The position numbers and the translations under genes are program-made. From Candidatus Woesearchaeota archaeon (GTDB lineage Archaea > Nanobdellota > Nanobdellia > Pacearchaeales > GW2011-AR1): a stretch of 64,000 nt of DNA. Every line of letters begins with the position of its first letter. The first letter of the stretch is position 1. Where the stretch lies: NCBI GenBank assembly GCA_964514585.1, contig CAZETU010000003.1, forward strand, positions 1 through 64,000. Direction: 5' to 3'. Of this stretch, positions 1 to 64,000 are shown piece by piece. The notes under the pieces were generated by a model. That model was not told the origin of the DNA and did no database searches. It saw nothing but the letters and a program-made list of their open reading frames with translations.

Positions 1-58
1 ATAAAATTTTATAGAAAATATTACATAAAAAATTATATAATTTTTTTCTCCGAGTTCA

Positions 59-66
59 TTTATAAG
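59..66 (+). promoter_or_regulatory. Putative archaeal TATA box for the T4SS-like operon
   Basis: TTTATAAG 20-27 nt upstream of the ATG at 86, a spacing typical of leaderless archaeal transcripts. Confidence 0.45.
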
Positions 67-85
67 CACTCCATCTAGCACGTTC

Positions 86-253
86 ATGAAAAAAACAACA
101 TGTAACCTATGCGGTATACGGATTAAAGACAGGGAAGACTTCTGCGAGACTTGTCTAGAATTCCTTAATGAGAAGTATCCGAAAGAGAAGGAATTGAAAA
201 AGATTTTACAATGGCACAAAAACCATACAAAAAAACTAAACGAAGAATGCTGA
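86..253 (+). CDS. Small 55-aa Zn-finger-like protein (not in ORF track)
   Basis: Manual translation MKKTTCNLCGIRIKDREDFCETCLEFLNEKYPKEKELKKILQWHKNHTKKLNEEC; CxxC-x10-CxxC; its stop overlaps the pilin ATG at 247 (ATGCTGA). Confidence 0.65.
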   Translation: MKKTTCNLCGIRIKDREDFCETCLEFLNEKYPKEKELKKILQWHKNHTKKLNEEC

Positions 254-555
254 AGGTCCTTCCGCTTGCGATATTTGTCGTCTTAGCAATGACTCACGTG
301 GTTCTAGTCTCTGCGGCGGGTCAGGCCGACTACGAGCAAATCCTGAAACCCTTGACAACGATTTACGATTTGGTGAAGTATGCGGCAACAATAATCGCAG
401 GGCTAGTGATGCTCTTTGCAGGGATCACTTATATCTCAAGCGGTTCAGATCCGGGCAAACGAGAAAAGGCTAAGAATATGGTGATGTACGTCATCATAGG
501 GCTTATAGTAATATGGGCCGCACCTTTTGTCGTCGACCTTATTCTGGGGAGCTAA
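247..555 (+). CDS. TrbC/VirB2-like T4SS pilin
   Basis: Signal peptide ending in VSA, two hydrophobic helices separated by SGSDPGKREKAK; probable start 247 (track start 211). Confidence 0.75.
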   Translation: MLKVLPLAIFVVLAMTHVVLVSAAGQADYEQILKPLTTIYDLVKYAATIIAGLVMLFAGITYISSGSDPGKREKAKNMVMYVIIGLIVIWAAPFVVDLILGS

Positions 556-559
556 GCAA

Positions 560-937
560 ATGCAAAAAACTTTTTTTATTTTTTTAATGGCAGTCGCTAT
601 TGTCCTACCTTTAGCGACTGCCTACAATTGCACCGCCTTAGAAGGCGAAAATAAGAATATTTGCAATTATATCGAGGGCCAGCCTTGGTCTCAATCTGAA
701 AAGGATTCTGTGATCCAAGACGCTATTGATTCTGGAAGTTCACTTAATGGAGATTTTGTGTCAATTACAACTCAGCCGATTAAAGAGGAGATTCAATTAA
801 ACACAATTGAAGAAGTAGGTCCGATGGTTAGCGACGAGAATAAAGAATTCTTAATTGATTTCTCATCAATTTCCATCTTTGGATATTTCTTATATTCTCT
901 TGCTAAGAAATACTACTTTCTTCTAAGATTCGTATGA
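560..937 (+). CDS. Secreted/membrane-anchored hypothetical protein of the T4SS-like module
   Basis: N-terminal signal peptide, Cys pair, C-terminal TM helix; ATG at 560 follows the pilin stop (track start 527). Confidence 0.6.
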   Translation: MQKTFFIFLMAVAIVLPLATAYNCTALEGENKNICNYIEGQPWSQSEKDSVIQDAIDSGSSLNGDFVSITTQPIKEEIQLNTIEEVGPMVSDENKEFLIDFSSISIFGYFLYSLAKKYYFLLRFV

Positions 938-1755
938 GTTCTTGCGGAATTACTAATCTAGGAACTTGCCTAGTTGAGGGGCTGTTTAACTTTATTATTT
1001 ACCTCCTAAATCTTCCGGTTAAACCTCTCTTGGCTATGATTAATAATCTGATGATTGAACCAGTAAATATTCAAATTTTTGCAAGCACATGGGCAATAAT
1101 AATTTATATGCTTTCATTATTTTATGGTATACTTCTTTTGATTGTTGGCTTTAGATTTTTAATTTCCGGATATTCTCCTGAACAGCGAGAGAAAGCTAAG
1201 AAGAGTTTAATGAATATATTCCTTATGATGGTTTTGGTTCAAACGAGCTTCTTTCTTTATGAATTAATTTTACAAGTAGTTGCTTCAATGACTGCAGTGA
1301 TTTACGGATCAATCCCCAATAGTTTTTTCCTAGCAACTTCTGAAGGATTCGCCAACATTGGCCTTGAGCTAGTTTTGATAATCCCTTATGTTATTACTCT
1401 AGTTGTCACAGTGATATTCTTGGCACTTAGGTATATTTGTGTCGGTATGGGGGTTATATTCTTCGCAATAGGAATTTTTATGTATTTTATAGAACCACTA
1501 GAAGCCTATGGGAAATTAATTTTGAACTACTTAGGGGTTTTGATCGCCTTACCTTTTGTTTATTCAATAATTCTATTAGCCTCTTCCAAATTTTTGGAAA
1601 CTAAAACTTTCTCTAGCATGAAAATTATTGTGATGATTGGAGGTTTCAGTCTAGTTAATCTCCTTACTTTATTCTTAGTAATTTTTGTAATATTCAAGGC
1701 CGCAAATTCAAAACCAGTAAAACAAATCACCACAGTGATTAATGCAGGAGGTTAA
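934..1755 (+). CDS. VirB6/TrbL-like polytopic membrane protein
   Basis: About 6-7 TM helices; GYSPEQREKAKKS loop resembles the pilin loop; lies between pilin and VirB4; ATGA overlap. Confidence 0.6.
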   Translation: MSSCGITNLGTCLVEGLFNFIIYLLNLPVKPLLAMINNLMIEPVNIQIFASTWAIIIYMLSLFYGILLLIVGFRFLISGYSPEQREKAKKSLMNIFLMMVLVQTSFFLYELILQVVASMTAVIYGSIPNSFFLATSEGFANIGLELVLIIPYVITLVVTVIFLALRYICVGMGVIFFAIGIFMYFIEPLEAYGKLILNYLGVLIALPFVYSIILLASSKFLETKTFSSMKIIVMIGGFSLVNLLTLFLVIFVIFKAANSKPVKQITTVINAGG

Positions 1756-1757
1756 AA

Positions 1758-4700
1758 ATGTATGAGATTCCCCAACAATTAGAGTATAAAGAAAAGATTG
1801 TCTTCGGATTAACTTTTCCTCAGCTAGCTTATGCTTTCGTATTTTTTCCATTTGTCTTTTCATTTTTGTTTAAACTAAATGTAAGTTTGCCTATCAGGGT
1901 TTTTTTAGCTTGTATTCCGGCACTTTTAGCGACGGGGTTCATGTTTTTTGATTTATCGACGCAGATTAAGAATTGGTATAACTGGTCTAAGTTTCGACAA
2001 ATTAGGACAGAAAAACAAAAGAAAAAAGACATGGAAGCGAGGCAAGAAGAGATGGAGAGACTAAGAAAATTACGAATACTAGAAAAAGAAAAGAAAAAAG
2101 CCGAGAAGAAAGAACAAAAAGAAAATCCTCCTAAACCTAAACAGAAGAAAGAAAAGCCTCCTCGTGATGATATTAAGGATTTCTTTAAGATAAAAGAGAT
2201 AAAAGAAAATTTTATTTATTATGACAATAAGAGGGTTGCTGTCCTGAAAGTAGATTCCTTAAATTTCGGGATTAAACCACAAAAAGAGCAAGAAACGATT
2301 ATGCTTACATTTCAAAAATTCCTTAATTCTATTGACTTTCCAATTCAAATTTTGATGACGACGGAAACTTTAGACCTTGATCAGTACATGACTATCTTAG
2401 GAGACAAAGTTGTAGGAGAAGAACATAAAAAAATCTTTGATTCCTATCGATCCCATATGAAAGGATTAATCGAGAAAAATAGTGCTATGAATAGGAATTT
2501 CTATATGGTAATCCCTGAAGTTAGCAACCTCGAGGATCAAATGAAACTCTGTGAAGAAAGACTTCATAGTTTAAATCTTAAGACTTACAGACTAAATAAG
2601 ATCCAATTGGAAAAGGTTTTTTCTAAAATATTAAACTCCAAAAAATTCCTACCCGAGTCAATTAAAAATTCTCCAGATCATTTAGAAATCGATGGGAAAT
2701 TCCATAAAATAATTTATGCTCATGGATATCCTCGGTCGGTTGAAAAAGGATTCTTAGATAAATTAATCAGTTGCTCAGGGAACTTTGACTTTTCCCTGCA
2801 TATAAATCCTCAAACGATAGAGAATACTTTGGTTCTATTAAACAAAGAACTACAAAAACAGCGAGCAGATCTTTACTCTGCCAAGATAAAAAATCAACTC
2901 AATCCAAGCCTTGAAATTAAATATCAAGATACTAGGGCTGTCTTGACTAATCTTCAAAAGGGAAATGAAAAGCTATTCAACATAAGTTTTTACATTAATT
3001 GCCGATCAGATAGCTTAGAAGAGCTTAGGCTTTTGAGTAGAAAAATTGAATCAGAACTTAATGCGTTATTGATTATTCCAAGACAGCCAAATTTTAGGAT
3101 GATTCAGGGTTTCCAATCTTGTCTGCCCTTGGCAAAGGACTTCTTAGGGATTACTCGAAACATTACCACTTCGGCCCTTTCTGCATTTTTCCCATTTACC
3201 TCCCCTTTCTTTAATTTTGATGAAACAGGTATTTGGTTTGGGCTTAATAAAAACCACATTCCAATAATCCGAGATATCTTTAAACTTTCAAACTCAAACG
3301 GAATGTGTTTGGCAAGTTCTGGGGCGGGAAAAAGCTATATGACCAAACTTTTCATAACAAGACATCTCTTAAATGGGACAAGAGTTATTGTGATTGATCC
3401 TCAAGGCGAATATACTTCGCTTGTTAAGAAGTTTAATGGCCAAAGGATAGACCTTTCTCGAAAATCGGCTACAATTATTAATCCTCTAGATTTAATGGGC
3501 CATGACTACGCAGAGAAAAGGCTTTCTTTAATGGATCTAATGCCTGTAATGCTTGGGCACTTGTCAGAGCCTCAAAAATCATTTATTGATCAGGCCTTAA
3601 CAGAAGCTTATGAACGGAATGGGATTTATATGAATGATGCTAAGAGTTGGGCTAATGACCCCCCGATTTTAGGCGACGTGTTAAATTCTTTGACGAGAAT
3701 GGAGGAAGTGGCCATTAACTTAGAGAAAACCACGCTACGAAGCCTGATAAACCGTTTGCGACTATATGTTGATGGAGTCTTCTCTTTTTTAAACCAACAT
3801 ACTAAAATAAATTTCACAAATGATTTTGTCTGCTTTGATATAGGCAATATGCCAAAACAGGTCAAGCCAACGATTATGTTCTTGGTTTTAGATTATGTTT
3901 ATATGAAGATGAGGGGCGATCTAAATAGGAAGCTTTTGGTGATTGATGAGGCTTGGACCTTGCTTTCAAGGGCAGAGGAAGCATCTTATATTTTTGAAAT
4001 CGTAAAGACTTGTAGGAAATTTAATATGGGGCTCTTTTTGATTAATCAAGAAGTAGAAGGAATGTTAAATTCGGAAGCCGGGAGATCGGCCCTTGCTAAT
4101 TCTTCTTATACAATTTTACTTAGACAAAAGCCTGCAGTAATTGATGGAATTCAAAAAGTTTTTCACTTGAGTAATGTTGAAAGAATTGCTTTGCTAACTG
4201 CTGGAGTTGGAGAAGGGATTCTCTTAATGGAAGATGAACACTCTGAACTAAAAATAGTTGCATCAAAAGAAGAGCATAAACAGATTACAACTAATGCTGA
4301 TGAGCTTTTAGAAAAAGAGCCGGAAGAAGAAATTGAAGGCAAGAAGATGAATGCAAAGGTTGATGAAAATATCCGGGTTCATCTATCAAAGGTTTTGTCA
4401 GAGGGAGATAAAGACTATCTGAAAAGAAAAGGTTTTGCTGAAGTTAATTACAAAGGAATTGAAGGAAGATTCCAAAGATACTTTGTTAAGTATTACAAAA
4501 ACGAATCTTACCAACACATGATTTGGGTTTATGAGATCACAGGGTATCTGAAAAGATTCACAGATAATGTTGAGACTCCAAGAACTTCTAAGGCAGATAT
4601 TATTTTTGAAGCTAAAGGAGAAAAATATGGGATTGAAATTGAGACTGGAAAGATAATTGAGAAAGATAAATCCAAAATAGAAAATAAAGTCAAATATCTG

Positions 4701-4832
4701 AAGGAAGATTTTGGTAAGAATTGGTTTTTCTTTGTGACTAATCTTCACTTAAAGAAGAGATATAAGAAGTTTGGAAGCACGATTGACAACAGAGGTATAA
4801 GAAGAAAGATTTCAAGTTTATTCAGAAAATAG
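1758..4832 (+). CDS. virB4: PrgI(VirB3-like)-VirB4 ATPase fusion with C-terminal PD-(D/E)XK-like domain
   Basis: N-terminal IPQQLEYKEKIVFGLTFPQ plus TMs (PrgI-like); Walker A ASSGAGKS; VIVIDPQGEY; Walker B LLVIDEAW; INQE; C-terminal ESYQH...ADII...GIEIETG. Confidence 0.85.
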   Translation: MYEIPQQLEYKEKIVFGLTFPQLAYAFVFFPFVFSFLFKLNVSLPIRVFLACIPALLATGFMFFDLSTQIKNWYNWSKFRQIRTEKQKKKDMEARQEEMERLRKLRILEKEKKKAEKKEQKENPPKPKQKKEKPPRDDIKDFFKIKEIKENFIYYDNKRVAVLKVDSLNFGIKPQKEQETIMLTFQKFLNSIDFPIQILMTTETLDLDQYMTILGDKVVGEEHKKIFDSYRSHMKGLIEKNSAMNRNFYMVIPEVSNLEDQMKLCEERLHSLNLKTYRLNKIQLEKVFSKILNSKKFLPESIKNSPDHLEIDGKFHKIIYAHGYPRSVEKGFLDKLISCSGNFDFSLHINPQTIENTLVLLNKELQKQRADLYSAKIKNQLNPSLEIKYQDTRAVLTNLQKGNEKLFNISFYINCRSDSLEELRLLSRKIESELNALLIIPRQPNFRMIQGFQSCLPLAKDFLGITRNITTSALSAFFPFTSPFFNFDETGIWFGLNKNHIPIIRDIFKLSNSNGMCLASSGAGKSYMTKLFITRHLLNGTRVIVIDPQGEYTSLVKKFNGQRIDLSRKSATIINPLDLMGHDYAEKRLSLMDLMPVMLGHLSEPQKSFIDQALTEAYERNGIYMNDAKSWANDPPILGDVLNSLTRMEEVAINLEKTTLRSLINRLRLYVDGVFSFLNQHTKINFTNDFVCFDIGNMPKQVKPTIMFLVLDYVYMKMRGDLNRKLLVIDEAWTLLSRAEEASYIFEIVKTCRKFNMGLFLINQEVEGMLNSEAGRSALANSSYTILLRQKPAVIDGIQKVFHLSNVERIALLTAGVGEGILLMEDEHSELKIVASKEEHKQITTNADELLEKEPEEEIEGKKMNAKVDENIRVHLSKVLSEGDKDYLKRKGFAEVNYKGIEGRFQRYFVKYYKNESYQHMIWVYEITGYLKRFTDNVETPRTSKADIIFEAKGEKYGIEIETGKIIEKDKSKIENKVKYLKEDFGKNWFFFVTNLHLKKRYKKFGSTIDNRGIRRKISSLFRK

Positions 4833-4996
4833 CCATTTTTTGATACTGGGTTTTTTGGGCCAAAAAGTGGTCTGTTCGACGGCAAAATCGGGCTAAAAAT
4901 CGTTTTTGATACCCCCCGAATATAAACTACTTGATACTCATTCATTAGTTTATATTCTTCTAGTTTTCTTCTTTACTTGTTATTCAAATCATTTTT

Positions 4997-7354
4997 TTAG
5001 AATAGTCCGTCTAAAAATTCGAATTCTTTTCCCGAATCCTCATAAATGTAAGTTTCGTTTGAGTTGATTTTCCATATCCCTGAAAATTCCACAATAATTC
5101 CTCCAATAAGAGTTTTATTTTTTTGTATCTTAATCCATCTTTGTAATGCCTCTGCTTTTGCCTTTGTCTCATTAGAGCTTGCGGTATCTCCCTTTTTAGT
5201 ATCCATAATTAAAGTAATTCCACTCTTTAATTTAACAATCCAATCTGGATAAAACAATCTCTCTCTGTGCTTTTCATTGTCAAAATAAGGCACTGCGAAA
5301 TGATCACTGCCTTCATCCCCATTTTTATGCCACCATTCAACGCTTGATTTACCTTCAAGATATTTTATGAATTTTGTTTCATTCACCTTTCCAACATATT
5401 CTTTTTGTAGATAAAATGGTTTCATAGAGCATTTGCTTACATCTTTCTTAATTTCTCCATAATCCTCATTATATTCTAAAATCTCGTTTGGCACCTCTAA
5501 GAAAACAGTCTCTTTAGATCTTGATGCTTTTTTATGTACCTCTTCTTCCCTTATAGATCTATATTCTAACAGGGCATCACTGACAACTTTAACTAACTCC
5601 CCATCTAATTTCAACAGATCCTTAATAATTAACTTATAATAATTATCCCTGCTTTCCTTTGATATCTTTCCAATCCAAACATTTAATGCAGTTTTTAATT
5701 TCCCCCAGGATCTCGCAGGAGCAAATCTCCTGTTCTCATCCTCTTGTTTTGCAAGAATATCGAAGCACCTCATATTATAAATTCTAATTAGATCATTTTT
5801 GGAGGTTTCTTTATTCAAATCTGTTCCATGATTAACCAATTCTTGAACAAAATTATCAAAATCTTCAATTTCTGCATCAATAATCATATTATTTTCAATA
5901 TGTAGCGAGTCAAAGGATAGCCCTTTCTGTTCCAACTTTTTCTTTGCCACATCAGGCGAGTCCCCCTTTTTAATCTCAAAATGTTCATTCGCAGTTTTTT
6001 CAAAAGTATTTTGGAAAGAATCACCAAGATCGTTATAATCAGGCCTACTCATATAAGTAGATTCCAATTTTATAGGTTTAATTCCATCTTTTCTTTTGCT
6101 TGTGTATATAAATGGTTTATTCGTCCCCAATTTACTCCAATTTTCTTTAACTTGATTTCTTTCGTAATTAGTATAAAGGTATGCCTTGTTTAATTCTTGC
6201 TCAGAGTAAAATCTTGCCTCTGGCATTCGTAAAACTCTACCAACTGTTTGAGTATGGAAAACAGGATTTCTTATTTCTCTGAACATTATCAAAACAGAGG
6301 CTCTTGGGCAATCCCATCCCGTTGCGGCCGCTTGCTTGAATATTAAAAAATCTACCTCCGAATTATTATCCTCAATATCCTCCAAATTTTCTTTTGGCCC
6401 TGCCAACCAAATGGCAACTTTGTGGTCCGGAACACTCTTATCTCTCAAATAATTCTTAACCAAATCCATCTTTGTTTGATTTAATGTTTCCTTTGTGGAA
6501 ATATCATCATTCGGCAGTTGGATTAATACAAGAGGATTTATATCAAGATCTAAACCTTTGTATTTTTTTAAAAGCTCTTTTCTTTTATTGTACGCCAAAT
6601 CCAAAAGTAATATGTCCTGATCAATTTCTTTTTTTGTAACATTTTCTAAATCTTCTTTGGTTTGGGTGATTATCTTTTCTTTAATTAACTCTGCCTCAAC
6701 GACGTCCTCACGAGTAACATTAACAAATCCTTTTGTTTTCATTTGTATCTCCAATGCATTTGGAATAACTTTTGGGGTAGCTGTTACCTTAAGAATAATC
6801 TTTGGATCAATTAAATTGATCAACTCATCTGCAAGATCCGTATCGGTATCTCTGTGGGCCTCATCAACAATTAAAATTATTTCTCTACCCTCTTTTTGAG
6901 TTTTCTTAATTAACTCATCAAATTGTCCATCATCTCCATCCGTATGTTCTGTTGGGTTTCTTAATTTTCTACCCTCTTTTGAGGAGGATTTTAATTTTTG
7001 CCAATTTATAAAAAATACATTGTTCTTTTCAAGTTTCTTTTTATTTGCCAAATCTGTTAAATCCAAAAGATTAAGCTCCCCTGCACCGCCATAATAACTC
7101 AAAAGTTTATTCTTGCTCTGTAAGTAAGAGGGCTCATTAAAACTAAACCACAAAAAACACTTATCTGCATCAAATTGAGGATCTCCCGTTAAATCTCTCA
7201 AAAATTGGGCCATCATAATCGTTTTTCCTGATCCAGTTGGGGATTTAAAAATTAACTCTGTTTTTCTGTTGTCCGATTTCCAAAGATTAAGAAATTGATT
7301 CCTTAATCCTGCTATTGCTGTTTCTTGGAATAGTTTTAATTTTATGTTACTCAT
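4997..7354 (-). CDS. res: Type III restriction enzyme Res subunit (SF2 helicase plus nuclease)
   Basis: SPTGSGKT, IVDEAH, ATGWDCPRA, QTVGRVLRMP; C-terminal FYPDWIV...DTK. Confidence 0.9.
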   Translation of the reverse strand: MSNIKLKLFQETAIAGLRNQFLNLWKSDNRKTELIFKSPTGSGKTIMMAQFLRDLTGDPQFDADKCFLWFSFNEPSYLQSKNKLLSYYGGAGELNLLDLTDLANKKKLEKNNVFFINWQKLKSSSKEGRKLRNPTEHTDGDDGQFDELIKKTQKEGREIILIVDEAHRDTDTDLADELINLIDPKIILKVTATPKVIPNALEIQMKTKGFVNVTREDVVEAELIKEKIITQTKEDLENVTKKEIDQDILLLDLAYNKRKELLKKYKGLDLDINPLVLIQLPNDDISTKETLNQTKMDLVKNYLRDKSVPDHKVAIWLAGPKENLEDIEDNNSEVDFLIFKQAAATGWDCPRASVLIMFREIRNPVFHTQTVGRVLRMPEARFYSEQELNKAYLYTNYERNQVKENWSKLGTNKPFIYTSKRKDGIKPIKLESTYMSRPDYNDLGDSFQNTFEKTANEHFEIKKGDSPDVAKKKLEQKGLSFDSLHIENNMIIDAEIEDFDNFVQELVNHGTDLNKETSKNDLIRIYNMRCFDILAKQEDENRRFAPARSWGKLKTALNVWIGKISKESRDNYYKLIIKDLLKLDGELVKVVSDALLEYRSIREEEVHKKASRSKETVFLEVPNEILEYNEDYGEIKKDVSKCSMKPFYLQKEYVGKVNETKFIKYLEGKSSVEWWHKNGDEGSDHFAVPYFDNEKHRERLFYPDWIVKLKSGITLIMDTKKGDTASSNETKAKAEALQRWIKIQKNKTLIGGIIVEFSGIWKINSNETYIYEDSGKEFEFLDGLF

Positions 7355-9066
7355 ATGTTTGCCACCTCTTTGTATACTTCAATTAAGGGTTCGGGAATGT
7401 CTTTAACTTTAATCTTTTTGTATTCTGTAAATTCATTTGCATATTCATTCTTTCCCCAACTAAAGATATAAAGATTTACTTTCTTATCCATCTTATCCAA
7501 CTTTTCAACTAATTTCTGTAATTTACTTTTATCCTCTTTAAAATAAATTGCAGTAACTTCTTTTCCATTTGAAAAAATTTGCCACCAATCATCTTTTTCA
7601 ACTTCCTCAAAGGTTTCCTCTTTTATAGCAATCATCTCTCCTGCTTTGTAAGTTAATTCAATCTTATCTTGATCCGTTGCATTATCAAGATTTTCTGTTT
7701 CAACAAAATCTGTTTTATAGTATCGGAGATTTCCTCCCAAGCCTTTATATTCCCTTTTATCTGAAATGCCACAGTATCCTTTAATAATTTTTTTAATTCT
7801 TGGATAACAAATGTCTTCCGCAATTCCACCTCCATCCCCATTATTATTTTCATTATTTGTGCACAAAATAAATCTTCTCTTACCTTTATCTGATTTATTT
7901 AACTCCATGGTTGCATGTCCAGTAGTCCCAGATCCTGCAAAAAAATCTAAAATTATTGCCTTATTTTTATTATGAATAACTGCCTTTATACAATCCCTTA
8001 CCGCATATAATGATTTTGGATAAGGGAAGTTCCCAGAAATTATATTATTTAGAAGTTTTGTGCCGTATACGTTAGCATTATATTCATTTTCAGTCCATAC
8101 CGTTTTCCACCTATAATCTTGCTTTTCTCTGAAGATTGATATTTCTCCCCCTATTTCCTTGGGTAATAATTCGTCCTTAATTGATTCTACACTTCCTCTA
8201 GAAAATCTCCATTTTCTTTCTACCCCATTTTTATCTAGAGGGTATACTTCTATCATTTCATCTTCTCTCTTAATATTAGAATTTTTTGGATGAAAGTTTT
8301 CTTGACATGTATCCCCAAAACCAATAATCTCCCCAGATTTTACATAAATGGGATAAAAGCAAGTTTTTGCAGACGTTCTTTTTGAAGATTCTTTTCCCCA
8401 GTCTCTAAATGCTCTTTGTGGTGCATCTTCTTTTTTTACCTTTGATATAAATGTTCCCGGTCTTGGGTGTATAAAATATGCATATTCGTTAACATGTGAG
8501 AAATTTAATCCTTGAATCCCTCCAGGGTTATGAACAATTGTTACACAGACTATTTCTCTTTCGGGAAAAAGTTCTTGAAGTAGTACTCCTAGTGTGGAGA
8601 CTTCGTTCTTATCAATAGTACATATAAGAACACCATCTTTTTTGAGTAAGTTTCTCGCAAGTTTTAGTCTCTTTTCCATAAAAGAAAGCCATTTACTATG
8701 TCTCCAATTGTCATTTATGTCTACATAATCATTATTATACTTCCAATCTCTTGCCCCAGTATTATATGGCGGATCAATGTAAATAACATCAACTTTCCCC
8801 TTATGAGTATAATTCAAAACAGAAAGCGAGTGATAATTGTCTCCCTCAATTAAAAGATTAACAGGCTCATCCCCCTTTCCTTTAATCTCTTTTTTCTTAT
8901 CCTCAACTAATATTGGCAATTTTTTTCTACAATCCAAAACAACTTTTTCCGGTTCTTTTTCGGCATCCCAAACCAAACCATATTTTTTCCTGGCCTTTAA
9001 TTTTTCAACCTGTGCTCTCAAATTCTCAACTTCTTGCAATAATTCTTTTTCTGTTTTCTTTTCCAT
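7351..9066 (-). CDS. mod: Type III R-M Mod subunit, adenine DNA methyltransferase
   Basis: YIDPPYNTG, YPKS, LDFFAGSGTTG, FILCTNNE; 4-nt overlap with res. Confidence 0.92.
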   Translation of the reverse strand: MEKKTEKELLQEVENLRAQVEKLKARKKYGLVWDAEKEPEKVVLDCRKKLPILVEDKKKEIKGKGDEPVNLLIEGDNYHSLSVLNYTHKGKVDVIYIDPPYNTGARDWKYNNDYVDINDNWRHSKWLSFMEKRLKLARNLLKKDGVLICTIDKNEVSTLGVLLQELFPEREIVCVTIVHNPGGIQGLNFSHVNEYAYFIHPRPGTFISKVKKEDAPQRAFRDWGKESSKRTSAKTCFYPIYVKSGEIIGFGDTCQENFHPKNSNIKREDEMIEVYPLDKNGVERKWRFSRGSVESIKDELLPKEIGGEISIFREKQDYRWKTVWTENEYNANVYGTKLLNNIISGNFPYPKSLYAVRDCIKAVIHNKNKAIILDFFAGSGTTGHATMELNKSDKGKRRFILCTNNENNNGDGGGIAEDICYPRIKKIIKGYCGISDKREYKGLGGNLRYYKTDFVETENLDNATDQDKIELTYKAGEMIAIKEETFEEVEKDDWWQIFSNGKEVTAIYFKEDKSKLQKLVEKLDKMDKKVNLYIFSWGKNEYANEFTEYKKIKVKDIPEPLIEVYKEVANI

Positions 9067-9096
9067 AAATATTTTTATCTAAGGACCCTTTTATAT

Positions 9097-10275
9097 TTAC
9101 TCTTCCTCAACATCCTTCCTTTTACTCAAACTAAGCCTAAAATCCTTAACCACCTCACACATACTCCTAACGTCCTCATCAATTTCCCCCTTAATTACCC
9201 CACTATTAATTTTAGGATAACAAATCATAGAATAAGCCTCATACAATCCCTTATCTCTCAATAATTTCACAAAAACCTCTTTATCTTCAGGCATTAAACA
9301 TTTTTCAAACTCTTTAATTGAGCATTTTCGATTAGAACCACAAACAACATCAATTCCAAATTGTTTTGAATAATTAATTAAATCTTCTTTCAATTTATCT
9401 TCTGCCTCATTCAACTCAGTTAATTTAGTTTTAATTTCAGAATACTCGTCAACCAATTTAACCCCTGAATCTTCCTTGAATTTCTTAACATCTTTTTTCT
9501 CAAGTTCAACCTCATGTTTGAAGCTCGGACACATTTCCTTGTAAACACAATAATTACAAAGTCCACTCTGCTTCCTAGGAAACTCCGTCACCACCTCAAT
9601 TTCCGCAATCTTTCTACAAACATCTTCCTGTAATTTTTCTAACTGTTCATCACTTCGCTCAGATACTGCCTCTTTGTTAAATGCCAACATGTGCCAAATT
9701 AACTTAACCGATTTCGCATCCTTAAATTTATCTTTAACCCAAATGGAATAAAGAGCCAGTTGTCTGTCGGCATCTGCTTCTTCTTGATCTTTCATTCGTG
9801 CATTTGTTTTATAATCGCAGACGTAATAATTTCCTTCATCGTCACAAGCCAATTTATCAATTCTAACGTGCCATTGATTTCCATCGGGCAAAGTCATCCT
9901 ATCCTGAGTCTCAAGCCCTAAAATCGTCAACTGGTCAAAGGGCTTATATTTATTATAATAATCCTCGATGAATTTTATACCCATCTTTTTATAATTCTCG
10001 GAAGTCAATCCCTGATCCGCTTTTGCCACCAAAATATCTTCAGAATACTCCTTCGCCCACAAATCCTTATAGAATTTAAGCAACGTGGCCTTAGAAACGA
10101 CTTTCTTGAACTTTTTATCTTTGTATAGCTTCTCTAAGGTTTGATGCACCAAATCGCCCATAAAAGCCTCAATCGTAGTCGGAACATCAACCTTAATCTT
10201 GTCGATATAACGCAGTTTATACTGATAGGGACAGTTCTCAAAACATGAAACCCTTGAATGCGAATATGTTGCCAT
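9097..10275 (-). CDS. PD-(D/E)XK nuclease, Cas4/RecB/AddB-like with Fe-S cysteines
   Basis: YSHSRVSCFENCPYQY; RID...DYKT; QLALY; CNYCVYKEMC. Confidence 0.85.
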   Translation of the reverse strand: MATYSHSRVSCFENCPYQYKLRYIDKIKVDVPTTIEAFMGDLVHQTLEKLYKDKKFKKVVSKATLLKFYKDLWAKEYSEDILVAKADQGLTSENYKKMGIKFIEDYYNKYKPFDQLTILGLETQDRMTLPDGNQWHVRIDKLACDDEGNYYVCDYKTNARMKDQEEADADRQLALYSIWVKDKFKDAKSVKLIWHMLAFNKEAVSERSDEQLEKLQEDVCRKIAEIEVVTEFPRKQSGLCNYCVYKEMCPSFKHEVELEKKDVKKFKEDSGVKLVDEYSEIKTKLTELNEAEDKLKEDLINYSKQFGIDVVCGSNRKCSIKEFEKCLMPEDKEVFVKLLRDKGLYEAYSMICYPKINSGVIKGEIDEDVRSMCEVVKDFRLSLSKRKDVEEE

Positions 10276-10276
10276 A

Positions 10277-11020
10277 TTATTTTATTTTATTCTCCATTTT
10301 ATCTTTTTTTGGCAATTCGTTGTATTCTTTTAAACCCTCTTTAAAATAATCCCAATAACTTTCTCTAGGGCATTTAGGGTAAGAATTGTTACTATAATGT
10401 ATCAGGGGGATTATATACTTCCCTTCTTGTATCTTAAACAAGTGTCCATGTTCTTTCACTATTCCGCCAACATCACCCCGATTAGTTTTAGATGCAACTC
10501 TTACTATATTTTTTTTATGTTTCTCTTTAAAAAAATCCCAAGAAATACCGCCAAAACAGATAATTAATTTTGGATTAACGAAATTCAACTCATCTTCAAA
10601 TATTTCTTCAAATATTTCTTTATCTTCTTCAGTTAACTTCTTAATGTTCCCTCTTTTCTTAATAATATCTGTGTAGAATATATTTTTTTCTTTGAAAAAC
10701 TCTAAAGGATTAATTTTTAAATTGAGACTCTGATTTAATGTATTGAAAAATTTCTCCCAAAATTTTTTCATCTTCCCTTTATTAAAATAATGTATTAGAA
10801 CTCCCTGATAAATTTCTACAAGTTTTTCTGGATTATCGGTCGAATCAATATCTCCCCGCTCATTTTTCCCAAAGCCCCCCGGATTCTGTCCCACAATCAT
10901 TCTGCCCTTATGTTTAAGATTAAAATTATAAAAGGCATAATTTTCTTTATTTGCCTTATTTTCTTTATCTCTTCCCTTGAGAATCTCTTTCAATATCTTA
11001 CGATAATTTTCTGAACCCAT
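10277..11020 (-). CDS. Uracil-DNA glycosylase-like superfamily protein
   Basis: IVGQNPG (motif A), YTDIIK, PKLIICFG, LIHYS (motif B). Confidence 0.7.
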   Translation of the reverse strand: MGSENYRKILKEILKGRDKENKANKENYAFYNFNLKHKGRMIVGQNPGGFGKNERGDIDSTDNPEKLVEIYQGVLIHYFNKGKMKKFWEKFFNTLNQSLNLKINPLEFFKEKNIFYTDIIKKRGNIKKLTEEDKEIFEEIFEDELNFVNPKLIICFGGISWDFFKEKHKKNIVRVASKTNRGDVGGIVKEHGHLFKIQEGKYIIPLIHYSNNSYPKCPRESYWDYFKEGLKEYNELPKKDKMENKIK

Positions 11021-11082
11021 TTTACAATAGTTTTATTAATTTCTTTCTCCTTTTAGATTTTTTCGTTATTTTCCTAAGACTT

Positions 11083-12003
11083 CTAATCTCCTTTTTTCTC
11101 ATTAATCTTGAGGGCAATTATCAAATTTCCGATTGATGACATCTCCTTTAAAATATCTAGAAAATAATGGCTTATCGCCGGATTTTTATCCCGGAGGACT
11201 TCCAGAACCTCATCAAATAAATCTTCTCGTTCTTCAAAGAATTCTCTGGTCTTTTCAATGCTGAGGTTTTTGTATGCGAGAAGCATTTTATAATAAAAAT
11301 CGGAAGTGTCCTTTATCAACTGAGATTCTCTTTCGCTTAGTTCAATCTTATTTGTCTTAGAAATATATTCATAGCTAAAGAGAATGAAGGAGGAGATGTT
11401 TAGAAGACCGGTTAGGAACCAATAGACGTATTTTGAAATCGTTGAATCATATAAGGGTTTTTTATTAATCATTCTTCGGCATAAATTATTGAGTTTTAGA
11501 ACCGTCATATGAATCTCTGCTACTTCTTTTTCCATAGAAGGTTTCCCCTTTCTGCAGTCTTCTTGGAAATATTCAAATTGAGAATGGATCAACCAAAATA
11601 TTCTATCGACTAATTGTGTGTAATCCGAATCATCCGAAGAGATTACACATTTCAGCAAGCAATATTCGGGTTTACTCTCGACGATCTCCATCCCAGTTAG
11701 TTTAGTAATTGCCTTACGAATCAACCTTAACTGTTCTGAATTACGATAGTTCACCTTAATTTCATCATAACCTGATGTGTATAAATGCCTTAAAATTCGA
11801 GTAATATACCATTCCTCTTTTCCAGTGAGGGTCGTTTCAACTTCTTCAAAGTGTCTCTCATAAGATGAAGAAATTATAATGCGTTCCTTCGCTACTTCCA
11901 GATTCAAAGAATCGCCATTTTCGATTTTATTAGCCTTTGCCCACTTAGAAGGTAGGGAGATTGTAAGTGTGCTCGCCCCGTGTTTTACAACTTTCCTTTC
12001 CAT
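11083..12003 (-). CDS. AbrB-domain / PhoU-like transcriptional regulator
   Basis: MERKVVKHGASTLTISLPSKW (AbrB/SpoVT), LYTSGYDEI, helical PhoU-like C-terminus; ATG at 12003 (track TTG 12015). Confidence 0.8.
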   Translation of the reverse strand: MERKVVKHGASTLTISLPSKWAKANKIENGDSLNLEVAKERIIISSSYERHFEEVETTLTGKEEWYITRILRHLYTSGYDEIKVNYRNSEQLRLIRKAITKLTGMEIVESKPEYCLLKCVISSDDSDYTQLVDRIFWLIHSQFEYFQEDCRKGKPSMEKEVAEIHMTVLKLNNLCRRMINKKPLYDSTISKYVYWFLTGLLNISSFILFSYEYISKTNKIELSERESQLIKDTSDFYYKMLLAYKNLSIEKTREFFEEREDLFDEVLEVLRDKNPAISHYFLDILKEMSSIGNLIIALKINEKKGD

Positions 12004-12044
12004 TCTAAAGAGCAATTTGAAAAGTATATAAATTTAACTAAAAT

Positions 12045-12067
12045 ACACATAATCTTAAAATATGTGT
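12045..12067. promoter_or_regulatory. Palindromic operator candidate between divergent promoters
   Basis: ACACATA-N9-TATGTGT between TATA-like boxes at about 12025-12032 (- strand) and 12084-12095 (+ strand). Confidence 0.4.
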
Positions 12068-12112
12068 TTATAACCTCCAAAAGTATATATAAAAACGTGA
12101 TTTAGATAGGTT

Positions 12113-12463
12113 ATGGAAACAAAAAAGCCCGTAATCAACCACGTGGTCGCCGAATTATTCAATGTAGGCGAAAATATGCTGTTTGATTATGCCTCTTTAG
12201 AAAAGTCCGTGGAAAAATTAGTATCAAGCCTCAACTTAAAAGTTGTTAAGAAAGATAAATACGATTTTAGTCCTCAGGGAACAACAGCCTTTTTTATTCT
12301 TTCAAGCTCACATCTGGCAGTACATACATGGCCGGAGAATAATTATCTCCACTTAGATCTTGTAACTTGCCAGGCCCTTCCCAGTACAACCGAATTGAAG
12401 AAGATTTTATCTGAAATATTCAAAACGAAAGAAATAGAGGTGAGGGAGATCCTATATGACTAA
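12113..12463 (+). CDS. speD: S-adenosylmethionine decarboxylase proenzyme (class 1B-like)
   Basis: FSPQGTT, LSSSHLAVHTWPE, DLVTC. Confidence 0.85.
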   Translation: METKKPVINHVVAELFNVGENMLFDYASLEKSVEKLVSSLNLKVVKKDKYDFSPQGTTAFFILSSSHLAVHTWPENNYLHLDLVTCQALPSTTELKKILSEIFKTKEIEVREILYD

Positions 12464-13565
12464 TGTTAACTATGATAAGATCATCGAAAATGAATTTGAA
12501 AGGGATTTTTACAAAGAGACACATAACAAAATACTCGAATATCTCAAAAGAAATAAGGTCACAACTTTTTGGGAAATTGTGAGGAATATTCAAGGAAGCG
12601 ATAGGAGGGTGTTAAGACTGCTTAACCAGATGAGTTTAGCAGGCGAAATTGCCTTAGAAGGAGTTCAAATCTCCGCATCTGGCTTCAATGCCGATGAGCC
12701 TAGCAAGGGGGTTAAAGTCCCTGCGGACGGATTCAATACCACCGTTAAGCCCCCCTATCTCTCTTTTAGTCTAAGCAATGAGTATAGCAAAATCCTCGCA
12801 AAGATGGAATCAATAGCAAAGACAAAACCAGTTCCAACTTTCTTTTATGACCAAAGACCTGTAACATTAACAACTTCTGTTAAAAGAGTCGCTTATTTAG
12901 ATTACAAAGGAGATCTTCATGACAAGCGGATTGCGATTATCGGAGATGATGACTTGACTTCTCTTGCAATTGGGCTTACAGAAAAGGCAAAAGAAATAGT
13001 TGTTTTCGATATTGATGAAAGACTTATTGAATTTATCAACACTATTTCAAAAAAGCGAGGACTAAAAATTAAAGCATACAAGTACGATTTAACGAAGAAA
13101 ATCCCAAAAGAGTTCTCTGGAAAATTTGATGTTTTTCTAACTGACCCAACGCCGAATAAAATTGCGTTTGAATTGTTTATTTCTACTGGATTAAATCTTT
13201 TGGCAGAGAAAGGTGTTGGATATGTTTCATTTTTCCCATCGCATCAATCAATTAGCCTTGACTTTCAGAAGGTATTAACCGATAGAAAAGTAATCATCAC
13301 AGATATGATTCCTCAATTCACTGAATACGATTTTATTCCCCAAACTTATAGAAAGGAAGACTTCACTCTTTTGGAATCGTTTGATTCTGGAGAAGAAAAA
13401 CTCTCTTTTTATGAAAACAATACAAGGTTTGAAGTTGGGGCAGAATCTGTAAGAAAAATAAAATCGTTAACTGACGAGGAAAGGGCAGACCTTATTGGCA
13501 AGGCCACTAAGAGAGTCTTGGAAAATCCTACTCTAGACCCTGCATATCAGAAAAAATCAAAATGA
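12456..13565 (+). CDS. bpsA: BpsA-family (branched-chain polyamine) aminopropyltransferase
   Basis: YDQRPVT...KR, IGDDDLTSLA, DIDERLIEFI, YDL, FDVFLTDP; 8-nt overlap with speD. Confidence 0.8.
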   Translation: MTNVNYDKIIENEFERDFYKETHNKILEYLKRNKVTTFWEIVRNIQGSDRRVLRLLNQMSLAGEIALEGVQISASGFNADEPSKGVKVPADGFNTTVKPPYLSFSLSNEYSKILAKMESIAKTKPVPTFFYDQRPVTLTTSVKRVAYLDYKGDLHDKRIAIIGDDDLTSLAIGLTEKAKEIVVFDIDERLIEFINTISKKRGLKIKAYKYDLTKKIPKEFSGKFDVFLTDPTPNKIAFELFISTGLNLLAEKGVGYVSFFPSHQSISLDFQKVLTDRKVIITDMIPQFTEYDFIPQTYRKEDFTLLESFDSGEEKLSFYENNTRFEVGAESVRKIKSLTDEERADLIGKATKRVLENPTLDPAYQKKSK

Positions 13566-14221
13566 GCTTTAACAATTACTACAAAAGTGAAATAGCAAGA
13601 TATGGTGGAAGCCAGAAATATGTATTAGCAAAGGCTAGAGAGAAAAAGCCTCTTTTAGACAGAGTGATTAAGTTCTCAGGAAATGGAAAAATTCTGGAAG
13701 CCGGCTCGGGAAGTTCGGCTAATTCTATTTTTTTGTCTGACGAAGGTTTTGATGTTACTGCTGTCGATAATGACTCTGAGATGATTTCTTTGGCAAGAGA
13801 ATTATCAAGACCCTTCAATAAAAAATCTAAATTCCTCAAACAGAAAATAGAAAACTGCAACGGAAAGTACTCTGTCGTTTTTAGCCACGGAGTTTTAGAG
13901 CATTTTGAAGATAAAGAAATTATTAATCTAATAAAAAAAGAACTAGGGCTGGGGGATTATGTCGTTTTCTCTGTGCCTTCAAACTTTTTTAGGAAAGATC
14001 AGGCAATCAATGGCGACGAGAGATTTATGTCAGTTAAAAAATGGAGAGACATTATCTCAATGTCTGGTGCAGAGATTTTAGAAGAGTTTTCTTATTTTTA
14101 TGATCCAGATAGTTTCAAACTTAGAGTCTTAAAATTTATATTTAATGCAACAGGAGGCATATTTCCGATTAAGAAACCTTACATCGGATTTGTGATAAGA
14201 AAAAATGTTCACTCTGCTTAA
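13562..14221 (+). CDS. Class I SAM-dependent methyltransferase
   Basis: ILEAGSGSS, VTAVDND, FSHGVLEHF. Confidence 0.85.
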   Translation: MSFNNYYKSEIARYGGSQKYVLAKAREKKPLLDRVIKFSGNGKILEAGSGSSANSIFLSDEGFDVTAVDNDSEMISLARELSRPFNKKSKFLKQKIENCNGKYSVVFSHGVLEHFEDKEIINLIKKELGLGDYVVFSVPSNFFRKDQAINGDERFMSVKKWRDIISMSGAEILEEFSYFYDPDSFKLRVLKFIFNATGGIFPIKKPYIGFVIRKNVHSA

Positions 14222-14828
14222 ACCTGAAATGAAGAGATGTGTTGATTCTCTTGATCCTTATTTAGCTAAAGCAGGATTTAAGATTGATTCGCGTCATCCC
14301 ATTAAAGACTGGGAGGAAACTGCAAGGCAATTGTATGCAAAACAGATGACCGATCCTAAATTTGCATCAGAGTTTAATGTATATTTATGGATGACAAAAA
14401 ATCTCTTTGGAAATCATGCTGTTGCTTATCAAGTCTCAAGAGATGCGAGTGTTGAACAGAACCTTTATGATTTAATGGGACTCAAAGGAAGGTTTAGAAA
14501 TGACGTCTCTGAAAGATTAGATGGTCCGTTGAATATGATGGTTAACCTAGAGAAAATCACGACTCATCAACCAATAGAACTCGGGAAGAAAGGAATAATT
14601 CATATTGGAGATAGCCCCTTGCAGGACGGCCATTTCGACGGAAGGTGGGACTATTTTTTCTTTAAATATATTCATACTTCGGATAATCTCGAGACCCATG
14701 AAAGAGAAGAGAATGTCCTAAGGGCTGGGGGAGTCTATGACTCAAGAATTTCAGGTAAACAATGGAGACAAATGATTGCCACAGGAACTTTAACTCCATT
14801 GAATGGGGAGGTCTACAAAAATGGATGA
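14205..14828 (+). CDS. Divergent nucleoside-diphosphate-kinase-like protein
   Basis: N-terminal TLLKPE and C-terminal YIHTSDNLETHERE match the NDK IKPD and IHGSD..S..RE motifs; middle region divergent. Confidence 0.6.
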   Translation: MFTLLKPEMKRCVDSLDPYLAKAGFKIDSRHPIKDWEETARQLYAKQMTDPKFASEFNVYLWMTKNLFGNHAVAYQVSRDASVEQNLYDLMGLKGRFRNDVSERLDGPLNMMVNLEKITTHQPIELGKKGIIHIGDSPLQDGHFDGRWDYFFFKYIHTSDNLETHEREENVLRAGGVYDSRISGKQWRQMIATGTLTPLNGEVYKNG

Positions 14829-15732
14829 GAAAATTTCCGGAGTAAGGTTCATTGTAACTTCTGCCTGTAACTTCAACTGTATTTATTGTCACAACGAGTG
14901 GGAGGAAAAAGAAAGACCGACCACTGGAGTTGAGAAGGAACTAATAAGGTCGATAATATTCTCCGCAAAAAAGCTCGGTGCTTCTGAAGTAGACATAACT
15001 GGCGGAGAGCCATTGCTTGAGATGGAAAGAGTCAAGGAAATTCTTCTAGCATCAAAAGATGAAAACCTATGGACAAATATGACCACAAATGGATTTTATT
15101 TGGAAGAAAATTTGGAGGACCTAAAGGACTGGGGCTTAAACGAGATTCATATCCACATCCCAAGCCTAAACCCTGAAAAATACAAAGAGATAATGAGGGG
15201 AAACTCTGATCTTAATCGTGTCTTGAGTGCCGTAAAATCTGCGGTCAAGATGTTGGATAAGGTAATGATAAACATTCCAATTGAAAAAGGAATTAATGAT
15301 AAAGAAATTCCAGGCTTTATTGAATACTTCGGAAACATTGGAGCAGTCCCTAGATTCATCGAATCCATGTCGACTAAGAATTACGTGCCATTAAACAAAG
15401 AAACAATCGAGAAAATGGTCCGGGACAGATTTGGTGATATTGAGAAAGAAGGAGAATACCTGTGGGGGATTAGTAAGTATTCTGCGGGAAAATATAAGTT
15501 TGAAACACTTAGATGCATCTGTTTTGATAGGAAGTGTGACATCTGCCATAAAACAAATTTCATCCACATCGATAAGGATTACAAAATCCGGCCTTGCAAC
15601 CTTAGGAAAGACAAGTTTGAAATAACAAAAGATAATTCCGAGGAAGTTTTGATTAAAGCATACAACTTCTTGAAGAAACAGAGCAAGGTTCCGGAAGAAT
15701 ATGATAAATTGTGGGGGGGACAGCTTTTATAA
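14821..15732 (+). CDS. MoaA-like radical SAM enzyme, probably not true MoaA
   Basis: CNFNCIYCHNE, TGGEPLL, TTNG, PRFIE, C-terminal CDIC...RPC; probable ATG at 14821 (track 14803). Confidence 0.85.
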   Translation: MDEKISGVRFIVTSACNFNCIYCHNEWEEKERPTTGVEKELIRSIIFSAKKLGASEVDITGGEPLLEMERVKEILLASKDENLWTNMTTNGFYLEENLEDLKDWGLNEIHIHIPSLNPEKYKEIMRGNSDLNRVLSAVKSAVKMLDKVMINIPIEKGINDKEIPGFIEYFGNIGAVPRFIESMSTKNYVPLNKETIEKMVRDRFGDIEKEGEYLWGISKYSAGKYKFETLRCICFDRKCDICHKTNFIHIDKDYKIRPCNLRKDKFEITKDNSEEVLIKAYNFLKKQSKVPEEYDKLWGGQLL

Positions 15733-15754
15733 ATCTAAAAGCTCTTGAAAAATT

Positions 15755-16384
15755 ATGGAAAAACAAATTGAGGTAGAGTTTATCGGATCGGTATCTAAGG
15801 ATCAATTCTCTGAGTTAAAAGATAAGTTCGAGAAGGAAGGAACTTTCAAGAAAAGAAAAGAAAGAATCTCTTTTATGTATTTTAGAGATAAGATTCCAAA
15901 AGACTTATCTGAAATAAAAGACGAGGACACAGACTTAAGATTAAGAATTACAAACAAAGAACCTGAGTTAATTGTTAAAAAAGGCTCATTTACCGGATCT
16001 CACTCTAGAAAAGAGATTTCTATACCTTTTTCAATGGAGTCCATGCAGAAATATATAGACTTTCTGTCATCTCTGGATTGGAATATTGGAGTCATTTATG
16101 CAGTCGAAACTTTTGTTTATGAATATAAGGGTATTGAGTTCTCATTAGTTGATATTGAAGATTATGGATACAATTTTGAAGCAGAGATTTTAACAACATC
16201 AGAAGACGAGCCAGAAGCAAGGAAAAAGATTAACTCAATTCTCGAAGAGTTGGAATTAAAGCCATTTGACGAAGAGGGGCTAAACGATCAATGTAATGCT
16301 ATTAATAATCGAAAAGGATTAAGATTTGATTTTTCAAAACAAACGGTTGGAGAAATTAAAGAAAAATTTCCAAAATTTTTCTAA
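15755..16384 (+). CDS. CYTH-domain protein (triphosphatase / class IV adenylate cyclase fold)
   Basis: IEVEF (ExE), LRLR, ELIVK, RKEI, FEAEI. Confidence 0.8.
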   Translation: MEKQIEVEFIGSVSKDQFSELKDKFEKEGTFKKRKERISFMYFRDKIPKDLSEIKDEDTDLRLRITNKEPELIVKKGSFTGSHSRKEISIPFSMESMQKYIDFLSSLDWNIGVIYAVETFVYEYKGIEFSLVDIEDYGYNFEAEILTTSEDEPEARKKINSILEELELKPFDEEGLNDQCNAINNRKGLRFDFSKQTVGEIKEKFPKFF

Positions 16385-16415
16385 CTTACTTTCTCTCGGG
16401 GTGATAGGATCTCAA

Positions 16416-16697
16416 ATGCAAAATACCCTCCCAAAACAACCATTAATCCCCAGAAAAACCATAAATAGCCAAGGCAGGGTGAACTATAGTGAGGGCTTTC
16501 AGGCTTGGAATGTTCTAAATTTGAAGAAGGAATTATTCGAGGAGTTTCCACAGTTAAAACAAAAGAGATCTAAATTCTGTTACGAAATTATCTATCATCG
16601 AGATCCAAAAGAATTTGAGAAAGCGATCAAGGAAATGATTAAAGAAGGGAAGAAAAATGTTATGCCTTTGTTATTGTGGATCTATAAGGAAGAGTAA
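16416..16697 (+). CDS. Hypothetical 93-aa protein, possibly AbrB-like fold
   Basis: GGGGTGA Shine-Dalgarno-like motif before ATG at 16416 (track start 16326); a paralogous fragment lies at 18273-18389. Confidence 0.6.
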   Translation: MQNTLPKQPLIPRKTINSQGRVNYSEGFQAWNVLNLKKELFEEFPQLKQKRSKFCYEIIYHRDPKEFEKAIKEMIKEGKKNVMPLLLWIYKEE

Positions 16698-16744
16698 TTA
16701 ATTTCTAATTCAAAACCAAAAGAATAACAAATGTAACTAATCTC

Positions 16745-16770
16745 AACGCCCAGTTTGGGAGTTATTTTTT
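16745..16770 (+). terminator. Hairpin plus T-run between convergent genes
   Basis: AACGCCCA-GTT-TGGGAGTT (7/8 paired) followed by ATTTTTT. Confidence 0.3.
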
Positions 16771-16776
16771 AACGCT

Positions 16777-18069
16777 CTACTTCACAGTAAATTCTCTCAT
16801 ATACTCAAAACCTTCTTTACCAAATTCACAATTATAATCTCGGTTATATTCATCAATTCTATCTTGATATATTGGAACTTCAGGATAAAGCATCCCCCAA
16901 GAACTACTAACATACCATTCTAATTCTTTGTCATGAAGACTTATATTTAATCTATATCTTGTTGGATAGTTACCAGCGTTATATACTTTCCATGTGCAGT
17001 TTACATAACATCTATCTTGGTTTTGTTTACATTCAAAGTCAGAAAATTTTAAATCATATCTTGGTAATTCTTCTATAATTTCACATACGTTATCGACACA
17101 TCCTGCTTGAGCAAAACATGATTGAGAAGTTACATTCTCCTCACATTCATAATTGCTACAATTTGTCTCCTTTAATCTTACACATTCCAAAAAATCAATA
17201 TGTTTTTTATTGATAGCATTATCACTTCCCCCATTGCAAGAATCACAACAAGAAACTCTATTTATAACTTTAATACAATCAGAATCTTTCTCGCAATATT
17301 GTAAACCCGGTATTCCATTTTTTGGAAAAATTCCTCTTGAAGGACAATTATCCGATGGGGGTCTGTTAAGACTAACTGTAAGACTGTATATAAAAGATCC
17401 AAAAAAGATCAAAAGAATTATTGAGATCACAATCCAAACTTTATAGTTTTTCTTCTTTGAACCTCTCCTCCTTGCTGGTGAGGCTATTCTTAGAAAGAAA
17501 TACATAAAGGCTATAGCAATTATTGTTATAATCCCATTAGTTAATGTAAGTGGTGTTCCCCCGAGTGTATAACGTAAAATAGCGGCGATAATCATAAAAA
17601 CAATTAAATAACAAATCCAGAATTTTTTTGCTTTTTCTTTGGAGACTATTTCTCCTAATTTTTCTTCTTTCTTAATAATAAGTGAAAATTCTTTTTGCGA
17701 TTTGTAGGCATAATATACGAGGAGAAATCCAAAAATCCATGCTCCAGAAAGTGCCACTATTGCCCATAAAGGAATTGGAGCTCCTTGGCTTATATCAGAT
17801 ACTGTGCCATAAGAGGCCAAGATTGCTATAAAAAGAAGCATGCCTCCGAAAACATAACCAAGGGGAGCCCACTCATAACTTTCTTCTAAATCCCAATATT
17901 TATATTTTTTTCCAAAGACAAATAGTCTTAATAGGGTAAAGGTTAAGGCCAGAACGATAAATGCAATCCCCAAAATATTATTCCTTTTGGAGTATAGATA
18001 AAATAGGGGAACAAGTATAGATAAGATAGCTATCCTAAAAACAATATTAAATTTTCTTATAGCTTTCAT
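16777..18069 (-). CDS. Polytopic membrane protein with Cys-rich C-terminal domain
   Basis: About 7 TM helices, then CEKDSDC...CCDSC...AIN...C domain. Confidence 0.7.
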   Translation of the reverse strand: MKAIRKFNIVFRIAILSILVPLFYLYSKRNNILGIAFIVLALTFTLLRLFVFGKKYKYWDLEESYEWAPLGYVFGGMLLFIAILASYGTVSDISQGAPIPLWAIVALSGAWIFGFLLVYYAYKSQKEFSLIIKKEEKLGEIVSKEKAKKFWICYLIVFMIIAAILRYTLGGTPLTLTNGIITIIAIAFMYFFLRIASPARRRGSKKKNYKVWIVISIILLIFFGSFIYSLTVSLNRPPSDNCPSRGIFPKNGIPGLQYCEKDSDCIKVINRVSCCDSCNGGSDNAINKKHIDFLECVRLKETNCSNYECEENVTSQSCFAQAGCVDNVCEIIEELPRYDLKFSDFECKQNQDRCYVNCTWKVYNAGNYPTRYRLNISLHDKELEWYVSSSWGMLYPEVPIYQDRIDEYNRDYNCEFGKEGFEYMREFTVK

Positions 18070-18272
18070 TCTAAAACTAGGGAGGGGAGAATGGTATAAA
18101 AACTTAATGAAAAATGTTTAGAAATTCCAAAAATTATATAAACTCCAACGATCTTATTGTTATATCAAATTAAAATAAAGTAATCCCCTTTGAAATTCTA
18201 TTTGGTAATCTGTCCGGTCGGGCGTAGTGTTTACATGGTACATTCAAGGGCGTCTTTTTATTATCTGCTTCT

Positions 18273-18389
18273 TACGAAATGATGTTCGGAAGAACTGAGG
18301 CTGAAATGGTCGAAGCTATTAAAAAAATTATCAAGGATAAGACGTTGATGCCTGTGCTGATGTTTTTATATAAGGATAAGAAGGATTAA
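18273..18389 (+). pseudogene. C-terminal fragment paralogous to the 16416-16697 protein
   Basis: YEMMFGRTEAEMVEAIKKIIKDKTLMPVLMFLYKD versus YEIIYHRDPKEFEKAIKEMIKEGKKNVMPLLLWIYKE; in-frame stop upstream at 18225. Confidence 0.6.
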
Positions 18390-18847
18390 GAAAAGCCACC
18401 ACCATTCATAATCATAGCAATAATAAACAGAATGATGGTAATTATTGCAATTCCAATAATAATTAATGCATAAACCATAAAAGAGATATAAAAGATAAAT
18501 GTAATCAATCTATAATTATTGACTAATCTTATGAGACTTTTATCCCGAGTGTTTAGAATATCCTTATAGTAATATATCTTATTAAAATGTCTATTGAATC
18601 CACTTATCGAATAGAATCCCCTGAAATAATAAATTCCCAAACTTAAACGATCCCAGATTATATGCCTAATAAATTTAGAACCACGCAAATTTTTAAATCT
18701 TGAAAGAATTCGTTCTTTAATATCTGAATACTTTCTTAACTTTATCTTTACTCTCTGAAACTGAAACATCAATAGAATCGTGCTAGCCACGAGTATAATA
18801 AATAAGAATAAAAGAAAATTACTAATTACATCTATTAATATCTCCAT
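18386..18847 (-). CDS. Two-TM membrane protein, hypothetical
   Basis: Hydrophobic N- and C-termini; ATG at 18847 (track 18862). Confidence 0.55.
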   Translation of the reverse strand: MEILIDVISNFLLFLFIILVASTILLMFQFQRVKIKLRKYSDIKERILSRFKNLRGSKFIRHIIWDRLSLGIYYFRGFYSISGFNRHFNKIYYYKDILNTRDKSLIRLVNNYRLITFIFYISFMVYALIIIGIAIITIILFIIAMIMNGGGFS

Positions 18848-19059
18848 AATAATTGTGCACAAGCACGGTTTATTATTCTTGCGGTTTGTTTGAGATTAGT
18901 CTAGGTACTTAACCAATACAAAAACTATATAAACTCAAACAGCCTCGGTAAAACATAACACTAAATAAATATTCAATAACAAAAAATATACCTATTGAAT
19001 ATGCCAAAAGGGTGGTTTCTCGGCAGGGGATTTCTATTCTGAATCAGCGTCGAACTATT

Positions 19060-19070
19060 GGTTGGGGCGT
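19060..19070 (+). repeat. Copy of GC-rich intergenic motif GGTTGGGGCGT
   Basis: Identical 11-mer at 20866-20876. Confidence 0.7.
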
Positions 19071-19080
19071 TAGAGACTTT

Positions 19081-19099
19081 TTGGGGTTTCATGGGTGGA
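19081..19099 (+). repeat. Left arm of long-range inverted repeat
   Basis: TTGGGGTTTCATGGGTGGA; the reverse complement of 21821-21840 differs by one T. Confidence 0.85.
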
Positions 19100-19176
19100 C
19101 GTTTTAAGTTTTATATTCTTTTTATATTCTAATTTTCAAAACGAGATAGAAACAATATTAAAATTTTTAAGAAAAA

Positions 19177-19512
19177 TTAAATAAGTCTAATTAAAAATTC
19201 TATTATGAAAAAATAAACCCCAATAACTCCAAGACCTCCAATTAACCCTGTTACAAATCTTCTTATATTATTAGATTTTAATAAATTAAAATATTGCAAG
19301 GTTCCATCAATGATCAAAGGCGATATCAAGAACAAAGAGATTATTATTTTTAGGCGTAAACCAAGAATAAGCAAAATGATCATAATCACTTGCCCAAGAT
19401 ATATTCCTGTGCAACGAGCACAAACCGAAAATTGTTTACCCCTAAGATAAAAACTTCTTTCAGGTAACCTATGACATTGCAAGTAGTTTATAACTCTAAA
19501 ATGTTTCACCAC
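19177..19512 (-). CDS. DUF2085-like membrane protein
   Basis: CHRLPERSF...VCARCTGIYLG...DG...N..RFVTG. Confidence 0.8.
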   Translation of the reverse strand: MVKHFRVINYLQCHRLPERSFYLRGKQFSVCARCTGIYLGQVIMIILLILGLRLKIIISLFLISPLIIDGTLQYFNLLKSNNIRRFVTGLIGGLGVIGVYFFIIEFLIRLI

Positions 19513-19822
19513 ATTTCATACACATCCTTTTTGCTTCGGTTTTTCCTTTATTCATTTCACTCATTCCACAAAACCAGCCAAGTGGTCCAAGTAAAATAGC
19601 CCCACAACATCCTCGGCCTGTATTAAATCCCTTAGTTTGACCTATTGAAACTGGATGAATTTTTTTAGAGCCACAATAAGGGCAATTATGACCTATATGA
19701 CCTTTCTTTTTCTTCTTATATTCTTTCCAACAACCCCATCCACAAAATGCTTCCTTTGAACCAAAAGGATGCACAATTTGGTACCATTTCAATTCTTTTT
19801 TACAATTAGCACATTTTACCAT
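19496..19822 (-). CDS. Multi-Zn-ribbon protein with Gly-rich hydrophobic hairpin
   Basis: CANC, CGWGC, CPYCGS, GAILLGPLG, CMKCGETF. Confidence 0.7.
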   Translation of the reverse strand: MVKCANCKKELKWYQIVHPFGSKEAFCGWGCWKEYKKKKKGHIGHNCPYCGSKKIHPVSIGQTKGFNTGRGCCGAILLGPLGWFCGMSEMNKGKTEAKRMCMKCGETF

Positions 19823-19847
19823 TTTATATTTTATTAGTAATTTTTAA

Positions 19848-20411
19848 TTATACCTTTTTAGTCATCATCTTCATAAAAGATTTTCCTTCATTGGAATAAG
19901 ATGTTGAAGAAGATCTTACATAGAATACAACATTACTTCTTAGACAAAATCCCTCTGCGTAACCAGATAAAATAGAATCTATCTGAATCCCAAGACAATC
20001 TTCTCCTAAATCCCAATCCTTAACACCCCTTATGTCTATCCCTTGTTTTTCCTCATCATAAAATTGATTTGAATTAATATTAGAATCGAAACGATAAGCC
20101 TTCACTATTACTGAACTTCCCCCAAAATCTTCAGTCTTACCTATTTGTCTCTCAGTTCCCTCAATAAAACCTGTAGCATTTGTGGTTATTGAAACCATAT
20201 CGTTAACTCTCCATACCCTATCAATTTCTGAGTCTTGGGGAATAAGGAGACTTGAGTTTATTATCACTAATCCATTATCTGAATAATCGGCATATTTTAT
20301 CTCATCCTTAATTCCTTGGAAGGTTCCAATAATAAAAGATAATGCCATGAATCCTAAAATCCCTGTCAAAATCCAGTGTCGCCTGAACCAGGATTTTTTC
20401 TTGTCTTTCAT
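19848..20411 (-). CDS. Membrane-anchored hypothetical protein
   Basis: KKKSWFRRHWILTGILG N-terminal anchor, then a soluble domain. Confidence 0.65.
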   Translation of the reverse strand: MKDKKKSWFRRHWILTGILGFMALSFIIGTFQGIKDEIKYADYSDNGLVIINSSLLIPQDSEIDRVWRVNDMVSITTNATGFIEGTERQIGKTEDFGGSSVIVKAYRFDSNINSNQFYDEEKQGIDIRGVKDWDLGEDCLGIQIDSILSGYAEGFCLRSNVVFYVRSSSTSYSNEGKSFMKMMTKKV

Positions 20412-20592
20412 AGAGTTATATGGATTATAACTTTTTTAAATGCTTGGTAACTTATTAAGTAACCTTTCTATAAAAGAAATGGTAACCTTCTTGTTTTATG
20501 GTAGAGGCAAGATTAATTTTATTTGTGGCTAGAAGTAATCGTAGAAAACAGGCTTTAGTAGTCAATTTATTACGGGAACTCGGGGTGCCTTA

Positions 20593-20826
20593 TTGGTAAT
20601 TTTGGACTTGGTAATTATAGCCTTAGTAACTAGGATAATCGAAAATAAAGTTACCGATATTATGTTAACAAAACCTATATTTTATTTTCCGTTTACACTC
20701 CTTGTTTTGACTGGAATGTATACAATTATTAGAAAAACGACAAAAATTTCTCTAAGGGAATGGATGGTTTTAATAGTACTTTATCTTGGTAGTCTTATGT
20801 CAATCTATGCCTTGTGGGGAATATAA
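20593..20826 (+). CDS. Small membrane protein, possibly 5'-frameshifted
   Basis: Three hydrophobic segments; TTG start only; an upstream ATG at 20498 is in another frame. Confidence 0.4.
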   Translation: MVILDLVIIALVTRIIENKVTDIMLTKPIFYFPFTLLVLTGMYTIIRKTTKISLREWMVLIVLYLGSLMSIYALWGI

Positions 20827-20861
20827 TTAGTCCTCTCTCGAATGTACCACACTGAGCAGAC

Positions 20862-20874
20862 CAGCGGTTGGGGC
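20862..20874 (+). repeat. Direct repeat CAGCGGTTGGGGC, copy 1
   Basis: Exact 13-mer also at 21852-21864. Confidence 0.8.
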
Positions 20875-20935
20875 GTATGGAATGTGGTTCTTGAGTAGCA
20901 CAAAGAATATAAGTGGGAAGTGGTTTGGTTTTCTA

Positions 20936-21262
20936 ATGACGAAAGGACAAGTTAATGGCTTAAGAATTACGGAATGTAAGGATTTTATTGATGAACTTAA
21001 CAATCTTGAAGGTGTTAACTGTAATTTATATCTGCAAGAAAATGTAATTGAGTTTAAGTCGATATTTACCCCATTCATTATTGAAATTGCGAAAGGTGTA
21101 GGAATTAGTTTGATTACAGCGATAATCATAAAGTTTTTTGAAAAGCACAAGGATAAGGAAAGAGTTTCTGTAAACATCGGAACTATTAACATTATTAATG
21201 GAGACAATGCTCATATCATAAATGAAAAACTCTCAGAAGCCCTCGGATCAAATGAAGTTTAA
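20936..21262 (+). CDS. Hypothetical protein with central hydrophobic helix
   Basis: Track ORF 20882-21262, probable ATG at 20936; its stop overlaps the next gene. Confidence 0.5.
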   Translation: MTKGQVNGLRITECKDFIDELNNLEGVNCNLYLQENVIEFKSIFTPFIIEIAKGVGISLITAIIIKFFEKHKDKERVSVNIGTINIINGDNAHIINEKLSEALGSNEV

Positions 21263-21446
21263 AGAACTAATTGAAGCATGGTATGTTGATTTAATTGCGA
21301 GTGGGCTTGGTGTTGTTCTAATTATTTATAGCAAGGAGATAAGGGTGGAAAATCCCTTTTGGTGGATTGCTTTTCTTTTCGGAATTTTATTTAATATCCC
21401 AACATTGTACTTTTATGTATGGAGATATATTAAAGAGTTATTTTAG
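21252..21446 (+). CDS. Small two-TM protein
   Basis: Two hydrophobic helices; ATG at 21252 (track 21222). Confidence 0.5.
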   Translation: MKFKELIEAWYVDLIASGLGVVLIIYSKEIRVENPFWWIAFLFGILFNIPTLYFYVWRYIKELF

Positions 21447-21480
21447 AAATGTTTAATAGTCTCTTGGGATATTGTATTCT

Positions 21481-21783
21481 ATGGGAAGAAAGCCAGATGT
21501 TCAAGGGTTTCTTGTAGGCGGAATAGTGGGAACTGCAATGCTGATTTTTTTTGTAATTATTGGGGGAATATTTTTTGACGCCCTGAAGGAATCTTCTCCA
21601 AATGAACAGACCAAGGAGTTAATAGAAGAACAAGAGAACAATTTTTGGAGTGGTGTAAATATCTGGATTCTACTAACTGGAATAGCTGGAACAATTGTGC
21701 TTTTTTTTATAATATATAAATTTATAATTTGGGCAATTGGAGAATTTGGTGGGTCGTCAAATGGATCTTGGATAACTGCTTAA
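21481..21783 (+). CDS. Small two-TM protein
   Basis: Two TM helices with a charged linker; ATG at 21481 (track 21472). Confidence 0.55.
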   Translation: MGRKPDVQGFLVGGIVGTAMLIFFVIIGGIFFDALKESSPNEQTKELIEEQENNFWSGVNIWILLTGIAGTIVLFFIIYKFIIWAIGEFGGSSNGSWITA

Positions 21784-21820
21784 TCTCTTTGAGATAAAAA
21801 ATAATCTAAGACTAACTTTA

Positions 21821-21840
21821 TCCACCCATGAAAACCCCAA
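21821..21840 (-). repeat. Right arm of long-range inverted repeat
   Basis: TCCACCCATGAAAACCCCAA, inverse of 19081-19099; CCCCAAC (21835-21841) can also pair with GTTGGGG (21857-21863). Confidence 0.85.
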
Positions 21841-21851
21841 CATCCCAGTCA

Positions 21852-21864
21852 CAGCGGTTGGGGC
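21852..21864 (+). repeat. Direct repeat CAGCGGTTGGGGC, copy 2
   Basis: Exact match to 20862-20874. Confidence 0.8.
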
Positions 21865-22114
21865 ATACTGTATAAATGTTATTTTCATAGGTATACTTTA
21901 TCTACAATAACAGATTTGTCTATAAAATTGTCTACATAAAGAAAGGATATACTCAACCTCGACAATACTTATAAATCAAAGGAGTCTCATAATAGCAACG
22001 ATAAAATAAAATCATCAATGGCAAAAGATACTCATTAAAGGTGCCACAAAGGTTCCTTAGCGGGTGGGGGGATTATTTCTAAAATGTAAAACAGTGGGGT
22101 CTTTCGCCATAATC

Positions 22115-22122
22115 TTTAAATA
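22115..22122 (+). promoter_or_regulatory. TATA box upstream of the putative precursor peptide
   Basis: TTTAAATA 22-29 nt upstream of the ATG at 22144. Confidence 0.5.
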
Positions 22123-22143
22123 GTTCTATCTGATGAAATTTAT

Positions 22144-22320
22144 ATGGTTGATAAAACTAAAGGCCCATGTTATGACGCCATTTCTCCCGGGACTATCGGA
22201 GTTTCTCAAAGAATCTACGCTAGTTATTTCAGCGGAGAAAGTGCTTCTGGAGGCGATGATGGTGGACTCGTTTTCTTAGCAAGGAATGACGTTATGTCAT
22301 GTGGACAAAATCAGTATTAG
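22144..22320 (+). CDS. Putative RiPP precursor peptide, 58 aa (not in ORF track)
   Basis: MVDKTKGPCYDAISPGTIGVSQRIYASYFSGESASGGDDGGLVFLARNDVMSCGQNQY; own TATA box; 21 nt upstream of the rSAM/SPASM gene. Confidence 0.75.
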   Translation: MVDKTKGPCYDAISPGTIGVSQRIYASYFSGESASGGDDGGLVFLARNDVMSCGQNQY

Positions 22321-22341
22321 TTATAATTGGTTTAATCTAAA

Positions 22342-23448
22342 ATGAATATTACTAACGAAGTTTATATTTCCCCTTATTCTTGTTATATTAATTTGACAAG
22401 CAAATGTAATCTTAGATGTAAGCATTGTTTTGGGAGTTATTCAGAAAAGAATGATAACGAATTAAATCTTGATGAGTGGAAAAAAGTTATCGATGATCTG
22501 GTTGAATGTAATGTTTTTTATGTAGTATTATCTGGGGGAGAAGTTACTCAAAGTCCGATTTTTAAAGACTTTATCAATTATTTGACTAAAAAGGGAATGT
22601 ACTTTATTTTAACCACTAATGGAATATTTCCAAATGACATTCGGGAGTTTATTGTTGATAAAAAAGAATATTTGGTTAGTATAAAAATAAGTTTAGACGG
22701 TCCTGATAGAGAATCTCATGGATTTATAAGATTGGATTCTCAAGGAAAATATAATCCCCATATGTTTGATCTAACGATGGAAAATATAAATTATTTTAAA
22801 AAAATAGGGATTCCCCTCTCAATAGCTACGGTTTTACATAAAAATAACATTGATAAGATGGAAGAATTTCAGAAATTAATAAAAAAAATAAATCCGGTGG
22901 ATTGGTTTATCTCTCCGATTATTCCTATTGGGCGGGGAGAATCAAATAAATTTATTTCCGAATTTTATGAATTTTATGATAATAAATTTTGGGAATCGAT
23001 TAATGAATCTGGAAAAAGAAATGGGATTAATGTTAGAATAATCGATATGCCTGTAGAGATGGAACGGCAAGGATTATCGGCATACACTTGTGCAGCAGCA
23101 ATTAATTTTTGTGAAATCCATTCTGATGGGAAAGTATCTCCATGTACCCTATCTAGAGTTATTATCCCTGAAAAATTTATGAAGTTTGAAAATATCCGAG
23201 ATAAATCTCTCCAAAAAATTTGGGATGGTGAAATTTTTAACAAATTTAGGTCTTATATGGATAAGGGTTGCGATGGTTGTAAAATGTTGTCTAAATGTAA
23301 TAAATGTGTGGCACAAAGTTTTAGATATTTTGAGAATGGTGAATCTCCGACCCCTTTTTGTATTAAAAATGGGAAAGCATTGGGATTGAATCAATTAAAA
23401 AAGTATAAAGATAAATTAAATAAGGAGTTTGGTATTAATATAAAATAA
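22342..23448 (+). CDS. Radical SAM/SPASM peptide-maturase-like enzyme (PqqE/MftC-like)
   Basis: CNLRCKHC; VFYVVLSGGE; TTNG; ISLDG; SPASM C-x6-C-x10-C ... C-x2-C-x5-C-x2-C-x17-C. Confidence 0.9.
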   Translation: MNITNEVYISPYSCYINLTSKCNLRCKHCFGSYSEKNDNELNLDEWKKVIDDLVECNVFYVVLSGGEVTQSPIFKDFINYLTKKGMYFILTTNGIFPNDIREFIVDKKEYLVSIKISLDGPDRESHGFIRLDSQGKYNPHMFDLTMENINYFKKIGIPLSIATVLHKNNIDKMEEFQKLIKKINPVDWFISPIIPIGRGESNKFISEFYEFYDNKFWESINESGKRNGINVRIIDMPVEMERQGLSAYTCAAAINFCEIHSDGKVSPCTLSRVIIPEKFMKFENIRDKSLQKIWDGEIFNKFRSYMDKGCDGCKMLSKCNKCVAQSFRYFENGESPTPFCIKNGKALGLNQLKKYKDKLNKEFGINIK

Positions 23449-24209
23449 TGAAAACATTAAAGAAACAAATCAAATGGCGAAAAGATAAAAAAGATCTCTT
23501 TATTCGTGATTGCAAAAACTCAATCGATCTTAAACTTTCTTTTGAGAATGAACCTTTTTTAAAAAAATTATTCTGTGGAGTTAATTTTGAGGAATTGAAC
23601 AAAACAGAGAAATTAATCTTTTTAGAATTTGAAAAACTCGGTTTTTTAGTAGATTTAGAATTAAGGGAATTATCCTCCGAAAACTTTTCGCAAGGAATGG
23701 ACATTCTAGATAGTGAATTGAAGATTGAGAGGATTAGAGACTCAGATTTTCTAAGGAATAAATTTGAGAAATGTCCCGAATTTTTTATTGGAATCTATTT
23801 GGAAAGTGAAATTGTCGGGATTATATGTGGTTTTCATAGGGATGATTATTTATTAATTAGTGAAATTGCAGTAGATTCCAGATTTCAGAAAAGAAACTTC
23901 GGGAAGAAATTAGTGATGAAGTTCGAAGAAATTGGTTTTAAAAAATATGATAAAATAAATGTCGGGGCATTGGATAATTCAATTGGATTTTATAAATCGT
24001 TGGGATATAAGCCATTTTTGCTTATTCAATTTAAGGAGGAGGTTTATAATTTGGAGGATTTTTCTGAATTTGAGGTTCTGAATTCTAGTGATTCAAGTAT
24101 CGAATTAAAAATAAATAATTGTAATTTAAGGGAATTGCAGCGACTAAGGAATATTTATCAAAAAGCAAATTTACAGTATATTTTTGTAAAAAGGGTTAGT
24201 AAATCCTAA
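23448..24209 (+). CDS. GNAT acetyltransferase with N-terminal RRE-like domain
   Basis: GNAT motifs EIAVDSRFQKRNFGKKL and GFYKSLGY; N-terminal 70 aa with a beta-strand then helix pattern ending FEKLGFL; TAATG overlap with rSAM. Confidence 0.75.
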   Translation: MKTLKKQIKWRKDKKDLFIRDCKNSIDLKLSFENEPFLKKLFCGVNFEELNKTEKLIFLEFEKLGFLVDLELRELSSENFSQGMDILDSELKIERIRDSDFLRNKFEKCPEFFIGIYLESEIVGIICGFHRDDYLLISEIAVDSRFQKRNFGKKLVMKFEEIGFKKYDKINVGALDNSIGFYKSLGYKPFLLIQFKEEVYNLEDFSEFEVLNSSDSSIELKINNCNLRELQRLRNIYQKANLQYIFVKRVSKS

Positions 24210-24297
24210 AAAATCATCGATTCTATTTCTAAACGAACACTGTTAATCCGTTCAGGGTGGGGGATATGTTTTTATAATTTAGATATTTTTGATTTTT

Positions 24298-24945
24298 ATG
24301 AAATTAATGTTGACTTCTGCGGGAATTAGAAATGAATCTTTGAGTGAGGCATTGAGAAGGTTGGTTGGTGAGAATTTAATGAGGATTGCTTTTATTCCTA
24401 CTGCGGCTAATGTTGAGGAAGGAGATAAGGGTTGGCTGATTGATGATTTGGTTAATTGTAAGAAATTGGGTGAGGTTGATATAGTTGATATTTCTGCTCT
24501 TGAAAAAAATGTTTGGTTGCTAAGGTTGAAGAGGGCGAATGTTATTTTTGTTGGGGGAGGGGATACGGCTTATTTGATGAAGTGTATTCGGGAGTCTGGG
24601 TTGAGCGAGGAAATTTCTGATTTATTGAAGACTCGAGTTTATGTTGGGATTAGTGCTGGGAGTATTGTTCTTAGTAAGACGCTTCAGGTTTCTTCTGAAT
24701 GTTTATTTGGTTTATATGGTGATGAAGTTGATAATCCCCCTAGGGGGCTTGGATTGATTGATTTTCATATGAGGCCACATCTTAATTCTGAATATTTTCC
24801 TAAGGTTGTTGATGAAAATTTGAGAAAAGTGTTTGCTGATTTTGATGAGGATGTCTATGCTTTAGATGATGAATCTGCAGTTGTTTATGATAACGGTAAA
24901 ATTGAAATTGTTTCTGAGGGTAAATGGGAAAAGTATCCTAAGTGA
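24298..24945 (+). CDS. Peptidase S51 (dipeptidase E family)
   Basis: FIPTAA, FVGGGDT, GISAGS, GLGL, PH; ATG at 24298 (track 24289). Confidence 0.88.
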   Translation: MKLMLTSAGIRNESLSEALRRLVGENLMRIAFIPTAANVEEGDKGWLIDDLVNCKKLGEVDIVDISALEKNVWLLRLKRANVIFVGGGDTAYLMKCIRESGLSEEISDLLKTRVYVGISAGSIVLSKTLQVSSECLFGLYGDEVDNPPRGLGLIDFHMRPHLNSEYFPKVVDENLRKVFADFDEDVYALDDESAVVYDNGKIEIVSEGKWEKYPK

Positions 24946-24964
24946 TAGATTGAATTATATTTGT

Positions 24965-25339
24965 TTAATCTAGTTTCCTAACTATTTCTGTCATTTTTCT
25001 TGCTGCGTCTATCTCGTTTGGTTGGACAAAATGAGTATAGTGACGTCCTTTTTGAAATCCAAGGCTAGCCATATCTATTTCTTTTTCTCTTGTGTAAAGG
25101 ATAACCGGCATTCCTTTTTGGGCTGCGTATGCCATTACTTCTTTCAATTGTTTGGTTCTTATTCTTTCTCCTGCCCAATTAAATGGGTCGACAATTAGTG
25201 CTGCGTATCCTTCTCCCTCTGTATGTTCCATTTCTCCAAGTGCTGTTTCTGTGCTGTCGACTTCTATTACTTTTCTACTACAAGCTACTACTCTTGTTGG
25301 TTCGTCGCCTTTGCATAACATTAGTAAATCTTTTGCCAT
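24965..25339 (-). CDS. Degenerate CheY-like receiver domain protein
   Basis: VDSTETAL, YAALIVD, PVILYT pattern. Confidence 0.45.
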   Translation of the reverse strand: MAKDLLMLCKGDEPTRVVACSRKVIEVDSTETALGEMEHTEGEGYAALIVDPFNWAGERIRTKQLKEVMAYAAQKGMPVILYTREKEIDMASLGFQKGRHYTHFVQPNEIDAARKMTEIVRKLD

Positions 25340-25371
25340 GTTTTTTTGATGTCGGTTTGCTTTTTAAGAAT

Positions 25372-26553
25372 TTATATGGTGAAGTGGTTTTCTAGGAAAG
25401 TGGTTGCGTATACGCCTGATGGGAGTGTGAATGATAGGGTGATTTTTTTTGAGTTTTCGAATTCTTCATCGTTGTCTATTGATGTTTCTATGCTTTTTAC
25501 TTCAGTGATTGCTTTTCTGAAAGAGCCTTTGATTCTTAGGTATGGGATTTCTCGGATGTCGAAATCGGATAGTTCTAGATTGTGTTCGGAGAGGACTTGT
25601 TTTTCGATGTCGCCTAGGTGGCCGTTGAAGAATCTTGTTTTGTATCCCATTAGGAGGCAGCTCTGTTGACCTTCTTTGGTAAAATCCATTCCTTCGTCTA
25701 GTGCTCTTTCTAGGATTTCGTTAAACATTTTGCTCTGGACTGAGTGGAGAAACATTAGCATATTTTTTCGTTCGGCTTTTTTGATTGCTCCTAGGAAGTC
25801 GTCTTTATTTCTAGATAGGTAGAACAAGATTTGTTTTTCGAGCTTGAGATAGTTTGGGAAATATTTTGATGCTGCGTTGAAGTCGTTTGTTTTCTTTAGT
25901 TTTTCTCTTGCGTATTTTATGTCGGGACGTTCGTTTTCGTTGGTGTCGGTTAGGATTGCCATAACAGCACTTTCAAATTTTCTTTTTATGATTAGTTCTC
26001 CGATTTTTACATTATTGCCTCGCATTGAGCCGAACCTTTGGGCGCCGAAATAATTTGGGAACCAGTTTTTCTTTTTGATTTGATTTGTGATTTTCATTGC
26101 GTCTTTTTTATCAATGTCTCGCAAGGTTATTGTGAAATGATTTGCTTCTAAATATCCCATTTTGATTTTTCTTTTTGACCATTTGAAATTTTTTAGGATG
26201 ATGTTTGGGTGTTTGAAATTTTTTATTTTGTCTATATCTGGTTTGAATATTGATATTCGTTGGCATGTCCAAGCTTTTTTGTCTTTTGTCCCGGCGTAAC
26301 CAATAGCATCGACGCCTTTATTCAATTTACTTGCTACATCTTTTATTGCTTGAAAGTGGTCTATATTTTTCTTTTCCATTTCGCAGCAAAGGAAGTCTCT
26401 TGGGTTTTCTAGGTCTAATTTTTCTAGGTCTGGATTGGAGTTGAATTTTGGATCTTCTGAGATTTTGCAGTTCCATTTTTCGCCGATTTCTTCGACTATG
26501 AAATCCTCTGCGTTGTGTTTTAATTTTGCTGGGGCTTTGATTTCTTCTTTCAT
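25372..26553 (-). CDS. truD: tRNA pseudouridine synthase TruD
   Basis: EDFIVEEI, GYAGTKDKKAWTCQ, NYFGAQRFG, FTLPSGVYAT; ATG at 26553 (track 26598). Confidence 0.95.
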   Translation of the reverse strand: MKEEIKAPAKLKHNAEDFIVEEIGEKWNCKISEDPKFNSNPDLEKLDLENPRDFLCCEMEKKNIDHFQAIKDVASKLNKGVDAIGYAGTKDKKAWTCQRISIFKPDIDKIKNFKHPNIILKNFKWSKRKIKMGYLEANHFTITLRDIDKKDAMKITNQIKKKNWFPNYFGAQRFGSMRGNNVKIGELIIKRKFESAVMAILTDTNENERPDIKYAREKLKKTNDFNAASKYFPNYLKLEKQILFYLSRNKDDFLGAIKKAERKNMLMFLHSVQSKMFNEILERALDEGMDFTKEGQQSCLLMGYKTRFFNGHLGDIEKQVLSEHNLELSDFDIREIPYLRIKGSFRKAITEVKSIETSIDNDEEFENSKKITLSFTLPSGVYATTFLENHFTI

Positions 26554-26614
26554 GAAATTATAGAGAGGAGGGGTATAAAAGTGTATCATTGAGAACAATA
26601 ATTTTTAAAAACGG

Positions 26615-26980
26615 GTGATGATTGGAGTTTTGATGGGATTAATTTCTGCCGTTCCGATTGATTATAGGACTTTCGTTGATAGAAGGTTGCCGAGAATTGG
26701 GGTTTATTATGTGTTTGACGGTCGTCGTATGGGAATTTGTACGGAGTTTGGTATTGATATTGGGGACATTAGAAATAGTGGGGATGAGGTTGTGAGTTCG
26801 AGGGAGCCTTATTTGTTTCGCCATGAGGAGGAAGTTTTGGATGGTGCGGAGAGACATAGTGTTCAAGCGATTCGGACGAATGTTGTGGACGGGGTTAGTT
26901 TTAGGAGATTATCGTCTATAATTTCTCAAATACATTTTCGAGATTTTTTGGATCGGCATGATTGGTTGAAGTCTGCTTAA
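26615..26980 (+). CDS. Hypothetical protein
   Basis: Fills the gap between genes; no motif recognised. Confidence 0.4.
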   Translation: MMIGVLMGLISAVPIDYRTFVDRRLPRIGVYYVFDGRRMGICTEFGIDIGDIRNSGDEVVSSREPYLFRHEEEVLDGAERHSVQAIRTNVVDGVSFRRLSSIISQIHFRDFLDRHDWLKSA

Positions 26981-28338
26981 TTGCCTGTGATTTGTTCGTT
27001 AAGAAAGAATACTTTGTTTGATTCTACTTCGTGTATTTTTCCTTCTTTTTCGAAGACTGCTAGTGCTTCTGGTAGTGAGAATTTTCCGACGACTCCAACT
27101 TTTGAGTATACTATGTAACTGAAGATTCTTTCTTCTCCTGGGTTTAGATCGCCTATGTGCCAGTGGATTCTTCTGCTTGCGGCGTCTATTTTGTCGGGCT
27201 TAACTGTTCCAAATTTTTTGTAGATTTTTACTATTCTTGGAACTTTGTCAATTAATGTTACGTTCTCTACATTTTTTGTTGCTTTTAGCGCTAGTTTTAC
27301 TTTAAGTGCAAATTCTCCGTTTTTTGTTTTGACTGGTGAGACAGCTTTTGTGACTTCAACTTTTGTTTCCGAGAATCTTTTGAATCCGATTAGGGCTAGT
27401 ACTGCGACGATTATTATTAGGAACGGTAATATGTAGTTTGTTTTTGCTTTGACAATGTAGACATCTGTTGGTCCGAGATTTTGTTTTATCCAGGTATACT
27501 CGATTGTGAAACCTTTTCTGTCTACTATTGTTGGTTCGGTTTCGAAGTCTGTGAAGAGTCTTGATATAATGTTTCGTTTTAATTCTACTTGGACATTTTC
27601 TAGGACGTTTCCTGAGTTGATTTTTGTTATTGTTTCTGTTCTGATTAGAAATCCTGCTTTGTCTTCGGTGGTTGTTATTCCTTTTCTTTCTCCTAGGTAG
27701 AGGTTCCCGTCAATTCTTCGTTCTCCATTTTCTGTTTCGAATACTGATTTGATTATGTATACCCCCGCTTTTATTTTTTTGAGTTCGTTTTCATCAACTT
27801 CTATTGTGAATTTTCTTTTTTCTTTTGGTCCGAGGTCGAATGTTTCTTTTGTTTCGAATAGGATTGATGAGAATTTTGCTGAGAGATTTTTTAGGTTGAC
27901 TTCTTCTAGGTTTTGGATATAAAATTCTACTTCGCCTGATTCTTGGTCGATGAAGTCTGAGCCTATTTCGATTATGTCTTCAAGATTAACTAAGTTGATT
28001 AAGAATTTTTGGTTGTATTTTTCGACTCCTCGGTGGTTTAGTGTGTAGGAGAATGAGTAGTGTCCTAGGATGTCGAGGTTATCGTTTGGTTTTATTGTGA
28101 ATTTTTTTACGAATGGATCTTTGTCTATTATGAATACTTGTGAAGGTTGAAGGGAGATGTCGGCTAGGGTGTATACGTTGTAGACTCCTTCGGTTGCGTT
28201 TGTGATTGTTAGTTCTAATTCTATTGAGTTACTTAGGTCTCTGACGATTATGTTTGTGTCGTATTCTTCTGCTATTTCTAGTGCTGAGATTTGGTTTAGG
28301 CATAATAGTACGACTAAAAGTAATAGTAATTTTTTCAT
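26977..28338 (-). CDS. Secreted/membrane Ig-like surface protein
   Basis: Signal peptide, beta-rich repeats, internal TM helix, DUF11/CARDB-like C-terminus. Confidence 0.65.
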   Translation of the reverse strand: MKKLLLLLVVLLCLNQISALEIAEEYDTNIIVRDLSNSIELELTITNATEGVYNVYTLADISLQPSQVFIIDKDPFVKKFTIKPNDNLDILGHYSFSYTLNHRGVEKYNQKFLINLVNLEDIIEIGSDFIDQESGEVEFYIQNLEEVNLKNLSAKFSSILFETKETFDLGPKEKRKFTIEVDENELKKIKAGVYIIKSVFETENGERRIDGNLYLGERKGITTTEDKAGFLIRTETITKINSGNVLENVQVELKRNIISRLFTDFETEPTIVDRKGFTIEYTWIKQNLGPTDVYIVKAKTNYILPFLIIIVAVLALIGFKRFSETKVEVTKAVSPVKTKNGEFALKVKLALKATKNVENVTLIDKVPRIVKIYKKFGTVKPDKIDAASRRIHWHIGDLNPGEERIFSYIVYSKVGVVGKFSLPEALAVFEKEGKIHEVESNKVFFLNEQITGN

Positions 28339-28383
28339 GTAGAAATTAGCTATAATTATTTTATAAAGATTATCGTGGTAGAG

Positions 28384-28881
28384 TTAACGTCCGCCGATTT
28401 GTAAGAATGCTTTGACGTCTTCAATCATTTCTTTAACATCTTTTTCTAGGTCACCTTCGTATTCTGTTATTGATTCTCTGATGATATATTTTTCGTAAAT
28501 TGATCTTAAGAATTTCCATCTTGGTTGATCTTCCCATCTTTTTTCATAGTCTCTGATTATTTCTCCTTTGAAATCTATGCCGACTTCACCTTTGTTTGTG
28601 TTAATTTTTTTGCCTTCAACTTCAACTTCGGCATCTTTCATTCCTAGAATGTGCCATTTTAGAGTTATTTTGTATTTGAAGTAGTCTGTTACTTTTTTTG
28701 ATGCTTCCCATTCTAGAACGATCTCTTTTCCGAATCCTGTGATTTTTTCTGTGTAATTTTTTTCTGTTAGCTTGTAATTGTGGTCTTTTAGCCAGTCGAA
28801 GCATAAGTTGTATAGGTCGACGTAGTTCCAGTGTCCTTTCTGTTTGAGTTTTTGTTTGTAGACGTCTTTTTTCTGTGCCAT
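28384..28881 (-). CDS. Hypothetical protein
   Basis: Long ORF with host-like codon bias; no motif assigned. Confidence 0.65.
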   Translation of the reverse strand: MAQKKDVYKQKLKQKGHWNYVDLYNLCFDWLKDHNYKLTEKNYTEKITGFGKEIVLEWEASKKVTDYFKYKITLKWHILGMKDAEVEVEGKKINTNKGEVGIDFKGEIIRDYEKRWEDQPRWKFLRSIYEKYIIRESITEYEGDLEKDVKEMIEDVKAFLQIGGR

Positions 28882-28928
28882 CTTTTTCTAGAGTTATTAG
28901 GGTGCGGGCGTATATAAACTTTATTAAA

Positions 28929-29483
28929 TTATCTCTTGCTGTAGCAGTTGTCGCAGATTAGCTGGCCATCTTCTCGGTATAAAATGTTGTAGTCGCCGCA
29001 TTCTTCGCAGATTCCTTCGTTTCTTTGGGGATTGTCTCTTCGTTTGAGTTTTGCAGTTTCTTCTTTGATCATGATTGTTTCGGCTATCATTTGGAAGAGA
29101 CCTGGATCGATTTTTAGGACGTCTTTGTTTGTTAGGAATCCGATTAGTTTTCCATTTTCAAGAACTGGGAGTCTTCGGAGTTTTTTCTTTCTGAATTTTT
29201 CCATTGCCTCTGTTATGTCGGCGCCCGGTTTGATTGTTACGACTTTTCGTCTCATTAAATCTTTTGCTAGAATATTTGCGAGGTCTTTTTTGGATTTTTT
29301 GACTATTGCCCAGATTATGTCTTTTTCTGTTAGAATGCCTTTTAGTTTATCGTGTTCTTTTATGATTAGGCTTCCGACTCGTTTTTTGACCATGAGTTTG
29401 GCGCACTCTTTGAGGTTAGTTTCTGGTGAAGCAAAAATAAAATTTCTTGTCATCAGGTCTCCAACTTTGATGCCGGTTTCCAT
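28929..29483 (-). CDS. CBS-pair protein with C-terminal Zn ribbon
   Basis: Two CBS motifs (GSLII..GILTEKD, RLPVL..GFLTNKD); CEECG...CDNC. Confidence 0.9.
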   Translation of the reverse strand: METGIKVGDLMTRNFIFASPETNLKECAKLMVKKRVGSLIIKEHDKLKGILTEKDIIWAIVKKSKKDLANILAKDLMRRKVVTIKPGADITEAMEKFRKKKLRRLPVLENGKLIGFLTNKDVLKIDPGLFQMIAETIMIKEETAKLKRRDNPQRNEGICEECGDYNILYREDGQLICDNCYSKR

Positions 29484-29542
29484 GGTTTGTTCAGGTGCAA
29501 ATTCTTTATATAATTATAGGAGTATTGGACGGTGGTGATTGA

Positions 29543-30097
29543 TTAGGAAGATTTGTCGAGCCATTCGTTTAAGGTTTTTGTAAATTCTTGGGTTTCAGCT
29601 TTGTCGATTATTATTCCGTGGTCTTTTTCTTTGAAATTTTCAGCGTCAAGGTATTCTAGTTTCTCTCTTGTTATTTGTTTTGTGCTTTCTTTTCCATCCC
29701 ATGCGCCTGTTACTGGGAAACCTAATCTTTCTAGTTCTGAGTTCCATGTTGGGTCGATGTATGAGATGGAGTATTTGTTTAGTCCTATTCCGACTATGTC
29801 GTGGCTCCAGCGTGTTCCTGATTTTTGTAAGGTGTTTAGGATTTCTTTTGGAATTGGTAGGTCTTTCCAGTCGAAAATTGTTTTGTATTTTTTTACTTCG
29901 AAATTGTTTTGGAGGAGTAGGTTGTGGAGGAGGAGGGATTTGTGGCGGCAGTCGCCTTGTTTTAGGGAGGTTGTGACGGGTTCTTTGCAGGCGTATTTGT
30001 TTGAGTCGAATGGGGTGATTCGGTATGGGATGTTTTGGACGAATCTGAATATTTTGATTAGGAGTTTGTCTTTGGGTATGTCTTTGTCGAATTGCAT
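29543..30097 (-). CDS. Transglutaminase-like cysteine protease fold protein
   Basis: GDCRHK...SHD...IDPTW triad. Confidence 0.7.
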   Translation of the reverse strand: MQFDKDIPKDKLLIKIFRFVQNIPYRITPFDSNKYACKEPVTTSLKQGDCRHKSLLLHNLLLQNNFEVKKYKTIFDWKDLPIPKEILNTLQKSGTRWSHDIVGIGLNKYSISYIDPTWNSELERLGFPVTGAWDGKESTKQITREKLEYLDAENFKEKDHGIIIDKAETQEFTKTLNEWLDKSS

Positions 30098-30217
30098 GGT
30101 TGTTTGAGGTGAGATTTGTATAAAAGGTTTGTGACTTCTAGTACAATAATTTTTGGTGAGAAAGATTTATAATATTTGACCAGGAAGTTATTTAAAGGTT
30201 TTTTATATTTATAATGA

Positions 30218-31273
30218 ATGGAGAGTGATGATTTTCATGAGACGAAGAGTGGTGTAGGTGTTTCAAAATGGATTATAGGGTTAGTAGTGATTGCTGTTGT
30301 TTTGGTGGGAGTTTATTTTTTGTTTTCAAGTAAATTTGCTTTACCTGATGAAACTGTAGATGATACTATGCAGAAAGAAGTTGTTTATAAAAATAAATCA
30401 GAGTGTGTTGCAATTGAGGATGATAGCGAAAGAGATGGATGTTATTTAGAATTTGTTAAAGAGGATATTGAATACTGTAACAATTTATTTTATAGTGATA
30501 ATAAAGATGATTGTATATATGAAGTTGCTTTGAATAATGAAGATAGAGATATATGTAAAAAAATTAAATATTATGGGAAAGTTAATGAGTGTTTGAGTGT
30601 TATTGAAAGGGATAATAAAGATGCGGATGATACTACACAAGATGCGGATGATACTACACAAGAAGAAGTAGAAGTCCCGAGTGAAGAAAAAGATTTTGAA
30701 TTTGGAGTGGCAGCAAAATGCGGTATTGAAAATAGGATTTATGTCGAGGCGAAAAATATTGGTATTGATGTTATTGAAAAAACTGACTGGAGTGTGTCCC
30801 GAGTAGATGGTGTTGATACTAATCCAAAATTTGAAAAGGATGTATCTCCTAGTGCAAATACAGGGTTACTTACATTGGATCATTATTCTAAAGGAGAGCA
30901 TATTATAGAGTTAGGATGGGAAGGTAACGTAAAGGAGAAAGTTGTAAGTTGTGATGAGGATAGTTTTACGAGTGAGATTGTTTCTGGAAGTGGAAAGATG
31001 GTTGATTTACATATGTTTCGTTGTAGGAGTATAAGAGAGCCTGAGGTTGAAACAAAATATGTATATTTTTCGATTTTAAATATTGGCAATGAAGAGGTTA
31101 GTGGTGATAATTTTGTTATGTTTGAAATTGATGGAAAAAATTACTCGCCTTCGGATGTTAATGTGGGTGATTCGAGAACTGTGAGTTGGTCAGGGGAGAA
31201 TACGGATTTTCATGATTTTAGAGTTCAGTTAGAGGGTGGGAATTTAGTGGAATTTACTCATGAATGTAAGTAA
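30218..31273 (+). CDS. Membrane-anchored surface protein with Cys-rich helical repeats
   Basis: N-terminal TM helix, C..I.D...RD.CY repeats, beta-rich C-terminus. Confidence 0.6.
   Translation: MESDDFHETKSGVGVSKWIIGLVVIAVVLVGVYFLFSSKFALPDETVDDTMQKEVVYKNKSECVAIEDDSERDGCYLEFVKEDIEYCNNLFYSDNKDDCIYEVALNNEDRDICKKIKYYGKVNECLSVIERDNKDADDTTQDADDTTQEEVEVPSEEKDFEFGVAAKCGIENRIYVEAKNIGIDVIEKTDWSVSRVDGVDTNPKFEKDVSPSANTGLLTLDHYSKGEHIIELGWEGNVKEKVVSCDEDSFTSEIVSGSGKMVDLHMFRCRSIREPEVETKYVYFSILNIGNEEVSGDNFVMFEIDGKNYSPSDVNVGDSRTVSWSGENTDFHDFRVQLEGGNLVEFTHECK
30620..30661 (+). repeat. In-frame 21-bp tandem duplication
   Basis: GATGCGGATGATACTACACAA x2, encoding DADDTTQ x2. Confidence 0.9.
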
Positions 31274-31348
31274 GGAGTGAATTTATTATTTATATGATAT
31301 AGTTTTGATTACAATAATCCTTATAAGTTGGATTAGGAGTTTTTTATT

Positions 31349-32938
31349 ATGGTTGATAATGTTGTGCCGGAAGAGGGCGGTCGGATTTTGGGTAGAGATG
31401 CTCAGAGGAATAATATTTTGGCGGCGCGGGTTGTTGCTGAGACGGTGAAGACGACTTTGGGGCCGAAGGGGATGGATAAGATGCTTGTGGATCGTGTTGG
31501 GAATATTACTGTTACGAATGATGGAGTGACGATTTTGGATGAGATGGAAATTGAGCATCCGGCGGCGAAGATGATTGTTGAGATTGCTAAGACTCAGGAG
31601 AATGAGGTAGGGGACGGGACGACTACTGCGGTTATGTTGGCTGGGAAATTTTTGGAAAATGCTGAGGGGCTTTTGGATCAGAAGATTCATCCGACGATTA
31701 TTACGAGGGGTTATCGGTGGGCCGAGGAGAAGTCTCAGGAAATTTTGAAGGATTTGGCGATTGAGATTAGTACTGAGGAAGAGTTGATGAAGGTTGCGCA
31801 GACGGCGATGACTGGGAAAGGAGTTGAGTATATGAAGGAGAAGTTTGGTGAGATAATTGTCGAGGCTGTGAAAGTTGTTGCTGAGGGAAGTAGGGTTGAT
31901 TTGGATGATATTAAGATTGAGAAGCAGAAGGGCGGTGCGATTGAGAAGACTGAGTTGGTCAAGGGAATTGTGATTGATAAGGAGAAGTTAAGTTTGGAGA
32001 TGCCAGTTAGGGTTGAGGAGGCGCGTATTGCTTTGATTGAGGAGGCTTTGGAAGTTAAGAGTACGACGACTGATGCTAAGTTTTCGATTTCGTCGCCTGA
32101 TCAATTTACTAGTTTTCTTAGTCAGGAAGATGAGATGTTGAAGGCGAAGGTTGATGCGATTAAGGGGAGTGGGGCGAATGTTTTGTTTGTGCAGAAGGGA
32201 GTTGATGAATTGGTTCAGTATTATTTGGCGAAGGAAGGGATTTATGCTGTCCGAAGAGTTGCTAAGTCTGATATGCAGAGTTTGGCGAAGGCGACTGGCG
32301 GGAAGATTGTTTCGAAGTTGAGCGAGATTAGTGCAGAGGATTTGGGTTATGCTGCGAAGGTCGAAGAAAGGAAGGATGGTGAGGAAGGGATGACTTATGT
32401 TTTGGGGTGTCGGAATCCTAAGGCTTTGACGATTTTGATTCGTGGTGGGACTGAGCATGTTGTTGATGAAGTTGAGCGGGCTATGAAGGATGCTTTGGGT
32501 GATGTTGCTGCGACTTTGAAGGATTCTAAGGTTGTTGCTGGCGGCGGCGCTGTTGAGATTGAGTTGGCTAAGAGGTTGAAGGATTTTGCTCGGACTTTGA
32601 AGGGCCGTGAGAGGTTGGCGGTTGAGGAGTTTGCTTCGGCCATGGAATTTATACCCAGGACTTTGGCTGAGAATGCTGGGATGGATCCGATTGATGTTTT
32701 GACTGAGCTTCGGACTGCTCATGATGCGGGGGGAGATAGGGTTGGTTTGAATTTGTTTTCTGGGCAGGTCGAGGATACGGCGGTTCAGGGGATTATTGAG
32801 CCTTTGAAGGTTAAGACTCAGGCGATTTCTTCGGCTGCTGAGGTTGCTATTATGATTTTGAGGATTGATGATGTTGTTGCGGCCAAGAAAACTCAGGGGA
32901 ATTCTGGGAAGCTGGGGAATATGGCTGGGTATGAGTAA
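31349..32938 (+). CDS. ths: Thermosome subunit (group II chaperonin)
   Basis: [40 protein letters not shown]. Confidence 0.97.
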
Positions 32939-32941
32939 TAT

Positions 32942-33466
32942 ATGGTAGATATAATTGCTAATTGTGGATTGGAAGGTTATTATATTTATAATGGGGTTAG
33001 GGGGAGGCATTTTGGTGAGGTGGATTTTCTTAGGGATAGCAAGGTAGTTGGAAAAGTTTTGGATAGTAATTCTGATTCGACTGAGAATTTAATTGAAAAA
33101 TTGTTTTTGGGGATTTATTTGGCTGAGGAAAATAGTTTAGCATTTCTTAAAATTTCTCCTAGAATGCGAGATGGGAAGGGTTTACGTCCAGTTTTGTGGT
33201 ATTTGCGTGAGGATAAGTCTCTTTCGAGAGAGAACATTGGTTCTTATGGAGGCGTGTGGGATTTTGCGAGTGGATTGCCAGAGGTAGTTGGTTTTGAGCG
33301 AAGTTTGTTTGAGAATGGAATGCCTGATATTGAAGTTTTAAATCAAATTTCTGTAGAGTTTTTAAGAGGTTCTTATTTTAATCCAGAAATTTTGAATGGG
33401 CTTGAGTCGATGGCAGAAACGATTGGTCAGACGGGTGGTCTTGTGTTGACTGTTTTGGATGAATAA
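32942..33466 (+). CDS. Hypothetical protein
   Basis: Directly follows ths; no motif recognised. Confidence 0.5.
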   Translation: MVDIIANCGLEGYYIYNGVRGRHFGEVDFLRDSKVVGKVLDSNSDSTENLIEKLFLGIYLAEENSLAFLKISPRMRDGKGLRPVLWYLREDKSLSRENIGSYGGVWDFASGLPEVVGFERSLFENGMPDIEVLNQISVEFLRGSYFNPEILNGLESMAETIGQTGGLVLTVLDE

Positions 33467-33475
33467 TTTTAAATA

Positions 33476-33799
33476 GTGAGGAAATTTGGAGCTGAGATGG
33501 CGAAAGAATTCAATTTAACTGTGATTGATCTTATGAGGGATGTTAGTGAAGAGGATACTGTTCCTGTTCCTGGTTGGGGTAATGGTAGGAGTAGGGGACT
33601 TGTAACTCATGTTTATGATGGTCATGTGAGAGCATTAAGTAGAGGTCCTTGTGGGCATATTTTTAACACGGACTATGGGCTTGTTCCGGAGCTACATCTG
33701 GGTGGACGTGCTTTGACTCCTGTGATAGCAAGGCTTGTTACTCCAACTTGTGGGAAGCATGGTGAGTATAATGCGAGGCTTGAAGAAAGAGGTTTGTAA
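33476..33799 (+). CDS. Hypothetical protein
   Basis: GTG start, co-directional with the preceding genes; no motif recognised. Confidence 0.4.
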   Translation: MRKFGAEMAKEFNLTVIDLMRDVSEEDTVPVPGWGNGRSRGLVTHVYDGHVRALSRGPCGHIFNTDYGLVPELHLGGRALTPVIARLVTPTCGKHGEYNARLEERGL

Positions 33800-33816
33800 G
33801 CGCGGAGAAATGGACG

Positions 33817-34506
33817 TTAGATTTTTATTTTTCTAATAATCTTACTTTTTACGAATTTTCCTTTTTCGTTGAGGTGTTGCTCTATTTCTAGAAGTGTGAA
33901 GTGGTTTTGTTTTGCGATTTCGAAATGTTCTTTTGCGGCCGTTAGGTTGTTTTTTTGTTTATAATATTCTTTTTCTGTTATCCAGAAATTTTCGCCTTTT
34001 GATGTCGATGGGGTTAGGTCGCCTTGGAGATTATCTATGAGAAAAACGTTTAGTATGTGATGCAGGAATAGTTTATTTTGTTTGAAGGTTTTTGTATCTA
34101 TGATTCCTTTGAAGTGAAGGTCCCCTTCCATTCCGGTGTCTTTTTTTAGTTTCTTTTTAGCTGTCTCGAAAATACTTTCGCCTTTTCTTATTCTTGCTCC
34201 AATTGGGATGTTGATGCTGAGAAGTGGGCGTTTCGTTCTTTTTTGTATTACAAATTTCCCGTTTCTAAATGGTAAAAGGAAGACGTCTTGAATTGGTTGT
34301 TTGAGAGAACCTTTGTCTTCAAGATAGCAAAGCTTTTCTTCTCCTTTGTCTGTCATGAAATAGAAGTCATCTTTTTTTTCTAAAAGTTTTTCTGAAATTA
34401 GTTTTTTAAGATGGTAGGAGAGTTTGTTTGAGGGCATTTCTTTTTTTAGGTTGTTGAATTTTAATTTTTCATAACGACTGAATCGCTTTAGAATTTTGTC
34501 TTCCAT
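33817..34506 (-). CDS. wHTH plus degenerate NUDIX-domain protein
   Basis: SNKLSYHLKKL wHTH; IGARIRKGESIFETAKKKLKKDTG NUDIX-like box. Confidence 0.7.
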   Translation of the reverse strand: MEDKILKRFSRYEKLKFNNLKKEMPSNKLSYHLKKLISEKLLEKKDDFYFMTDKGEEKLCYLEDKGSLKQPIQDVFLLPFRNGKFVIQKRTKRPLLSINIPIGARIRKGESIFETAKKKLKKDTGMEGDLHFKGIIDTKTFKQNKLFLHHILNVFLIDNLQGDLTPSTSKGENFWITEKEYYKQKNNLTAAKEHFEIAKQNHFTLLEIEQHLNEKGKFVKSKIIRKIKI

Positions 34507-34593
34507 GATTGTTCTATGCCGTTGTTATATTTAAATGTGTAAGTCAAATCTCTTGACTTTGATGGCTTGGGTGGTTAATTATTTAAATCGGGT

Positions 34594-35757
34594 TTGCTGT
34601 GCTGTTCTATGAGGTGGATAATTATTATTGCGATTGTTGTGTGTGTGAGCTATGTTCTTTTTGCCGCTTTCTTTTTTGTTTTTGGTGGTGATGATGAGAT
34701 TTTGGAGAATTTGACAAAGGAGTTGGATGATAATACTGTTGGTGAGGTTGTTAATGTTATAGAACTTGAAGAGGGGGCCGGTGTTTCTAATAAGACGTTT
34801 GTTAGTGATGGGGCCCTTTCTTTTAGGGAACTTAGTTTGGATTTGAAATCGAAGTCTGAGGAAATTTCACTTTCTACTTCTGATAGGAGGCTTAATAGGG
34901 ATGAGTCGGTTGTTGATGTTTTTGGTCGTTATGCAACTAGTCAGAATTTGCCTATTTTTTTAGGTAGAGATATTAATGAAACTTTGGATTATGTTCAGAC
35001 GTTAAGATTTCCGGATACTTTTCTTTTTAATCGGTTTTCTAATGATGATCATTTAGATGGGAATCGTACTTATGGGGTTGATTTTTTGAATAATGAAGTA
35101 ATTTTCGATTATTCTATTGATTTTGGAGAGGATTATTCTTGGGATGATATAGTTGGGAAAACTGTTTTTCTTTTTGGGAGGTCGCATTATGTAGTCTCGA
35201 GTGATTTTAATTCTAATAGTATTGATTTTTTTGAGTTTCCTTATTCTTTTGATGTTTATAAAAATGAAACTGTGGGCTTAAGTTCGCCGTTTTTTAATCA
35301 GACGAATTTTTCTATTGATTTGATTACTGGCGGTAAAGTTGTTTTGAAGGTGAATGGTGAAAGGATTAAGGATCTTCAGGAAGGGCAAATTTATCGTGGG
35401 GATAATTTTGTTTTTTATCTTGATAAGATTATTTTTTCTAGTGCTGAAGATGATCGTGTAAAAATTGTGATTGCGCCTGAAGAGGTTTTCTTTAAGGGCT
35501 TGGCTCTTGGGCGTGGTTTGGAATTTCTTGAGGGTTTTGATATTTTTTATTCTTCTGAAGACGAGGAGGAGCTGGGAGAGATAACGATTTCTTGGAGTGT
35601 TATTGAGCCTTCTTTCTTGACTTCGAAAGTAAGTTTAATGATGCCCTCTTTTGAGAATGTGGAATTTTCGATGAGTGGACGAAAGACATGGGGTGCTGAA
35701 GAATATTATGAGATTTATTTGAAGGCTGAGACTTATGAAATAATTGAGTCAAATTAG
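34594..35757 (+). CDS. S-layer-like surface protein
   Basis: N-terminal TM helix; acidic beta-rich domain. Confidence 0.5.
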   Translation: MLCCSMRWIIIIAIVVCVSYVLFAAFFFVFGGDDEILENLTKELDDNTVGEVVNVIELEEGAGVSNKTFVSDGALSFRELSLDLKSKSEEISLSTSDRRLNRDESVVDVFGRYATSQNLPIFLGRDINETLDYVQTLRFPDTFLFNRFSNDDHLDGNRTYGVDFLNNEVIFDYSIDFGEDYSWDDIVGKTVFLFGRSHYVVSSDFNSNSIDFFEFPYSFDVYKNETVGLSSPFFNQTNFSIDLITGGKVVLKVNGERIKDLQEGQIYRGDNFVFYLDKIIFSSAEDDRVKIVIAPEEVFFKGLALGRGLEFLEGFDIFYSSEDEEELGEITISWSVIEPSFLTSKVSLMMPSFENVEFSMSGRKTWGAEEYYEIYLKAETYEIIESN

Positions 35758-36533
35758 TTCTTAGTTCTTTTTATTTTTTTCTCAATTAAAAGTAGAACTC
35801 CTAGACCGAATACTGCTACGATAAAAACTAGTACGATGTATGATTTGTCTGATACAATTAGGGCTTCGTCTAATGAGTCTGGGTCAATTGGGGCGCCTAA
35901 GAATCCTGTTATTTGCATGTCGTCACTCATTGCACCTACTACGTTTCCTGTTCCTACGCTTGTTAGTTGAACATTTTTCTTTGTAAATGTGTTTACACCG
36001 TCGGTGATTTCAATGTTGTAACTTCCTTCTGGAGCAATTAGAACCCATTTTTTCTCTCCGTTGATTGGAATATTTTGTGTGTAGGATTCTGTTTGATCGC
36101 CTATTTTGATTTTTACAGTTCTCGTGTATCTTACGTTTCCTTTATTTTTTATTATTAATTTGCCGTTTTCAATTGAGAATTCTACTTCGGAGTTCTCTTT
36201 GATTATGAAAGGTCTTGTTACCTTTTTTTCTTCGAAGTTTGCTTTGATGTGCCATCCGAGGCTTGAGAAGTTTTCTTCGACTTTTAGAGTGTTGTCTTGA
36301 TTTGATTTTACAGTTTGTTTTATTTCCATTGTTTCAAGGTCGTCGGAGAATGTGACTTGGATGTCTTGTCCTGTTGGTTGTCCGTTTTCTAGTAATAGAA
36401 TTTTGTATGAGATTTCTTCACCGACGGAGTATGAATCTTTTAGTCCTGAGATGTCTATTGAGTAGTCGGCTGATACGAGAGCTATTGATGCTAGTAGAAT
36501 GCAGATTGTTGTTAGAGTTTTCCAATTTTTCAT
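35754..36533 (-). CDS. Secreted Ig-like protein with C-terminal membrane anchor
   Basis: Signal peptide ending in VSA; C-terminal TM helix plus basic tail. Confidence 0.65.
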   Translation of the reverse strand: MKNWKTLTTICILLASIALVSADYSIDISGLKDSYSVGEEISYKILLLENGQPTGQDIQVTFSDDLETMEIKQTVKSNQDNTLKVEENFSSLGWHIKANFEEKKVTRPFIIKENSEVEFSIENGKLIIKNKGNVRYTRTVKIKIGDQTESYTQNIPINGEKKWVLIAPEGSYNIEITDGVNTFTKKNVQLTSVGTGNVVGAMSDDMQITGFLGAPIDPDSLDEALIVSDKSYIVLVFIVAVFGLGVLLLIEKKIKRTKN

Positions 36534-36603
36534 AAGTGAGTTAGGGCTGGATTATATTTAAACTTTTGGAATTTCGGAAAAAATTTAAATAGTGTATTAG
36601 GTA

Positions 36604-39600
36604 TTGAGTTTGATGAGAAAGAGAGACATAGTTGCACGTTTTATGCTTTTAGCTTTTGTAGGGTTTGTTGCCTTGGGTTTGTTTTATTTTTCTGGTGTTT
36701 TGGATTTGAAGGGTATTACGGGATTTGCTGGTTTAACCTTGGGAACCATGGATGATCCCCTTGGGATTGAATTTGATTCTTCAACTTCTAGTGGGAGTTA
36801 CAATGGGGATTCTATTTATGTTGATTTAAATACAAATGGTTCTACTCATTATTCGTTTGTTAATTTTGATAGTGATTTAGTTTTTTGGATGAGAATGGAT
36901 GATATTGATGGGGTTAGTGATGTTCTTGATTCTTCTGGTAATGATAATACGGGGACTTTGGTTGGGGATGTTGAAATTAATTCTACGAATGGTTATTTTG
37001 GTGATGGGCTTTTAGTTGGAGGGTCTAATGATCATATTAATGTTCCGAGTAGTGCTAGTTTGAATTCTCCGGGGGTGGTTGACAGGCTTACTATTTGTGC
37101 TTGGTTTAATGCGGCTGATCATCAAACTGGGTTTAAGGGTATTGCGGGTAAATATGCTCCGACTGATGAGAGATCTTATTTATTGGCTGGGCATAGTGTG
37201 AGTAATCAGTATGGGCTTTATTTGAGTAGTGATGGGACTGCTCTTCAGGCGACTGTTCTTACTAATTCTGCTTTGAATACAGATCAGTGGTATCATTTGT
37301 GTGGAGTTTACGATGGTAGTTATGCTAGTCTTTATTTGGATGGTGTTAAACAAACTTCTACTGTGGCGTTGAGTGGTCTTCATAGTTCTTCAACTGCACC
37401 TTTTCAGGTTGGTGATTTTTGGACAGACGATAGATCTTTTGATGGAATGATTGATGAGGTTATGATTTTTAAGAGGAATTTGTCTATTGATGAAATTGAA
37501 GCTTTGTATAATTCAAGTGCTGACCAATATTTTCATAATTTTACTGAGCTGTCTAATGGTACATATAGCTTTAGGGGATATGCTGTGAATCAGTCTGGTT
37601 ATAAGACAAATACAGCTTCGAGAAGTGTTACCATTTCTTCAAATGTGACCAACACTTCTTCTGGGAATTTGACTTTGACTTTGAATAGTTTGACTAATTT
37701 TGAGAATGATTTTGATATTCCTCATTTGATTAGTACTAATATTCCTGTTAGTTCTTGTTGGTTTTCTAGAGATGGGGCTGCAAATGTCAGTATGTATGAA
37801 ACGGATAGTACTCATTTTTGGTATGATGATGTTTTAGATGCTGGGACTTATAGTGTTGATTTTTATTGTGATAATGATACTGAGACTGGCACTCTAAACG
37901 GGAATTATGTTTTGAGAAAGAGCAAGGTTGTTAATGATGTTTTCTATACTAATAGTCAGGGTTTGAATATTCATTTTGATTTTTATTTTAATTCGACTAG
38001 TGAAAATGGAAGGATTGTTATAATTCCAGATTCTTGGAGTTCTACTAAGGATTCTTATAGGGCGAGTGTTGGTACGCATTTTTTGAATCTTGGGTTTGTT
38101 GCAGTTCCTTTGAATACTCGAGGCAAGGGTGCTTCTGAGGGCGAGAGGGATGCTTTTGGGTATGAATGTTTGGATATTTATGAAGCGATACAATATATGA
38201 AGATGGATTCTGCGTATGCTGATTATGTTAATGATAGTTTGTTTTATATTTGGGGATTTTCTGGTGCTGGGGGCAAGGCTGGTGTTTGCTCGGCTAAGTA
38301 TCCTGATTTGTTTGCTTCTGCCTTTGCAACGGGAGGTGTTTTGAATATTACGAAATGGTATACCACAAATCCTTCGTATCAGGTTTCAATTGAGGATAGG
38401 GTTGGTGCGACTCCTTCGGGGGATCCTGAAGCTTATGTAACTAGGGAGGCTTCTTATTTGGGTGAGAATACTCAGACTCCTATAAGGGTTACTCAGTATA
38501 CCGGAGACTCTGCTGTTAATTATGCCTTGGCCCGAAATTATAATGAGTCTATGGTTTCTTATGGGAAGGTTATTGATTATATTGAGGTTGCAGGTGGGAG
38601 TCATGCTATTTTGGGATTGGATGAATCTGATGATTGGTTTGAGAGCCATAGCGTTGAGAGGTTTATTCCTGAATCTGGGAGTTTGAAGATTGGTGGATAT
38701 GTTGGGACTAAGAACTTTAGTGTTGCTTTTGATAATGTGAGTAGGCTTGGTTTGGTTAATTATAATATTTCTGGGACTTCGAAGTTTTTTGATATAGTTA
38801 CTTATCAGTTTGATGAGAATGCTAGCTTAAGTGTTTTTGACTTGGTTCCTAGTATTGATTATTCTGTTAGTGTTGATGGGAATGAGACGGTTGTTCCTTC
38901 TGATGCTGATGGGACATTGAGTGTTTCTGTTGATTTGGAAAGCTATGATGTGTTAGTTATCGTTATTTCTCCGATGGGTGAATATTGTGGGGACTTGAGT
39001 TGTAATAATGGCGAGACTTGTTCTAGTTGTTCTGGAGATTGTGGGGTTTGTGCTCCCGTAACTCCACCTTCTACTTCTGGTGGAGGAGGCGGTGGCGGCG
39101 CTGTTGGTGGTGTTCCTAGCTTGTCTTTGAATGTTGAAATGAATTCTATTGAGGCGATTATGTATCCTGGGGAGGAGAAGTCTTTTGAGTTGACTGTTAA
39201 AAATAATGGTTTTAGGTCTATAAACAAATGTAAACTTAAGGCTGCTGAGGGACAGAGTTCTTGGATTTCTTCTACTGATATTAAGAATATTGCGGCTGGT
39301 GAAATTGTTGAGTTTGCGTTTTCTTTACTTCTTCCCGAGAATGGTGAGAGTCCTGAGTTGTCTGTTGAGTGTTTGGAGGGAAGTGCAGTGGTTCCGTTAA
39401 ATATTATTTTTGTTAAGCCAAGTTTGGTTGTCGATTTTTCAGAAATACAATTGCAGAAGGATGATAGTATTTTAATTAAGTATTTTGTTGATTCTGAATC
39501 TGATTTGGATACTGTTTTGATTTTCAATGTTTACTCTGGGGGTAAAATGATTGCTGAAAAAAGTGAAAGTGTTGGCTTGGTTGCTGGTGAGAGATTTGAG

Positions 39601-39837
39601 AGTGAGACTGTGATTGAGCTTGACGATGTTGAGGCAGGGTTGTTGAAGGTTTCTGTGACTAAAGAAGGGGAGAATAGGCCTTTGGTTGAGAGTTCGATTA
39701 TGTATGATTCTAGTTTGATTACAGGGTTTGCTTCGAAGGGTTTGCTTAGTTCTAGTGGTGTTTATATTAGTGTTATTATTCTTATTTTCTTGGGGATTGC
39801 TGTTTTGATTGTGAGGCGAATGGTTAGGAAAAGGTAA
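36604..39837 (+). CDS. Large surface protein: LamG + alpha/beta-hydrolase + Cys-rich + Ig-like domains + TM anchor
   Basis: LamG (TICAWF, WYHLCGVYDG, LYLDG, FDGMIDEV); hydrolase RGKGASEG, WGFSGAGG, GDSAV, GGSH; CGDLSCNNGETCSSCSGDC; poly-Gly linker. Confidence 0.8.
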   Translation: MSLMRKRDIVARFMLLAFVGFVALGLFYFSGVLDLKGITGFAGLTLGTMDDPLGIEFDSSTSSGSYNGDSIYVDLNTNGSTHYSFVNFDSDLVFWMRMDDIDGVSDVLDSSGNDNTGTLVGDVEINSTNGYFGDGLLVGGSNDHINVPSSASLNSPGVVDRLTICAWFNAADHQTGFKGIAGKYAPTDERSYLLAGHSVSNQYGLYLSSDGTALQATVLTNSALNTDQWYHLCGVYDGSYASLYLDGVKQTSTVALSGLHSSSTAPFQVGDFWTDDRSFDGMIDEVMIFKRNLSIDEIEALYNSSADQYFHNFTELSNGTYSFRGYAVNQSGYKTNTASRSVTISSNVTNTSSGNLTLTLNSLTNFENDFDIPHLISTNIPVSSCWFSRDGAANVSMYETDSTHFWYDDVLDAGTYSVDFYCDNDTETGTLNGNYVLRKSKVVNDVFYTNSQGLNIHFDFYFNSTSENGRIVIIPDSWSSTKDSYRASVGTHFLNLGFVAVPLNTRGKGASEGERDAFGYECLDIYEAIQYMKMDSAYADYVNDSLFYIWGFSGAGGKAGVCSAKYPDLFASAFATGGVLNITKWYTTNPSYQVSIEDRVGATPSGDPEAYVTREASYLGENTQTPIRVTQYTGDSAVNYALARNYNESMVSYGKVIDYIEVAGGSHAILGLDESDDWFESHSVERFIPESGSLKIGGYVGTKNFSVAFDNVSRLGLVNYNISGTSKFFDIVTYQFDENASLSVFDLVPSIDYSVSVDGNETVVPSDADGTLSVSVDLESYDVLVIVISPMGEYCGDLSCNNGETCSSCSGDCGVCAPVTPPSTSGGGGGGGAVGGVPSLSLNVEMNSIEAIMYPGEEKSFELTVKNNGFRSINKCKLKAAEGQSSWISSTDIKNIAAGEIVEFAFSLLLPENGESPELSVECLEGSAVVPLNIIFVKPSLVVDFSEIQLQKDDSILIKYFVDSESDLDTVLIFNVYSGGKMIAEKSESVGLVAGERFESETVIELDDVEAGLLKVSVTKEGENRPLVESSIMYDSSLITGFASKGLLSSSGVYISVIILIFLGIAVLIVRRMVRKR

Positions 39838-39868
39838 ATTAGTTAAATTTCGTTTCCTTTGAATTAGT

Positions 39869-40000
39869 ATGAAATCGGAACGTGTTAAGTGTGTAATATA
39901 TTCTCGGGTTACTGGATATTTGAGGCCTGTTGATCAATGGAATGAGGGGAAGAGGGCTGAGTTTAATTCTCGGAAAGTTTTTAAGATTGGGTTAGACTAA
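39869..40000 (+). CDS. Stand-alone NrdD-type glycyl-radical-domain peptide, 43 aa (not in ORF track)
   Basis: MKSERVKCVIYSRVTGYLRPVDQWNEGKRAEFNSRKVFKIGLD. Confidence 0.8.
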   Translation: MKSERVKCVIYSRVTGYLRPVDQWNEGKRAEFNSRKVFKIGLD

Positions 40001-40798
40001 AAGGCTGGCCCCTAGAGTTCCAGGGTGTTCTAGTTTTGTCCATACGATTGGCGTGTTTTTTGGAAGGAAGGAATATTTTTTGACTTTCTTTTTTACTAGG
40101 TTTAGGAAGGGGTCTCCTGCTTCCCTTATTCCTCCACCGATTATTACAATCTCTGGATCGAATGCGTTAACTAGTGAGGCGATTCCTTTTCCTAGGTAAT
40201 CTGTTGTTTCGTCTAGAATTTTTCTTGAACTAGGGTTGTTAATTTTTATTAGGTCTTTGAATAATAATTGTTTTTTGAATTCTCTTTTTATTTTCTTTCT
40301 GGTGTTTTGCCAATGAGTTTCCCAGTGTTTTTCTCCGACGTACATGTGTCCGAATTCTGCGCCAAAACCTGTTCCTCGATATTCTTCGCCGTTGATTACT
40401 ATTCCTCCACCGATTCCTGTTCCTAGAGTTATTAGAATGAAGTTTTTGGCTTTTATTCCTAGTTTGGATTCTGCTAGTGCGAAACATCCAGCGTCATTTT
40501 TTACCTCTACTTTTTTTTTGTATTTTTTCTCGAGGTGTTTTTTTAGATTGAAGTTTTTTAGGGCTAGGTTTGGGGCGTCTTTGACTTGTCCATCTTTTAT
40601 TAGTCCTGCAATTGCGATGCCGATTCCTTTTGCATTCTTGGGATTGAGCTCTTCAATTAATTCTTCGATTTTGCTGATGAATAATTTTTTATCTTTTGGA
40701 GTTGGGATTTGTATTCGTTTTAGAATTTTATTTTCTTTGACGATGGAAGCTCGCATTGTTGTGCCGCCAATATCAAAAGCTATGATTTTTTTTGCCAT
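39992..40798 (-). CDS. ROK-family sugar kinase
   Basis: AFDIGGT, NDAGCFALAE, TLGTGIGGG, AEFGHM; ATG at 40798 (track 40894). Confidence 0.9.
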   Translation of the reverse strand: MAKKIIAFDIGGTTMRASIVKENKILKRIQIPTPKDKKLFISKIEELIEELNPKNAKGIGIAIAGLIKDGQVKDAPNLALKNFNLKKHLEKKYKKKVEVKNDAGCFALAESKLGIKAKNFILITLGTGIGGGIVINGEEYRGTGFGAEFGHMYVGEKHWETHWQNTRKKIKREFKKQLLFKDLIKINNPSSRKILDETTDYLGKGIASLVNAFDPEIVIIGGGIREAGDPFLNLVKKKVKKYSFLPKNTPIVWTKLEHPGTLGASLLV

Positions 40799-40888
40799 GT
40801 TCACCTTTGTTGATTTGAGTGGAGAATTGTTTATATAGGTTTTCATAACATTTATTAATTCGAATTCTTTTCTCGTTGTGGGTGATGT

Positions 40889-41833
40889 ATGCAAAAGATA
40901 ATTGCTAAAAATAAACTTGCTGGATTTATTAATGGCTTGATTGGGAAGTATGACGTGGTGGCGCCTGTGAAAGATGTGAATACGAAGTTTCGGAAGATTG
41001 GTTCTTTTGATGAGGTTTATCTAGAGGGTGCGGCGACGGATGTTCCTGCGAAGAGTCATTTTATGCCTGATGGTGAGGCTTTGGTTGAGTTTAAGGGTGG
41101 GAAGGCTCGGGAACTTTCTGGGGAGATAAAAAAGACGGTTTTGTTTGGGCTTCGGAAATGTGATTTGAATGCTATTGAGGTCATGAGTAAGGTTATGTTT
41201 GATCCGCAGTATATGGCGAAAGTTAAGAATACGATTTTGGTTGGGATGTTTTGTGAGAATCCTGATAAGTATTGTTTTTGTAATTCGATGGAGTTGACTG
41301 ATGGGGGTTATGATTTGTTTTTTTATCCTAAGGATGATTATTATTATATTGATGTTAAGTCGAAGAAGGGCGAGGCTTTAGTGAAGGGTTTGCGGGATGT
41401 TAAGGCTGAGGTTGAGATTCCGAATCCTAAGAATTTTAAGAAATTGAAAACGAAGAATATTGCTAAGAATTATCGGGATGCGGACTGGAAGAAGGATTCG
41501 GAGAAGTGTTTGAGCTGTAGTGCTTGTACGGTGAATTGTCCGACCTGTAATTGTTTTGATTTGAGGGATGTTCTTGATGCTGATTTGAAAAATGGGAAAC
41601 GAATTAGAACTCAGTCTTCTTGTATGTTGAAGTCGTTTTCGAATGTTGCTGGGGGAAAGAGTTATCGTGATAGCCGGTTGTCACGGTTTAAGCATTTTGT
41701 TTTTCATAAGATTGTTTATTATAAGAAGCAACATGGACGGCCGATGTGTGTTGGTTGTGGTCGGTGCTTAAGGGTTTGTCCGACGCGGATTGATTGGGTT
41801 GATACAATAAATAAGATGAGGATTAAGAGATGA
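40889..41833 (+). CDS. hydB: Sulfhydrogenase-type beta subunit (Fe-S)
   Basis: GLRKCDL, CFC, CLSCSACTVNCPTCNCF, CVGCGRCLRVCP. Confidence 0.88.
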   Translation: MQKIIAKNKLAGFINGLIGKYDVVAPVKDVNTKFRKIGSFDEVYLEGAATDVPAKSHFMPDGEALVEFKGGKARELSGEIKKTVLFGLRKCDLNAIEVMSKVMFDPQYMAKVKNTILVGMFCENPDKYCFCNSMELTDGGYDLFFYPKDDYYYIDVKSKKGEALVKGLRDVKAEVEIPNPKNFKKLKTKNIAKNYRDADWKKDSEKCLSCSACTVNCPTCNCFDLRDVLDADLKNGKRIRTQSSCMLKSFSNVAGGKSYRDSRLSRFKHFVFHKIVYYKKQHGRPMCVGCGRCLRVCPTRIDWVDTINKMRIKR

Positions 41834-42642
41834 CGTATTTGCCGAAGGAGTATAAGTTGAAGGCTATACGTAAGTATACCGATGATGTGAAAATGTTTTT
41901 AGTGAAGTGCGGGTTGAATCCGCAGCCTGGGCAGTTTATGGAGGTTTCTGTTCCTGGGGTTGGTGAGGCTCCGCTTGCTTCTTGTTCTTATGATGGGGAG
42001 TATGTTGAGTTGTTGACTAGGAATGCTGGGAATGTGACGTCGGGGTTGTTTAATGCGCTTTCTGGGAATTCTATTTTTATTCGAGGGCCTTATGGAAAGG
42101 GTTTCCCGTTGGAGGAGTTGAAGGGAAAGGATTTGATTTTGGTTGCTGGTGGAACGGGGATTGCTCCGATAACTTCTTTGATTAGTTATGTTGAGAAGAA
42201 TAGGAAGGATTTTGATGATGTGTTTATTTATTTTGGGTTTAGGGATGAGGAGAGTATTTTGCTTAGTAGGAGGATTGGTAGATGGGCTAGAAAGTTTAAG
42301 GTTAGTATTGTTTTGAGTGATGATCCTAAGAATGAACATTATGAGAAGGGGTTTGTTGATGAGTTGATTAGGAATCATAAGCCTTCGATTAAGAATTCTG
42401 TTGCCTTGCTTTGTGGGCCTGAGATTATGATGAGGGTGGCGACGAAGGAATTGAATAAGTTGGGGCTTGAGAATAATAAGGTATACTGGTCGCTTGAGAG
42501 GCGGATGGAGTGTGGGTTTGGTAGTTGTGGTCGGTGTCAGATTCAGGATTTGTATGTTTGTAAAGATGGGCCTGCGTTTAGGTATGATGTTATTAAGTCG
42601 AGGTTGGATAATGAGAATTCGGCTCATGGGAGGAAGAAATGA
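41830..42642 (+). CDS. hydG: Sulfhydrogenase-type gamma subunit (FAD/NAD, 2Fe-2S)
   Basis: PGQF, RGPYGKGF, AGGTGIAP, CGPEIMM, MECGFGSCGRCQ...VCKDGP. Confidence 0.9.
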   Translation: MTYLPKEYKLKAIRKYTDDVKMFLVKCGLNPQPGQFMEVSVPGVGEAPLASCSYDGEYVELLTRNAGNVTSGLFNALSGNSIFIRGPYGKGFPLEELKGKDLILVAGGTGIAPITSLISYVEKNRKDFDDVFIYFGFRDEESILLSRRIGRWARKFKVSIVLSDDPKNEHYEKGFVDELIRNHKPSIKNSVALLCGPEIMMRVATKELNKLGLENNKVYWSLERRMECGFGSCGRCQIQDLYVCKDGPAFRYDVIKSRLDNENSAHGRKK

Positions 42643-43418
42643 AGCCGACTGAGAAGCCGACTGTTGGGTTTTATGGTTTGGCTGGTTGTGCTGGGTGTTT
42701 GTTGACGGTTTTGTATGAGAAGTGTTTTACTCGGTTGACGGAGCTTGTGGATATTAAGGCGTTTCCTTTTATTCAAGAGAAGAATTATGAAGGGAAGTTG
42801 GATTATATTTTTGTCGAAGGAACGGTTTGTTTTGATGAGGATATTATTATGTTGAATAAGCTTCGGAAGCGGGCTGGTAAGTTGGTTGCTCTTGGGAGTT
42901 GTGCTTGTTTTGGGTGTGTGCCGTCGATGAAGAATTTTCATGATCAGGATAAGGTTAAGAGTTTTGTTTATCCTAAGCATAATAATTTAAGGGAGACGCC
43001 GCCGACGCCGCTTGACCGTCATGTTAAGGTTGATTATAGGTTGCCGCAGTGTCCGCCGGATAAGGATGAGATTTTGGAGTTTATCGAGTGTATTGTGACG
43101 GGGCGAGAGTTCGTGCCGTATATCAGTCCTGTCTGTTTGGAATGTCGGAAGAAAGGGAATCCTTGTTTGTTGGAGCAGGGGAAGATTTGTTTGGGGCCTG
43201 TGACGAATGGTGGATGTGGTGCTCTTTGTCCGTCGAATAATGTTACTTGCTATGGTTGTCGGGGCCCTTGTAAGGATGCGAATTATAAGGCGTTTTTAAA
43301 TATGTTAAAAGAAAAAGGTTTTACTGCTAAGGATATGAGAGATAAGATGGAGATTTTTGCTGGGTTGGCGTTTAAGGATGAAGATAAGGAGGATATTTCG
43401 GAATGGCTAGAGAAGTAA
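42639..43418 (+). CDS. hydD: [NiFe] hydrogenase small (delta) subunit
   Basis: GCAGC, EGT, GSCACFG, LPQCPP, VCLEC, CLGPVT.GGC.ALCP....CYGCRG. Confidence 0.92.
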   Translation: MKPTEKPTVGFYGLAGCAGCLLTVLYEKCFTRLTELVDIKAFPFIQEKNYEGKLDYIFVEGTVCFDEDIIMLNKLRKRAGKLVALGSCACFGCVPSMKNFHDQDKVKSFVYPKHNNLRETPPTPLDRHVKVDYRLPQCPPDKDEILEFIECIVTGREFVPYISPVCLECRKKGNPCLLEQGKICLGPVTNGGCGALCPSNNVTCYGCRGPCKDANYKAFLNMLKEKGFTAKDMRDKMEIFAGLAFKDEDKEDISEWLEK

Positions 43419-43960
43419 GGAGAGATATTGCAATAGAGATTGTTAAAAATAAGGATTTGTCCAAGAAGCAAAAGGAAACTATAAATAATGCAAGAAAAAA
43501 GGAATTTGGAAAAAATGAAGTAAAAGATTTTTCTAAAAATTATGAACCAAGAACGTTATGGTTTTTTATAAAAGATAAAAATAAAGTTGTTTCTTTTGCT
43601 GGGATAATACCTATCAAAGTTAAATATAATAGGAAGACCTATAATATTGGAGGAATTTGTAGCACGATTTCTTTAGTAAAGAAAAGGGGATATGGAAAGG
43701 TTATGGTTCATGCGTTAATTGATTATTCAAAAAAGAAAGGTAAGGCAATTGTCGGATTTACGGGGGAAACAAAGTTTTTTGCTAAAGTTGGGCTTGGAAC
43801 TAAAAAGAATTTTATTAGAAGGTTTGTCTGGGTAAAAAAGAATGGAGAAAGAACCTATGATTCTGATGGTGACGGTATTTATTATGAAGGTAAAGATAAA
43901 TTTATATCTAAAGTTTTCAAAACTAAATCTATGGTGGAAATACCCGTGGAGTATTGGTGA
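43403..43960 (+). CDS. GNAT-family acetyltransferase inside the hydrogenase operon
   Basis: IGGICSTI...KKRGYGK...FFAKVGL. Confidence 0.75.
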   Translation: MAREVRRDIAIEIVKNKDLSKKQKETINNARKKEFGKNEVKDFSKNYEPRTLWFFIKDKNKVVSFAGIIPIKVKYNRKTYNIGGICSTISLVKKRGYGKVMVHALIDYSKKKGKAIVGFTGETKFFAKVGLGTKKNFIRRFVWVKKNGERTYDSDGDGIYYEGKDKFISKVFKTKSMVEIPVEYW

Positions 43961-45237
43961 TGGGAAAGGAAATTAATTTGAATCATATTTGTAAAATAGA
44001 AGGGCATGCTCATTTGAATTTGAAGATCGAGGAGAATAAGGTTGTGCGGTGCGAATTGAAGGCGGCTGAGGGAGCGCGGTTTTTTGAGGCATTGGTTTTG
44101 GGGAAGAAGGTTGAGGATATTCAGGAAATTGTTTCTCGGATTTGTGGGATTTGTTCTTGTTCGCATTCGGTTGCTTCTATTCAGGGGTTGGAGGAAGCTT
44201 TGGGGATAAAACCTTCGGAGCAGCAAATTTTTATTCGGGAAATGTTGTTGTTGGGGGAGAGGATTAGGAGTCATGCGACGCATCTTTATTTTTTGAGTTT
44301 GCCTGATTTTTTTGGGGCGAGTTCTGTTTTGACTTTGGGCAAGGAACATAAGCCGAAGATTAATGATGCTTTGGAGATTGTTTCTGCTGGGAATAAAGTT
44401 GTTGAGGAATTTGGCGGGCGGGATATGCATCCGTTTTTGAAAGTTCGTGAGGAGATGCCTGATATTGATTTTAGTGAGACTTTGAAAAGGCTTGAGGATT
44501 CTAAGAAAGCGATTATGAGAACGATTAATTTGTTTGCGGGGTTGAAGTATCCTGATTTGAGGCGTGATACTGATTATTTGTCTTTGAAGGAGAAGGTTGA
44601 TTATGCGAATATTTCGGGGAAGGTTTCTTCGATGAATGAGCTTTTTGTTGACGATGATTATAAGAAGCATTTGACAGAGAATGTTAAAGAATATGCGACT
44701 TCGAAGTTTGTTTTGCAGGACGGTAAGCCGTATATGTTGGGGGCGATGGCTCGGATTAATAATAATCATTCGCAACTTAGTGATGAGGCTAAGGCTGTTT
44801 TGAGGAAGACTTTGGCTAGGATGAAGATTAGTTTGCCTTTGAAGAATCCTTATTATAATTTGATTTGTCAGTCGGTTGAGTTATTGGAGGCGGTGAATCG
44901 GGTTATTCATTTGATTGAGAATGCTCCGGTGGCTGAGGGTCCTAAGGATATTGTGATTAAGGCTGGGCATGGGGTTAGCGCTGCTGAGGCGCCGAGGGGG
45001 ACGCTTTTTCATGAATATGATATTGATAAAGATGGAAAGGTTACTTATTGTAATATTATTACGCCGACGGCGCAGAATTTGAATATGATGGAATGTGATA
45101 TTACGACTTTGGTTAATTGGCTTTTGGAGAAGGGTACGTCTGAGAAAGATATTGTTGAGAAGATTGAAATGTTGATTCGGGCTTATGACCCTTGTTTTAG
45201 TTGCTCGACTCATTTTTTGAAAGTTAATTGGTTGTGA
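43954..45237 (+). CDS. hydA: Group 3b [NiFe] hydrogenase large (alpha) subunit
   Basis: KIEGH, RICGICSCSH, EAPRGTL, RAYDPCFSCSTH plus short cleavable tail. Confidence 0.95.
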   Translation: MVMGKEINLNHICKIEGHAHLNLKIEENKVVRCELKAAEGARFFEALVLGKKVEDIQEIVSRICGICSCSHSVASIQGLEEALGIKPSEQQIFIREMLLLGERIRSHATHLYFLSLPDFFGASSVLTLGKEHKPKINDALEIVSAGNKVVEEFGGRDMHPFLKVREEMPDIDFSETLKRLEDSKKAIMRTINLFAGLKYPDLRRDTDYLSLKEKVDYANISGKVSSMNELFVDDDYKKHLTENVKEYATSKFVLQDGKPYMLGAMARINNNHSQLSDEAKAVLRKTLARMKISLPLKNPYYNLICQSVELLEAVNRVIHLIENAPVAEGPKDIVIKAGHGVSAAEAPRGTLFHEYDIDKDGKVTYCNIITPTAQNLNMMECDITTLVNWLLEKGTSEKDIVEKIEMLIRAYDPCFSCSTHFLKVNWL

Positions 45238-45238
45238 G
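45213..45238 (+). repeat. 26-bp direct repeat, copy 1 (3' end of hydA)
   Basis: TTTTTTGAAAGTTAATTGGTTGTGAG, also at 45810-45835. Confidence 0.9.
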
Positions 45239-45282
45239 GAAGTTGATTTAAGAAAGGTTATTAAATTATTATTTTAGTAGAT

Positions 45283-45651
45283 TTAATATCCCATATAATC
45301 ATTAAATAATTTTACACCGATAGCTCCACCAAATGCTCCGAGTGTCAAATAGGTGCCTGTCTCTAAGATATTATTATCAAATAAATATCTATTAACATCG
45401 TGTGCTAGAAAGGTGGCAGTCATTATTCCGCAAAATCCAGTAATGTTTCTAAGCCCGGCAATAAACCTTGTTGTTTTATAATCATGCCTAGTAATTTTTG
45501 TAGATTCTTGTTTTTGGGGCAGAGCATTAGGATCTTTATCCCCAAAACTATAATCGTTTAGACCTGTCGCAATTATTGGAGGAATAGATGTGCCGTCTAA
45601 GATAGGTTTAGGCTCTGTTTCTGGTTTTACAATTTCTTCAATTGTTTGCAT
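45283..45651 (-). CDS. Hypothetical protein with C-terminal TM hairpin
   Basis: Lies between the 26-bp repeats. Confidence 0.5.
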   Translation of the reverse strand: MQTIEEIVKPETEPKPILDGTSIPPIIATGLNDYSFGDKDPNALPQKQESTKITRHDYKTTRFIAGLRNITGFCGIMTATFLAHDVNRYLFDNNILETGTYLTLGAFGGAIGVKLFNDYMGY

Positions 45652-45809
45652 TTTTTAATAAAGTTAAAGAGATATATAAAATTATTTATTAAAATTATTT
45701 ATTCTTTAAGATTATAATGTAGATACAGACGAGGGGGATTTAATGGGCTTTCATCTGAGGAGAAATTATTTTGGCTTACTGAGCATAATCTTCCATTGTC
45801 TTGATATTG

Positions 45810-45835
45810 TTTTTTGAAAGTTAATTGGTTGTGAG
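45810..45835 (+). repeat. 26-bp direct repeat, copy 2
   Basis: Identical to 45213-45238. Confidence 0.9.
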
Positions 45836-45902
45836 TTTAATGTTAAGATTTCATAATTTAGATAAATTTTAATGGAGGAGTAAGACAGCGCGGATTATTT
45901 TT

Positions 45903-46316
45903 TTAGGAATTAGATTCATTGCTATTAAAAAATTTCTTTAGCACATCTCTTTGATCAGGTACAGTTTCCTCTTTTAGAAAATCTTCCTTTGCGAACCACC
46001 TAAAGTCTGATGCTTCTCTATTGATCTTTATTTCCCCATTAAAGTCTGCTGTAAAATAATTACAATCATAAATCTTTCCTACTTGTTCTGTTGAAACCTC
46101 GATTCTTGAGAGAAATAATTTAAGATTATATACGTCAAGGTTCACTTCTTCTTTTACCTCTCTCCTGCAGGCTTCTTTCAATGTTTCCCCTTGTTCCACT
46201 TTCCCAGCGGGCAAACACCATTTTCCTAGTCCATGTGATGTGTTTGCTCTTTTAATCATTAAAATACGTTCATCTTTATCTTTCAAAATTAAAAGAACGG
46301 TCAATGTCTTGCCCAT
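45903..46316 (-). CDS. NUDIX hydrolase
   Basis: LPAGKVEQGETLKEACRREVKEEVNL. Confidence 0.92.
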   Translation of the reverse strand: MGKTLTVLLILKDKDERILMIKRANTSHGLGKWCLPAGKVEQGETLKEACRREVKEEVNLDVYNLKLFLSRIEVSTEQVGKIYDCNYFTADFNGEIKINREASDFRWFAKEDFLKEETVPDQRDVLKKFFNSNESNS

Positions 46317-46419
46317 TATAAATAATCAAATAGTTTTTGGTTTATTAATCTTTTTATAAGTACTACCTTCGGGTGGAGATGAAAGCAAGTAAAGTGGATA
46401 CTTTGATTGTTTTTGATTG

Positions 46420-46794
46420 TTATTTGACTGTGATAAGTTCTAGAACTTCTTTGTAGATTTCTTTTGAATTTCCATTGGAAGGTATGCCGATTATTTTGAA
46501 TTCTTTTCCGATTAATTTTAGAACGTAGCCTGCGTCGAAATCGTGGGCGCTTAGGATGCTGTCGTTTCTTATGTCTTTGACTTTTATTATTTGGGCTTTT
46601 TTTAGTTTTTTAACGATGTCTATAATGATTAGTTGGTTTGTTTGGATTTCGTTTAGAAGGGTCATTAGTTGGAAGCTGTCTTTGACGTTTGTGATTTTGT
46701 GTTTTTTTGATAGTAGTTTACCAACTTCTTTTGCTAAGGCATCACCTTCTATGAATTCGTTTCCGAGACAGAGGATTTTAACCATATGTTTCAT
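46420..46794 (-). CDS. Hydrogenase maturation protease (HycI/HoxW-like), compact
   Basis: LGNEFIEGD, IIIDIV, SAHD. Confidence 0.75.
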   Translation of the reverse strand: MKHMVKILCLGNEFIEGDALAKEVGKLLSKKHKITNVKDSFQLMTLLNEIQTNQLIIIDIVKKLKKAQIIKVKDIRNDSILSAHDFDAGYVLKLIGKEFKIIGIPSNGNSKEIYKEVLELITVK

Positions 46795-47281
46795 AGTCTC
46801 CTTGTGTGATTGTTTCTGCTATGTGTTTTTTGTGGGTTGTGACATATTGTCCTGGGTTTAGTTCTAGATGTCTGTAGTTGACCGCTCTTATTTCCTCTCC
46901 TGTTTTGTCTTTTAGAATTATAATACCTTTTTCTTTATTTACTATTTCCCAGAATTTGACCTTACATATTTCTCTGTGTGTTGGGGTTGCGTGTTCGTAG
47001 CCTGCTTCTCCGTTATCGATTATTTGGTTGTGTTCTGTCCACCAATATTTTTGGACATTTTCTTCGGTCCAGTAATTTTCTCCTAGTTTTTCTTGCATTC
47101 TTCTGAACGCGTCTGCGTATAGCTCTTGGAGTTTTTCTTGCTCTGGTTCTATTCCTTTCATTAGCATTTCTTCTAGTCTAGATTTTTCTTTTTCTAATCT
47201 AAGTTTTTCTTCTCCTTCTGCTTTTTGACAAGCGCCCAATGCTGGGAGTGCATACATTAGAAATTTTAGTCCCGCGCTCAT
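46778..47281 (-). CDS. Hydrogenase-cluster-associated hypothetical protein (DUF6390-like, from memory)
   Basis: FLMYALP..GAC N-terminus; C-terminal CKV.FWEI...PGQYVTTH OB-like pattern; coupled to hypC. Confidence 0.5.
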   Translation of the reverse strand: MSAGLKFLMYALPALGACQKAEGEEKLRLEKEKSRLEEMLMKGIEPEQEKLQELYADAFRRMQEKLGENYWTEENVQKYWWTEHNQIIDNGEAGYEHATPTHREICKVKFWEIVNKEKGIIILKDKTGEEIRAVNYRHLELNPGQYVTTHKKHIAETITQGDYETYG

Positions 47282-47475
47282 TTGATTATCTCTAAGAATT
47301 TTTTTGCTTTATCTCCTGGAACTTTTGCGAGAATTATTTTATTACTTATTATAACGTAGTCTCCAGGTTTGACGTCAACTAGAGAAGTTTCAACTGTTCT
47401 TTGTTCTGAGCCGTAGTCAATTGTGTAATTGTTTTCTTCGGCTTTGATTATTTTTCCTGGAATACTTAAACACAT
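47278..47475 (-). CDS. hypC: HypC/HupF chaperone
   Basis: MCLSIPGKII...VKPGDYVII. Confidence 0.92.
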   Translation of the reverse strand: MCLSIPGKIIKAEENNYTIDYGSEQRTVETSLVDVKPGDYVIISNKIILAKVPGDKAKKFLEIIK

Positions 47476-47795
47476 TAATCATACGTTACGCTCAGGATTT
47501 TAATATCTTTGCCTTCTAGAATTTGTGGTATTTCTTGGCATTTTGGGCATTCGAAGATTACCATGTCGTGGAGTCTCTCTCTTGTTTTAGGAGGGCCCTT
47601 GTAGCCGCAATCGCAGCTTACTAGTGCATTTTTTTGGTTAGTTTGGACATTCCACCCAGTTTCTTTTTTCATATGTTCTGCGAGATGATCTGGCTCTATT
47701 CCTGCTAGTTCTCCCACCTCTATAACTATTCCTGAGACTGCGTCTTTGTTTTCTATGTCTTGGATTATTGCTTGAATGAAACTATGTTCGTGCAT
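47475..47795 (-). CDS. hypA: HypA nickel metallochaperone
   Basis: MHE, GELAGIEP, CDCG, CPKC. Confidence 0.92.
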   Translation of the reverse strand: MHEHSFIQAIIQDIENKDAVSGIVIEVGELAGIEPDHLAEHMKKETGWNVQTNQKNALVSCDCGYKGPPKTRERLHDMVIFECPKCQEIPQILEGKDIKILSVTYD

Positions 47796-47796
47796 A

Positions 47797-48426
47797 TTAA
47801 TTTCCCAGTAGTTTAGAAAGAGTTTTGTTTGGTGTTTTTGATGTTGTTATTGCTGAGCTTATCGCGATTCCTTTGGCACCTAGTTTCATTGCGATTTTTA
47901 GGTCCTCGTTTGTTTTGATTCCTGCACCAACTATAAAATCATATTTTAATTTTTTACCAATCTCTTCGATTAGTTTTGGTTTTGCTTTGCTGACGGATAT
48001 TTTTCCGGCGACTAATTCTGGAGGTTCGATGATTAGGTAGTATGGTTTTAATTTTTTAATTTCTTGAGCTTGTTTTAGGTCTTTAGCAAAAATGGCAGTT
48101 TTTAATTTTAGTTTTTTGCATCGTTTAATTGTTTTTTTTATGATGTCTAATTTTATTCGATGTTCGCTGTGGTTTAGAAAAATTCCTTCTATGTTTTCTG
48201 CTTTGATTGCTTCTGGTAAAATGAATCCCGTGTTTCTTCCTGGTTCTTGGTAGTCGACGTGTTGGGCGTAGATTGGGTTTTTTACGGCTTTTTTAACTTC
48301 AGAAATATTTGTTGGCTGGACTCCTATGATAATTTTTTTGTCTACCTTTTCAATTTGTTTTGCTAGGGCAACGGCTTTTTGTCCTTGATTGTATGTTTTC
48401 AAGTTTATAATTATAATTGGTTTCAT
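47797..48426 (-). CDS. tpiA: Triosephosphate isomerase, archaeal type
   Basis: INLKTY, LNHSEHR, EPPELV, VGAGIK. Confidence 0.93.
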   Translation of the reverse strand: MKPIIIINLKTYNQGQKAVALAKQIEKVDKKIIIGVQPTNISEVKKAVKNPIYAQHVDYQEPGRNTGFILPEAIKAENIEGIFLNHSEHRIKLDIIKKTIKRCKKLKLKTAIFAKDLKQAQEIKKLKPYYLIIEPPELVAGKISVSKAKPKLIEEIGKKLKYDFIVGAGIKTNEDLKIAMKLGAKGIAISSAITTSKTPNKTLSKLLGN

Positions 48427-48884
48427 TTTTTGAGAATACTTTTTTTGAATTTAAATTTGTAGTCGTGTCCAGCATCCTTGCTGTAAATTGTCATTACTTT
48501 TAGTGGCTTTTCTCCCGTGTTTACTAGTCTGTGTCCCGATCTTCCAGGTATGTGATATATCTTTTCTTTTTTTAATTCGTAAGTTTTTGTTGTTTTGTTT
48601 TGAATTATTAATTTTCCTTTTCCTTCAATTAGGACATATATTTCTGGATTATTTTTAACATGCCTATGTCCTTTTGTCATGTAATATTCTTTTCCAATTG
48701 TTCCTGGTTCGATTACAGTTAATCCCTCTTCGAAGTCGTCGTAATCTTTTATGTATACTTTGTAGATAATTGGATTTCCCGTTAGGAGTTTATTTTTATA
48801 GGAATCTTTCATGTCCTTGTATTTTCTAATCATGATTTCATCTTTGTGGCTTTCTAATTTTTTGAAATCTATTTCGTTTTTCAT
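48423..48884 (-). CDS. pgi: Cupin-type glucose-6-phosphate isomerase
   Basis: TVIEPG.IGKEYYMTKGH.H...EIY...EGKG. Confidence 0.85.
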   Translation of the reverse strand: MKNEIDFKKLESHKDEIMIRKYKDMKDSYKNKLLTGNPIIYKVYIKDYDDFEEGLTVIEPGTIGKEYYMTKGHRHVKNNPEIYVLIEGKGKLIIQNKTTKTYELKKEKIYHIPGRSGHRLVNTGEKPLKVMTIYSKDAGHDYKFKFKKSILKK

Positions 48885-49648
48885 GGCCAGATTATTTTTT
48901 TAATTTTATTGGTTAATTTTATTGGGTCTTTGCTTTGCCAAATATTTCTTCCGATTGCGAGTCCAGTGCAGTTGACTTGCATTGCTTCTTTGACTTCTTT
49001 AAGTAGGGCTTTCTCATCTTTTTTGCTTCCGCCTGCGATTACGACTTTGGCTTTGCCCGCACTTTTTATTGCCCAGTCTAAATCTTCTTTGATTCCTGTT
49101 GGATGGATTTTTATTATGTCTGCTCCGAGTTCTAATCCGACTCTGGTCGAGTAAGCCATTAGTTCTTTTTCTTTTTTATCCCTTACTCCTTTTCCTCTAG
49201 GGTAAATCCAACAAACTACGGGTAAGCCAATTTTGTGAGCCTCTCTTTGGATTTTGACGAATTCTTGGAGCATTTCTTCTTCATGGACGCTTCCTATGTA
49301 AATGGTATATCCTACTGCGGTTGCCCCGAGTTCTTTTGCTTCTTTGACAGAACAAAGTTGTCTTGAAACTGGGTCGCCTTTGACTAGAGAAGTTTTGCCG
49401 TTTAATTTTACGATTAGTGGAATTTTGCTTGCTTTGATTTCTTTGTTGTATTTTTCTGCTATGCCTTTTTGAAAGATTAGTCCTGTGAATTTTCCTTCTT
49501 TTGCAATTTTAATTATGAATTCTGGATCGACGTTTTTGTCATTGAAGTCTGTTGGCCCGTGTTCTAATCCTTGATCGTAAGCTAGGAATAGTGCCTTCTT
49601 CTTTTTTAGGATTTTTCTTAGGTTAATTTTTTTTCTTAGTATTGCCAT
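48881..49648 (-). CDS. fba: Class I (DhnA-type) fructose-bisphosphate aldolase
   Basis: LAYDQGLEHGP, AVGYTIYIGS, YPRG, ELGADIIK, AGG, GRNIWQ. Confidence 0.92.
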   Translation of the reverse strand: MAILRKKINLRKILKKKKALFLAYDQGLEHGPTDFNDKNVDPEFIIKIAKEGKFTGLIFQKGIAEKYNKEIKASKIPLIVKLNGKTSLVKGDPVSRQLCSVKEAKELGATAVGYTIYIGSVHEEEMLQEFVKIQREAHKIGLPVVCWIYPRGKGVRDKKEKELMAYSTRVGLELGADIIKIHPTGIKEDLDWAIKSAGKAKVVIAGGSKKDEKALLKEVKEAMQVNCTGLAIGRNIWQSKDPIKLTNKIKKIIWP

Positions 49649-50753
49649 TTTTCTTTTTTGTTGATTTTTTCTTAGGGTTTGGGTTTTTTAGATCTAGATG
49701 TTTGTGATTCATTTCGTAGAGGGCTGTTATGAATAATGATTCGCTCCAACCGAGTGGGCTGTTTTCGTTGTTTTTTTCTGAGTTGGAGTAATAGAGTTCT
49801 GGGACTTCTCCTTCAGTGTTTTCTGTGTCAATTGTCATGTCTAGGAATTTTTTGGCTTTCTTTTTGTTGCCTAGTTGGGAGTAGATGATTGAGAGCCATG
49901 AGAGTCCAAAGGTCCATTCTGCTTCTTCTGAGATGTTATCTAGGTTTTTGTTGTAGTATGCGTCGCCTTTGTATCTAATTACTCCTTTGTTTTTTAGTAA
50001 GTGGTATTCTACATTTTTTAGGATTTCTTTAGTTTGTCCTTTGGTTGTGACTTCGTATGGCCAGATTAGGGACAGTAGTGCTAGATCGACGAATTTTTTG
50101 TCCGATTCTCTTGGGAGTAATTTTGCTAGAGCTTGATAGCCTTTTTTTATTATTTCTGGGTGGACATTAATCCCCTTTAGATCTTTTACCATTTCTAATC
50201 CTGCAACGCATGCTCCGACACTGGATGCGTGAACCTCTTCGTTTTCTTCCCAGATTCCTGAGTCTGGGTCGTGCCAGTATTCTAGTGTTGAAAGGTAGTC
50301 GACTAATTTTTGGACGATTCGGTAGTCTGCTTCATTCTCTAGGATTTTTATTTCTTTGACTTTTTCTAGTTCTCCTATTTTGAAGAGGATGCATCCTATT
50401 GCGTCGTTTTGTTTGTTTCCCCATTCTTCCCAGAATTCTTCGAATGTTTCAGGGTGATATCTTGCATGAATGTATTCGTGTGTGTATGCGGGCTTGCTTG
50501 CGATTGCCATTGTGATTTTGTCTTCGTGTTTTAGAAATATGTCTAGTAGTGCTCTGTATGTTTGTTTGACTGTTTGCCAATCTTTTGTGACTTCGAAGGC
50601 GATGCATTCGTAGAAGTTGTCTCGGAGCCATGCTTTATCGTAGCCTGTGCTGACCGTTGGTTTTGAGGCTGAGAATAATCCTGATTTGAATTTTAGTCCG
50701 TTTAATATTTTAATATGTTGCTTGATTAGGTCTTTTTCTTTTAGTGGTTTCAT
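49623..50753 (-). CDS. GH15-like protein resembling the phosphorylase-kinase alpha/beta N-terminal domain
   Basis: GYDKAWLRD, WGNKQNDAIG, DSGIWEE, RYKGDAYY, PLGWSES. Confidence 0.75.
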   Translation of the reverse strand: MKPLKEKDLIKQHIKILNGLKFKSGLFSASKPTVSTGYDKAWLRDNFYECIAFEVTKDWQTVKQTYRALLDIFLKHEDKITMAIASKPAYTHEYIHARYHPETFEEFWEEWGNKQNDAIGCILFKIGELEKVKEIKILENEADYRIVQKLVDYLSTLEYWHDPDSGIWEENEEVHASSVGACVAGLEMVKDLKGINVHPEIIKKGYQALAKLLPRESDKKFVDLALLSLIWPYEVTTKGQTKEILKNVEYHLLKNKGVIRYKGDAYYNKNLDNISEEAEWTFGLSWLSIIYSQLGNKKKAKKFLDMTIDTENTEGEVPELYYSNSEKNNENSPLGWSESLFITALYEMNHKHLDLKNPNPKKKSTKKKNGNTKKKN

Positions 50754-51652
50754 TTTAGTTTTAGTTTTAGTAATTTATTTTTTGCTCCGAAATATCGGAT
50801 GACTGATTCACCTTCTTTTAGTCCTAACTTTAGGGCCTCTTGAATTGGTTTGTTTGCAATTATTCCTGCGACGAATCCTGCAGCGAACGCGTCTCCAGCT
50901 CCAGTTCTTTCGATGACTTTTATTTTATTTGGTTTGATTGAATATTTTTTTATACCGTCGTAAGCATATACTAATTTGTTTTTATCTGTTATGACGACGA
51001 TCTTTGGGCCCAGTTCTCTGAGAGAAGCTGTGAGATTACCTTTCTTTTTGTGTTTCTTTTGGAGGATTTCTGCTTCTTCTTTGTTAAGAATTAGGATGTC
51101 TGTTAATTTTAGGATGTTTGATAGGTTGATTTTTTTTATTAGATATTCGCTTGGATTGAATGCGAGTTTTGTTCCTTTTCTCTTTAATTTTTCTGCTAAT
51201 TTTTCTTGAGTTTTGAGGCTGTCTTTTAGGACGGAGGAATAGTATAGCCATTTGGTTTTGAATCGTGGGAGTTCTTTTATTTTGATATCGTTTCCTGGGC
51301 CTTTGAAAGTTAGGATGGTTCTGTTGTGTTCTTTGCTGTCGAGGATTATTGAGTGTCCTGTGCTGCCTGGCGTGATTGAGCCTAGGAATTTTATTTTTTC
51401 TTTTTTTAGCATCTTGAGGACATCTTCGCCGTCGTTGTCGTTTCCAATTTTGCAGATGCATCCGGTTTTGAATCCGAATCTTGAGAATGCGACCGCGGTG
51501 TTTGTTGCTCCTCCGCCGATGTCTGATTTTAAATTATGGACTAGAATTTTTGAGCCTGCTTGGTATGCGAATGAGTTTGTTTTTTTATTGAACTCAGTGT
51601 CGACGAATGTGTCTATTACTGCGCTTCCGAAAGTTACTATATCGAATTTCAT
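50750..51652 (-). CDS. PfkB-family carbohydrate kinase
   Basis: GGGATNTAVAFSRFG, LNKEEA, RTGAGDAFAAG. Confidence 0.92.
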   Translation of the reverse strand: MKFDIVTFGSAVIDTFVDTEFNKKTNSFAYQAGSKILVHNLKSDIGGGATNTAVAFSRFGFKTGCICKIGNDNDGEDVLKMLKKEKIKFLGSITPGSTGHSIILDSKEHNRTILTFKGPGNDIKIKELPRFKTKWLYYSSVLKDSLKTQEKLAEKLKRKGTKLAFNPSEYLIKKINLSNILKLTDILILNKEEAEILQKKHKKKGNLTASLRELGPKIVVITDKNKLVYAYDGIKKYSIKPNKIKVIERTGAGDAFAAGFVAGIIANKPIQEALKLGLKEGESVIRYFGAKNKLLKLKLK

Positions 51653-51681
51653 CCTCTTTGTTAAAATTAGTGTTTAGATTG

Positions 51682-52848
51682 TTATAAAGGTTTTGGATTT
51701 TTGTAATATCCTAATGCTTTTAGTCCTGGGAGTTTTTCTCCTGCGATGTAGTTTAGGAGGGCTCCGCCGCTGAGGCTAATGTGATTGAATTTATTTTGTG
51801 GGAGTTTGTATTTTTTTATTGTGTCGCTTAGGTGTCCGCCACCGACGAGCGTGAAGCCTTTTGAGTTTGATATTGCTTTTAGAAGTTCGACTGTTCCTTT
51901 TGCGAAATTTTTATTTTGTGAATAACCTGCTGGACCTTTCATATAAATTGTCTTTGCTTTTTTGATTTCTTTTGTGTATTTTTTAATTGTTTCTTTACCT
52001 ATATCTTCTATTTCGTATTCTAACGGAAATTTTTCTAGCGGGAATTCTGTTCGTCCTTTTCCTTTTTGGACTGCGAAGTCAATTGGAGTTTGGACGTTTT
52101 TTTGTTTAGATTTTAATTTGGTTTTGAATTTTTTGTAGTCGCCCTTCACAAGTGTTGTTTTTTCTAGATATTTGTTTTGGTATCCTAAGTCTTTCCCACT
52201 TGAAACAAGGCAAAGTTGCCCAAATAGTCCGCATGCTAGGACTTTGTTTCCTTTTAGGAGTTTGATGTTTGATTCTGGCTTTGCTCCGCCGAGGACGTAT
52301 AGACAGTTTTTCATTGAGACTTTTTCTAGAGCTTTTAGTTCTTTTTCAACTAAGGGGCCTGGACAACTTGGGATTATTTTTGGAAAGCCTGTGATTGATG
52401 TGTGGTCTCTGTGGCAAACTGAGAATGCGTCGTTGATGTAGAGGTCGAAAAGTGGGGCCAATTTTTTTAGGAAGGGATTGTTTGTTTTTGGATTTAGCTC
52501 ATTTTTTTCTAGTCTGATGTTGTCTAAAAGTAAAGCTTGCCCTGATTTTAGATTTTTTATTGCTTTAATTGCTCTTGGCCCTAGGACATCGTTTATGAAA
52601 TTTACTTTTGTGTATTTGCTTAGTGCTTTGGCGTGTTGTTTCAGATTTAGGAAGTCTGGTTTGCCTGGGTTTCCTTGGTGGGCTATGATTACTATTTTTG
52701 CTTTTTGCTTTTTGAGATATGAAATTGTCTTGCTGGCTTGCTCAATTCTTTCTGATGAGATTATTTTTTTATTTTTTATGTCTGAGTTTAGGTCGGACCT
52801 TAGTAGAACTGTTTTGTTTTTTAATTTGAAATTTTTTAGGGTTTTCAT
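51682..52848 (-). CDS. pgk: Phosphoglycerate kinase
   Basis: LRSDLN, AHQG, LDNIR, NDAFSVCHR, LGGAK, GGGH, SLSGGA. Confidence 0.95.
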   Translation of the reverse strand: MKTLKNFKLKNKTVLLRSDLNSDIKNKKIISSERIEQASKTISYLKKQKAKIVIIAHQGNPGKPDFLNLKQHAKALSKYTKVNFINDVLGPRAIKAIKNLKSGQALLLDNIRLEKNELNPKTNNPFLKKLAPLFDLYINDAFSVCHRDHTSITGFPKIIPSCPGPLVEKELKALEKVSMKNCLYVLGGAKPESNIKLLKGNKVLACGLFGQLCLVSSGKDLGYQNKYLEKTTLVKGDYKKFKTKLKSKQKNVQTPIDFAVQKGKGRTEFPLEKFPLEYEIEDIGKETIKKYTKEIKKAKTIYMKGPAGYSQNKNFAKGTVELLKAISNSKGFTLVGGGHLSDTIKKYKLPQNKFNHISLSGGALLNYIAGEKLPGLKALGYYKNPKPL

Positions 52849-52852
52849 GGAA

Positions 52853-53827
52853 TTATAATAGCTTGAGGGTATCTACCATTCTGCAGCTATATCCATATTC
52901 GTTGTCGTACCATGATAGAACTTTTACCATGTTCCCATTTGCCTTGGTTAGTTTAGAGTCAAAGATTGAGGAGTGGGTATTTCCTATGATGTCTGTTGAT
53001 ACGATTTCGTCTTCGGTATACTCTAATACTTCAGGGATTTTCTTTGATTTTTCTTTTATTGCTTTGTTAATTTCTTCGGCAGTTGCTGATTTTTTTAGTG
53101 TTACTACAAAATCTGTTATGCTTCCGCATGGCACTGGGGCTCTTACTGCCATCCCATCTAGTTTTCCTTTAAGGCTTGGGATTACTTGCGCTACTGCTGT
53201 TGCTGCGCCGGAGGATGTTGGGACTAAATTTATTGCGGCCGATCTTGCTCTTCTGAGATTTTTGTGTGGGGCGTCAAGTAATTTTTGGTCACCTGTGTAT
53301 GCATGAATTGTTGTCATGTAGCCCTTTTGTATTCCGAATTTGTCTTCGAGGATTTTTATTATTGGGGCGATGCAGTTTGTTGTGCATGAAGCCATAGAAA
53401 TAATTTTGTGATTTTTCTTTAGGTCTTTTTCGTTTACTCCTAGTACAATTGTTACATCTGATTCTGGTGCTGGAGCGGAGATTAAAACTTTTTTTGCACC
53501 TGCTGTTAAATGTTTAGATGAGTCTTCTTTCTTTTTGAATAATCCTGTTGATTCTATTACGACGTCGATTCCCAGTTTTTTCCATGGTAAATCTTCTGGG
53601 TTTTTCTTAGCGAATACTTCAATTTTTTTATTGTTTATTTTTATGAAGTTTTTTCCTGATTCAATTTTTTTATTGTAGACTCCGTAGACTGAATCGTATT
53701 TCAATAAGTAGGCGAGCGTTTTTGTGTCTGTTAAGTCGTTTATCGCTACGATGTTCACTCCTTTTTCTAAGGCTCTTTTCAGGATCGCTCTTCCAATCCT
53801 GCCGAACCCATTAATTGCAACTTTCAT
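52853..53827 (-). CDS. gap: Bacterial-type (class I) glyceraldehyde-3-phosphate dehydrogenase
   Basis: INGFGRIGR, ESTG, ASCTTNC, WYDNEYGYS. Confidence 0.97.
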   Translation of the reverse strand: MKVAINGFGRIGRAILKRALEKGVNIVAINDLTDTKTLAYLLKYDSVYGVYNKKIESGKNFIKINNKKIEVFAKKNPEDLPWKKLGIDVVIESTGLFKKKEDSSKHLTAGAKKVLISAPAPESDVTIVLGVNEKDLKKNHKIISMASCTTNCIAPIIKILEDKFGIQKGYMTTIHAYTGDQKLLDAPHKNLRRARSAAINLVPTSSGAATAVAQVIPSLKGKLDGMAVRAPVPCGSITDFVVTLKKSATAEEINKAIKEKSKKIPEVLEYTEDEIVSTDIIGNTHSSIFDSKLTKANGNMVKVLSWYDNEYGYSCRMVDTLKLL

Positions 53828-53831
53828 TCTT

Positions 53832-55814
53832 TTATCTCTTAAGACGTTTTTCTTTATTAATGTTTAGTTTTTCTAGTTTGTCTAGGTATTTGACGACGGC
53901 AATTATGAAGCCTGCGTGACTCCATGTTAGTGGGGCGACCGAGAGAGCTTCTCCTGTTAGTGGATTTATCTGCTCTGATAAGATTCCGGCATTTAGTGCT
54001 TTATCTGTTGTCCATTGTAAAAGTTCTTCTGCTGGTTTTAGTTCTTCAATTGTTTTTGCTTTGGCTATATGATACTCTGCTAACCACATTGTTGAGATGA
54101 ACCAGGGATTTTCTGGTGCGTTTTTTATTCGGTAGTAGAAATCGTTTTCGTAACGACACATTCCTCCGGTTTTTTCTTTGCACCAAAGTTTTCCGAGGGT
54201 TTCGTTCATTGTTGTTTCAAGCCTTGGGTCGTCTATATCTAATATTTTATATTCGAATAGTCCGTATACTGTGCTTGAATCTATTGTTTGGTCTTTTTGT
54301 ATTTTGTTTTTGTCGTCGTAATAAATTCCTTTTATGAAGATTTTTCTTTTTTGGTCGTATAGGTATTTTATTGTAGCTTCTTTTACTTCTTCTGCCGCTT
54401 TTTTGTACTTTTGTGCGTCTTTCTTCTTTTCTAATATTTCGCTGAAGTTTTTTGCTGCTTGTAGACCTGCGTATACCGTTGCGCAAGTGAATGTGTGAAC
54501 TCCTAATTTTTCTTCCCAAAGATCGTAGCTTTCTTTTGGTAGTTTTGTTTTTGGATCTCTAAAGTCAACCAAGAAATCTCCGGATTTTTTTATGAAATTT
54601 TGATACATGTTTTTTACTGTTTTGATATTTTTGCATTCACAGTAGTTTTTCCACAGTGCGTCTAAAACTAATGCGGTTTCATCTTCTTGAATTGGTAGCT
54701 GCACCCTGTTTCCCTTTAGCCATGAGTGCCATGAACTTCCGAGTGAACCATCTGGTCTGTATTTGTGGAATAGGTATCCATTTTCGCTGGCAAGATCTGT
54801 GCAAAAATTGAAGAACCTGTTTGTGATATCGAAGTGTCCGACGCGGTCTAGGGATCTTGCGATTAGGGCCCCATCTCTTGGCCACATGTAAGAGTAGGTA
54901 TCTTTTTTGTAGTGGAATGTGTGGGTGTCATTTGCTGCGATTATTGCTCCTCTGTTGTCTGTTTGTGCTCGGACTATTAGCAAGGATCTTTTGAATAATT
55001 CTTGAATGTCGTCGCTTAGGTGCTCGAAGTCTATTGGTTTTTTATTTACCCATTTAATCCAATGTTGTTCTGTTTCTTTGAGAAGTTTTGTTGTAGTTTT
55101 TTTTATGATGAAATTTTTTAGATTTTGAACTTCGCTGTGTTTTGTTCCCACGGCAATCCAATAATCTATTGCTTGATTTTCCTTTCCTTTTATGTTTAGC
55201 GTGAACCCAATTGTTGAGTCTACTGAACCATGTTCTATTGGGTTTTTACTCAGAGAACCATCTTCAGCGTCGACGTAGGTTCCGAGTTTTTTACTTACTC
55301 CTCCTGCGGCTCCTGTTGCGTAATCGTCAAATGTTTTTTTGTTTGCGGTTCCGCCTATCAGGAAATATCTTTTTCCTTTGTAATTTATTATCGATTCTAG
55401 GTTTGGGTTATAATATACCGTGTCTCCAATGTTTGCTTCTGAGATGTGGAAATGTTGAGAAAAGAATACTTTTATTTTTCTTTTTTCTTTTCTTAGATTT
55501 TCTACTTTTACTTGTCTTAGGAAAATGTTTTTTTCGTGATGAACGGCTTCGTTCATTGTGAGCCTAATTCCAAGTTCTTCGTTTGTTGCTTTAATTTCAC
55601 TTACTAGGGAGTCTTTTTTATAGTCTATTAATATTTTCCAGCTGTCTTTGTTTATCCAGCTGAATTTTTTGTCGACCCAAACTCCTGTTCTGTGATGATG
55701 GCTCGAAACGTGATTTTCTTGTCCGACGTATGGGTAATAGAAGTCTCGGATGTTTGCGTTTTTGTCTAGGCAGACGAGAATATTTCCGTTGCCGAGAATT
55801 ACATGTCGGGTCAT
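53832..55814 (-). CDS. GH15 glucoamylase/glucodextranase-like
   Basis: LGNG, DFYYP, YSYMWPRDG, QEDET, DLWEE, LSEQ, PLTWSHA. Confidence 0.9.
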   Translation of the reverse strand: MTRHVILGNGNILVCLDKNANIRDFYYPYVGQENHVSSHHHRTGVWVDKKFSWINKDSWKILIDYKKDSLVSEIKATNEELGIRLTMNEAVHHEKNIFLRQVKVENLRKEKRKIKVFFSQHFHISEANIGDTVYYNPNLESIINYKGKRYFLIGGTANKKTFDDYATGAAGGVSKKLGTYVDAEDGSLSKNPIEHGSVDSTIGFTLNIKGKENQAIDYWIAVGTKHSEVQNLKNFIIKKTTTKLLKETEQHWIKWVNKKPIDFEHLSDDIQELFKRSLLIVRAQTDNRGAIIAANDTHTFHYKKDTYSYMWPRDGALIARSLDRVGHFDITNRFFNFCTDLASENGYLFHKYRPDGSLGSSWHSWLKGNRVQLPIQEDETALVLDALWKNYCECKNIKTVKNMYQNFIKKSGDFLVDFRDPKTKLPKESYDLWEEKLGVHTFTCATVYAGLQAAKNFSEILEKKKDAQKYKKAAEEVKEATIKYLYDQKRKIFIKGIYYDDKNKIQKDQTIDSSTVYGLFEYKILDIDDPRLETTMNETLGKLWCKEKTGGMCRYENDFYYRIKNAPENPWFISTMWLAEYHIAKAKTIEELKPAEELLQWTTDKALNAGILSEQINPLTGEALSVAPLTWSHAGFIIAVVKYLDKLEKLNINKEKRLKR

Positions 55815-55821
55815 TTGAACC

Positions 55822-56136
55822 TCAGGATGATTTATCCATATTTTTTTTGATGTAAGTGATACGTGTCCTGATTTTTCTTGCCATTGATTTTGCGTCTTTT
55901 GCGTCTCTGACGTTGTTTGCTAATTTTACATCACCGATGACGTCATATATCCAAGCTGAAAAGTCGTTTTTCTCTGAATTGACGTGATAATTAAAGGCCT
56001 TTTCTTTCATTTTTCTGAGACCTTTTGTTAGTTCTTCGAGATTGCAAAAAACACTTGAATCTATACAGGAGAATTTTTTATCTTCTAGAGTATTTGATAA
56101 TATTAGCTCTGCTTTTTCGAAATCTATTTTAACCAT
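55822..56136 (-). CDS. Small DUF5752-like protein
   Basis: HVNSEKNDFSAW; paralogous to 56883-57194; ATG at 56136 (track 56196). Confidence 0.7.
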   Translation of the reverse strand: MVKIDFEKAELILSNTLEDKKFSCIDSSVFCNLEELTKGLRKMKEKAFNYHVNSEKNDFSAWIYDVIGDVKLANNVRDAKDAKSMARKIRTRITYIKKNMDKSS

Positions 56137-56890
56137 TTTTTTTAGCCTTCTTTTTCTTTTTTGAAAAAAATGATTTTTTGTAGTTTTCCCCAACAAGAGA
56201 TCCTGCTAATTTTTTGTAAGCGTGAGAAATGTCTTGGGTTGGTGCGTAGCTGACTACTGGAACCATTTTGGAGGTCGCTGCTAATACTTTTATGTTGTTT
56301 GGCAAACTTGCCAGGACTTTTACTTCTGAGGCTTGAGCGATGTCTTTTGAGCCTAATTCGAATCTTTTTTTGTGGACTTTATTTAAGACGATTCCTCTGA
56401 TTGGGGCTTTTTTTTCTTTTGCTATGTTGATTGCATGTAATGTTGAACTCAGTGTTGGGTAATCTGGAGAGCTTACAACTAGTATTTCGTCTGAAGCTGC
56501 CATTGTTGCTACCATTTCGTCGTTTAGTGAAGGTGATGAATCGATAAGTATTATGTCGTAGATTTCTCTTAGTGGGTCGATTTTTTCTTTTAGTAATAGT
56601 GTATCTACTGGATTTGGCGCGAGTTTTCCTGGTATGATGTGGAACCCAAGGTCGTGTTGATAGATTGCTTCGTATATTGAATATTCGTCGTTTAGAACAG
56701 GGTGTAAATTATGATCTGGATTTATTATTCCTACGTGTAATCCAAGGTGTGGAGTTGAGAAATTTGCATCAATAATTAAAACTTTTTTTTGAAATTCTTC
56801 TGCGAGTGCGGCTCCAAGATTTGCGACAACAGTTGTTTTTCCAACGCCGCCCTTTAATGCAATAATACCAAAGACTTTTGCATCAGCCAT
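56129..56890 (-). CDS. MinD/ParA-family ATPase
   Basis: KGGVGKTT, IDAN, LIDSSP, VLNKV. Confidence 0.9.
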   Translation of the reverse strand: MADAKVFGIIALKGGVGKTTVVANLGAALAEEFQKKVLIIDANFSTPHLGLHVGIINPDHNLHPVLNDEYSIYEAIYQHDLGFHIIPGKLAPNPVDTLLLKEKIDPLREIYDIILIDSSPSLNDEMVATMAASDEILVVSSPDYPTLSSTLHAINIAKEKKAPIRGIVLNKVHKKRFELGSKDIAQASEVKVLASLPNNIKVLAATSKMVPVVSYAPTQDISHAYKKLAGSLVGENYKKSFFSKKKKKAKKNG

Positions 56891-57194
56891 TTGCAATTGC
56901 GTCTTTTATTTGGTTGATTACGCCTTTTTTTGTTTTCTTTGATTTGTTTTCCATTCTTTCTTCAATTGCTGCAATCATTTCCTTCCGGTTATCGATTTGC
57001 TTTAATCTTTTTGATAGGGGTCCATCTTTTAGAATCTCCTTGGTCCAGTTAACAAAATCATTTCTTGCAGAATTAACGTGTCCGGAAAAGGTATTATCGT
57101 TGACATTTTTTACCCATTCTAACATTTCTTTTTTGCTTCTTAGTGTTTGTTCGTCACATGTATAAAAAAAATGTTCACTTTTTCTAATTACCAT
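56883..57194 (-). CDS. Small DUF5752-like protein
   Basis: HVNSARNDFVNW. Confidence 0.7.
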   Translation of the reverse strand: MVIRKSEHFFYTCDEQTLRSKKEMLEWVKNVNDNTFSGHVNSARNDFVNWTKEILKDGPLSKRLKQIDNRKEMIAAIEERMENKSKKTKKGVINQIKDAIANG

Positions 57195-57231
57195 TTTGCG
57201 CTCCTCTTTATTTATTTTAATTAATTTATCT

Positions 57232-58479
57232 TTATAAATGTTCCTTTGAAATTTCGATTATCTCTGAGGATGAATCATTTTTTGATAGATTATCTATTCG
57301 AATTTCGAGGTCGTGGAGGACATTCATAAAGCTGATGAATGCGTCGTATGGACTATCGTATGGACTGAAGTATTTGTGAACGTCACCGTCGGAAAACCAT
57401 TTAGTGCACATGTAATAAAAGTGATCTGATGTTTGTAGTTTTCTCCATTTATGAATTAGATTTTTGTCTTTTGTCTTTAGAACTTTGAATCCGAGAGCGT
57501 AAATTCTATTAATTGCGGCGTGCTGCATGTCGTTGCCTAGCCATGCACTTAAATCTCTTTCTAGGTCTGCCCATGAGATGTAGTGTGGTACGTCGCATTC
57601 GCCTACATGGTTATATGATTCGATGATTTCTGAGGGTGTTTTAAAATTGTTATCTGGATGTTTTAGTATTTCTGTTGGTAAGTGTTTTAGGAAGTTAAAG
57701 ATTCCCGTGTCTTCCCATTGGTGTTCTCCAAACGTTTCGTAGTCCATGAATAGATTTATGACGTCTCCGTTTCCGTTGACTGCGTTTACCCACTTCGCAT
57801 ATTTTGGAGCGGTTAGTGGGAATTCTTTCCAGCTTTTTTCTGAGAATCTGAAGGCGATGTCGTCGCTGAGTTTGTAGTTTTTTAAAAGAAGTTTTATGTT
57901 ATTGGCACCTGTTGGTTTGTATAAAAAATTTGGTGATTTCCATCCGAGGATGTGATCTGCACCTTCTGCTAAGATTCCTTTGTATCCCATTGATTCGACC
58001 TCTTTTGCAATTGCGTTGTTGTAGATTAGTTCTGTGTTTCGGAAAACTTTTGGAGTTACGTTGAATAGTCTTTCGATTAGTTCTCTGTGTAGTCTTACTT
58101 GTTCTCGGAATTCGCCTTTTGAGTAGAGGAATGCTAGAGAGTGGTAGTATGTTTCTTCGAGGACTTCGGCTCTTCCTGTTGCGACTAATTTTTGAAATGA
58201 TTCGAGGACTTCTGGGGCGAATTCTTCGAGTTGTTCGAGAAAGACTCCTGAGAATGAGAAGCTTATTTTGAATTCTGGGTGTTGATCCAGGAGTTCGAGA
58301 AGTAGAGCGTTTGTTGGTAGGTAGCATTTTCTTGCGACTTTTCTAAGGACAAATGCATTATTGACGCTAGTTTCGGAATTGTCGGAGAAATAGTTTTCAT
58401 CTTGGCCGATGTCGAAGATTGAATATTTTTTGATTCTGTATGGTTGGTGGACTTGGAAGTAGAGGCAGATTGATACCAT
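57232..58479 (-). CDS. GH57 alpha-amylase family
   Basis: FQVHQP, ETYYH, FRNTELIY, DYETFGEHQW, LQTSDHFYYM; ATG at 58479 (track 58521). Confidence 0.93.
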   Translation of the reverse strand: MVSICLYFQVHQPYRIKKYSIFDIGQDENYFSDNSETSVNNAFVLRKVARKCYLPTNALLLELLDQHPEFKISFSFSGVFLEQLEEFAPEVLESFQKLVATGRAEVLEETYYHSLAFLYSKGEFREQVRLHRELIERLFNVTPKVFRNTELIYNNAIAKEVESMGYKGILAEGADHILGWKSPNFLYKPTGANNIKLLLKNYKLSDDIAFRFSEKSWKEFPLTAPKYAKWVNAVNGNGDVINLFMDYETFGEHQWEDTGIFNFLKHLPTEILKHPDNNFKTPSEIIESYNHVGECDVPHYISWADLERDLSAWLGNDMQHAAINRIYALGFKVLKTKDKNLIHKWRKLQTSDHFYYMCTKWFSDGDVHKYFSPYDSPYDAFISFMNVLHDLEIRIDNLSKNDSSSEIIEISKEHL

Positions 58480-59696
58480 TAATTTTTTCTCCCTAGTGTT
58501 TGATCGTAGATGTCGATGCAACGTGCAGCTGGTTCTTTCCAGCTGAATTTTTTTACTTCTTTTACTCCGTTTTCTTTTAGAGTTTTATGTAGCTCTCCAT
58601 GTCTTAAGATTGATACTATTTTGTTTGCCATTTCATCCGTATTCCAGAAATCGGTTTTTAGGCAATGTGTTAGTACTTCAGAGACGCCTGATTGATGTGA
58701 AATTAGGACGGGGGTTCCGCACATTAGTGATTCTAATGGTGTGATTCCGAAAGGTTCGGATACTGAGGGCATGACGTAGAGGTCGGCCATTTGGTATGCT
58801 TCGTGAATGTCTTTTCCTCGGAGGAATCCTGTAAAAATGAATTTATCTGCAATTCCGAGTTCTGCGACTCTTCTAATTGTTGCTTTTTCCATATCTCCTG
58901 AGCCGGCTACGACGAAAATAACATCCGGATAATATTCTAAAACTTTTTTTGCTGCTGCTACGAAATAATCTGGACCTTTTTGTAGTGTTAATCTTCCTAG
59001 GAATAGTACTATTTTTTTGGTTTTCTTTAGTTCGTGCATTTGATCTAGTGCGTAATTTTCGAATTCAACAGCGTTGTGGACGACTCTTACTTTTTCTGGG
59101 GCGATGCCGTAGCTTTCTATGATTCTGTTCCTTGTTAAGTTGCTGACTGCGATTACAGTGTCTGCTTCTTCCATCCCTTTTTTCTCGATGTTATAGACAT
59201 ATTGGTTTACCTCGTTTCCACCGCCTCGGTCAAATTCTGTTGCATGGACGTGGACGACCAAATGTTTTCCTGAGACTTTTTTTGCTGCGATTGCGGCTTT
59301 GTAGGTTAACCAGTCGTGGGCGTGGATTATGTCGAATTCTTCTTGTTCGGCGATTTGACCACCAATTGCTCCATATCTTTCAACTTCTTCAAATAAATTA
59401 TTTCCGTAGATTTGCTTGGTTTTCTTTTCTTCTTCTGATAATCTGTATTCGTAACTTTCTTCGGTGGCGTATGCTTGAAGTGGCGAGTTTACGAAATATT
59501 GTTTTTTTATTACGCTTTTTGTTTCGTCACCGAATACCATTTTTAAGAAATCAACGTCGATATCAACTTTTCTTGGGAGAACGAATGTCACGTCTACGTC
59601 GTGTTTGCTTAGTCCTCGTGTTAGACCAAAGCAAGCAGTACCAAGCCCTCCACTGTTAAAAGGAGGGAATTCCCAGCCAAACATTAAAACCTTCAT
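58479..59696 (-). CDS. GT4 glycosyltransferase, glycogen-synthase-like
   Basis: GWEFPP..SGGLG, HAHDW, HATE, PSVSEPFGI..LES. Confidence 0.9.
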   Translation of the reverse strand: MKVLMFGWEFPPFNSGGLGTACFGLTRGLSKHDVDVTFVLPRKVDIDVDFLKMVFGDETKSVIKKQYFVNSPLQAYATEESYEYRLSEEEKKTKQIYGNNLFEEVERYGAIGGQIAEQEEFDIIHAHDWLTYKAAIAAKKVSGKHLVVHVHATEFDRGGGNEVNQYVYNIEKKGMEEADTVIAVSNLTRNRIIESYGIAPEKVRVVHNAVEFENYALDQMHELKKTKKIVLFLGRLTLQKGPDYFVAAAKKVLEYYPDVIFVVAGSGDMEKATIRRVAELGIADKFIFTGFLRGKDIHEAYQMADLYVMPSVSEPFGITPLESLMCGTPVLISHQSGVSEVLTHCLKTDFWNTDEMANKIVSILRHGELHKTLKENGVKEVKKFSWKEPAARCIDIYDQTLGRKN

Positions 59697-59795
59697 TTTT
59701 GCCCCTTTGTGTTTATATTTATTATTTCTTTTTCTTACTTATTAAAGGTTGCGATAATTTTTAGAGTTTTGAGGGTTTATTTTAGAAAGAATGAA

Positions 59796-59867
59796 TGCGC
59801 GGGCCGGGAATTGAACCCGGGCCCCAACGTTGGCAACGTCGAATAATAACCACTATACTACCCACGC
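59796..59867 (-). tRNA. trnG: tRNA-Gly(GCC), CCA not encoded
   Basis: Acceptor GCGTGGG/CCCGCGC, anticodon arm CGACG-TTGCCAA-CGTTG, T arm CCGGG-TTCAATT-CCCGG, discriminator A. Confidence 0.97.
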
Positions 59868-59958
59868 ATGTAATTTCTATAATTTTGTTGTTTAAAAATA
59901 TTTGTTAATTGTTTGTTGTTTTGAAAATATTTATAAAGAATATAGCTTTCTTTATTTA

Positions 59959-60258
59959 ATGGGAACATTGGGGTTGATATTGATACTTTTAGTTGTTTTG
60001 GTTGTTTTAGTTATTGTTAAAATTTATTTAGTTGATCGTAGGGGCAAAGTGGCTGTTAAAGAAGGAAATGAATTAGAAATTTTTAATGATTTAAAAAAAG
60101 AATTTGATGGGTATCATGAAGCAGGTAATATGAAAAAAGCGAGGGAGATATTTAAGCAGCTTAAGAATTTGTATAAACATTTGCCCAATGAGGAGAAGAT
60201 GAGGGTGAATATGGATTGGGATTTCGGAAAAGTAAAAAAAGAAATTATTAATAGATAG
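59959..60258 (+). CDS. Membrane-anchored hypothetical protein
   Basis: N-terminal TM helix; ATG at 59959 (track 59902). Confidence 0.55.
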   Translation: MGTLGLILILLVVLVVLVIVKIYLVDRRGKVAVKEGNELEIFNDLKKEFDGYHEAGNMKKAREIFKQLKNLYKHLPNEEKMRVNMDWDFGKVKKEIINR

Positions 60259-60282
60259 GGGATGACGTAAAATATTTGTTAA

Positions 60283-61128
60283 TTAGTTGATGAAGATTGT
60301 TCCTTTTAGAATTAAATCTCTGAATGTAATTGATGTGGCGTTAAGTTTGTCGATTTCTTCTAGGAGTTTTATGTATTCGGCATATTTTTCTGGGTTGTGA
60401 TTCTTTTTTGAGTCGGTGTAATCTTGAGGGTGGAGCATTATTATACAGAGTCCTTTTTCGTCTAGAGCGTCGCTGCATTCTTCTATTACAGTGTCTATAG
60501 ATTCTAGTTTTTTATTGTCCCAATCGTATGTTGAGGAACTGAATCCATATTCGTCTGAGTTATGGCCTGCGGATATGAATTTGATTCCGTGTTTTTTTAG
60601 TGCCGGGAATGTTCCTTGTGAGATTGTATTATCTGGTGGAATAAATGTAACTATGTCTTTTTCAATTTCATTTAAGATTATTAGCCCTTTGTTGATTTTT
60701 TTCTCTGCTTTTGAGAAGCTTAGGTTTCGGAATTCTCTATATGTGTGTTCGTAGCCGTGAAGCGCTATTTCGACCTTGCATTTTTTTTCTTGGAGGAGTT
60801 TTATTATCTCGATATCTTCAAAAATTCCGCCAGAGATTCCTGGGATTACTCCGAGAACTAGGGTTTTGTTTCTTTCTAGTGCATCTTCAACCATTTTTAT
60901 TTGGGTTTCTCTCCATGTGAAAGCTTGGATGTCGTCGATTCTTAAAATTATGTTTCTTTCTCCGGGTGCGTGCCAGATTCTTTCGCATTTGAGATTTATT
61001 CCTTTTACTTGGACTGATGAAGTCATTCCGAATAAGCTGATGATCATGGCAGTAGATACTAAGATTATTAATGCGGCGGAAGTGGTGATTTTGATTACGG
61101 GTAAAAATTTCATCTTCTGAGAATCCAC
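60283..61128 (-). CDS. Membrane-anchored polysaccharide deacetylase (NodB/DUF2334-like)
   Basis: LRIDDI, ALHGYEH, FIPP, MLHPQD. Confidence 0.85.
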   Translation of the reverse strand: MDSQKMKFLPVIKITTSAALIILVSTAMIISLFGMTSSVQVKGINLKCERIWHAPGERNIILRIDDIQAFTWRETQIKMVEDALERNKTLVLGVIPGISGGIFEDIEIIKLLQEKKCKVEIALHGYEHTYREFRNLSFSKAEKKINKGLIILNEIEKDIVTFIPPDNTISQGTFPALKKHGIKFISAGHNSDEYGFSSSTYDWDNKKLESIDTVIEECSDALDEKGLCIIMLHPQDYTDSKKNHNPEKYAEYIKLLEEIDKLNATSITFRDLILKGTIFIN

Positions 61129-61207
61129 GATGACAAGTGGAATATTTTATCAATTATGATAATTGAAAGGTTCACGATTAAACTGATTCCGCCGACTGGA
61201 AATAACA

Positions 61208-62365
61208 TCAGTATCTATCCGCCTTTTGCCATTGCAAATTTCGTTTATTTAGTATTATTTCTTTGAAGAAACTTCCGACGAAGATGCTTTTGTCAGCTAG
61301 GCCTAGGAAATAATGATGGGGAAGATAAAGGTATAAAGAGTATTTTTTATATTTGAAAATTCCGTATGAAAGGCAGATGGAAACGATGAGGAATTGGAGT
61401 AATAGAAGGTACGCGAAATATTTGATTCCTATGAATACTAGTAGAGGGGCGAAGAGAAATAGTGCTCCCATTAGAAAACCTTCGACGTAAATTAAAGAAA
61501 GCATTAGAGCATTGTTGGGTTTGGAGAATATTTTGACGTTCTTTTTGAGACATGTCCAACCGCCGGAATACCATCGGTAGAGTTGTTTGAAATATGACTT
61601 TAGGTTGTTTGGATCTTGAGTGTAGACGATTGCTTGGTTGTTGAAGTCTAATTTTTTGTTGGCTAGTTTTAATTTGTAGGTGAAATCTAAATCTTCTGTT
61701 ACGGTGTCGTGATCAAATGTAACTATTTTTTTGAATTCTTCTGTTTTGAATCCAGAGGCACATCCCGATAGAACGAATAGGGCTGAGATTGCTATTTGTG
61801 CCTTTTTGTAAATTGTTTGTCCGATGAGGTAGTTTATTTCTCTGACTTTTGTAATCCAGTTTCCTTTTTCTGATTCTACCATGCCGCAAACAGCGACAAT
61901 GTCTTTTTCGTAGAAGCTTTTGAGAATTTGGAAGACGAAATTCTTATCTAATCTTGTGTCAGCATCTACTGTAATAAAAATGTCCGTGTCTACATATTTT
62001 AACCCAACCTCTTGTGCTTTAGATTTGTTTCCTGTGTTTTTTTCTAAGTTTACTATTTTTATTCTGTTTCCAAATGATTTTAATATTTTTAGCGTATTAT
62101 CTGTGGAGCCGTCGTTGACGACAATAATTTTATCTGGTGGTCTGGTTTGTCTGAGGCAAGAGGTGATGCATTTTTCTATTGATTTTTCTTCGTTGTGGGC
62201 TGGGATGAGAACTGAGACGGTCCATGATCCGCTGATTAGGTTTTTATTTTTCAGGGGCACGACTTCTTTCTTTCTTTCGTTTTGTGTGATAAATACGAGG
62301 ATGATGCAGAATACAACTAAGACAATCATAAGATTCAGAACGCTCATCCAGAAAGAAAGGCTCAT
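61208..62365 (-). CDS. Processive-type GT2 glycosyltransferase
   Basis: IPAHNEE, NDGSTD, DADT, TEDLD, QLYRW; TM helices at both ends. Confidence 0.92.
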   Translation of the reverse strand: MSLSFWMSVLNLMIVLVVFCIILVFITQNERKKEVVPLKNKNLISGSWTVSVLIPAHNEEKSIEKCITSCLRQTRPPDKIIVVNDGSTDNTLKILKSFGNRIKIVNLEKNTGNKSKAQEVGLKYVDTDIFITVDADTRLDKNFVFQILKSFYEKDIVAVCGMVESEKGNWITKVREINYLIGQTIYKKAQIAISALFVLSGCASGFKTEEFKKIVTFDHDTVTEDLDFTYKLKLANKKLDFNNQAIVYTQDPNNLKSYFKQLYRWYSGGWTCLKKNVKIFSKPNNALMLSLIYVEGFLMGALFLFAPLLVFIGIKYFAYLLLLQFLIVSICLSYGIFKYKKYSLYLYLPHHYFLGLADKSIFVGSFFKEIILNKRNLQWQKADRY

Positions 62366-62557
62366 TTTTCACCTATAGTATAATGCGAATTTTTTATTTA
62401 AACCTTATTACTACTTGTTTTGGATGAAAATTGACAAATTACGAGATAGGCACAGCTTTTTAAACTATGAATTGGTTTTTTATTATATTGTTAGAATTAT
62501 CTTGGCAAAAGTTGCCCAATCCTTTCGGTATAATAGATGAAAGGAGATACAAGTAAT

Positions 62558-62749
62558 ATGGAAAGAAGATTCGACAATAGAAGAAATGATTCTGGTAGAC
62601 GGAACAATAACTTTAGTAGAGCACCACGAGAAATGCACAAAGCAATATGCTCGGGATGTAAGAAAGAATGTGAAGTACCGTTTAAGCCTACTGAAGGACG
62701 AGACGTTTTTTGTCAAGAGTGTTTTAAGAAAAACAACCCTCGAAATTAA
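62558..62749 (+). CDS. CxxC-x17-CxxC domain protein
   Basis: MHKAICSGCKKECEVPFKP...VFCQECF; ATG at 62558 (track 62537). Confidence 0.88.
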   Translation: MERRFDNRRNDSGRRNNNFSRAPREMHKAICSGCKKECEVPFKPTEGRDVFCQECFKKNNPRN

Positions 62750-62786
62750 GATTTAATTAGAGGCATAATTTTTATTTTTTTATTGG

Positions 62787-63350
62787 TTAGTTTATATTGA
62801 ATTCTAAGGTTTTGGAATCATAGAAGGTCTTGTCTTTTGTGATGATGAAATTGTATTTAATGTTGCAGCTTGGGGCGTCTTCTGGGAATGAGAAATAGAC
62901 TGTCATGTGGTCGATCCATCCTTTTGGTATTTTTCCGAAGCTAGTCCATCCTCTTTCTATCCAGGTTTTAGCTTCGGTTGCTGTTATTCCGCAATTCTTT
63001 GCAGTGTTTTCATCGGCACTCCAGTTAAATTCGAAATAGTTTTCTCCTGAAGGGTTTGGATTATTTAGGGCGTATGCGACTCCGAATTTTTGTCCTTTTG
63101 AGACGTTAATATATCCTGTCGGTGGAAGGTAGAATGCTGTTTTGCTGTTTGGATCAATCATTGAGTTTAGGTTTTTTTTTACATCTTCTTCAATATAATC
63201 ATAGTTATATTTGTTCCAGTCTATAATTTCTTCTTTGACTTCTTTTATTTGTGTGATTTCTTTTTCTTGGGGTTTCTTGTTTATTGAGAATAAGATTATT
63301 GCTATGATTATTACGATTGTTCCAATTAGAATTATTTTCTTTTTTTGCAT
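62787..63350 (-). CDS. Membrane-anchored secreted hypothetical protein
   Basis: N-terminal anchor, Ig-like beta domain with a Cys pair. Confidence 0.6.
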   Translation of the reverse strand: MQKKKIILIGTIVIIIAIILFSINKKPQEKEITQIKEVKEEIIDWNKYNYDYIEEDVKKNLNSMIDPNSKTAFYLPPTGYINVSKGQKFGVAYALNNPNPSGENYFEFNWSADENTAKNCGITATEAKTWIERGWTSFGKIPKGWIDHMTVYFSFPEDAPSCNIKYNFIITKDKTFYDSKTLEFNIN

Positions 63351-63430
63351 GGAGGTAGATTGCTAGAGGGGTTTTTAATTTCTGTGTTTGTCAGCGAATA
63401 GTATTTAAACGTAGAGAATATTGTTATTTT

Positions 63431-63763
63431 ATGAGAGAGGTGAAACGTCCGTGGGGAGACGAAAAACATTTTGTAAGAAATATGAAATGTACGATAAAAA
63501 TTTTGACTGTTCAGCCAAATCAAATTTTGAGTTTGCAAAAACATAAGAAGCGAAAAGAACAGTGGTATTTTTTAACAGATGGCTGGGTGCAGCTTGGGAC
63601 TAAAAAGAAAAAAATCAAGAAAGGTGAAATAGTGACTATTCGAAAGATGCAGGCGCATCGGATTTTTGCGAAAAAGAGCGAGGTGAAAGTTTTGGAGATT
63701 TCTTATGGGACGTTTGATCAGAAAGATGAGATAAGATTGGAGGATGTTTATGGTCGGGCGTAA
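63431..63763 (+). CDS. Cupin, mannose-6-phosphate isomerase type II C-terminal-like
   Basis: RPWG, LSLQKH..R.E.W, HRI, RLED.YGR. Confidence 0.88.
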   Translation: MREVKRPWGDEKHFVRNMKCTIKILTVQPNQILSLQKHKKRKEQWYFLTDGWVQLGTKKKKIKKGEIVTIRKMQAHRIFAKKSEVKVLEISYGTFDQKDEIRLEDVYGRA

Positions 63764-64000
63764 GAAAATAATTGCTATTGATTTAGGGGGGACCAATCTT
63801 CGGATTGCGATTATTGAGAATAGGAAGATTTTGAAGTATTTGAAAGTAAAGACGCCTAGAGTGGCTCCTGAAATAAAGAAGAAAATTTTTGAGTTGGTTG
63901 GAAATTATATGTCTAAGGAAATTAAGGGAATTGCTGTTGCTTCGCCTGGGCCGTTGAAAGATGGGACGATTAAGAATCCGCCGAATTTGCCGTTGAGAAA
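63750..64000 (+). CDS. Second ROK-family sugar kinase, truncated by the window end (not in ORF track)
   Basis: MVGRKKIIAIDLGGTNLRIA...GIAVASPGP...NPPNL. Confidence 0.85.
   Translation, partial: MVGRKKIIAIDLGGTNLRIAIIENRKILKYLKVKTPRVAPEIKKKIFELVGNYMSKEIKGIAVASPGPLKDGTIKNPPNLPLR

Follow-up and report, generated by a model that had tools for sequence, protein, structure and literature searches.

A rare accessory operon of ultra-small archaea and bacteria with predicted aminopropyl-transfer and nucleotide-modifying enzymes

Microcin C offers a precedent for a nucleotide antibiotic bearing an aminopropyl group: acp is transferred from SAM and then decarboxylated in a PLP-dependent reaction (MccD/MccE). 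In puromycin biosynthesis, an intermediate at the NTP level is detoxified by a pyrophosphatase. The clusters for C-nucleoside antibiotics (pseudouridimycin, malayamycin) combine a TruD-like synthase, a nucleoside kinase, an aminotransferase, a radical SAM (rSAM) enzyme, and a methyltransferase (PMC8724604). In the aminopropyltransferase Tk-BpsA, the acceptor amine is activated by Asp225, Glu259, Tyr290, and Tyr316, and the aminopropyl group is carried by a C-terminal acidic cluster (PMC12979288). Hallmarks of MoaA are Arg17, Arg266, and Arg268 of the GTP site and a C-terminal GG motif (PMC12625886). In class 1b AdoMet decarboxylases (AdoMetDC), Ser63, His68, and Cys83 (T. maritima numbering) serve processing and catalysis, and one proline sets true AdoMetDC apart from arginine decarboxylase derivatives (PMC10407285).

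Here we analyzed an operon in a window of 64,000 nt, the whole stretch of DNA under study, from a Candidatus Woesearchaeota archaeon (contig CAZETU010000003.1). Our literature search found no paper that describes this operon.

Organization of the locus and its control region

An earlier note on this DNA had described six co-directional genes at positions 12113-16384, and open reading frames (g1-g6) were found at these coordinates, all on the + strand and overlapping up to g5 (Table 1). The overlaps of 4-17 nt given in the note hold for g1/g2, g2/g3, and g3/g4 (8, 4, and 17 nt), and the g4/g5 overlap depends on which ATG starts g5: it is 26 nt for the one at 14803 and 8 nt for the one at 14821, which may be the start. 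The gap of 22 nt between g5 and the CYTH gene g6 was present as described.

The divergent reading frame of the regulator extends from 11083 to 12015 (-), and its translation probably begins at 12003, where an ATG lines up with the start positions at other loci. Of the AbrB and PhoU parts ascribed to it before, the AbrB/SpoVT domain was recovered by PF04014 (residues 15-49), and the PhoU-like part is suggested by atlas neighbors bearing PhoU and MazE_antitoxin (score 0.94), which serve as a lead only. As judged from sequence comparisons, the regulator is cluster-specific and dedicated, with orthologs (58-92% identity) solely beside the cluster and just paralogs of 21-33% identity elsewhere. In the control region, two AAAGTATATA boxes (BRE/TATA-like; 12020-12033 and 12079-12095) lie on either side of a 7-bp inverted repeat (ACACATA, 12045-12051; TATGTGT, 12061-12067), which is a probable operator. 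Both the regulator gene and g1 are probably leaderless. The region is near-identical among L004, L006, L010, and L016, the proteins of which are just 42-80% identical.

Table 1. Features of the locus, with coordinates in the window
Feature	Position	Strand	Basis
Regulator gene, AbrB/SpoVT-type DNA-binding N-terminus and PhoU-like remainder	11083..12003	-	PF04014, atlas neighbors
Divergent control region	12004..12112	.	sequence read directly; function deduced
g1, class 1b (SpeH-type) pyruvoyl S-adenosylmethionine decarboxylase (SAMDC) proenzyme	12113..12463	+	PF02675, TIGR03330
g2, BpsA-like dcSAM-dependent aminopropyltransferase, winged-helix-like N-terminus	12456..13565	+	PF01861, 5xnc
g3, class I SAM-dependent methyltransferase (MT)	13562..14221	+	Methyltransf_23/25/31 matches
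g4, new family with nucleoside-diphosphate-kinase (NDK) fold	14205..14828	+	AF2 model, Foldseek, VIA-align 2
g5, radical SAM enzyme on MoaA-like scaffold	14803..15732	+	PF04055, NCBIfam MoaA best match
g6, CYTH-like (triphosphate tunnel) protein	15755..16384	+	profile matches to 1yem, 2dc4; atlas
g7, small conserved protein, about 93 aa	16416..16697	+	homologs in other loci

Predicted functions of the encoded proteins

g1 scored 86.8 bits against PF02675 (AdoMet_dc; cut-off 25) and 85.2 bits against TIGR03330 (cut-off 75.65). The AdoMetDC residues are present as Ser66, His71, and Cys86 and are unchanged in 10 of 10 cluster copies, in which both candidate prolines, Pro54 and Pro74, are also invariant. 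The residue preceding the serine is Ser, Asn, or Ala in 9 of the 10 copies, whereas it is Glu in both aligned solved SAMDCs. A putative activity with SAM, not arginine or ornithine, is supported by gene linkage and by the SAMDC-BpsA fusion protein P0240, in which the decarboxylase is joined to a dcSAM-using enzyme.

By its sequence, g2 belongs to a distinct subfamily of BpsA-like aminopropyltransferases. It scored 189 bits against PF01861 (BpsA_C), the match spanning only profile positions 2-184 of 243, and 108 bits against the Tk-BpsA structure 5xnc. The GDDD motif (residues 163-166), the aspartate of the TDP motif (TDPTP at residue 229), and the tyrosine of a TEY motif, the equivalent of Tyr290, are retained; Tyr316 was not alignable. 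The full set of BpsA acceptor-site residues was not found, since the Glu259 position is His263 in g2 and His, Ala, or Cys across the cluster copies. The acidic C-terminal tail is not conserved in the subfamily, with a DEE motif only in the window and L004, and a basic C-terminal motif, KATKRVLxDPSKDP, is conserved instead. In the related DPANN genomes G040, G047, and G041, SAMDC-BpsA pairs stand alone, unaccompanied by g4, rSAM, or CYTH genes; cluster-type proteins share only about 35% identity with these solo copies of BpsA. The changed Glu259 position and the unconserved tail lend some support to an acceptor other than spermidine, in line with the previous proposal that BpsA may act on a non-polyamine acceptor. 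The reported absence of polyamine backbone genes was confirmed insofar as neither SpeE nor pyruvoyl ArgDC families were found in the source genome, which is 89.65% complete. The methyltransferase g3 is not universal among the cluster versions; it was found in most archaeal copies and is missing from L013, L014, L019, L083, and L084.

For g4, there was no match to any Pfam or NCBIfam family, including the NDK family PF00334. The top Foldseek matches of its AF2 model (pLDDT 74.6) were NDKs throughout, and VIA-align 2 gave a Z of 12.0 and an rmsd of 2.2 over 112 residues, with Z values of 11.9-12.0 against four NDKs plus a radial-spoke chain. The earlier description as NDK-like thus applies to the fold. 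His157 and Arg98 are invariant in 67 family sequences, and Lys6, Pro7, Tyr44, and Lys94 nearly so; His157 lies in a K-Y-x-H-x-x-D context and was equated with the catalytic histidine of NDK by this motif rather than by a printed structural alignment. g4 is probably a phospho-histidine enzyme. The family comprises 159 representative clusters. When it was compared with the source genome's own NDK, hhalign returned a probability of 3%; the genome encodes two canonical NDKs besides g4.

g5 scored 99.9 bits against PF04055 (Radical_SAM). MoaA was its best NCBIfam family, with scores under the cut-offs (148.3 vs 231, 144 vs 325, and 131 vs 284 bits), and the match to the MoaA structure 1tv7 (68-99 bits) was limited to the N-terminal 230 residues. 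Cys22/26/29 (CX3CX2C) and Cys238/240/245/248/265 are all invariant, and the protein probably bears a putative C-terminal auxiliary Fe-S cluster. Arg15, the equivalent of MoaA Arg17, is invariant as well. Counted from the CxxC, the Arg266 position (+2) is occupied by K, E, R, or N and the Arg268 position (+4) by an invariant Asn, a register that had to be inferred because HMMER leaves the C-terminal part unaligned to MoaA. A conserved C-terminal GG is absent from the family alignment, and MoaC (PF01967) was not found in the source genome at the completeness given above. g5 is probably not a GTP 3',8-cyclase. The term MoaA-like used in the earlier note is valid for the scaffold only, since the defining features of MoaA appear to be missing, and the rSAM of the bacterial version is viperin-like. 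Several of the positions that we take to be triphosphate ligands in MoaA are acidic or hydrophobic in g5, which makes a classical NTP site less likely for the archaeal protein.

Against the viperin family NF038283 (cut-off 180), g5 reached 68.8 bits over residues 14-155 only. The rSAM proteins of L019 and L083 matched viperin_w_prok over their full length with 102.5 and 94.4 bits, again under the cut-off of 180, so that none of the three belongs to the prokaryotic viperins by the NF038283 cut-off; PADLOC reported partial pVip matches only. In hhalign, the two rSAM types shared the common core alone (94 columns), and they may differ in their reaction. Both appear to belong to NTP-using families, MoaA-like in the window and viperin-like in L019 and L083.

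CYTH proteins carry an N-terminal ExExK motif. In g6, Glu6-x-Glu8 is invariant and the lysine position is Ile10; further invariant charged residues alternate (K33, K35, R37, R62, R64, E142, E144). Pfam gave no match at E 0.01 (CYTH is PF01928). The family profile matched two CYTH structures from archaea, 1yem (E 0.0056) and 2dc4 (E 0.021), and 26 of 30 atlas neighbors were CYTH clusters (0.96), in agreement with the previous assignment of this gene. g6 is probably a (nucleoside) triphosphate hydrolase, and Ham1 takes its place in L019. The small gene g7, which the earlier note overlooked, has no family match, and its homologs come after the CYTH gene in L006, L008, L016, and L017.

Recurrence of the cluster and its possible role

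Co-occurrence of these genes elsewhere had been proposed as a check, with its absence as a ground for refutation. This ground does not apply, since the genes co-occur wherever contigs are long enough, in two domains, and also as fusions. Chance does not account for the arrangement, since about 20 independent Nanoarchaeota/Pacearchaeota contigs have the same gene set in the same order. BpsA adjoins g4 in 17 of 17 loci with sufficient upstream DNA, and an rSAM gene is next in every locus whose contig extends that far (n = 21; L012 stops within an inserted PfkB gene). The set is rearranged to SAMDC, viperin-like rSAM, BpsA, NDK-like, and CYTH, so that the rSAM gene separates SAMDC from BpsA, in one genome of Woesebacteria and in a second small MAG of bacterial origin. 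Besides P0240, there are fusions of BpsA with MT (P0200/L003), of NDK-like with MT (P0060; 36% identity, E 4e-46), of rSAM with NDK-like, and of a P-loop kinase with NDK-like. Variable extras are a PfkB kinase (3 loci), a TruD paralog (2 loci), an aminotransferase, a PP-loop ATPase (TilS/TtuA-like PP-loop domain), and GreA/Rnk-like genes; PfkB, the TruD paralog, the aminotransferase, and Ham1 are predicted to be nucleoside-directed.

The operon is a rare, mobile, accessory element shared by two groups of ultra-small organisms, the DPANN archaea and the CPR bacteria. It was present in 3 of 61 relatives and in 2 of 401 and 1 of 401 genomes in two phyla. Restriction-modification (R-M) or mobility genes, among them an integrase and a transposase, border it in four of the five archaeal loci whose flanks are long; no obvious defence island surrounds the bacterial loci. 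The source genome has just two intact N6_N4 methylases.

We give about even credence to a single pathway whose product is derived from a nucleotide, bears a polyamine-like aminopropyl group, is often methylated, and has a role in conflict; the product would probably be an undescribed modified nucleotide or nucleoside. The earlier proposal of an aminopropylated, methylated, radical-rearranged nucleotide is partly supported, with this product as a hypothetical one. g4 would raise a nucleoside or nucleotide to the triphosphate, with a contribution of PfkB or a P-loop kinase in some relatives, and g5, as a MoaA/viperin-type enzyme, would modify this triphosphate. With dcSAM supplied by g1, g2 would move the aminopropyl group onto an amine of the intermediate, which g3 would methylate, by N-methylation in most archaeal versions. 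By stripping the triphosphate, g6 (Ham1 in one variant) might carry out a step of the pathway or shield the producer's own polymerases from the analogue. The regulator would govern both divergent promoters via the conserved inverted repeat. The R-M, integrase, and transposase neighborhood and the sporadic distribution suggest the conflict role, which might be antiviral or directed against a host or competitor.

The solo SAMDC-BpsA pairs indicate that the polyamine half can work alone. SAMDC and BpsA, with or without the methyltransferase, might accordingly form branched or methylated polyamines from imported spermidine, next to an unrelated nucleotide chemistry of the NDK-like, rSAM, and CYTH proteins. 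The retention of most BpsA catalytic motifs in g2 fits such a separation, and gene overlap is weak evidence of linkage because DPANN genomes are compact. Two independent modules are nevertheless unlikely, as the halves are bridged by the NDK-like-MT and BpsA-MT fusions, are interleaved by the bacterial rSAM gene, and occur together in all 17 loci with sufficient upstream DNA, in two domains, and as the cluster-type BpsA forms a subfamily of its own. Pool-level base replacement in phages typically involves a kinase together with an NTP pyrophosphatase, and the similar set found here might point to nucleic-acid modification: a modified (d)NTP built into DNA as a self-mark beside R-M, or an aminopropylated, methylated base of tRNA or rRNA. 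The adjacent R-M genes at four loci, the variants with a TruD paralog or TilS/TtuA-like domain, and the winged-helix-like N-terminus of g2 with its DPP-type amino-methyltransferase motif are in line with this idea. Tk-BpsA, however, shares the N-terminal domain and yet uses small amines (PMC12979288). No transglycosylase, polymerase, or glycosylase is encoded within the cluster, the upstream UDG-like and PD-(D/E)XK genes of the window are not conserved in other loci, and PfkB, NDK-like, CYTH, and Ham1 proteins work on free nucleotides, so that we consider this explanation improbable.

Four enzymes use up SAM or dcSAM, and CYTH enzymes hydrolyze inorganic triphosphate, as would suit a housekeeping role in which nucleotides or SAM by-products are salvaged and no special product is made. 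For an accessory, rare, and mobile cluster with a dedicated regulator, in a genome already equipped with canonical NDKs, such a role is very hard to believe.

Comparison with known systems

If a single pathway is assumed, its enzyme family and route would differ from those of microcin C, and the cluster has no peptide-adenylate machinery. With MoaA, g5 shares the best family score, the CX3CX2C motif, the Arg17 equivalent, and a probable C-terminal auxiliary cluster; it differs by scores under the cut-offs, a variable residue and an Asn at the positions expected for Arg266 and Arg268, the lack of a conserved GG, and a genome in which MoaC was not found. As in the SpeD/BpsA branched-chain polyamine pathway of thermophiles (EC 2.5.1.128), SAMDC adjoins and is sometimes fused to a PF01861 enzyme, and g2 has the GDDD motif, the TDP aspartate, and the Tyr290 equivalent. 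Unlike in that pathway, the Glu259 position is changed, the basic motif replaces the acidic aminopropyl-carrier tail, spermidine synthesis genes were not found in the genome, and the gene is in all cases joined to nucleotide enzymes. The variable extras resemble nucleoside-antibiotic clusters; the C-nucleoside and aminonucleoside clusters are, however, actinobacterial and lack dcSAM/aminopropyl chemistry, an NDK-fold enzyme, and CYTH, and in the present operon the TruD paralog, PfkB, and aminotransferase count among the optional genes, not the core.

Prokaryotic viperins (pVips) with adjacent nucleotide kinases likewise place an rSAM enzyme of the MoaA/viperin branch beside a dedicated nucleotide kinase, in accessory loci of patchy distribution with R-M or mobility neighbors, and matches to viperin_w_prok extend over the whole of the bacterial rSAMs and of that in L019. 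The scores (94-102; g5 68.8) are nevertheless far from the cut-off of 180, archaeal g5 has MoaA-like auxiliary cysteines, and the kinase is of a new NDK-fold family. We found no paper linking SAMDC, an aminopropyltransferase, a methyltransferase, or a triphosphatase to viperins, and these four are what the cluster adds. The operon appears to couple polyamine-type aminopropyl chemistry to nucleotide-modifying enzymes, in tiny symbionts of two domains.

Organization and conservation of the gene cluster

The window derives from a low-GC DPANN archaeon with a genome of about 1.04 Mb, whose relatives carry the labels Pacearchaeota or Nanoarchaeota. Reading of the ORFs confirmed the positions of the six plus-strand genes that the earlier note had claimed at 12113-16384. 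Successive ORFs overlap by 8, 4, 17, and 26 (or 8) nt, and a 22-nt gap precedes g6.

Features of the window and of the compared loci
Feature	Position	Strand	Description
Flank block	4997-11020	-	ResIII helicase (785 aa), N6_N4 DNA methylase (571 aa), PD-(D/E)XK/Cas4-like nuclease (392 aa), UDG-superfamily protein (247 aa)
Regulator	11083-12003	-	Upstream of the operon, divergent; AbrB/SpoVT domain, remainder PhoU-like by atlas lead
g1	12113-12463	+	SpeH-type SAM decarboxylase (SAMDC); TIGR03330 above its cut-off
g2	12456-13565	+	BpsA_C aminopropyltransferase; 189 bits
g3	13562-14221	+	Class I methyltransferase (MT; Pfam/NCBIfam)
g4	14205-14828	+	NDK-fold protein
g5	14803-15732	+	Radical SAM (rSAM); best family MoaA, 148 bits (cut-off 231)
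g6	15755-16384	+	CYTH-like protein
g7	16416-16697	+	Small gene; conserved downstream in four other loci
ORF	16777-18069	-	430 aa, convergent on the operon; no match in Pfam, NCBIfam, PADLOC, or PHROGs
ORF	18386-18862	-	158 aa; no Pfam match
TruD gene	25372-26598	-	Only TruD gene of the source genome; 9 kb from the cluster
Regulator paralogs, source genome	G000:C1:314107-314874; G000:C4:20311-21207; G000:C6:20475-21443		At least three; 23-30% identity
GreA/GreB- or Rnk-like genes	L010:6692-7243; L013:674-1153		Beside the cluster
GreA/GreB- or Rnk-like genes	L083:10352-10846; L084:10164-10664	-	Beside the cluster
SAMDC-BpsA pair with tandem BpsA_C	L086:7610-10077 (G040:C1)		DPANN
SAMDC, BpsA-like, Ham1	L088:135-1806 (G041:C40)		Related DPANN

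The order divergent regulator, SAMDC, BpsA, MT, g4, rSAM, CYTH, and g7 was found in 14 metagenome loci and six GTDB contigs besides the window. BpsA was present in all 17 loci whose contigs extend far enough upstream of g4, and an rSAM gene wherever the contig reached its position (n = 21 loci), these counts being drawn from short metagenome contigs in which related loci are non-independent samples. Several of the genes are also fused: SAMDC to BpsA (P0240), BpsA to the MT (P0200 of locus L003), and, in P0060, g4 to an MT domain with 36% identity to g3 (E 4e-46). Short fusions of rSAM to g4 and of a P-loop kinase to g4 were found as well, and no BpsA fusion longer than 647 aa was detected. The cluster is thus one unit, and co-occurrence elsewhere, which the earlier note had named as a check, is borne out by the recurrent synteny, the constant presence of BpsA with g4, and the fusions.

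Some loci contain optional genes. In three loci, a PfkB kinase gene is inserted between g4 and rSAM; in L012, PfkB follows g4 and the contig ends within it. The operons of L010 and L016 begin with a TruD paralog, which overlaps the SAMDC gene by 4 nt. The two paralogs share 42% identity with each other and only 28% with the TruD encoded in the window, which rules out that they are merely neighbouring housekeeping genes. L085 has a class I/II aminotransferase as an optional operon gene. Four loci, two of them archaeal-type, have GreA/GreB- or Rnk-like genes adjacent to the cluster. Archaea are not generally known to use Gre factors. Rnk stands for 'regulator of nucleoside diphosphate kinase'. 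These genes may connect the cluster with the RNA polymerase secondary channel or with the NDK-fold enzyme.

A search with a degenerate DNA pattern based on the g4 motif revealed a second version of the cluster in two bacterial assemblies, a complete genome of Woesebacteria (CPR) and a 600-kb MAG that bears the label Gammaproteobacteria. In this version, SAMDC is followed by rSAM, BpsA (42% identical to g2), and g4-like genes, and a CYTH-like and a GreA/Rnk-like gene are convergent. The MAG locus (L083 = G456:C21, record CAZSGY010000021.1, 'uncultured Gammaproteobacteria') has the same layout as the Woesebacteria genome, and the rSAM proteins of the two are 52% identical; the MAG may carry a wrong taxonomic label or a transferred cluster. 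L019 represents a third arrangement, composed of a PP-loop-SAMDC fusion, BpsA, rSAM, g4-like, and Ham1 genes.

Properties of the encoded proteins

Neither g4 nor g6 had a family match in Pfam or NCBIfam. An AF2 model of g4 was unusable when built from the single sequence (pLDDT 37) and reached a pLDDT of 74.6 with a 20-sequence alignment. All top Foldseek matches of this model were nucleoside diphosphate kinases, and an independent all-against-all structural alignment gave Z scores of 11.9-12.0 to NDKs, with unrelated folds following from 6.7 downwards; the rmsd to the NDK 2b8p was 2.2 over 112 residues. For g6, the family profile matched the archaeal CYTH structures 1yem (E 0.006) and 2dc4 (E 0.02), and 26 of 30 atlas neighbours were CYTH clusters. 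In its N-terminal motif, the ExE part is invariant and the Lys position is occupied by Ile. The matches obtained for the two proteins therefore uphold the earlier note's guesses of an NDK-like and a CYTH fold, the latter less firmly than the former.

Sequence comparison does not place g4 among the NDKs: it lacks a PF00334 match, and hhalign gave a probability of 3%. Arg98 and His157 are the sole invariant residues in an alignment of 67 family members, and Lys6, Pro7, Tyr44, and Lys94 are nearly invariant. The context of His157 (K-Y-I-H-T-S-D...E-R-E) resembles the NDK active-site motif, the residue equivalences being assigned by motif only. A whole-library profile search delimited a family of 159 representative clusters. 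Two canonical NDKs are encoded elsewhere in the source genome.

In g1, the residues responsible for processing and catalysis in T. maritima AdoMetDC are conserved as Ser66, His71, and Cys86. A proline is reported to separate true AdoMetDC from arginine decarboxylase derivatives (PMC10407285), and g1 retains both prolines that could be the discriminating one. Specificity for SAM is likely but not certain, because SpeD homologs are often neofunctionalised where SpeE is absent from the genome (PMC10407285). The SAMDC-BpsA fusion favours SAM as the substrate.

Compared with the branched-polyamine aminopropyltransferase Tk-BpsA (PMC12979288), g2 retains the GDDD motif, the TDP aspartate, and the Tyr290 equivalent. 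The Glu259 position is His, Ala, or Cys in the cluster copies, and the acidic aminopropyl-carrier tail (PMC12979288) is not conserved in the g2 subfamily, which in its place has the motifs FTEYDF and a basic KATKRVLxDPSKDP. The subfamily comprises about 59 clusters at 90% identity. Database entries list g2 as a 'bis-aminopropyl spermidine synthase family protein' or as a 'predicted methyltransferase' and g4 as a 'hypothetical protein'. L088 carries consecutive genes for SAMDC, a short (227 aa) BpsA-like protein, and Ham1, without g4, rSAM, or CYTH; besides L019, it is the second association of a BpsA-type gene with a non-canonical NTP pyrophosphatase. In L086, two tandem full-length BpsA_C genes adjoin a SAMDC gene, probably as a plain polyamine module in a lineage without reported branched polyamines.

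The protein g5 has a CX3CX2C motif and five invariant C-terminal cysteines, which are consistent with an auxiliary cluster. It retains the equivalent of MoaA Arg17; at the positions expected for Arg266 and Arg268, counted from the CxxC motif and assigned by motif only, the residues are variable and Asn, respectively. A terminal GG, a MoaA hallmark (PMC12625886), is not conserved. In the alignment, Lys69, Arg71, and Lys163 of S. aureus MoaA, which we take to be triphosphate-binding residues in the 2FB3 structure, are replaced by Glu, Asp, and Met. MoaC was not found in the source genome. The reading of g5 as a genuine MoaA serving Moco synthesis was rejected on account of sub-cut-off scores, the missing hallmarks, and the failure to find MoaC. 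Full-length matches to the prokaryotic viperin model (94-102 bits; cut-off 180) were obtained for the rSAMs of L019 and L083, which are alignable with the g5 family over the common core only. Both MoaA and viperin families use nucleoside triphosphates, and the g5-type and viperin-like rSAMs may catalyse different steps.

Regulation, distribution, and genomic neighbourhood

Orthologs of the regulator (58-92% identity) were found only adjacent to the cluster, and other genomes carry paralogs of 21-33% identity, which rules out that the regulator belongs to the core genome and merely marks a hot spot of insertion. One of the paralogs in the source genome carries an in-frame TAA. The 109-bp control region is near-identical across five loci with proteins diverged to 42-80%. 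It contains an ACACATA-N9-TATGTGT inverted repeat between two AAAGTATATA boxes, from which we infer an operator set between two leaderless, divergent promoters.

The cluster is accessory. g4 was detected in 3 of 61 relatives, and in a 401-genome sample of the same phylum strong matches (E < 1e-59) were confined to the source genome and one other; six further weak matches (E 1e-6 to 1e-8) probably represent canonical NDKs. Among 401 genomes sampled from the Woesebacteria phylum, the centre genome alone had g4. Viral contigs scanned with the g4 family alignment A3 gave no match, and the fusion proteins P0173 and P0161 had none in genome contigs, viral contigs, or phage records.

The block adjoining the regulator upstream resembles a type III-like R-M or defence system and has no conserved counterpart beside the cluster in the other loci. 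Its UDG-like and PD-(D/E)XK genes were ruled out as cluster members, as they are not conserved there. Likewise, the 430-aa and 158-aa ORFs downstream have no counterparts beside the cluster in other loci. Other loci are flanked by a type I HsdR and a Cas4/DUF2779 protein (L006), a phage-type integrase with Eco57I-type and N6_N4 methylases (L016), or a DDE transposase with an N6_N4 methylase (L017). The source genome encodes just two intact N6_N4 methylases across 1 Mb, so that adjacency of such a gene to the cluster is not expected by chance. In the flanks examined, L085 and the bacterial loci had no R-M or mobility neighbours, and PADLOC and PHROGs gave no match at system level.

A candidate pathway and its alternatives

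For a single pathway converting a nucleotide to an aminopropylated, usually methylated analogue, we see roughly even chances. Kinases and the NDK-fold g4 would supply a triphosphate, and the rSAM enzyme would alter the nucleoside triphosphate. g1 would make dcSAM, which g2 would use to alkylate an amine; g3 would methylate the intermediate, and the CYTH protein or Ham1 would strip the triphosphate. The genes might instead form two independent modules side by side, as solo SAMDC-BpsA pairs exist in related DPANN genomes; their BpsA is about 35% identical to g2 and lacks the subfamily motifs. However, the gene fusions and the interleaved gene order speak against two modules, which we regard as unlikely. 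A modification of nucleic acids, including dNTP modification at pool level in connection with the R-M genes, appears similarly improbable, and salvage is very improbable.

Neighbourhood, mobility, and rarity, and these alone, suggest a role of the nucleotide pathway in conflict, be it antiviral, anti-host, or anti-competitor. The genomes of DPANN archaea and CPR bacteria are tiny, and these organisms are believed to produce very few metabolites themselves. That a regulated operon of 7-9 genes is retained and passed between domains points to a product of strong selective value. We tentatively consider, with more doubt than confidence, that this is the first pathway whose dcSAM-dependent aminopropyltransferase acts on a nucleotide produced by a viperin/MoaA-type rSAM enzyme, with the g4 family as dedicated activating kinase; its products would form a new class of polyamine-tagged nucleotide analogues, exchanged across domains by the ultra-small DPANN/CPR episymbionts and directed against viruses, hosts, or competitors. 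Should the product prove to be an aminopropylated nucleotide analogue, viperin-type antiviral chemistry would be extended, dcSAM and BpsA-type enzymes would gain a function beyond polyamine synthesis, and a new scaffold for polymerase inhibitors would become available.

No paper on this set of genes turned up in our literature searches. The superfamilies to which the components belong are known; new are the combination, the DPANN/CPR distribution, and the NDK-fold family and distinct BpsA subfamily defined by this analysis. That the cluster represents a new class of chemistry is conceivable, if rather doubtful. As to known kinds of systems, it resembles viperin-plus-kinase modules and the nucleoside-antibiotic clusters for pseudouridimycin and malayamycin, whose toolkit comprises a TruD-like synthase, a nucleoside kinase, an aminotransferase, and a radical SAM enzyme (PMC8724604).
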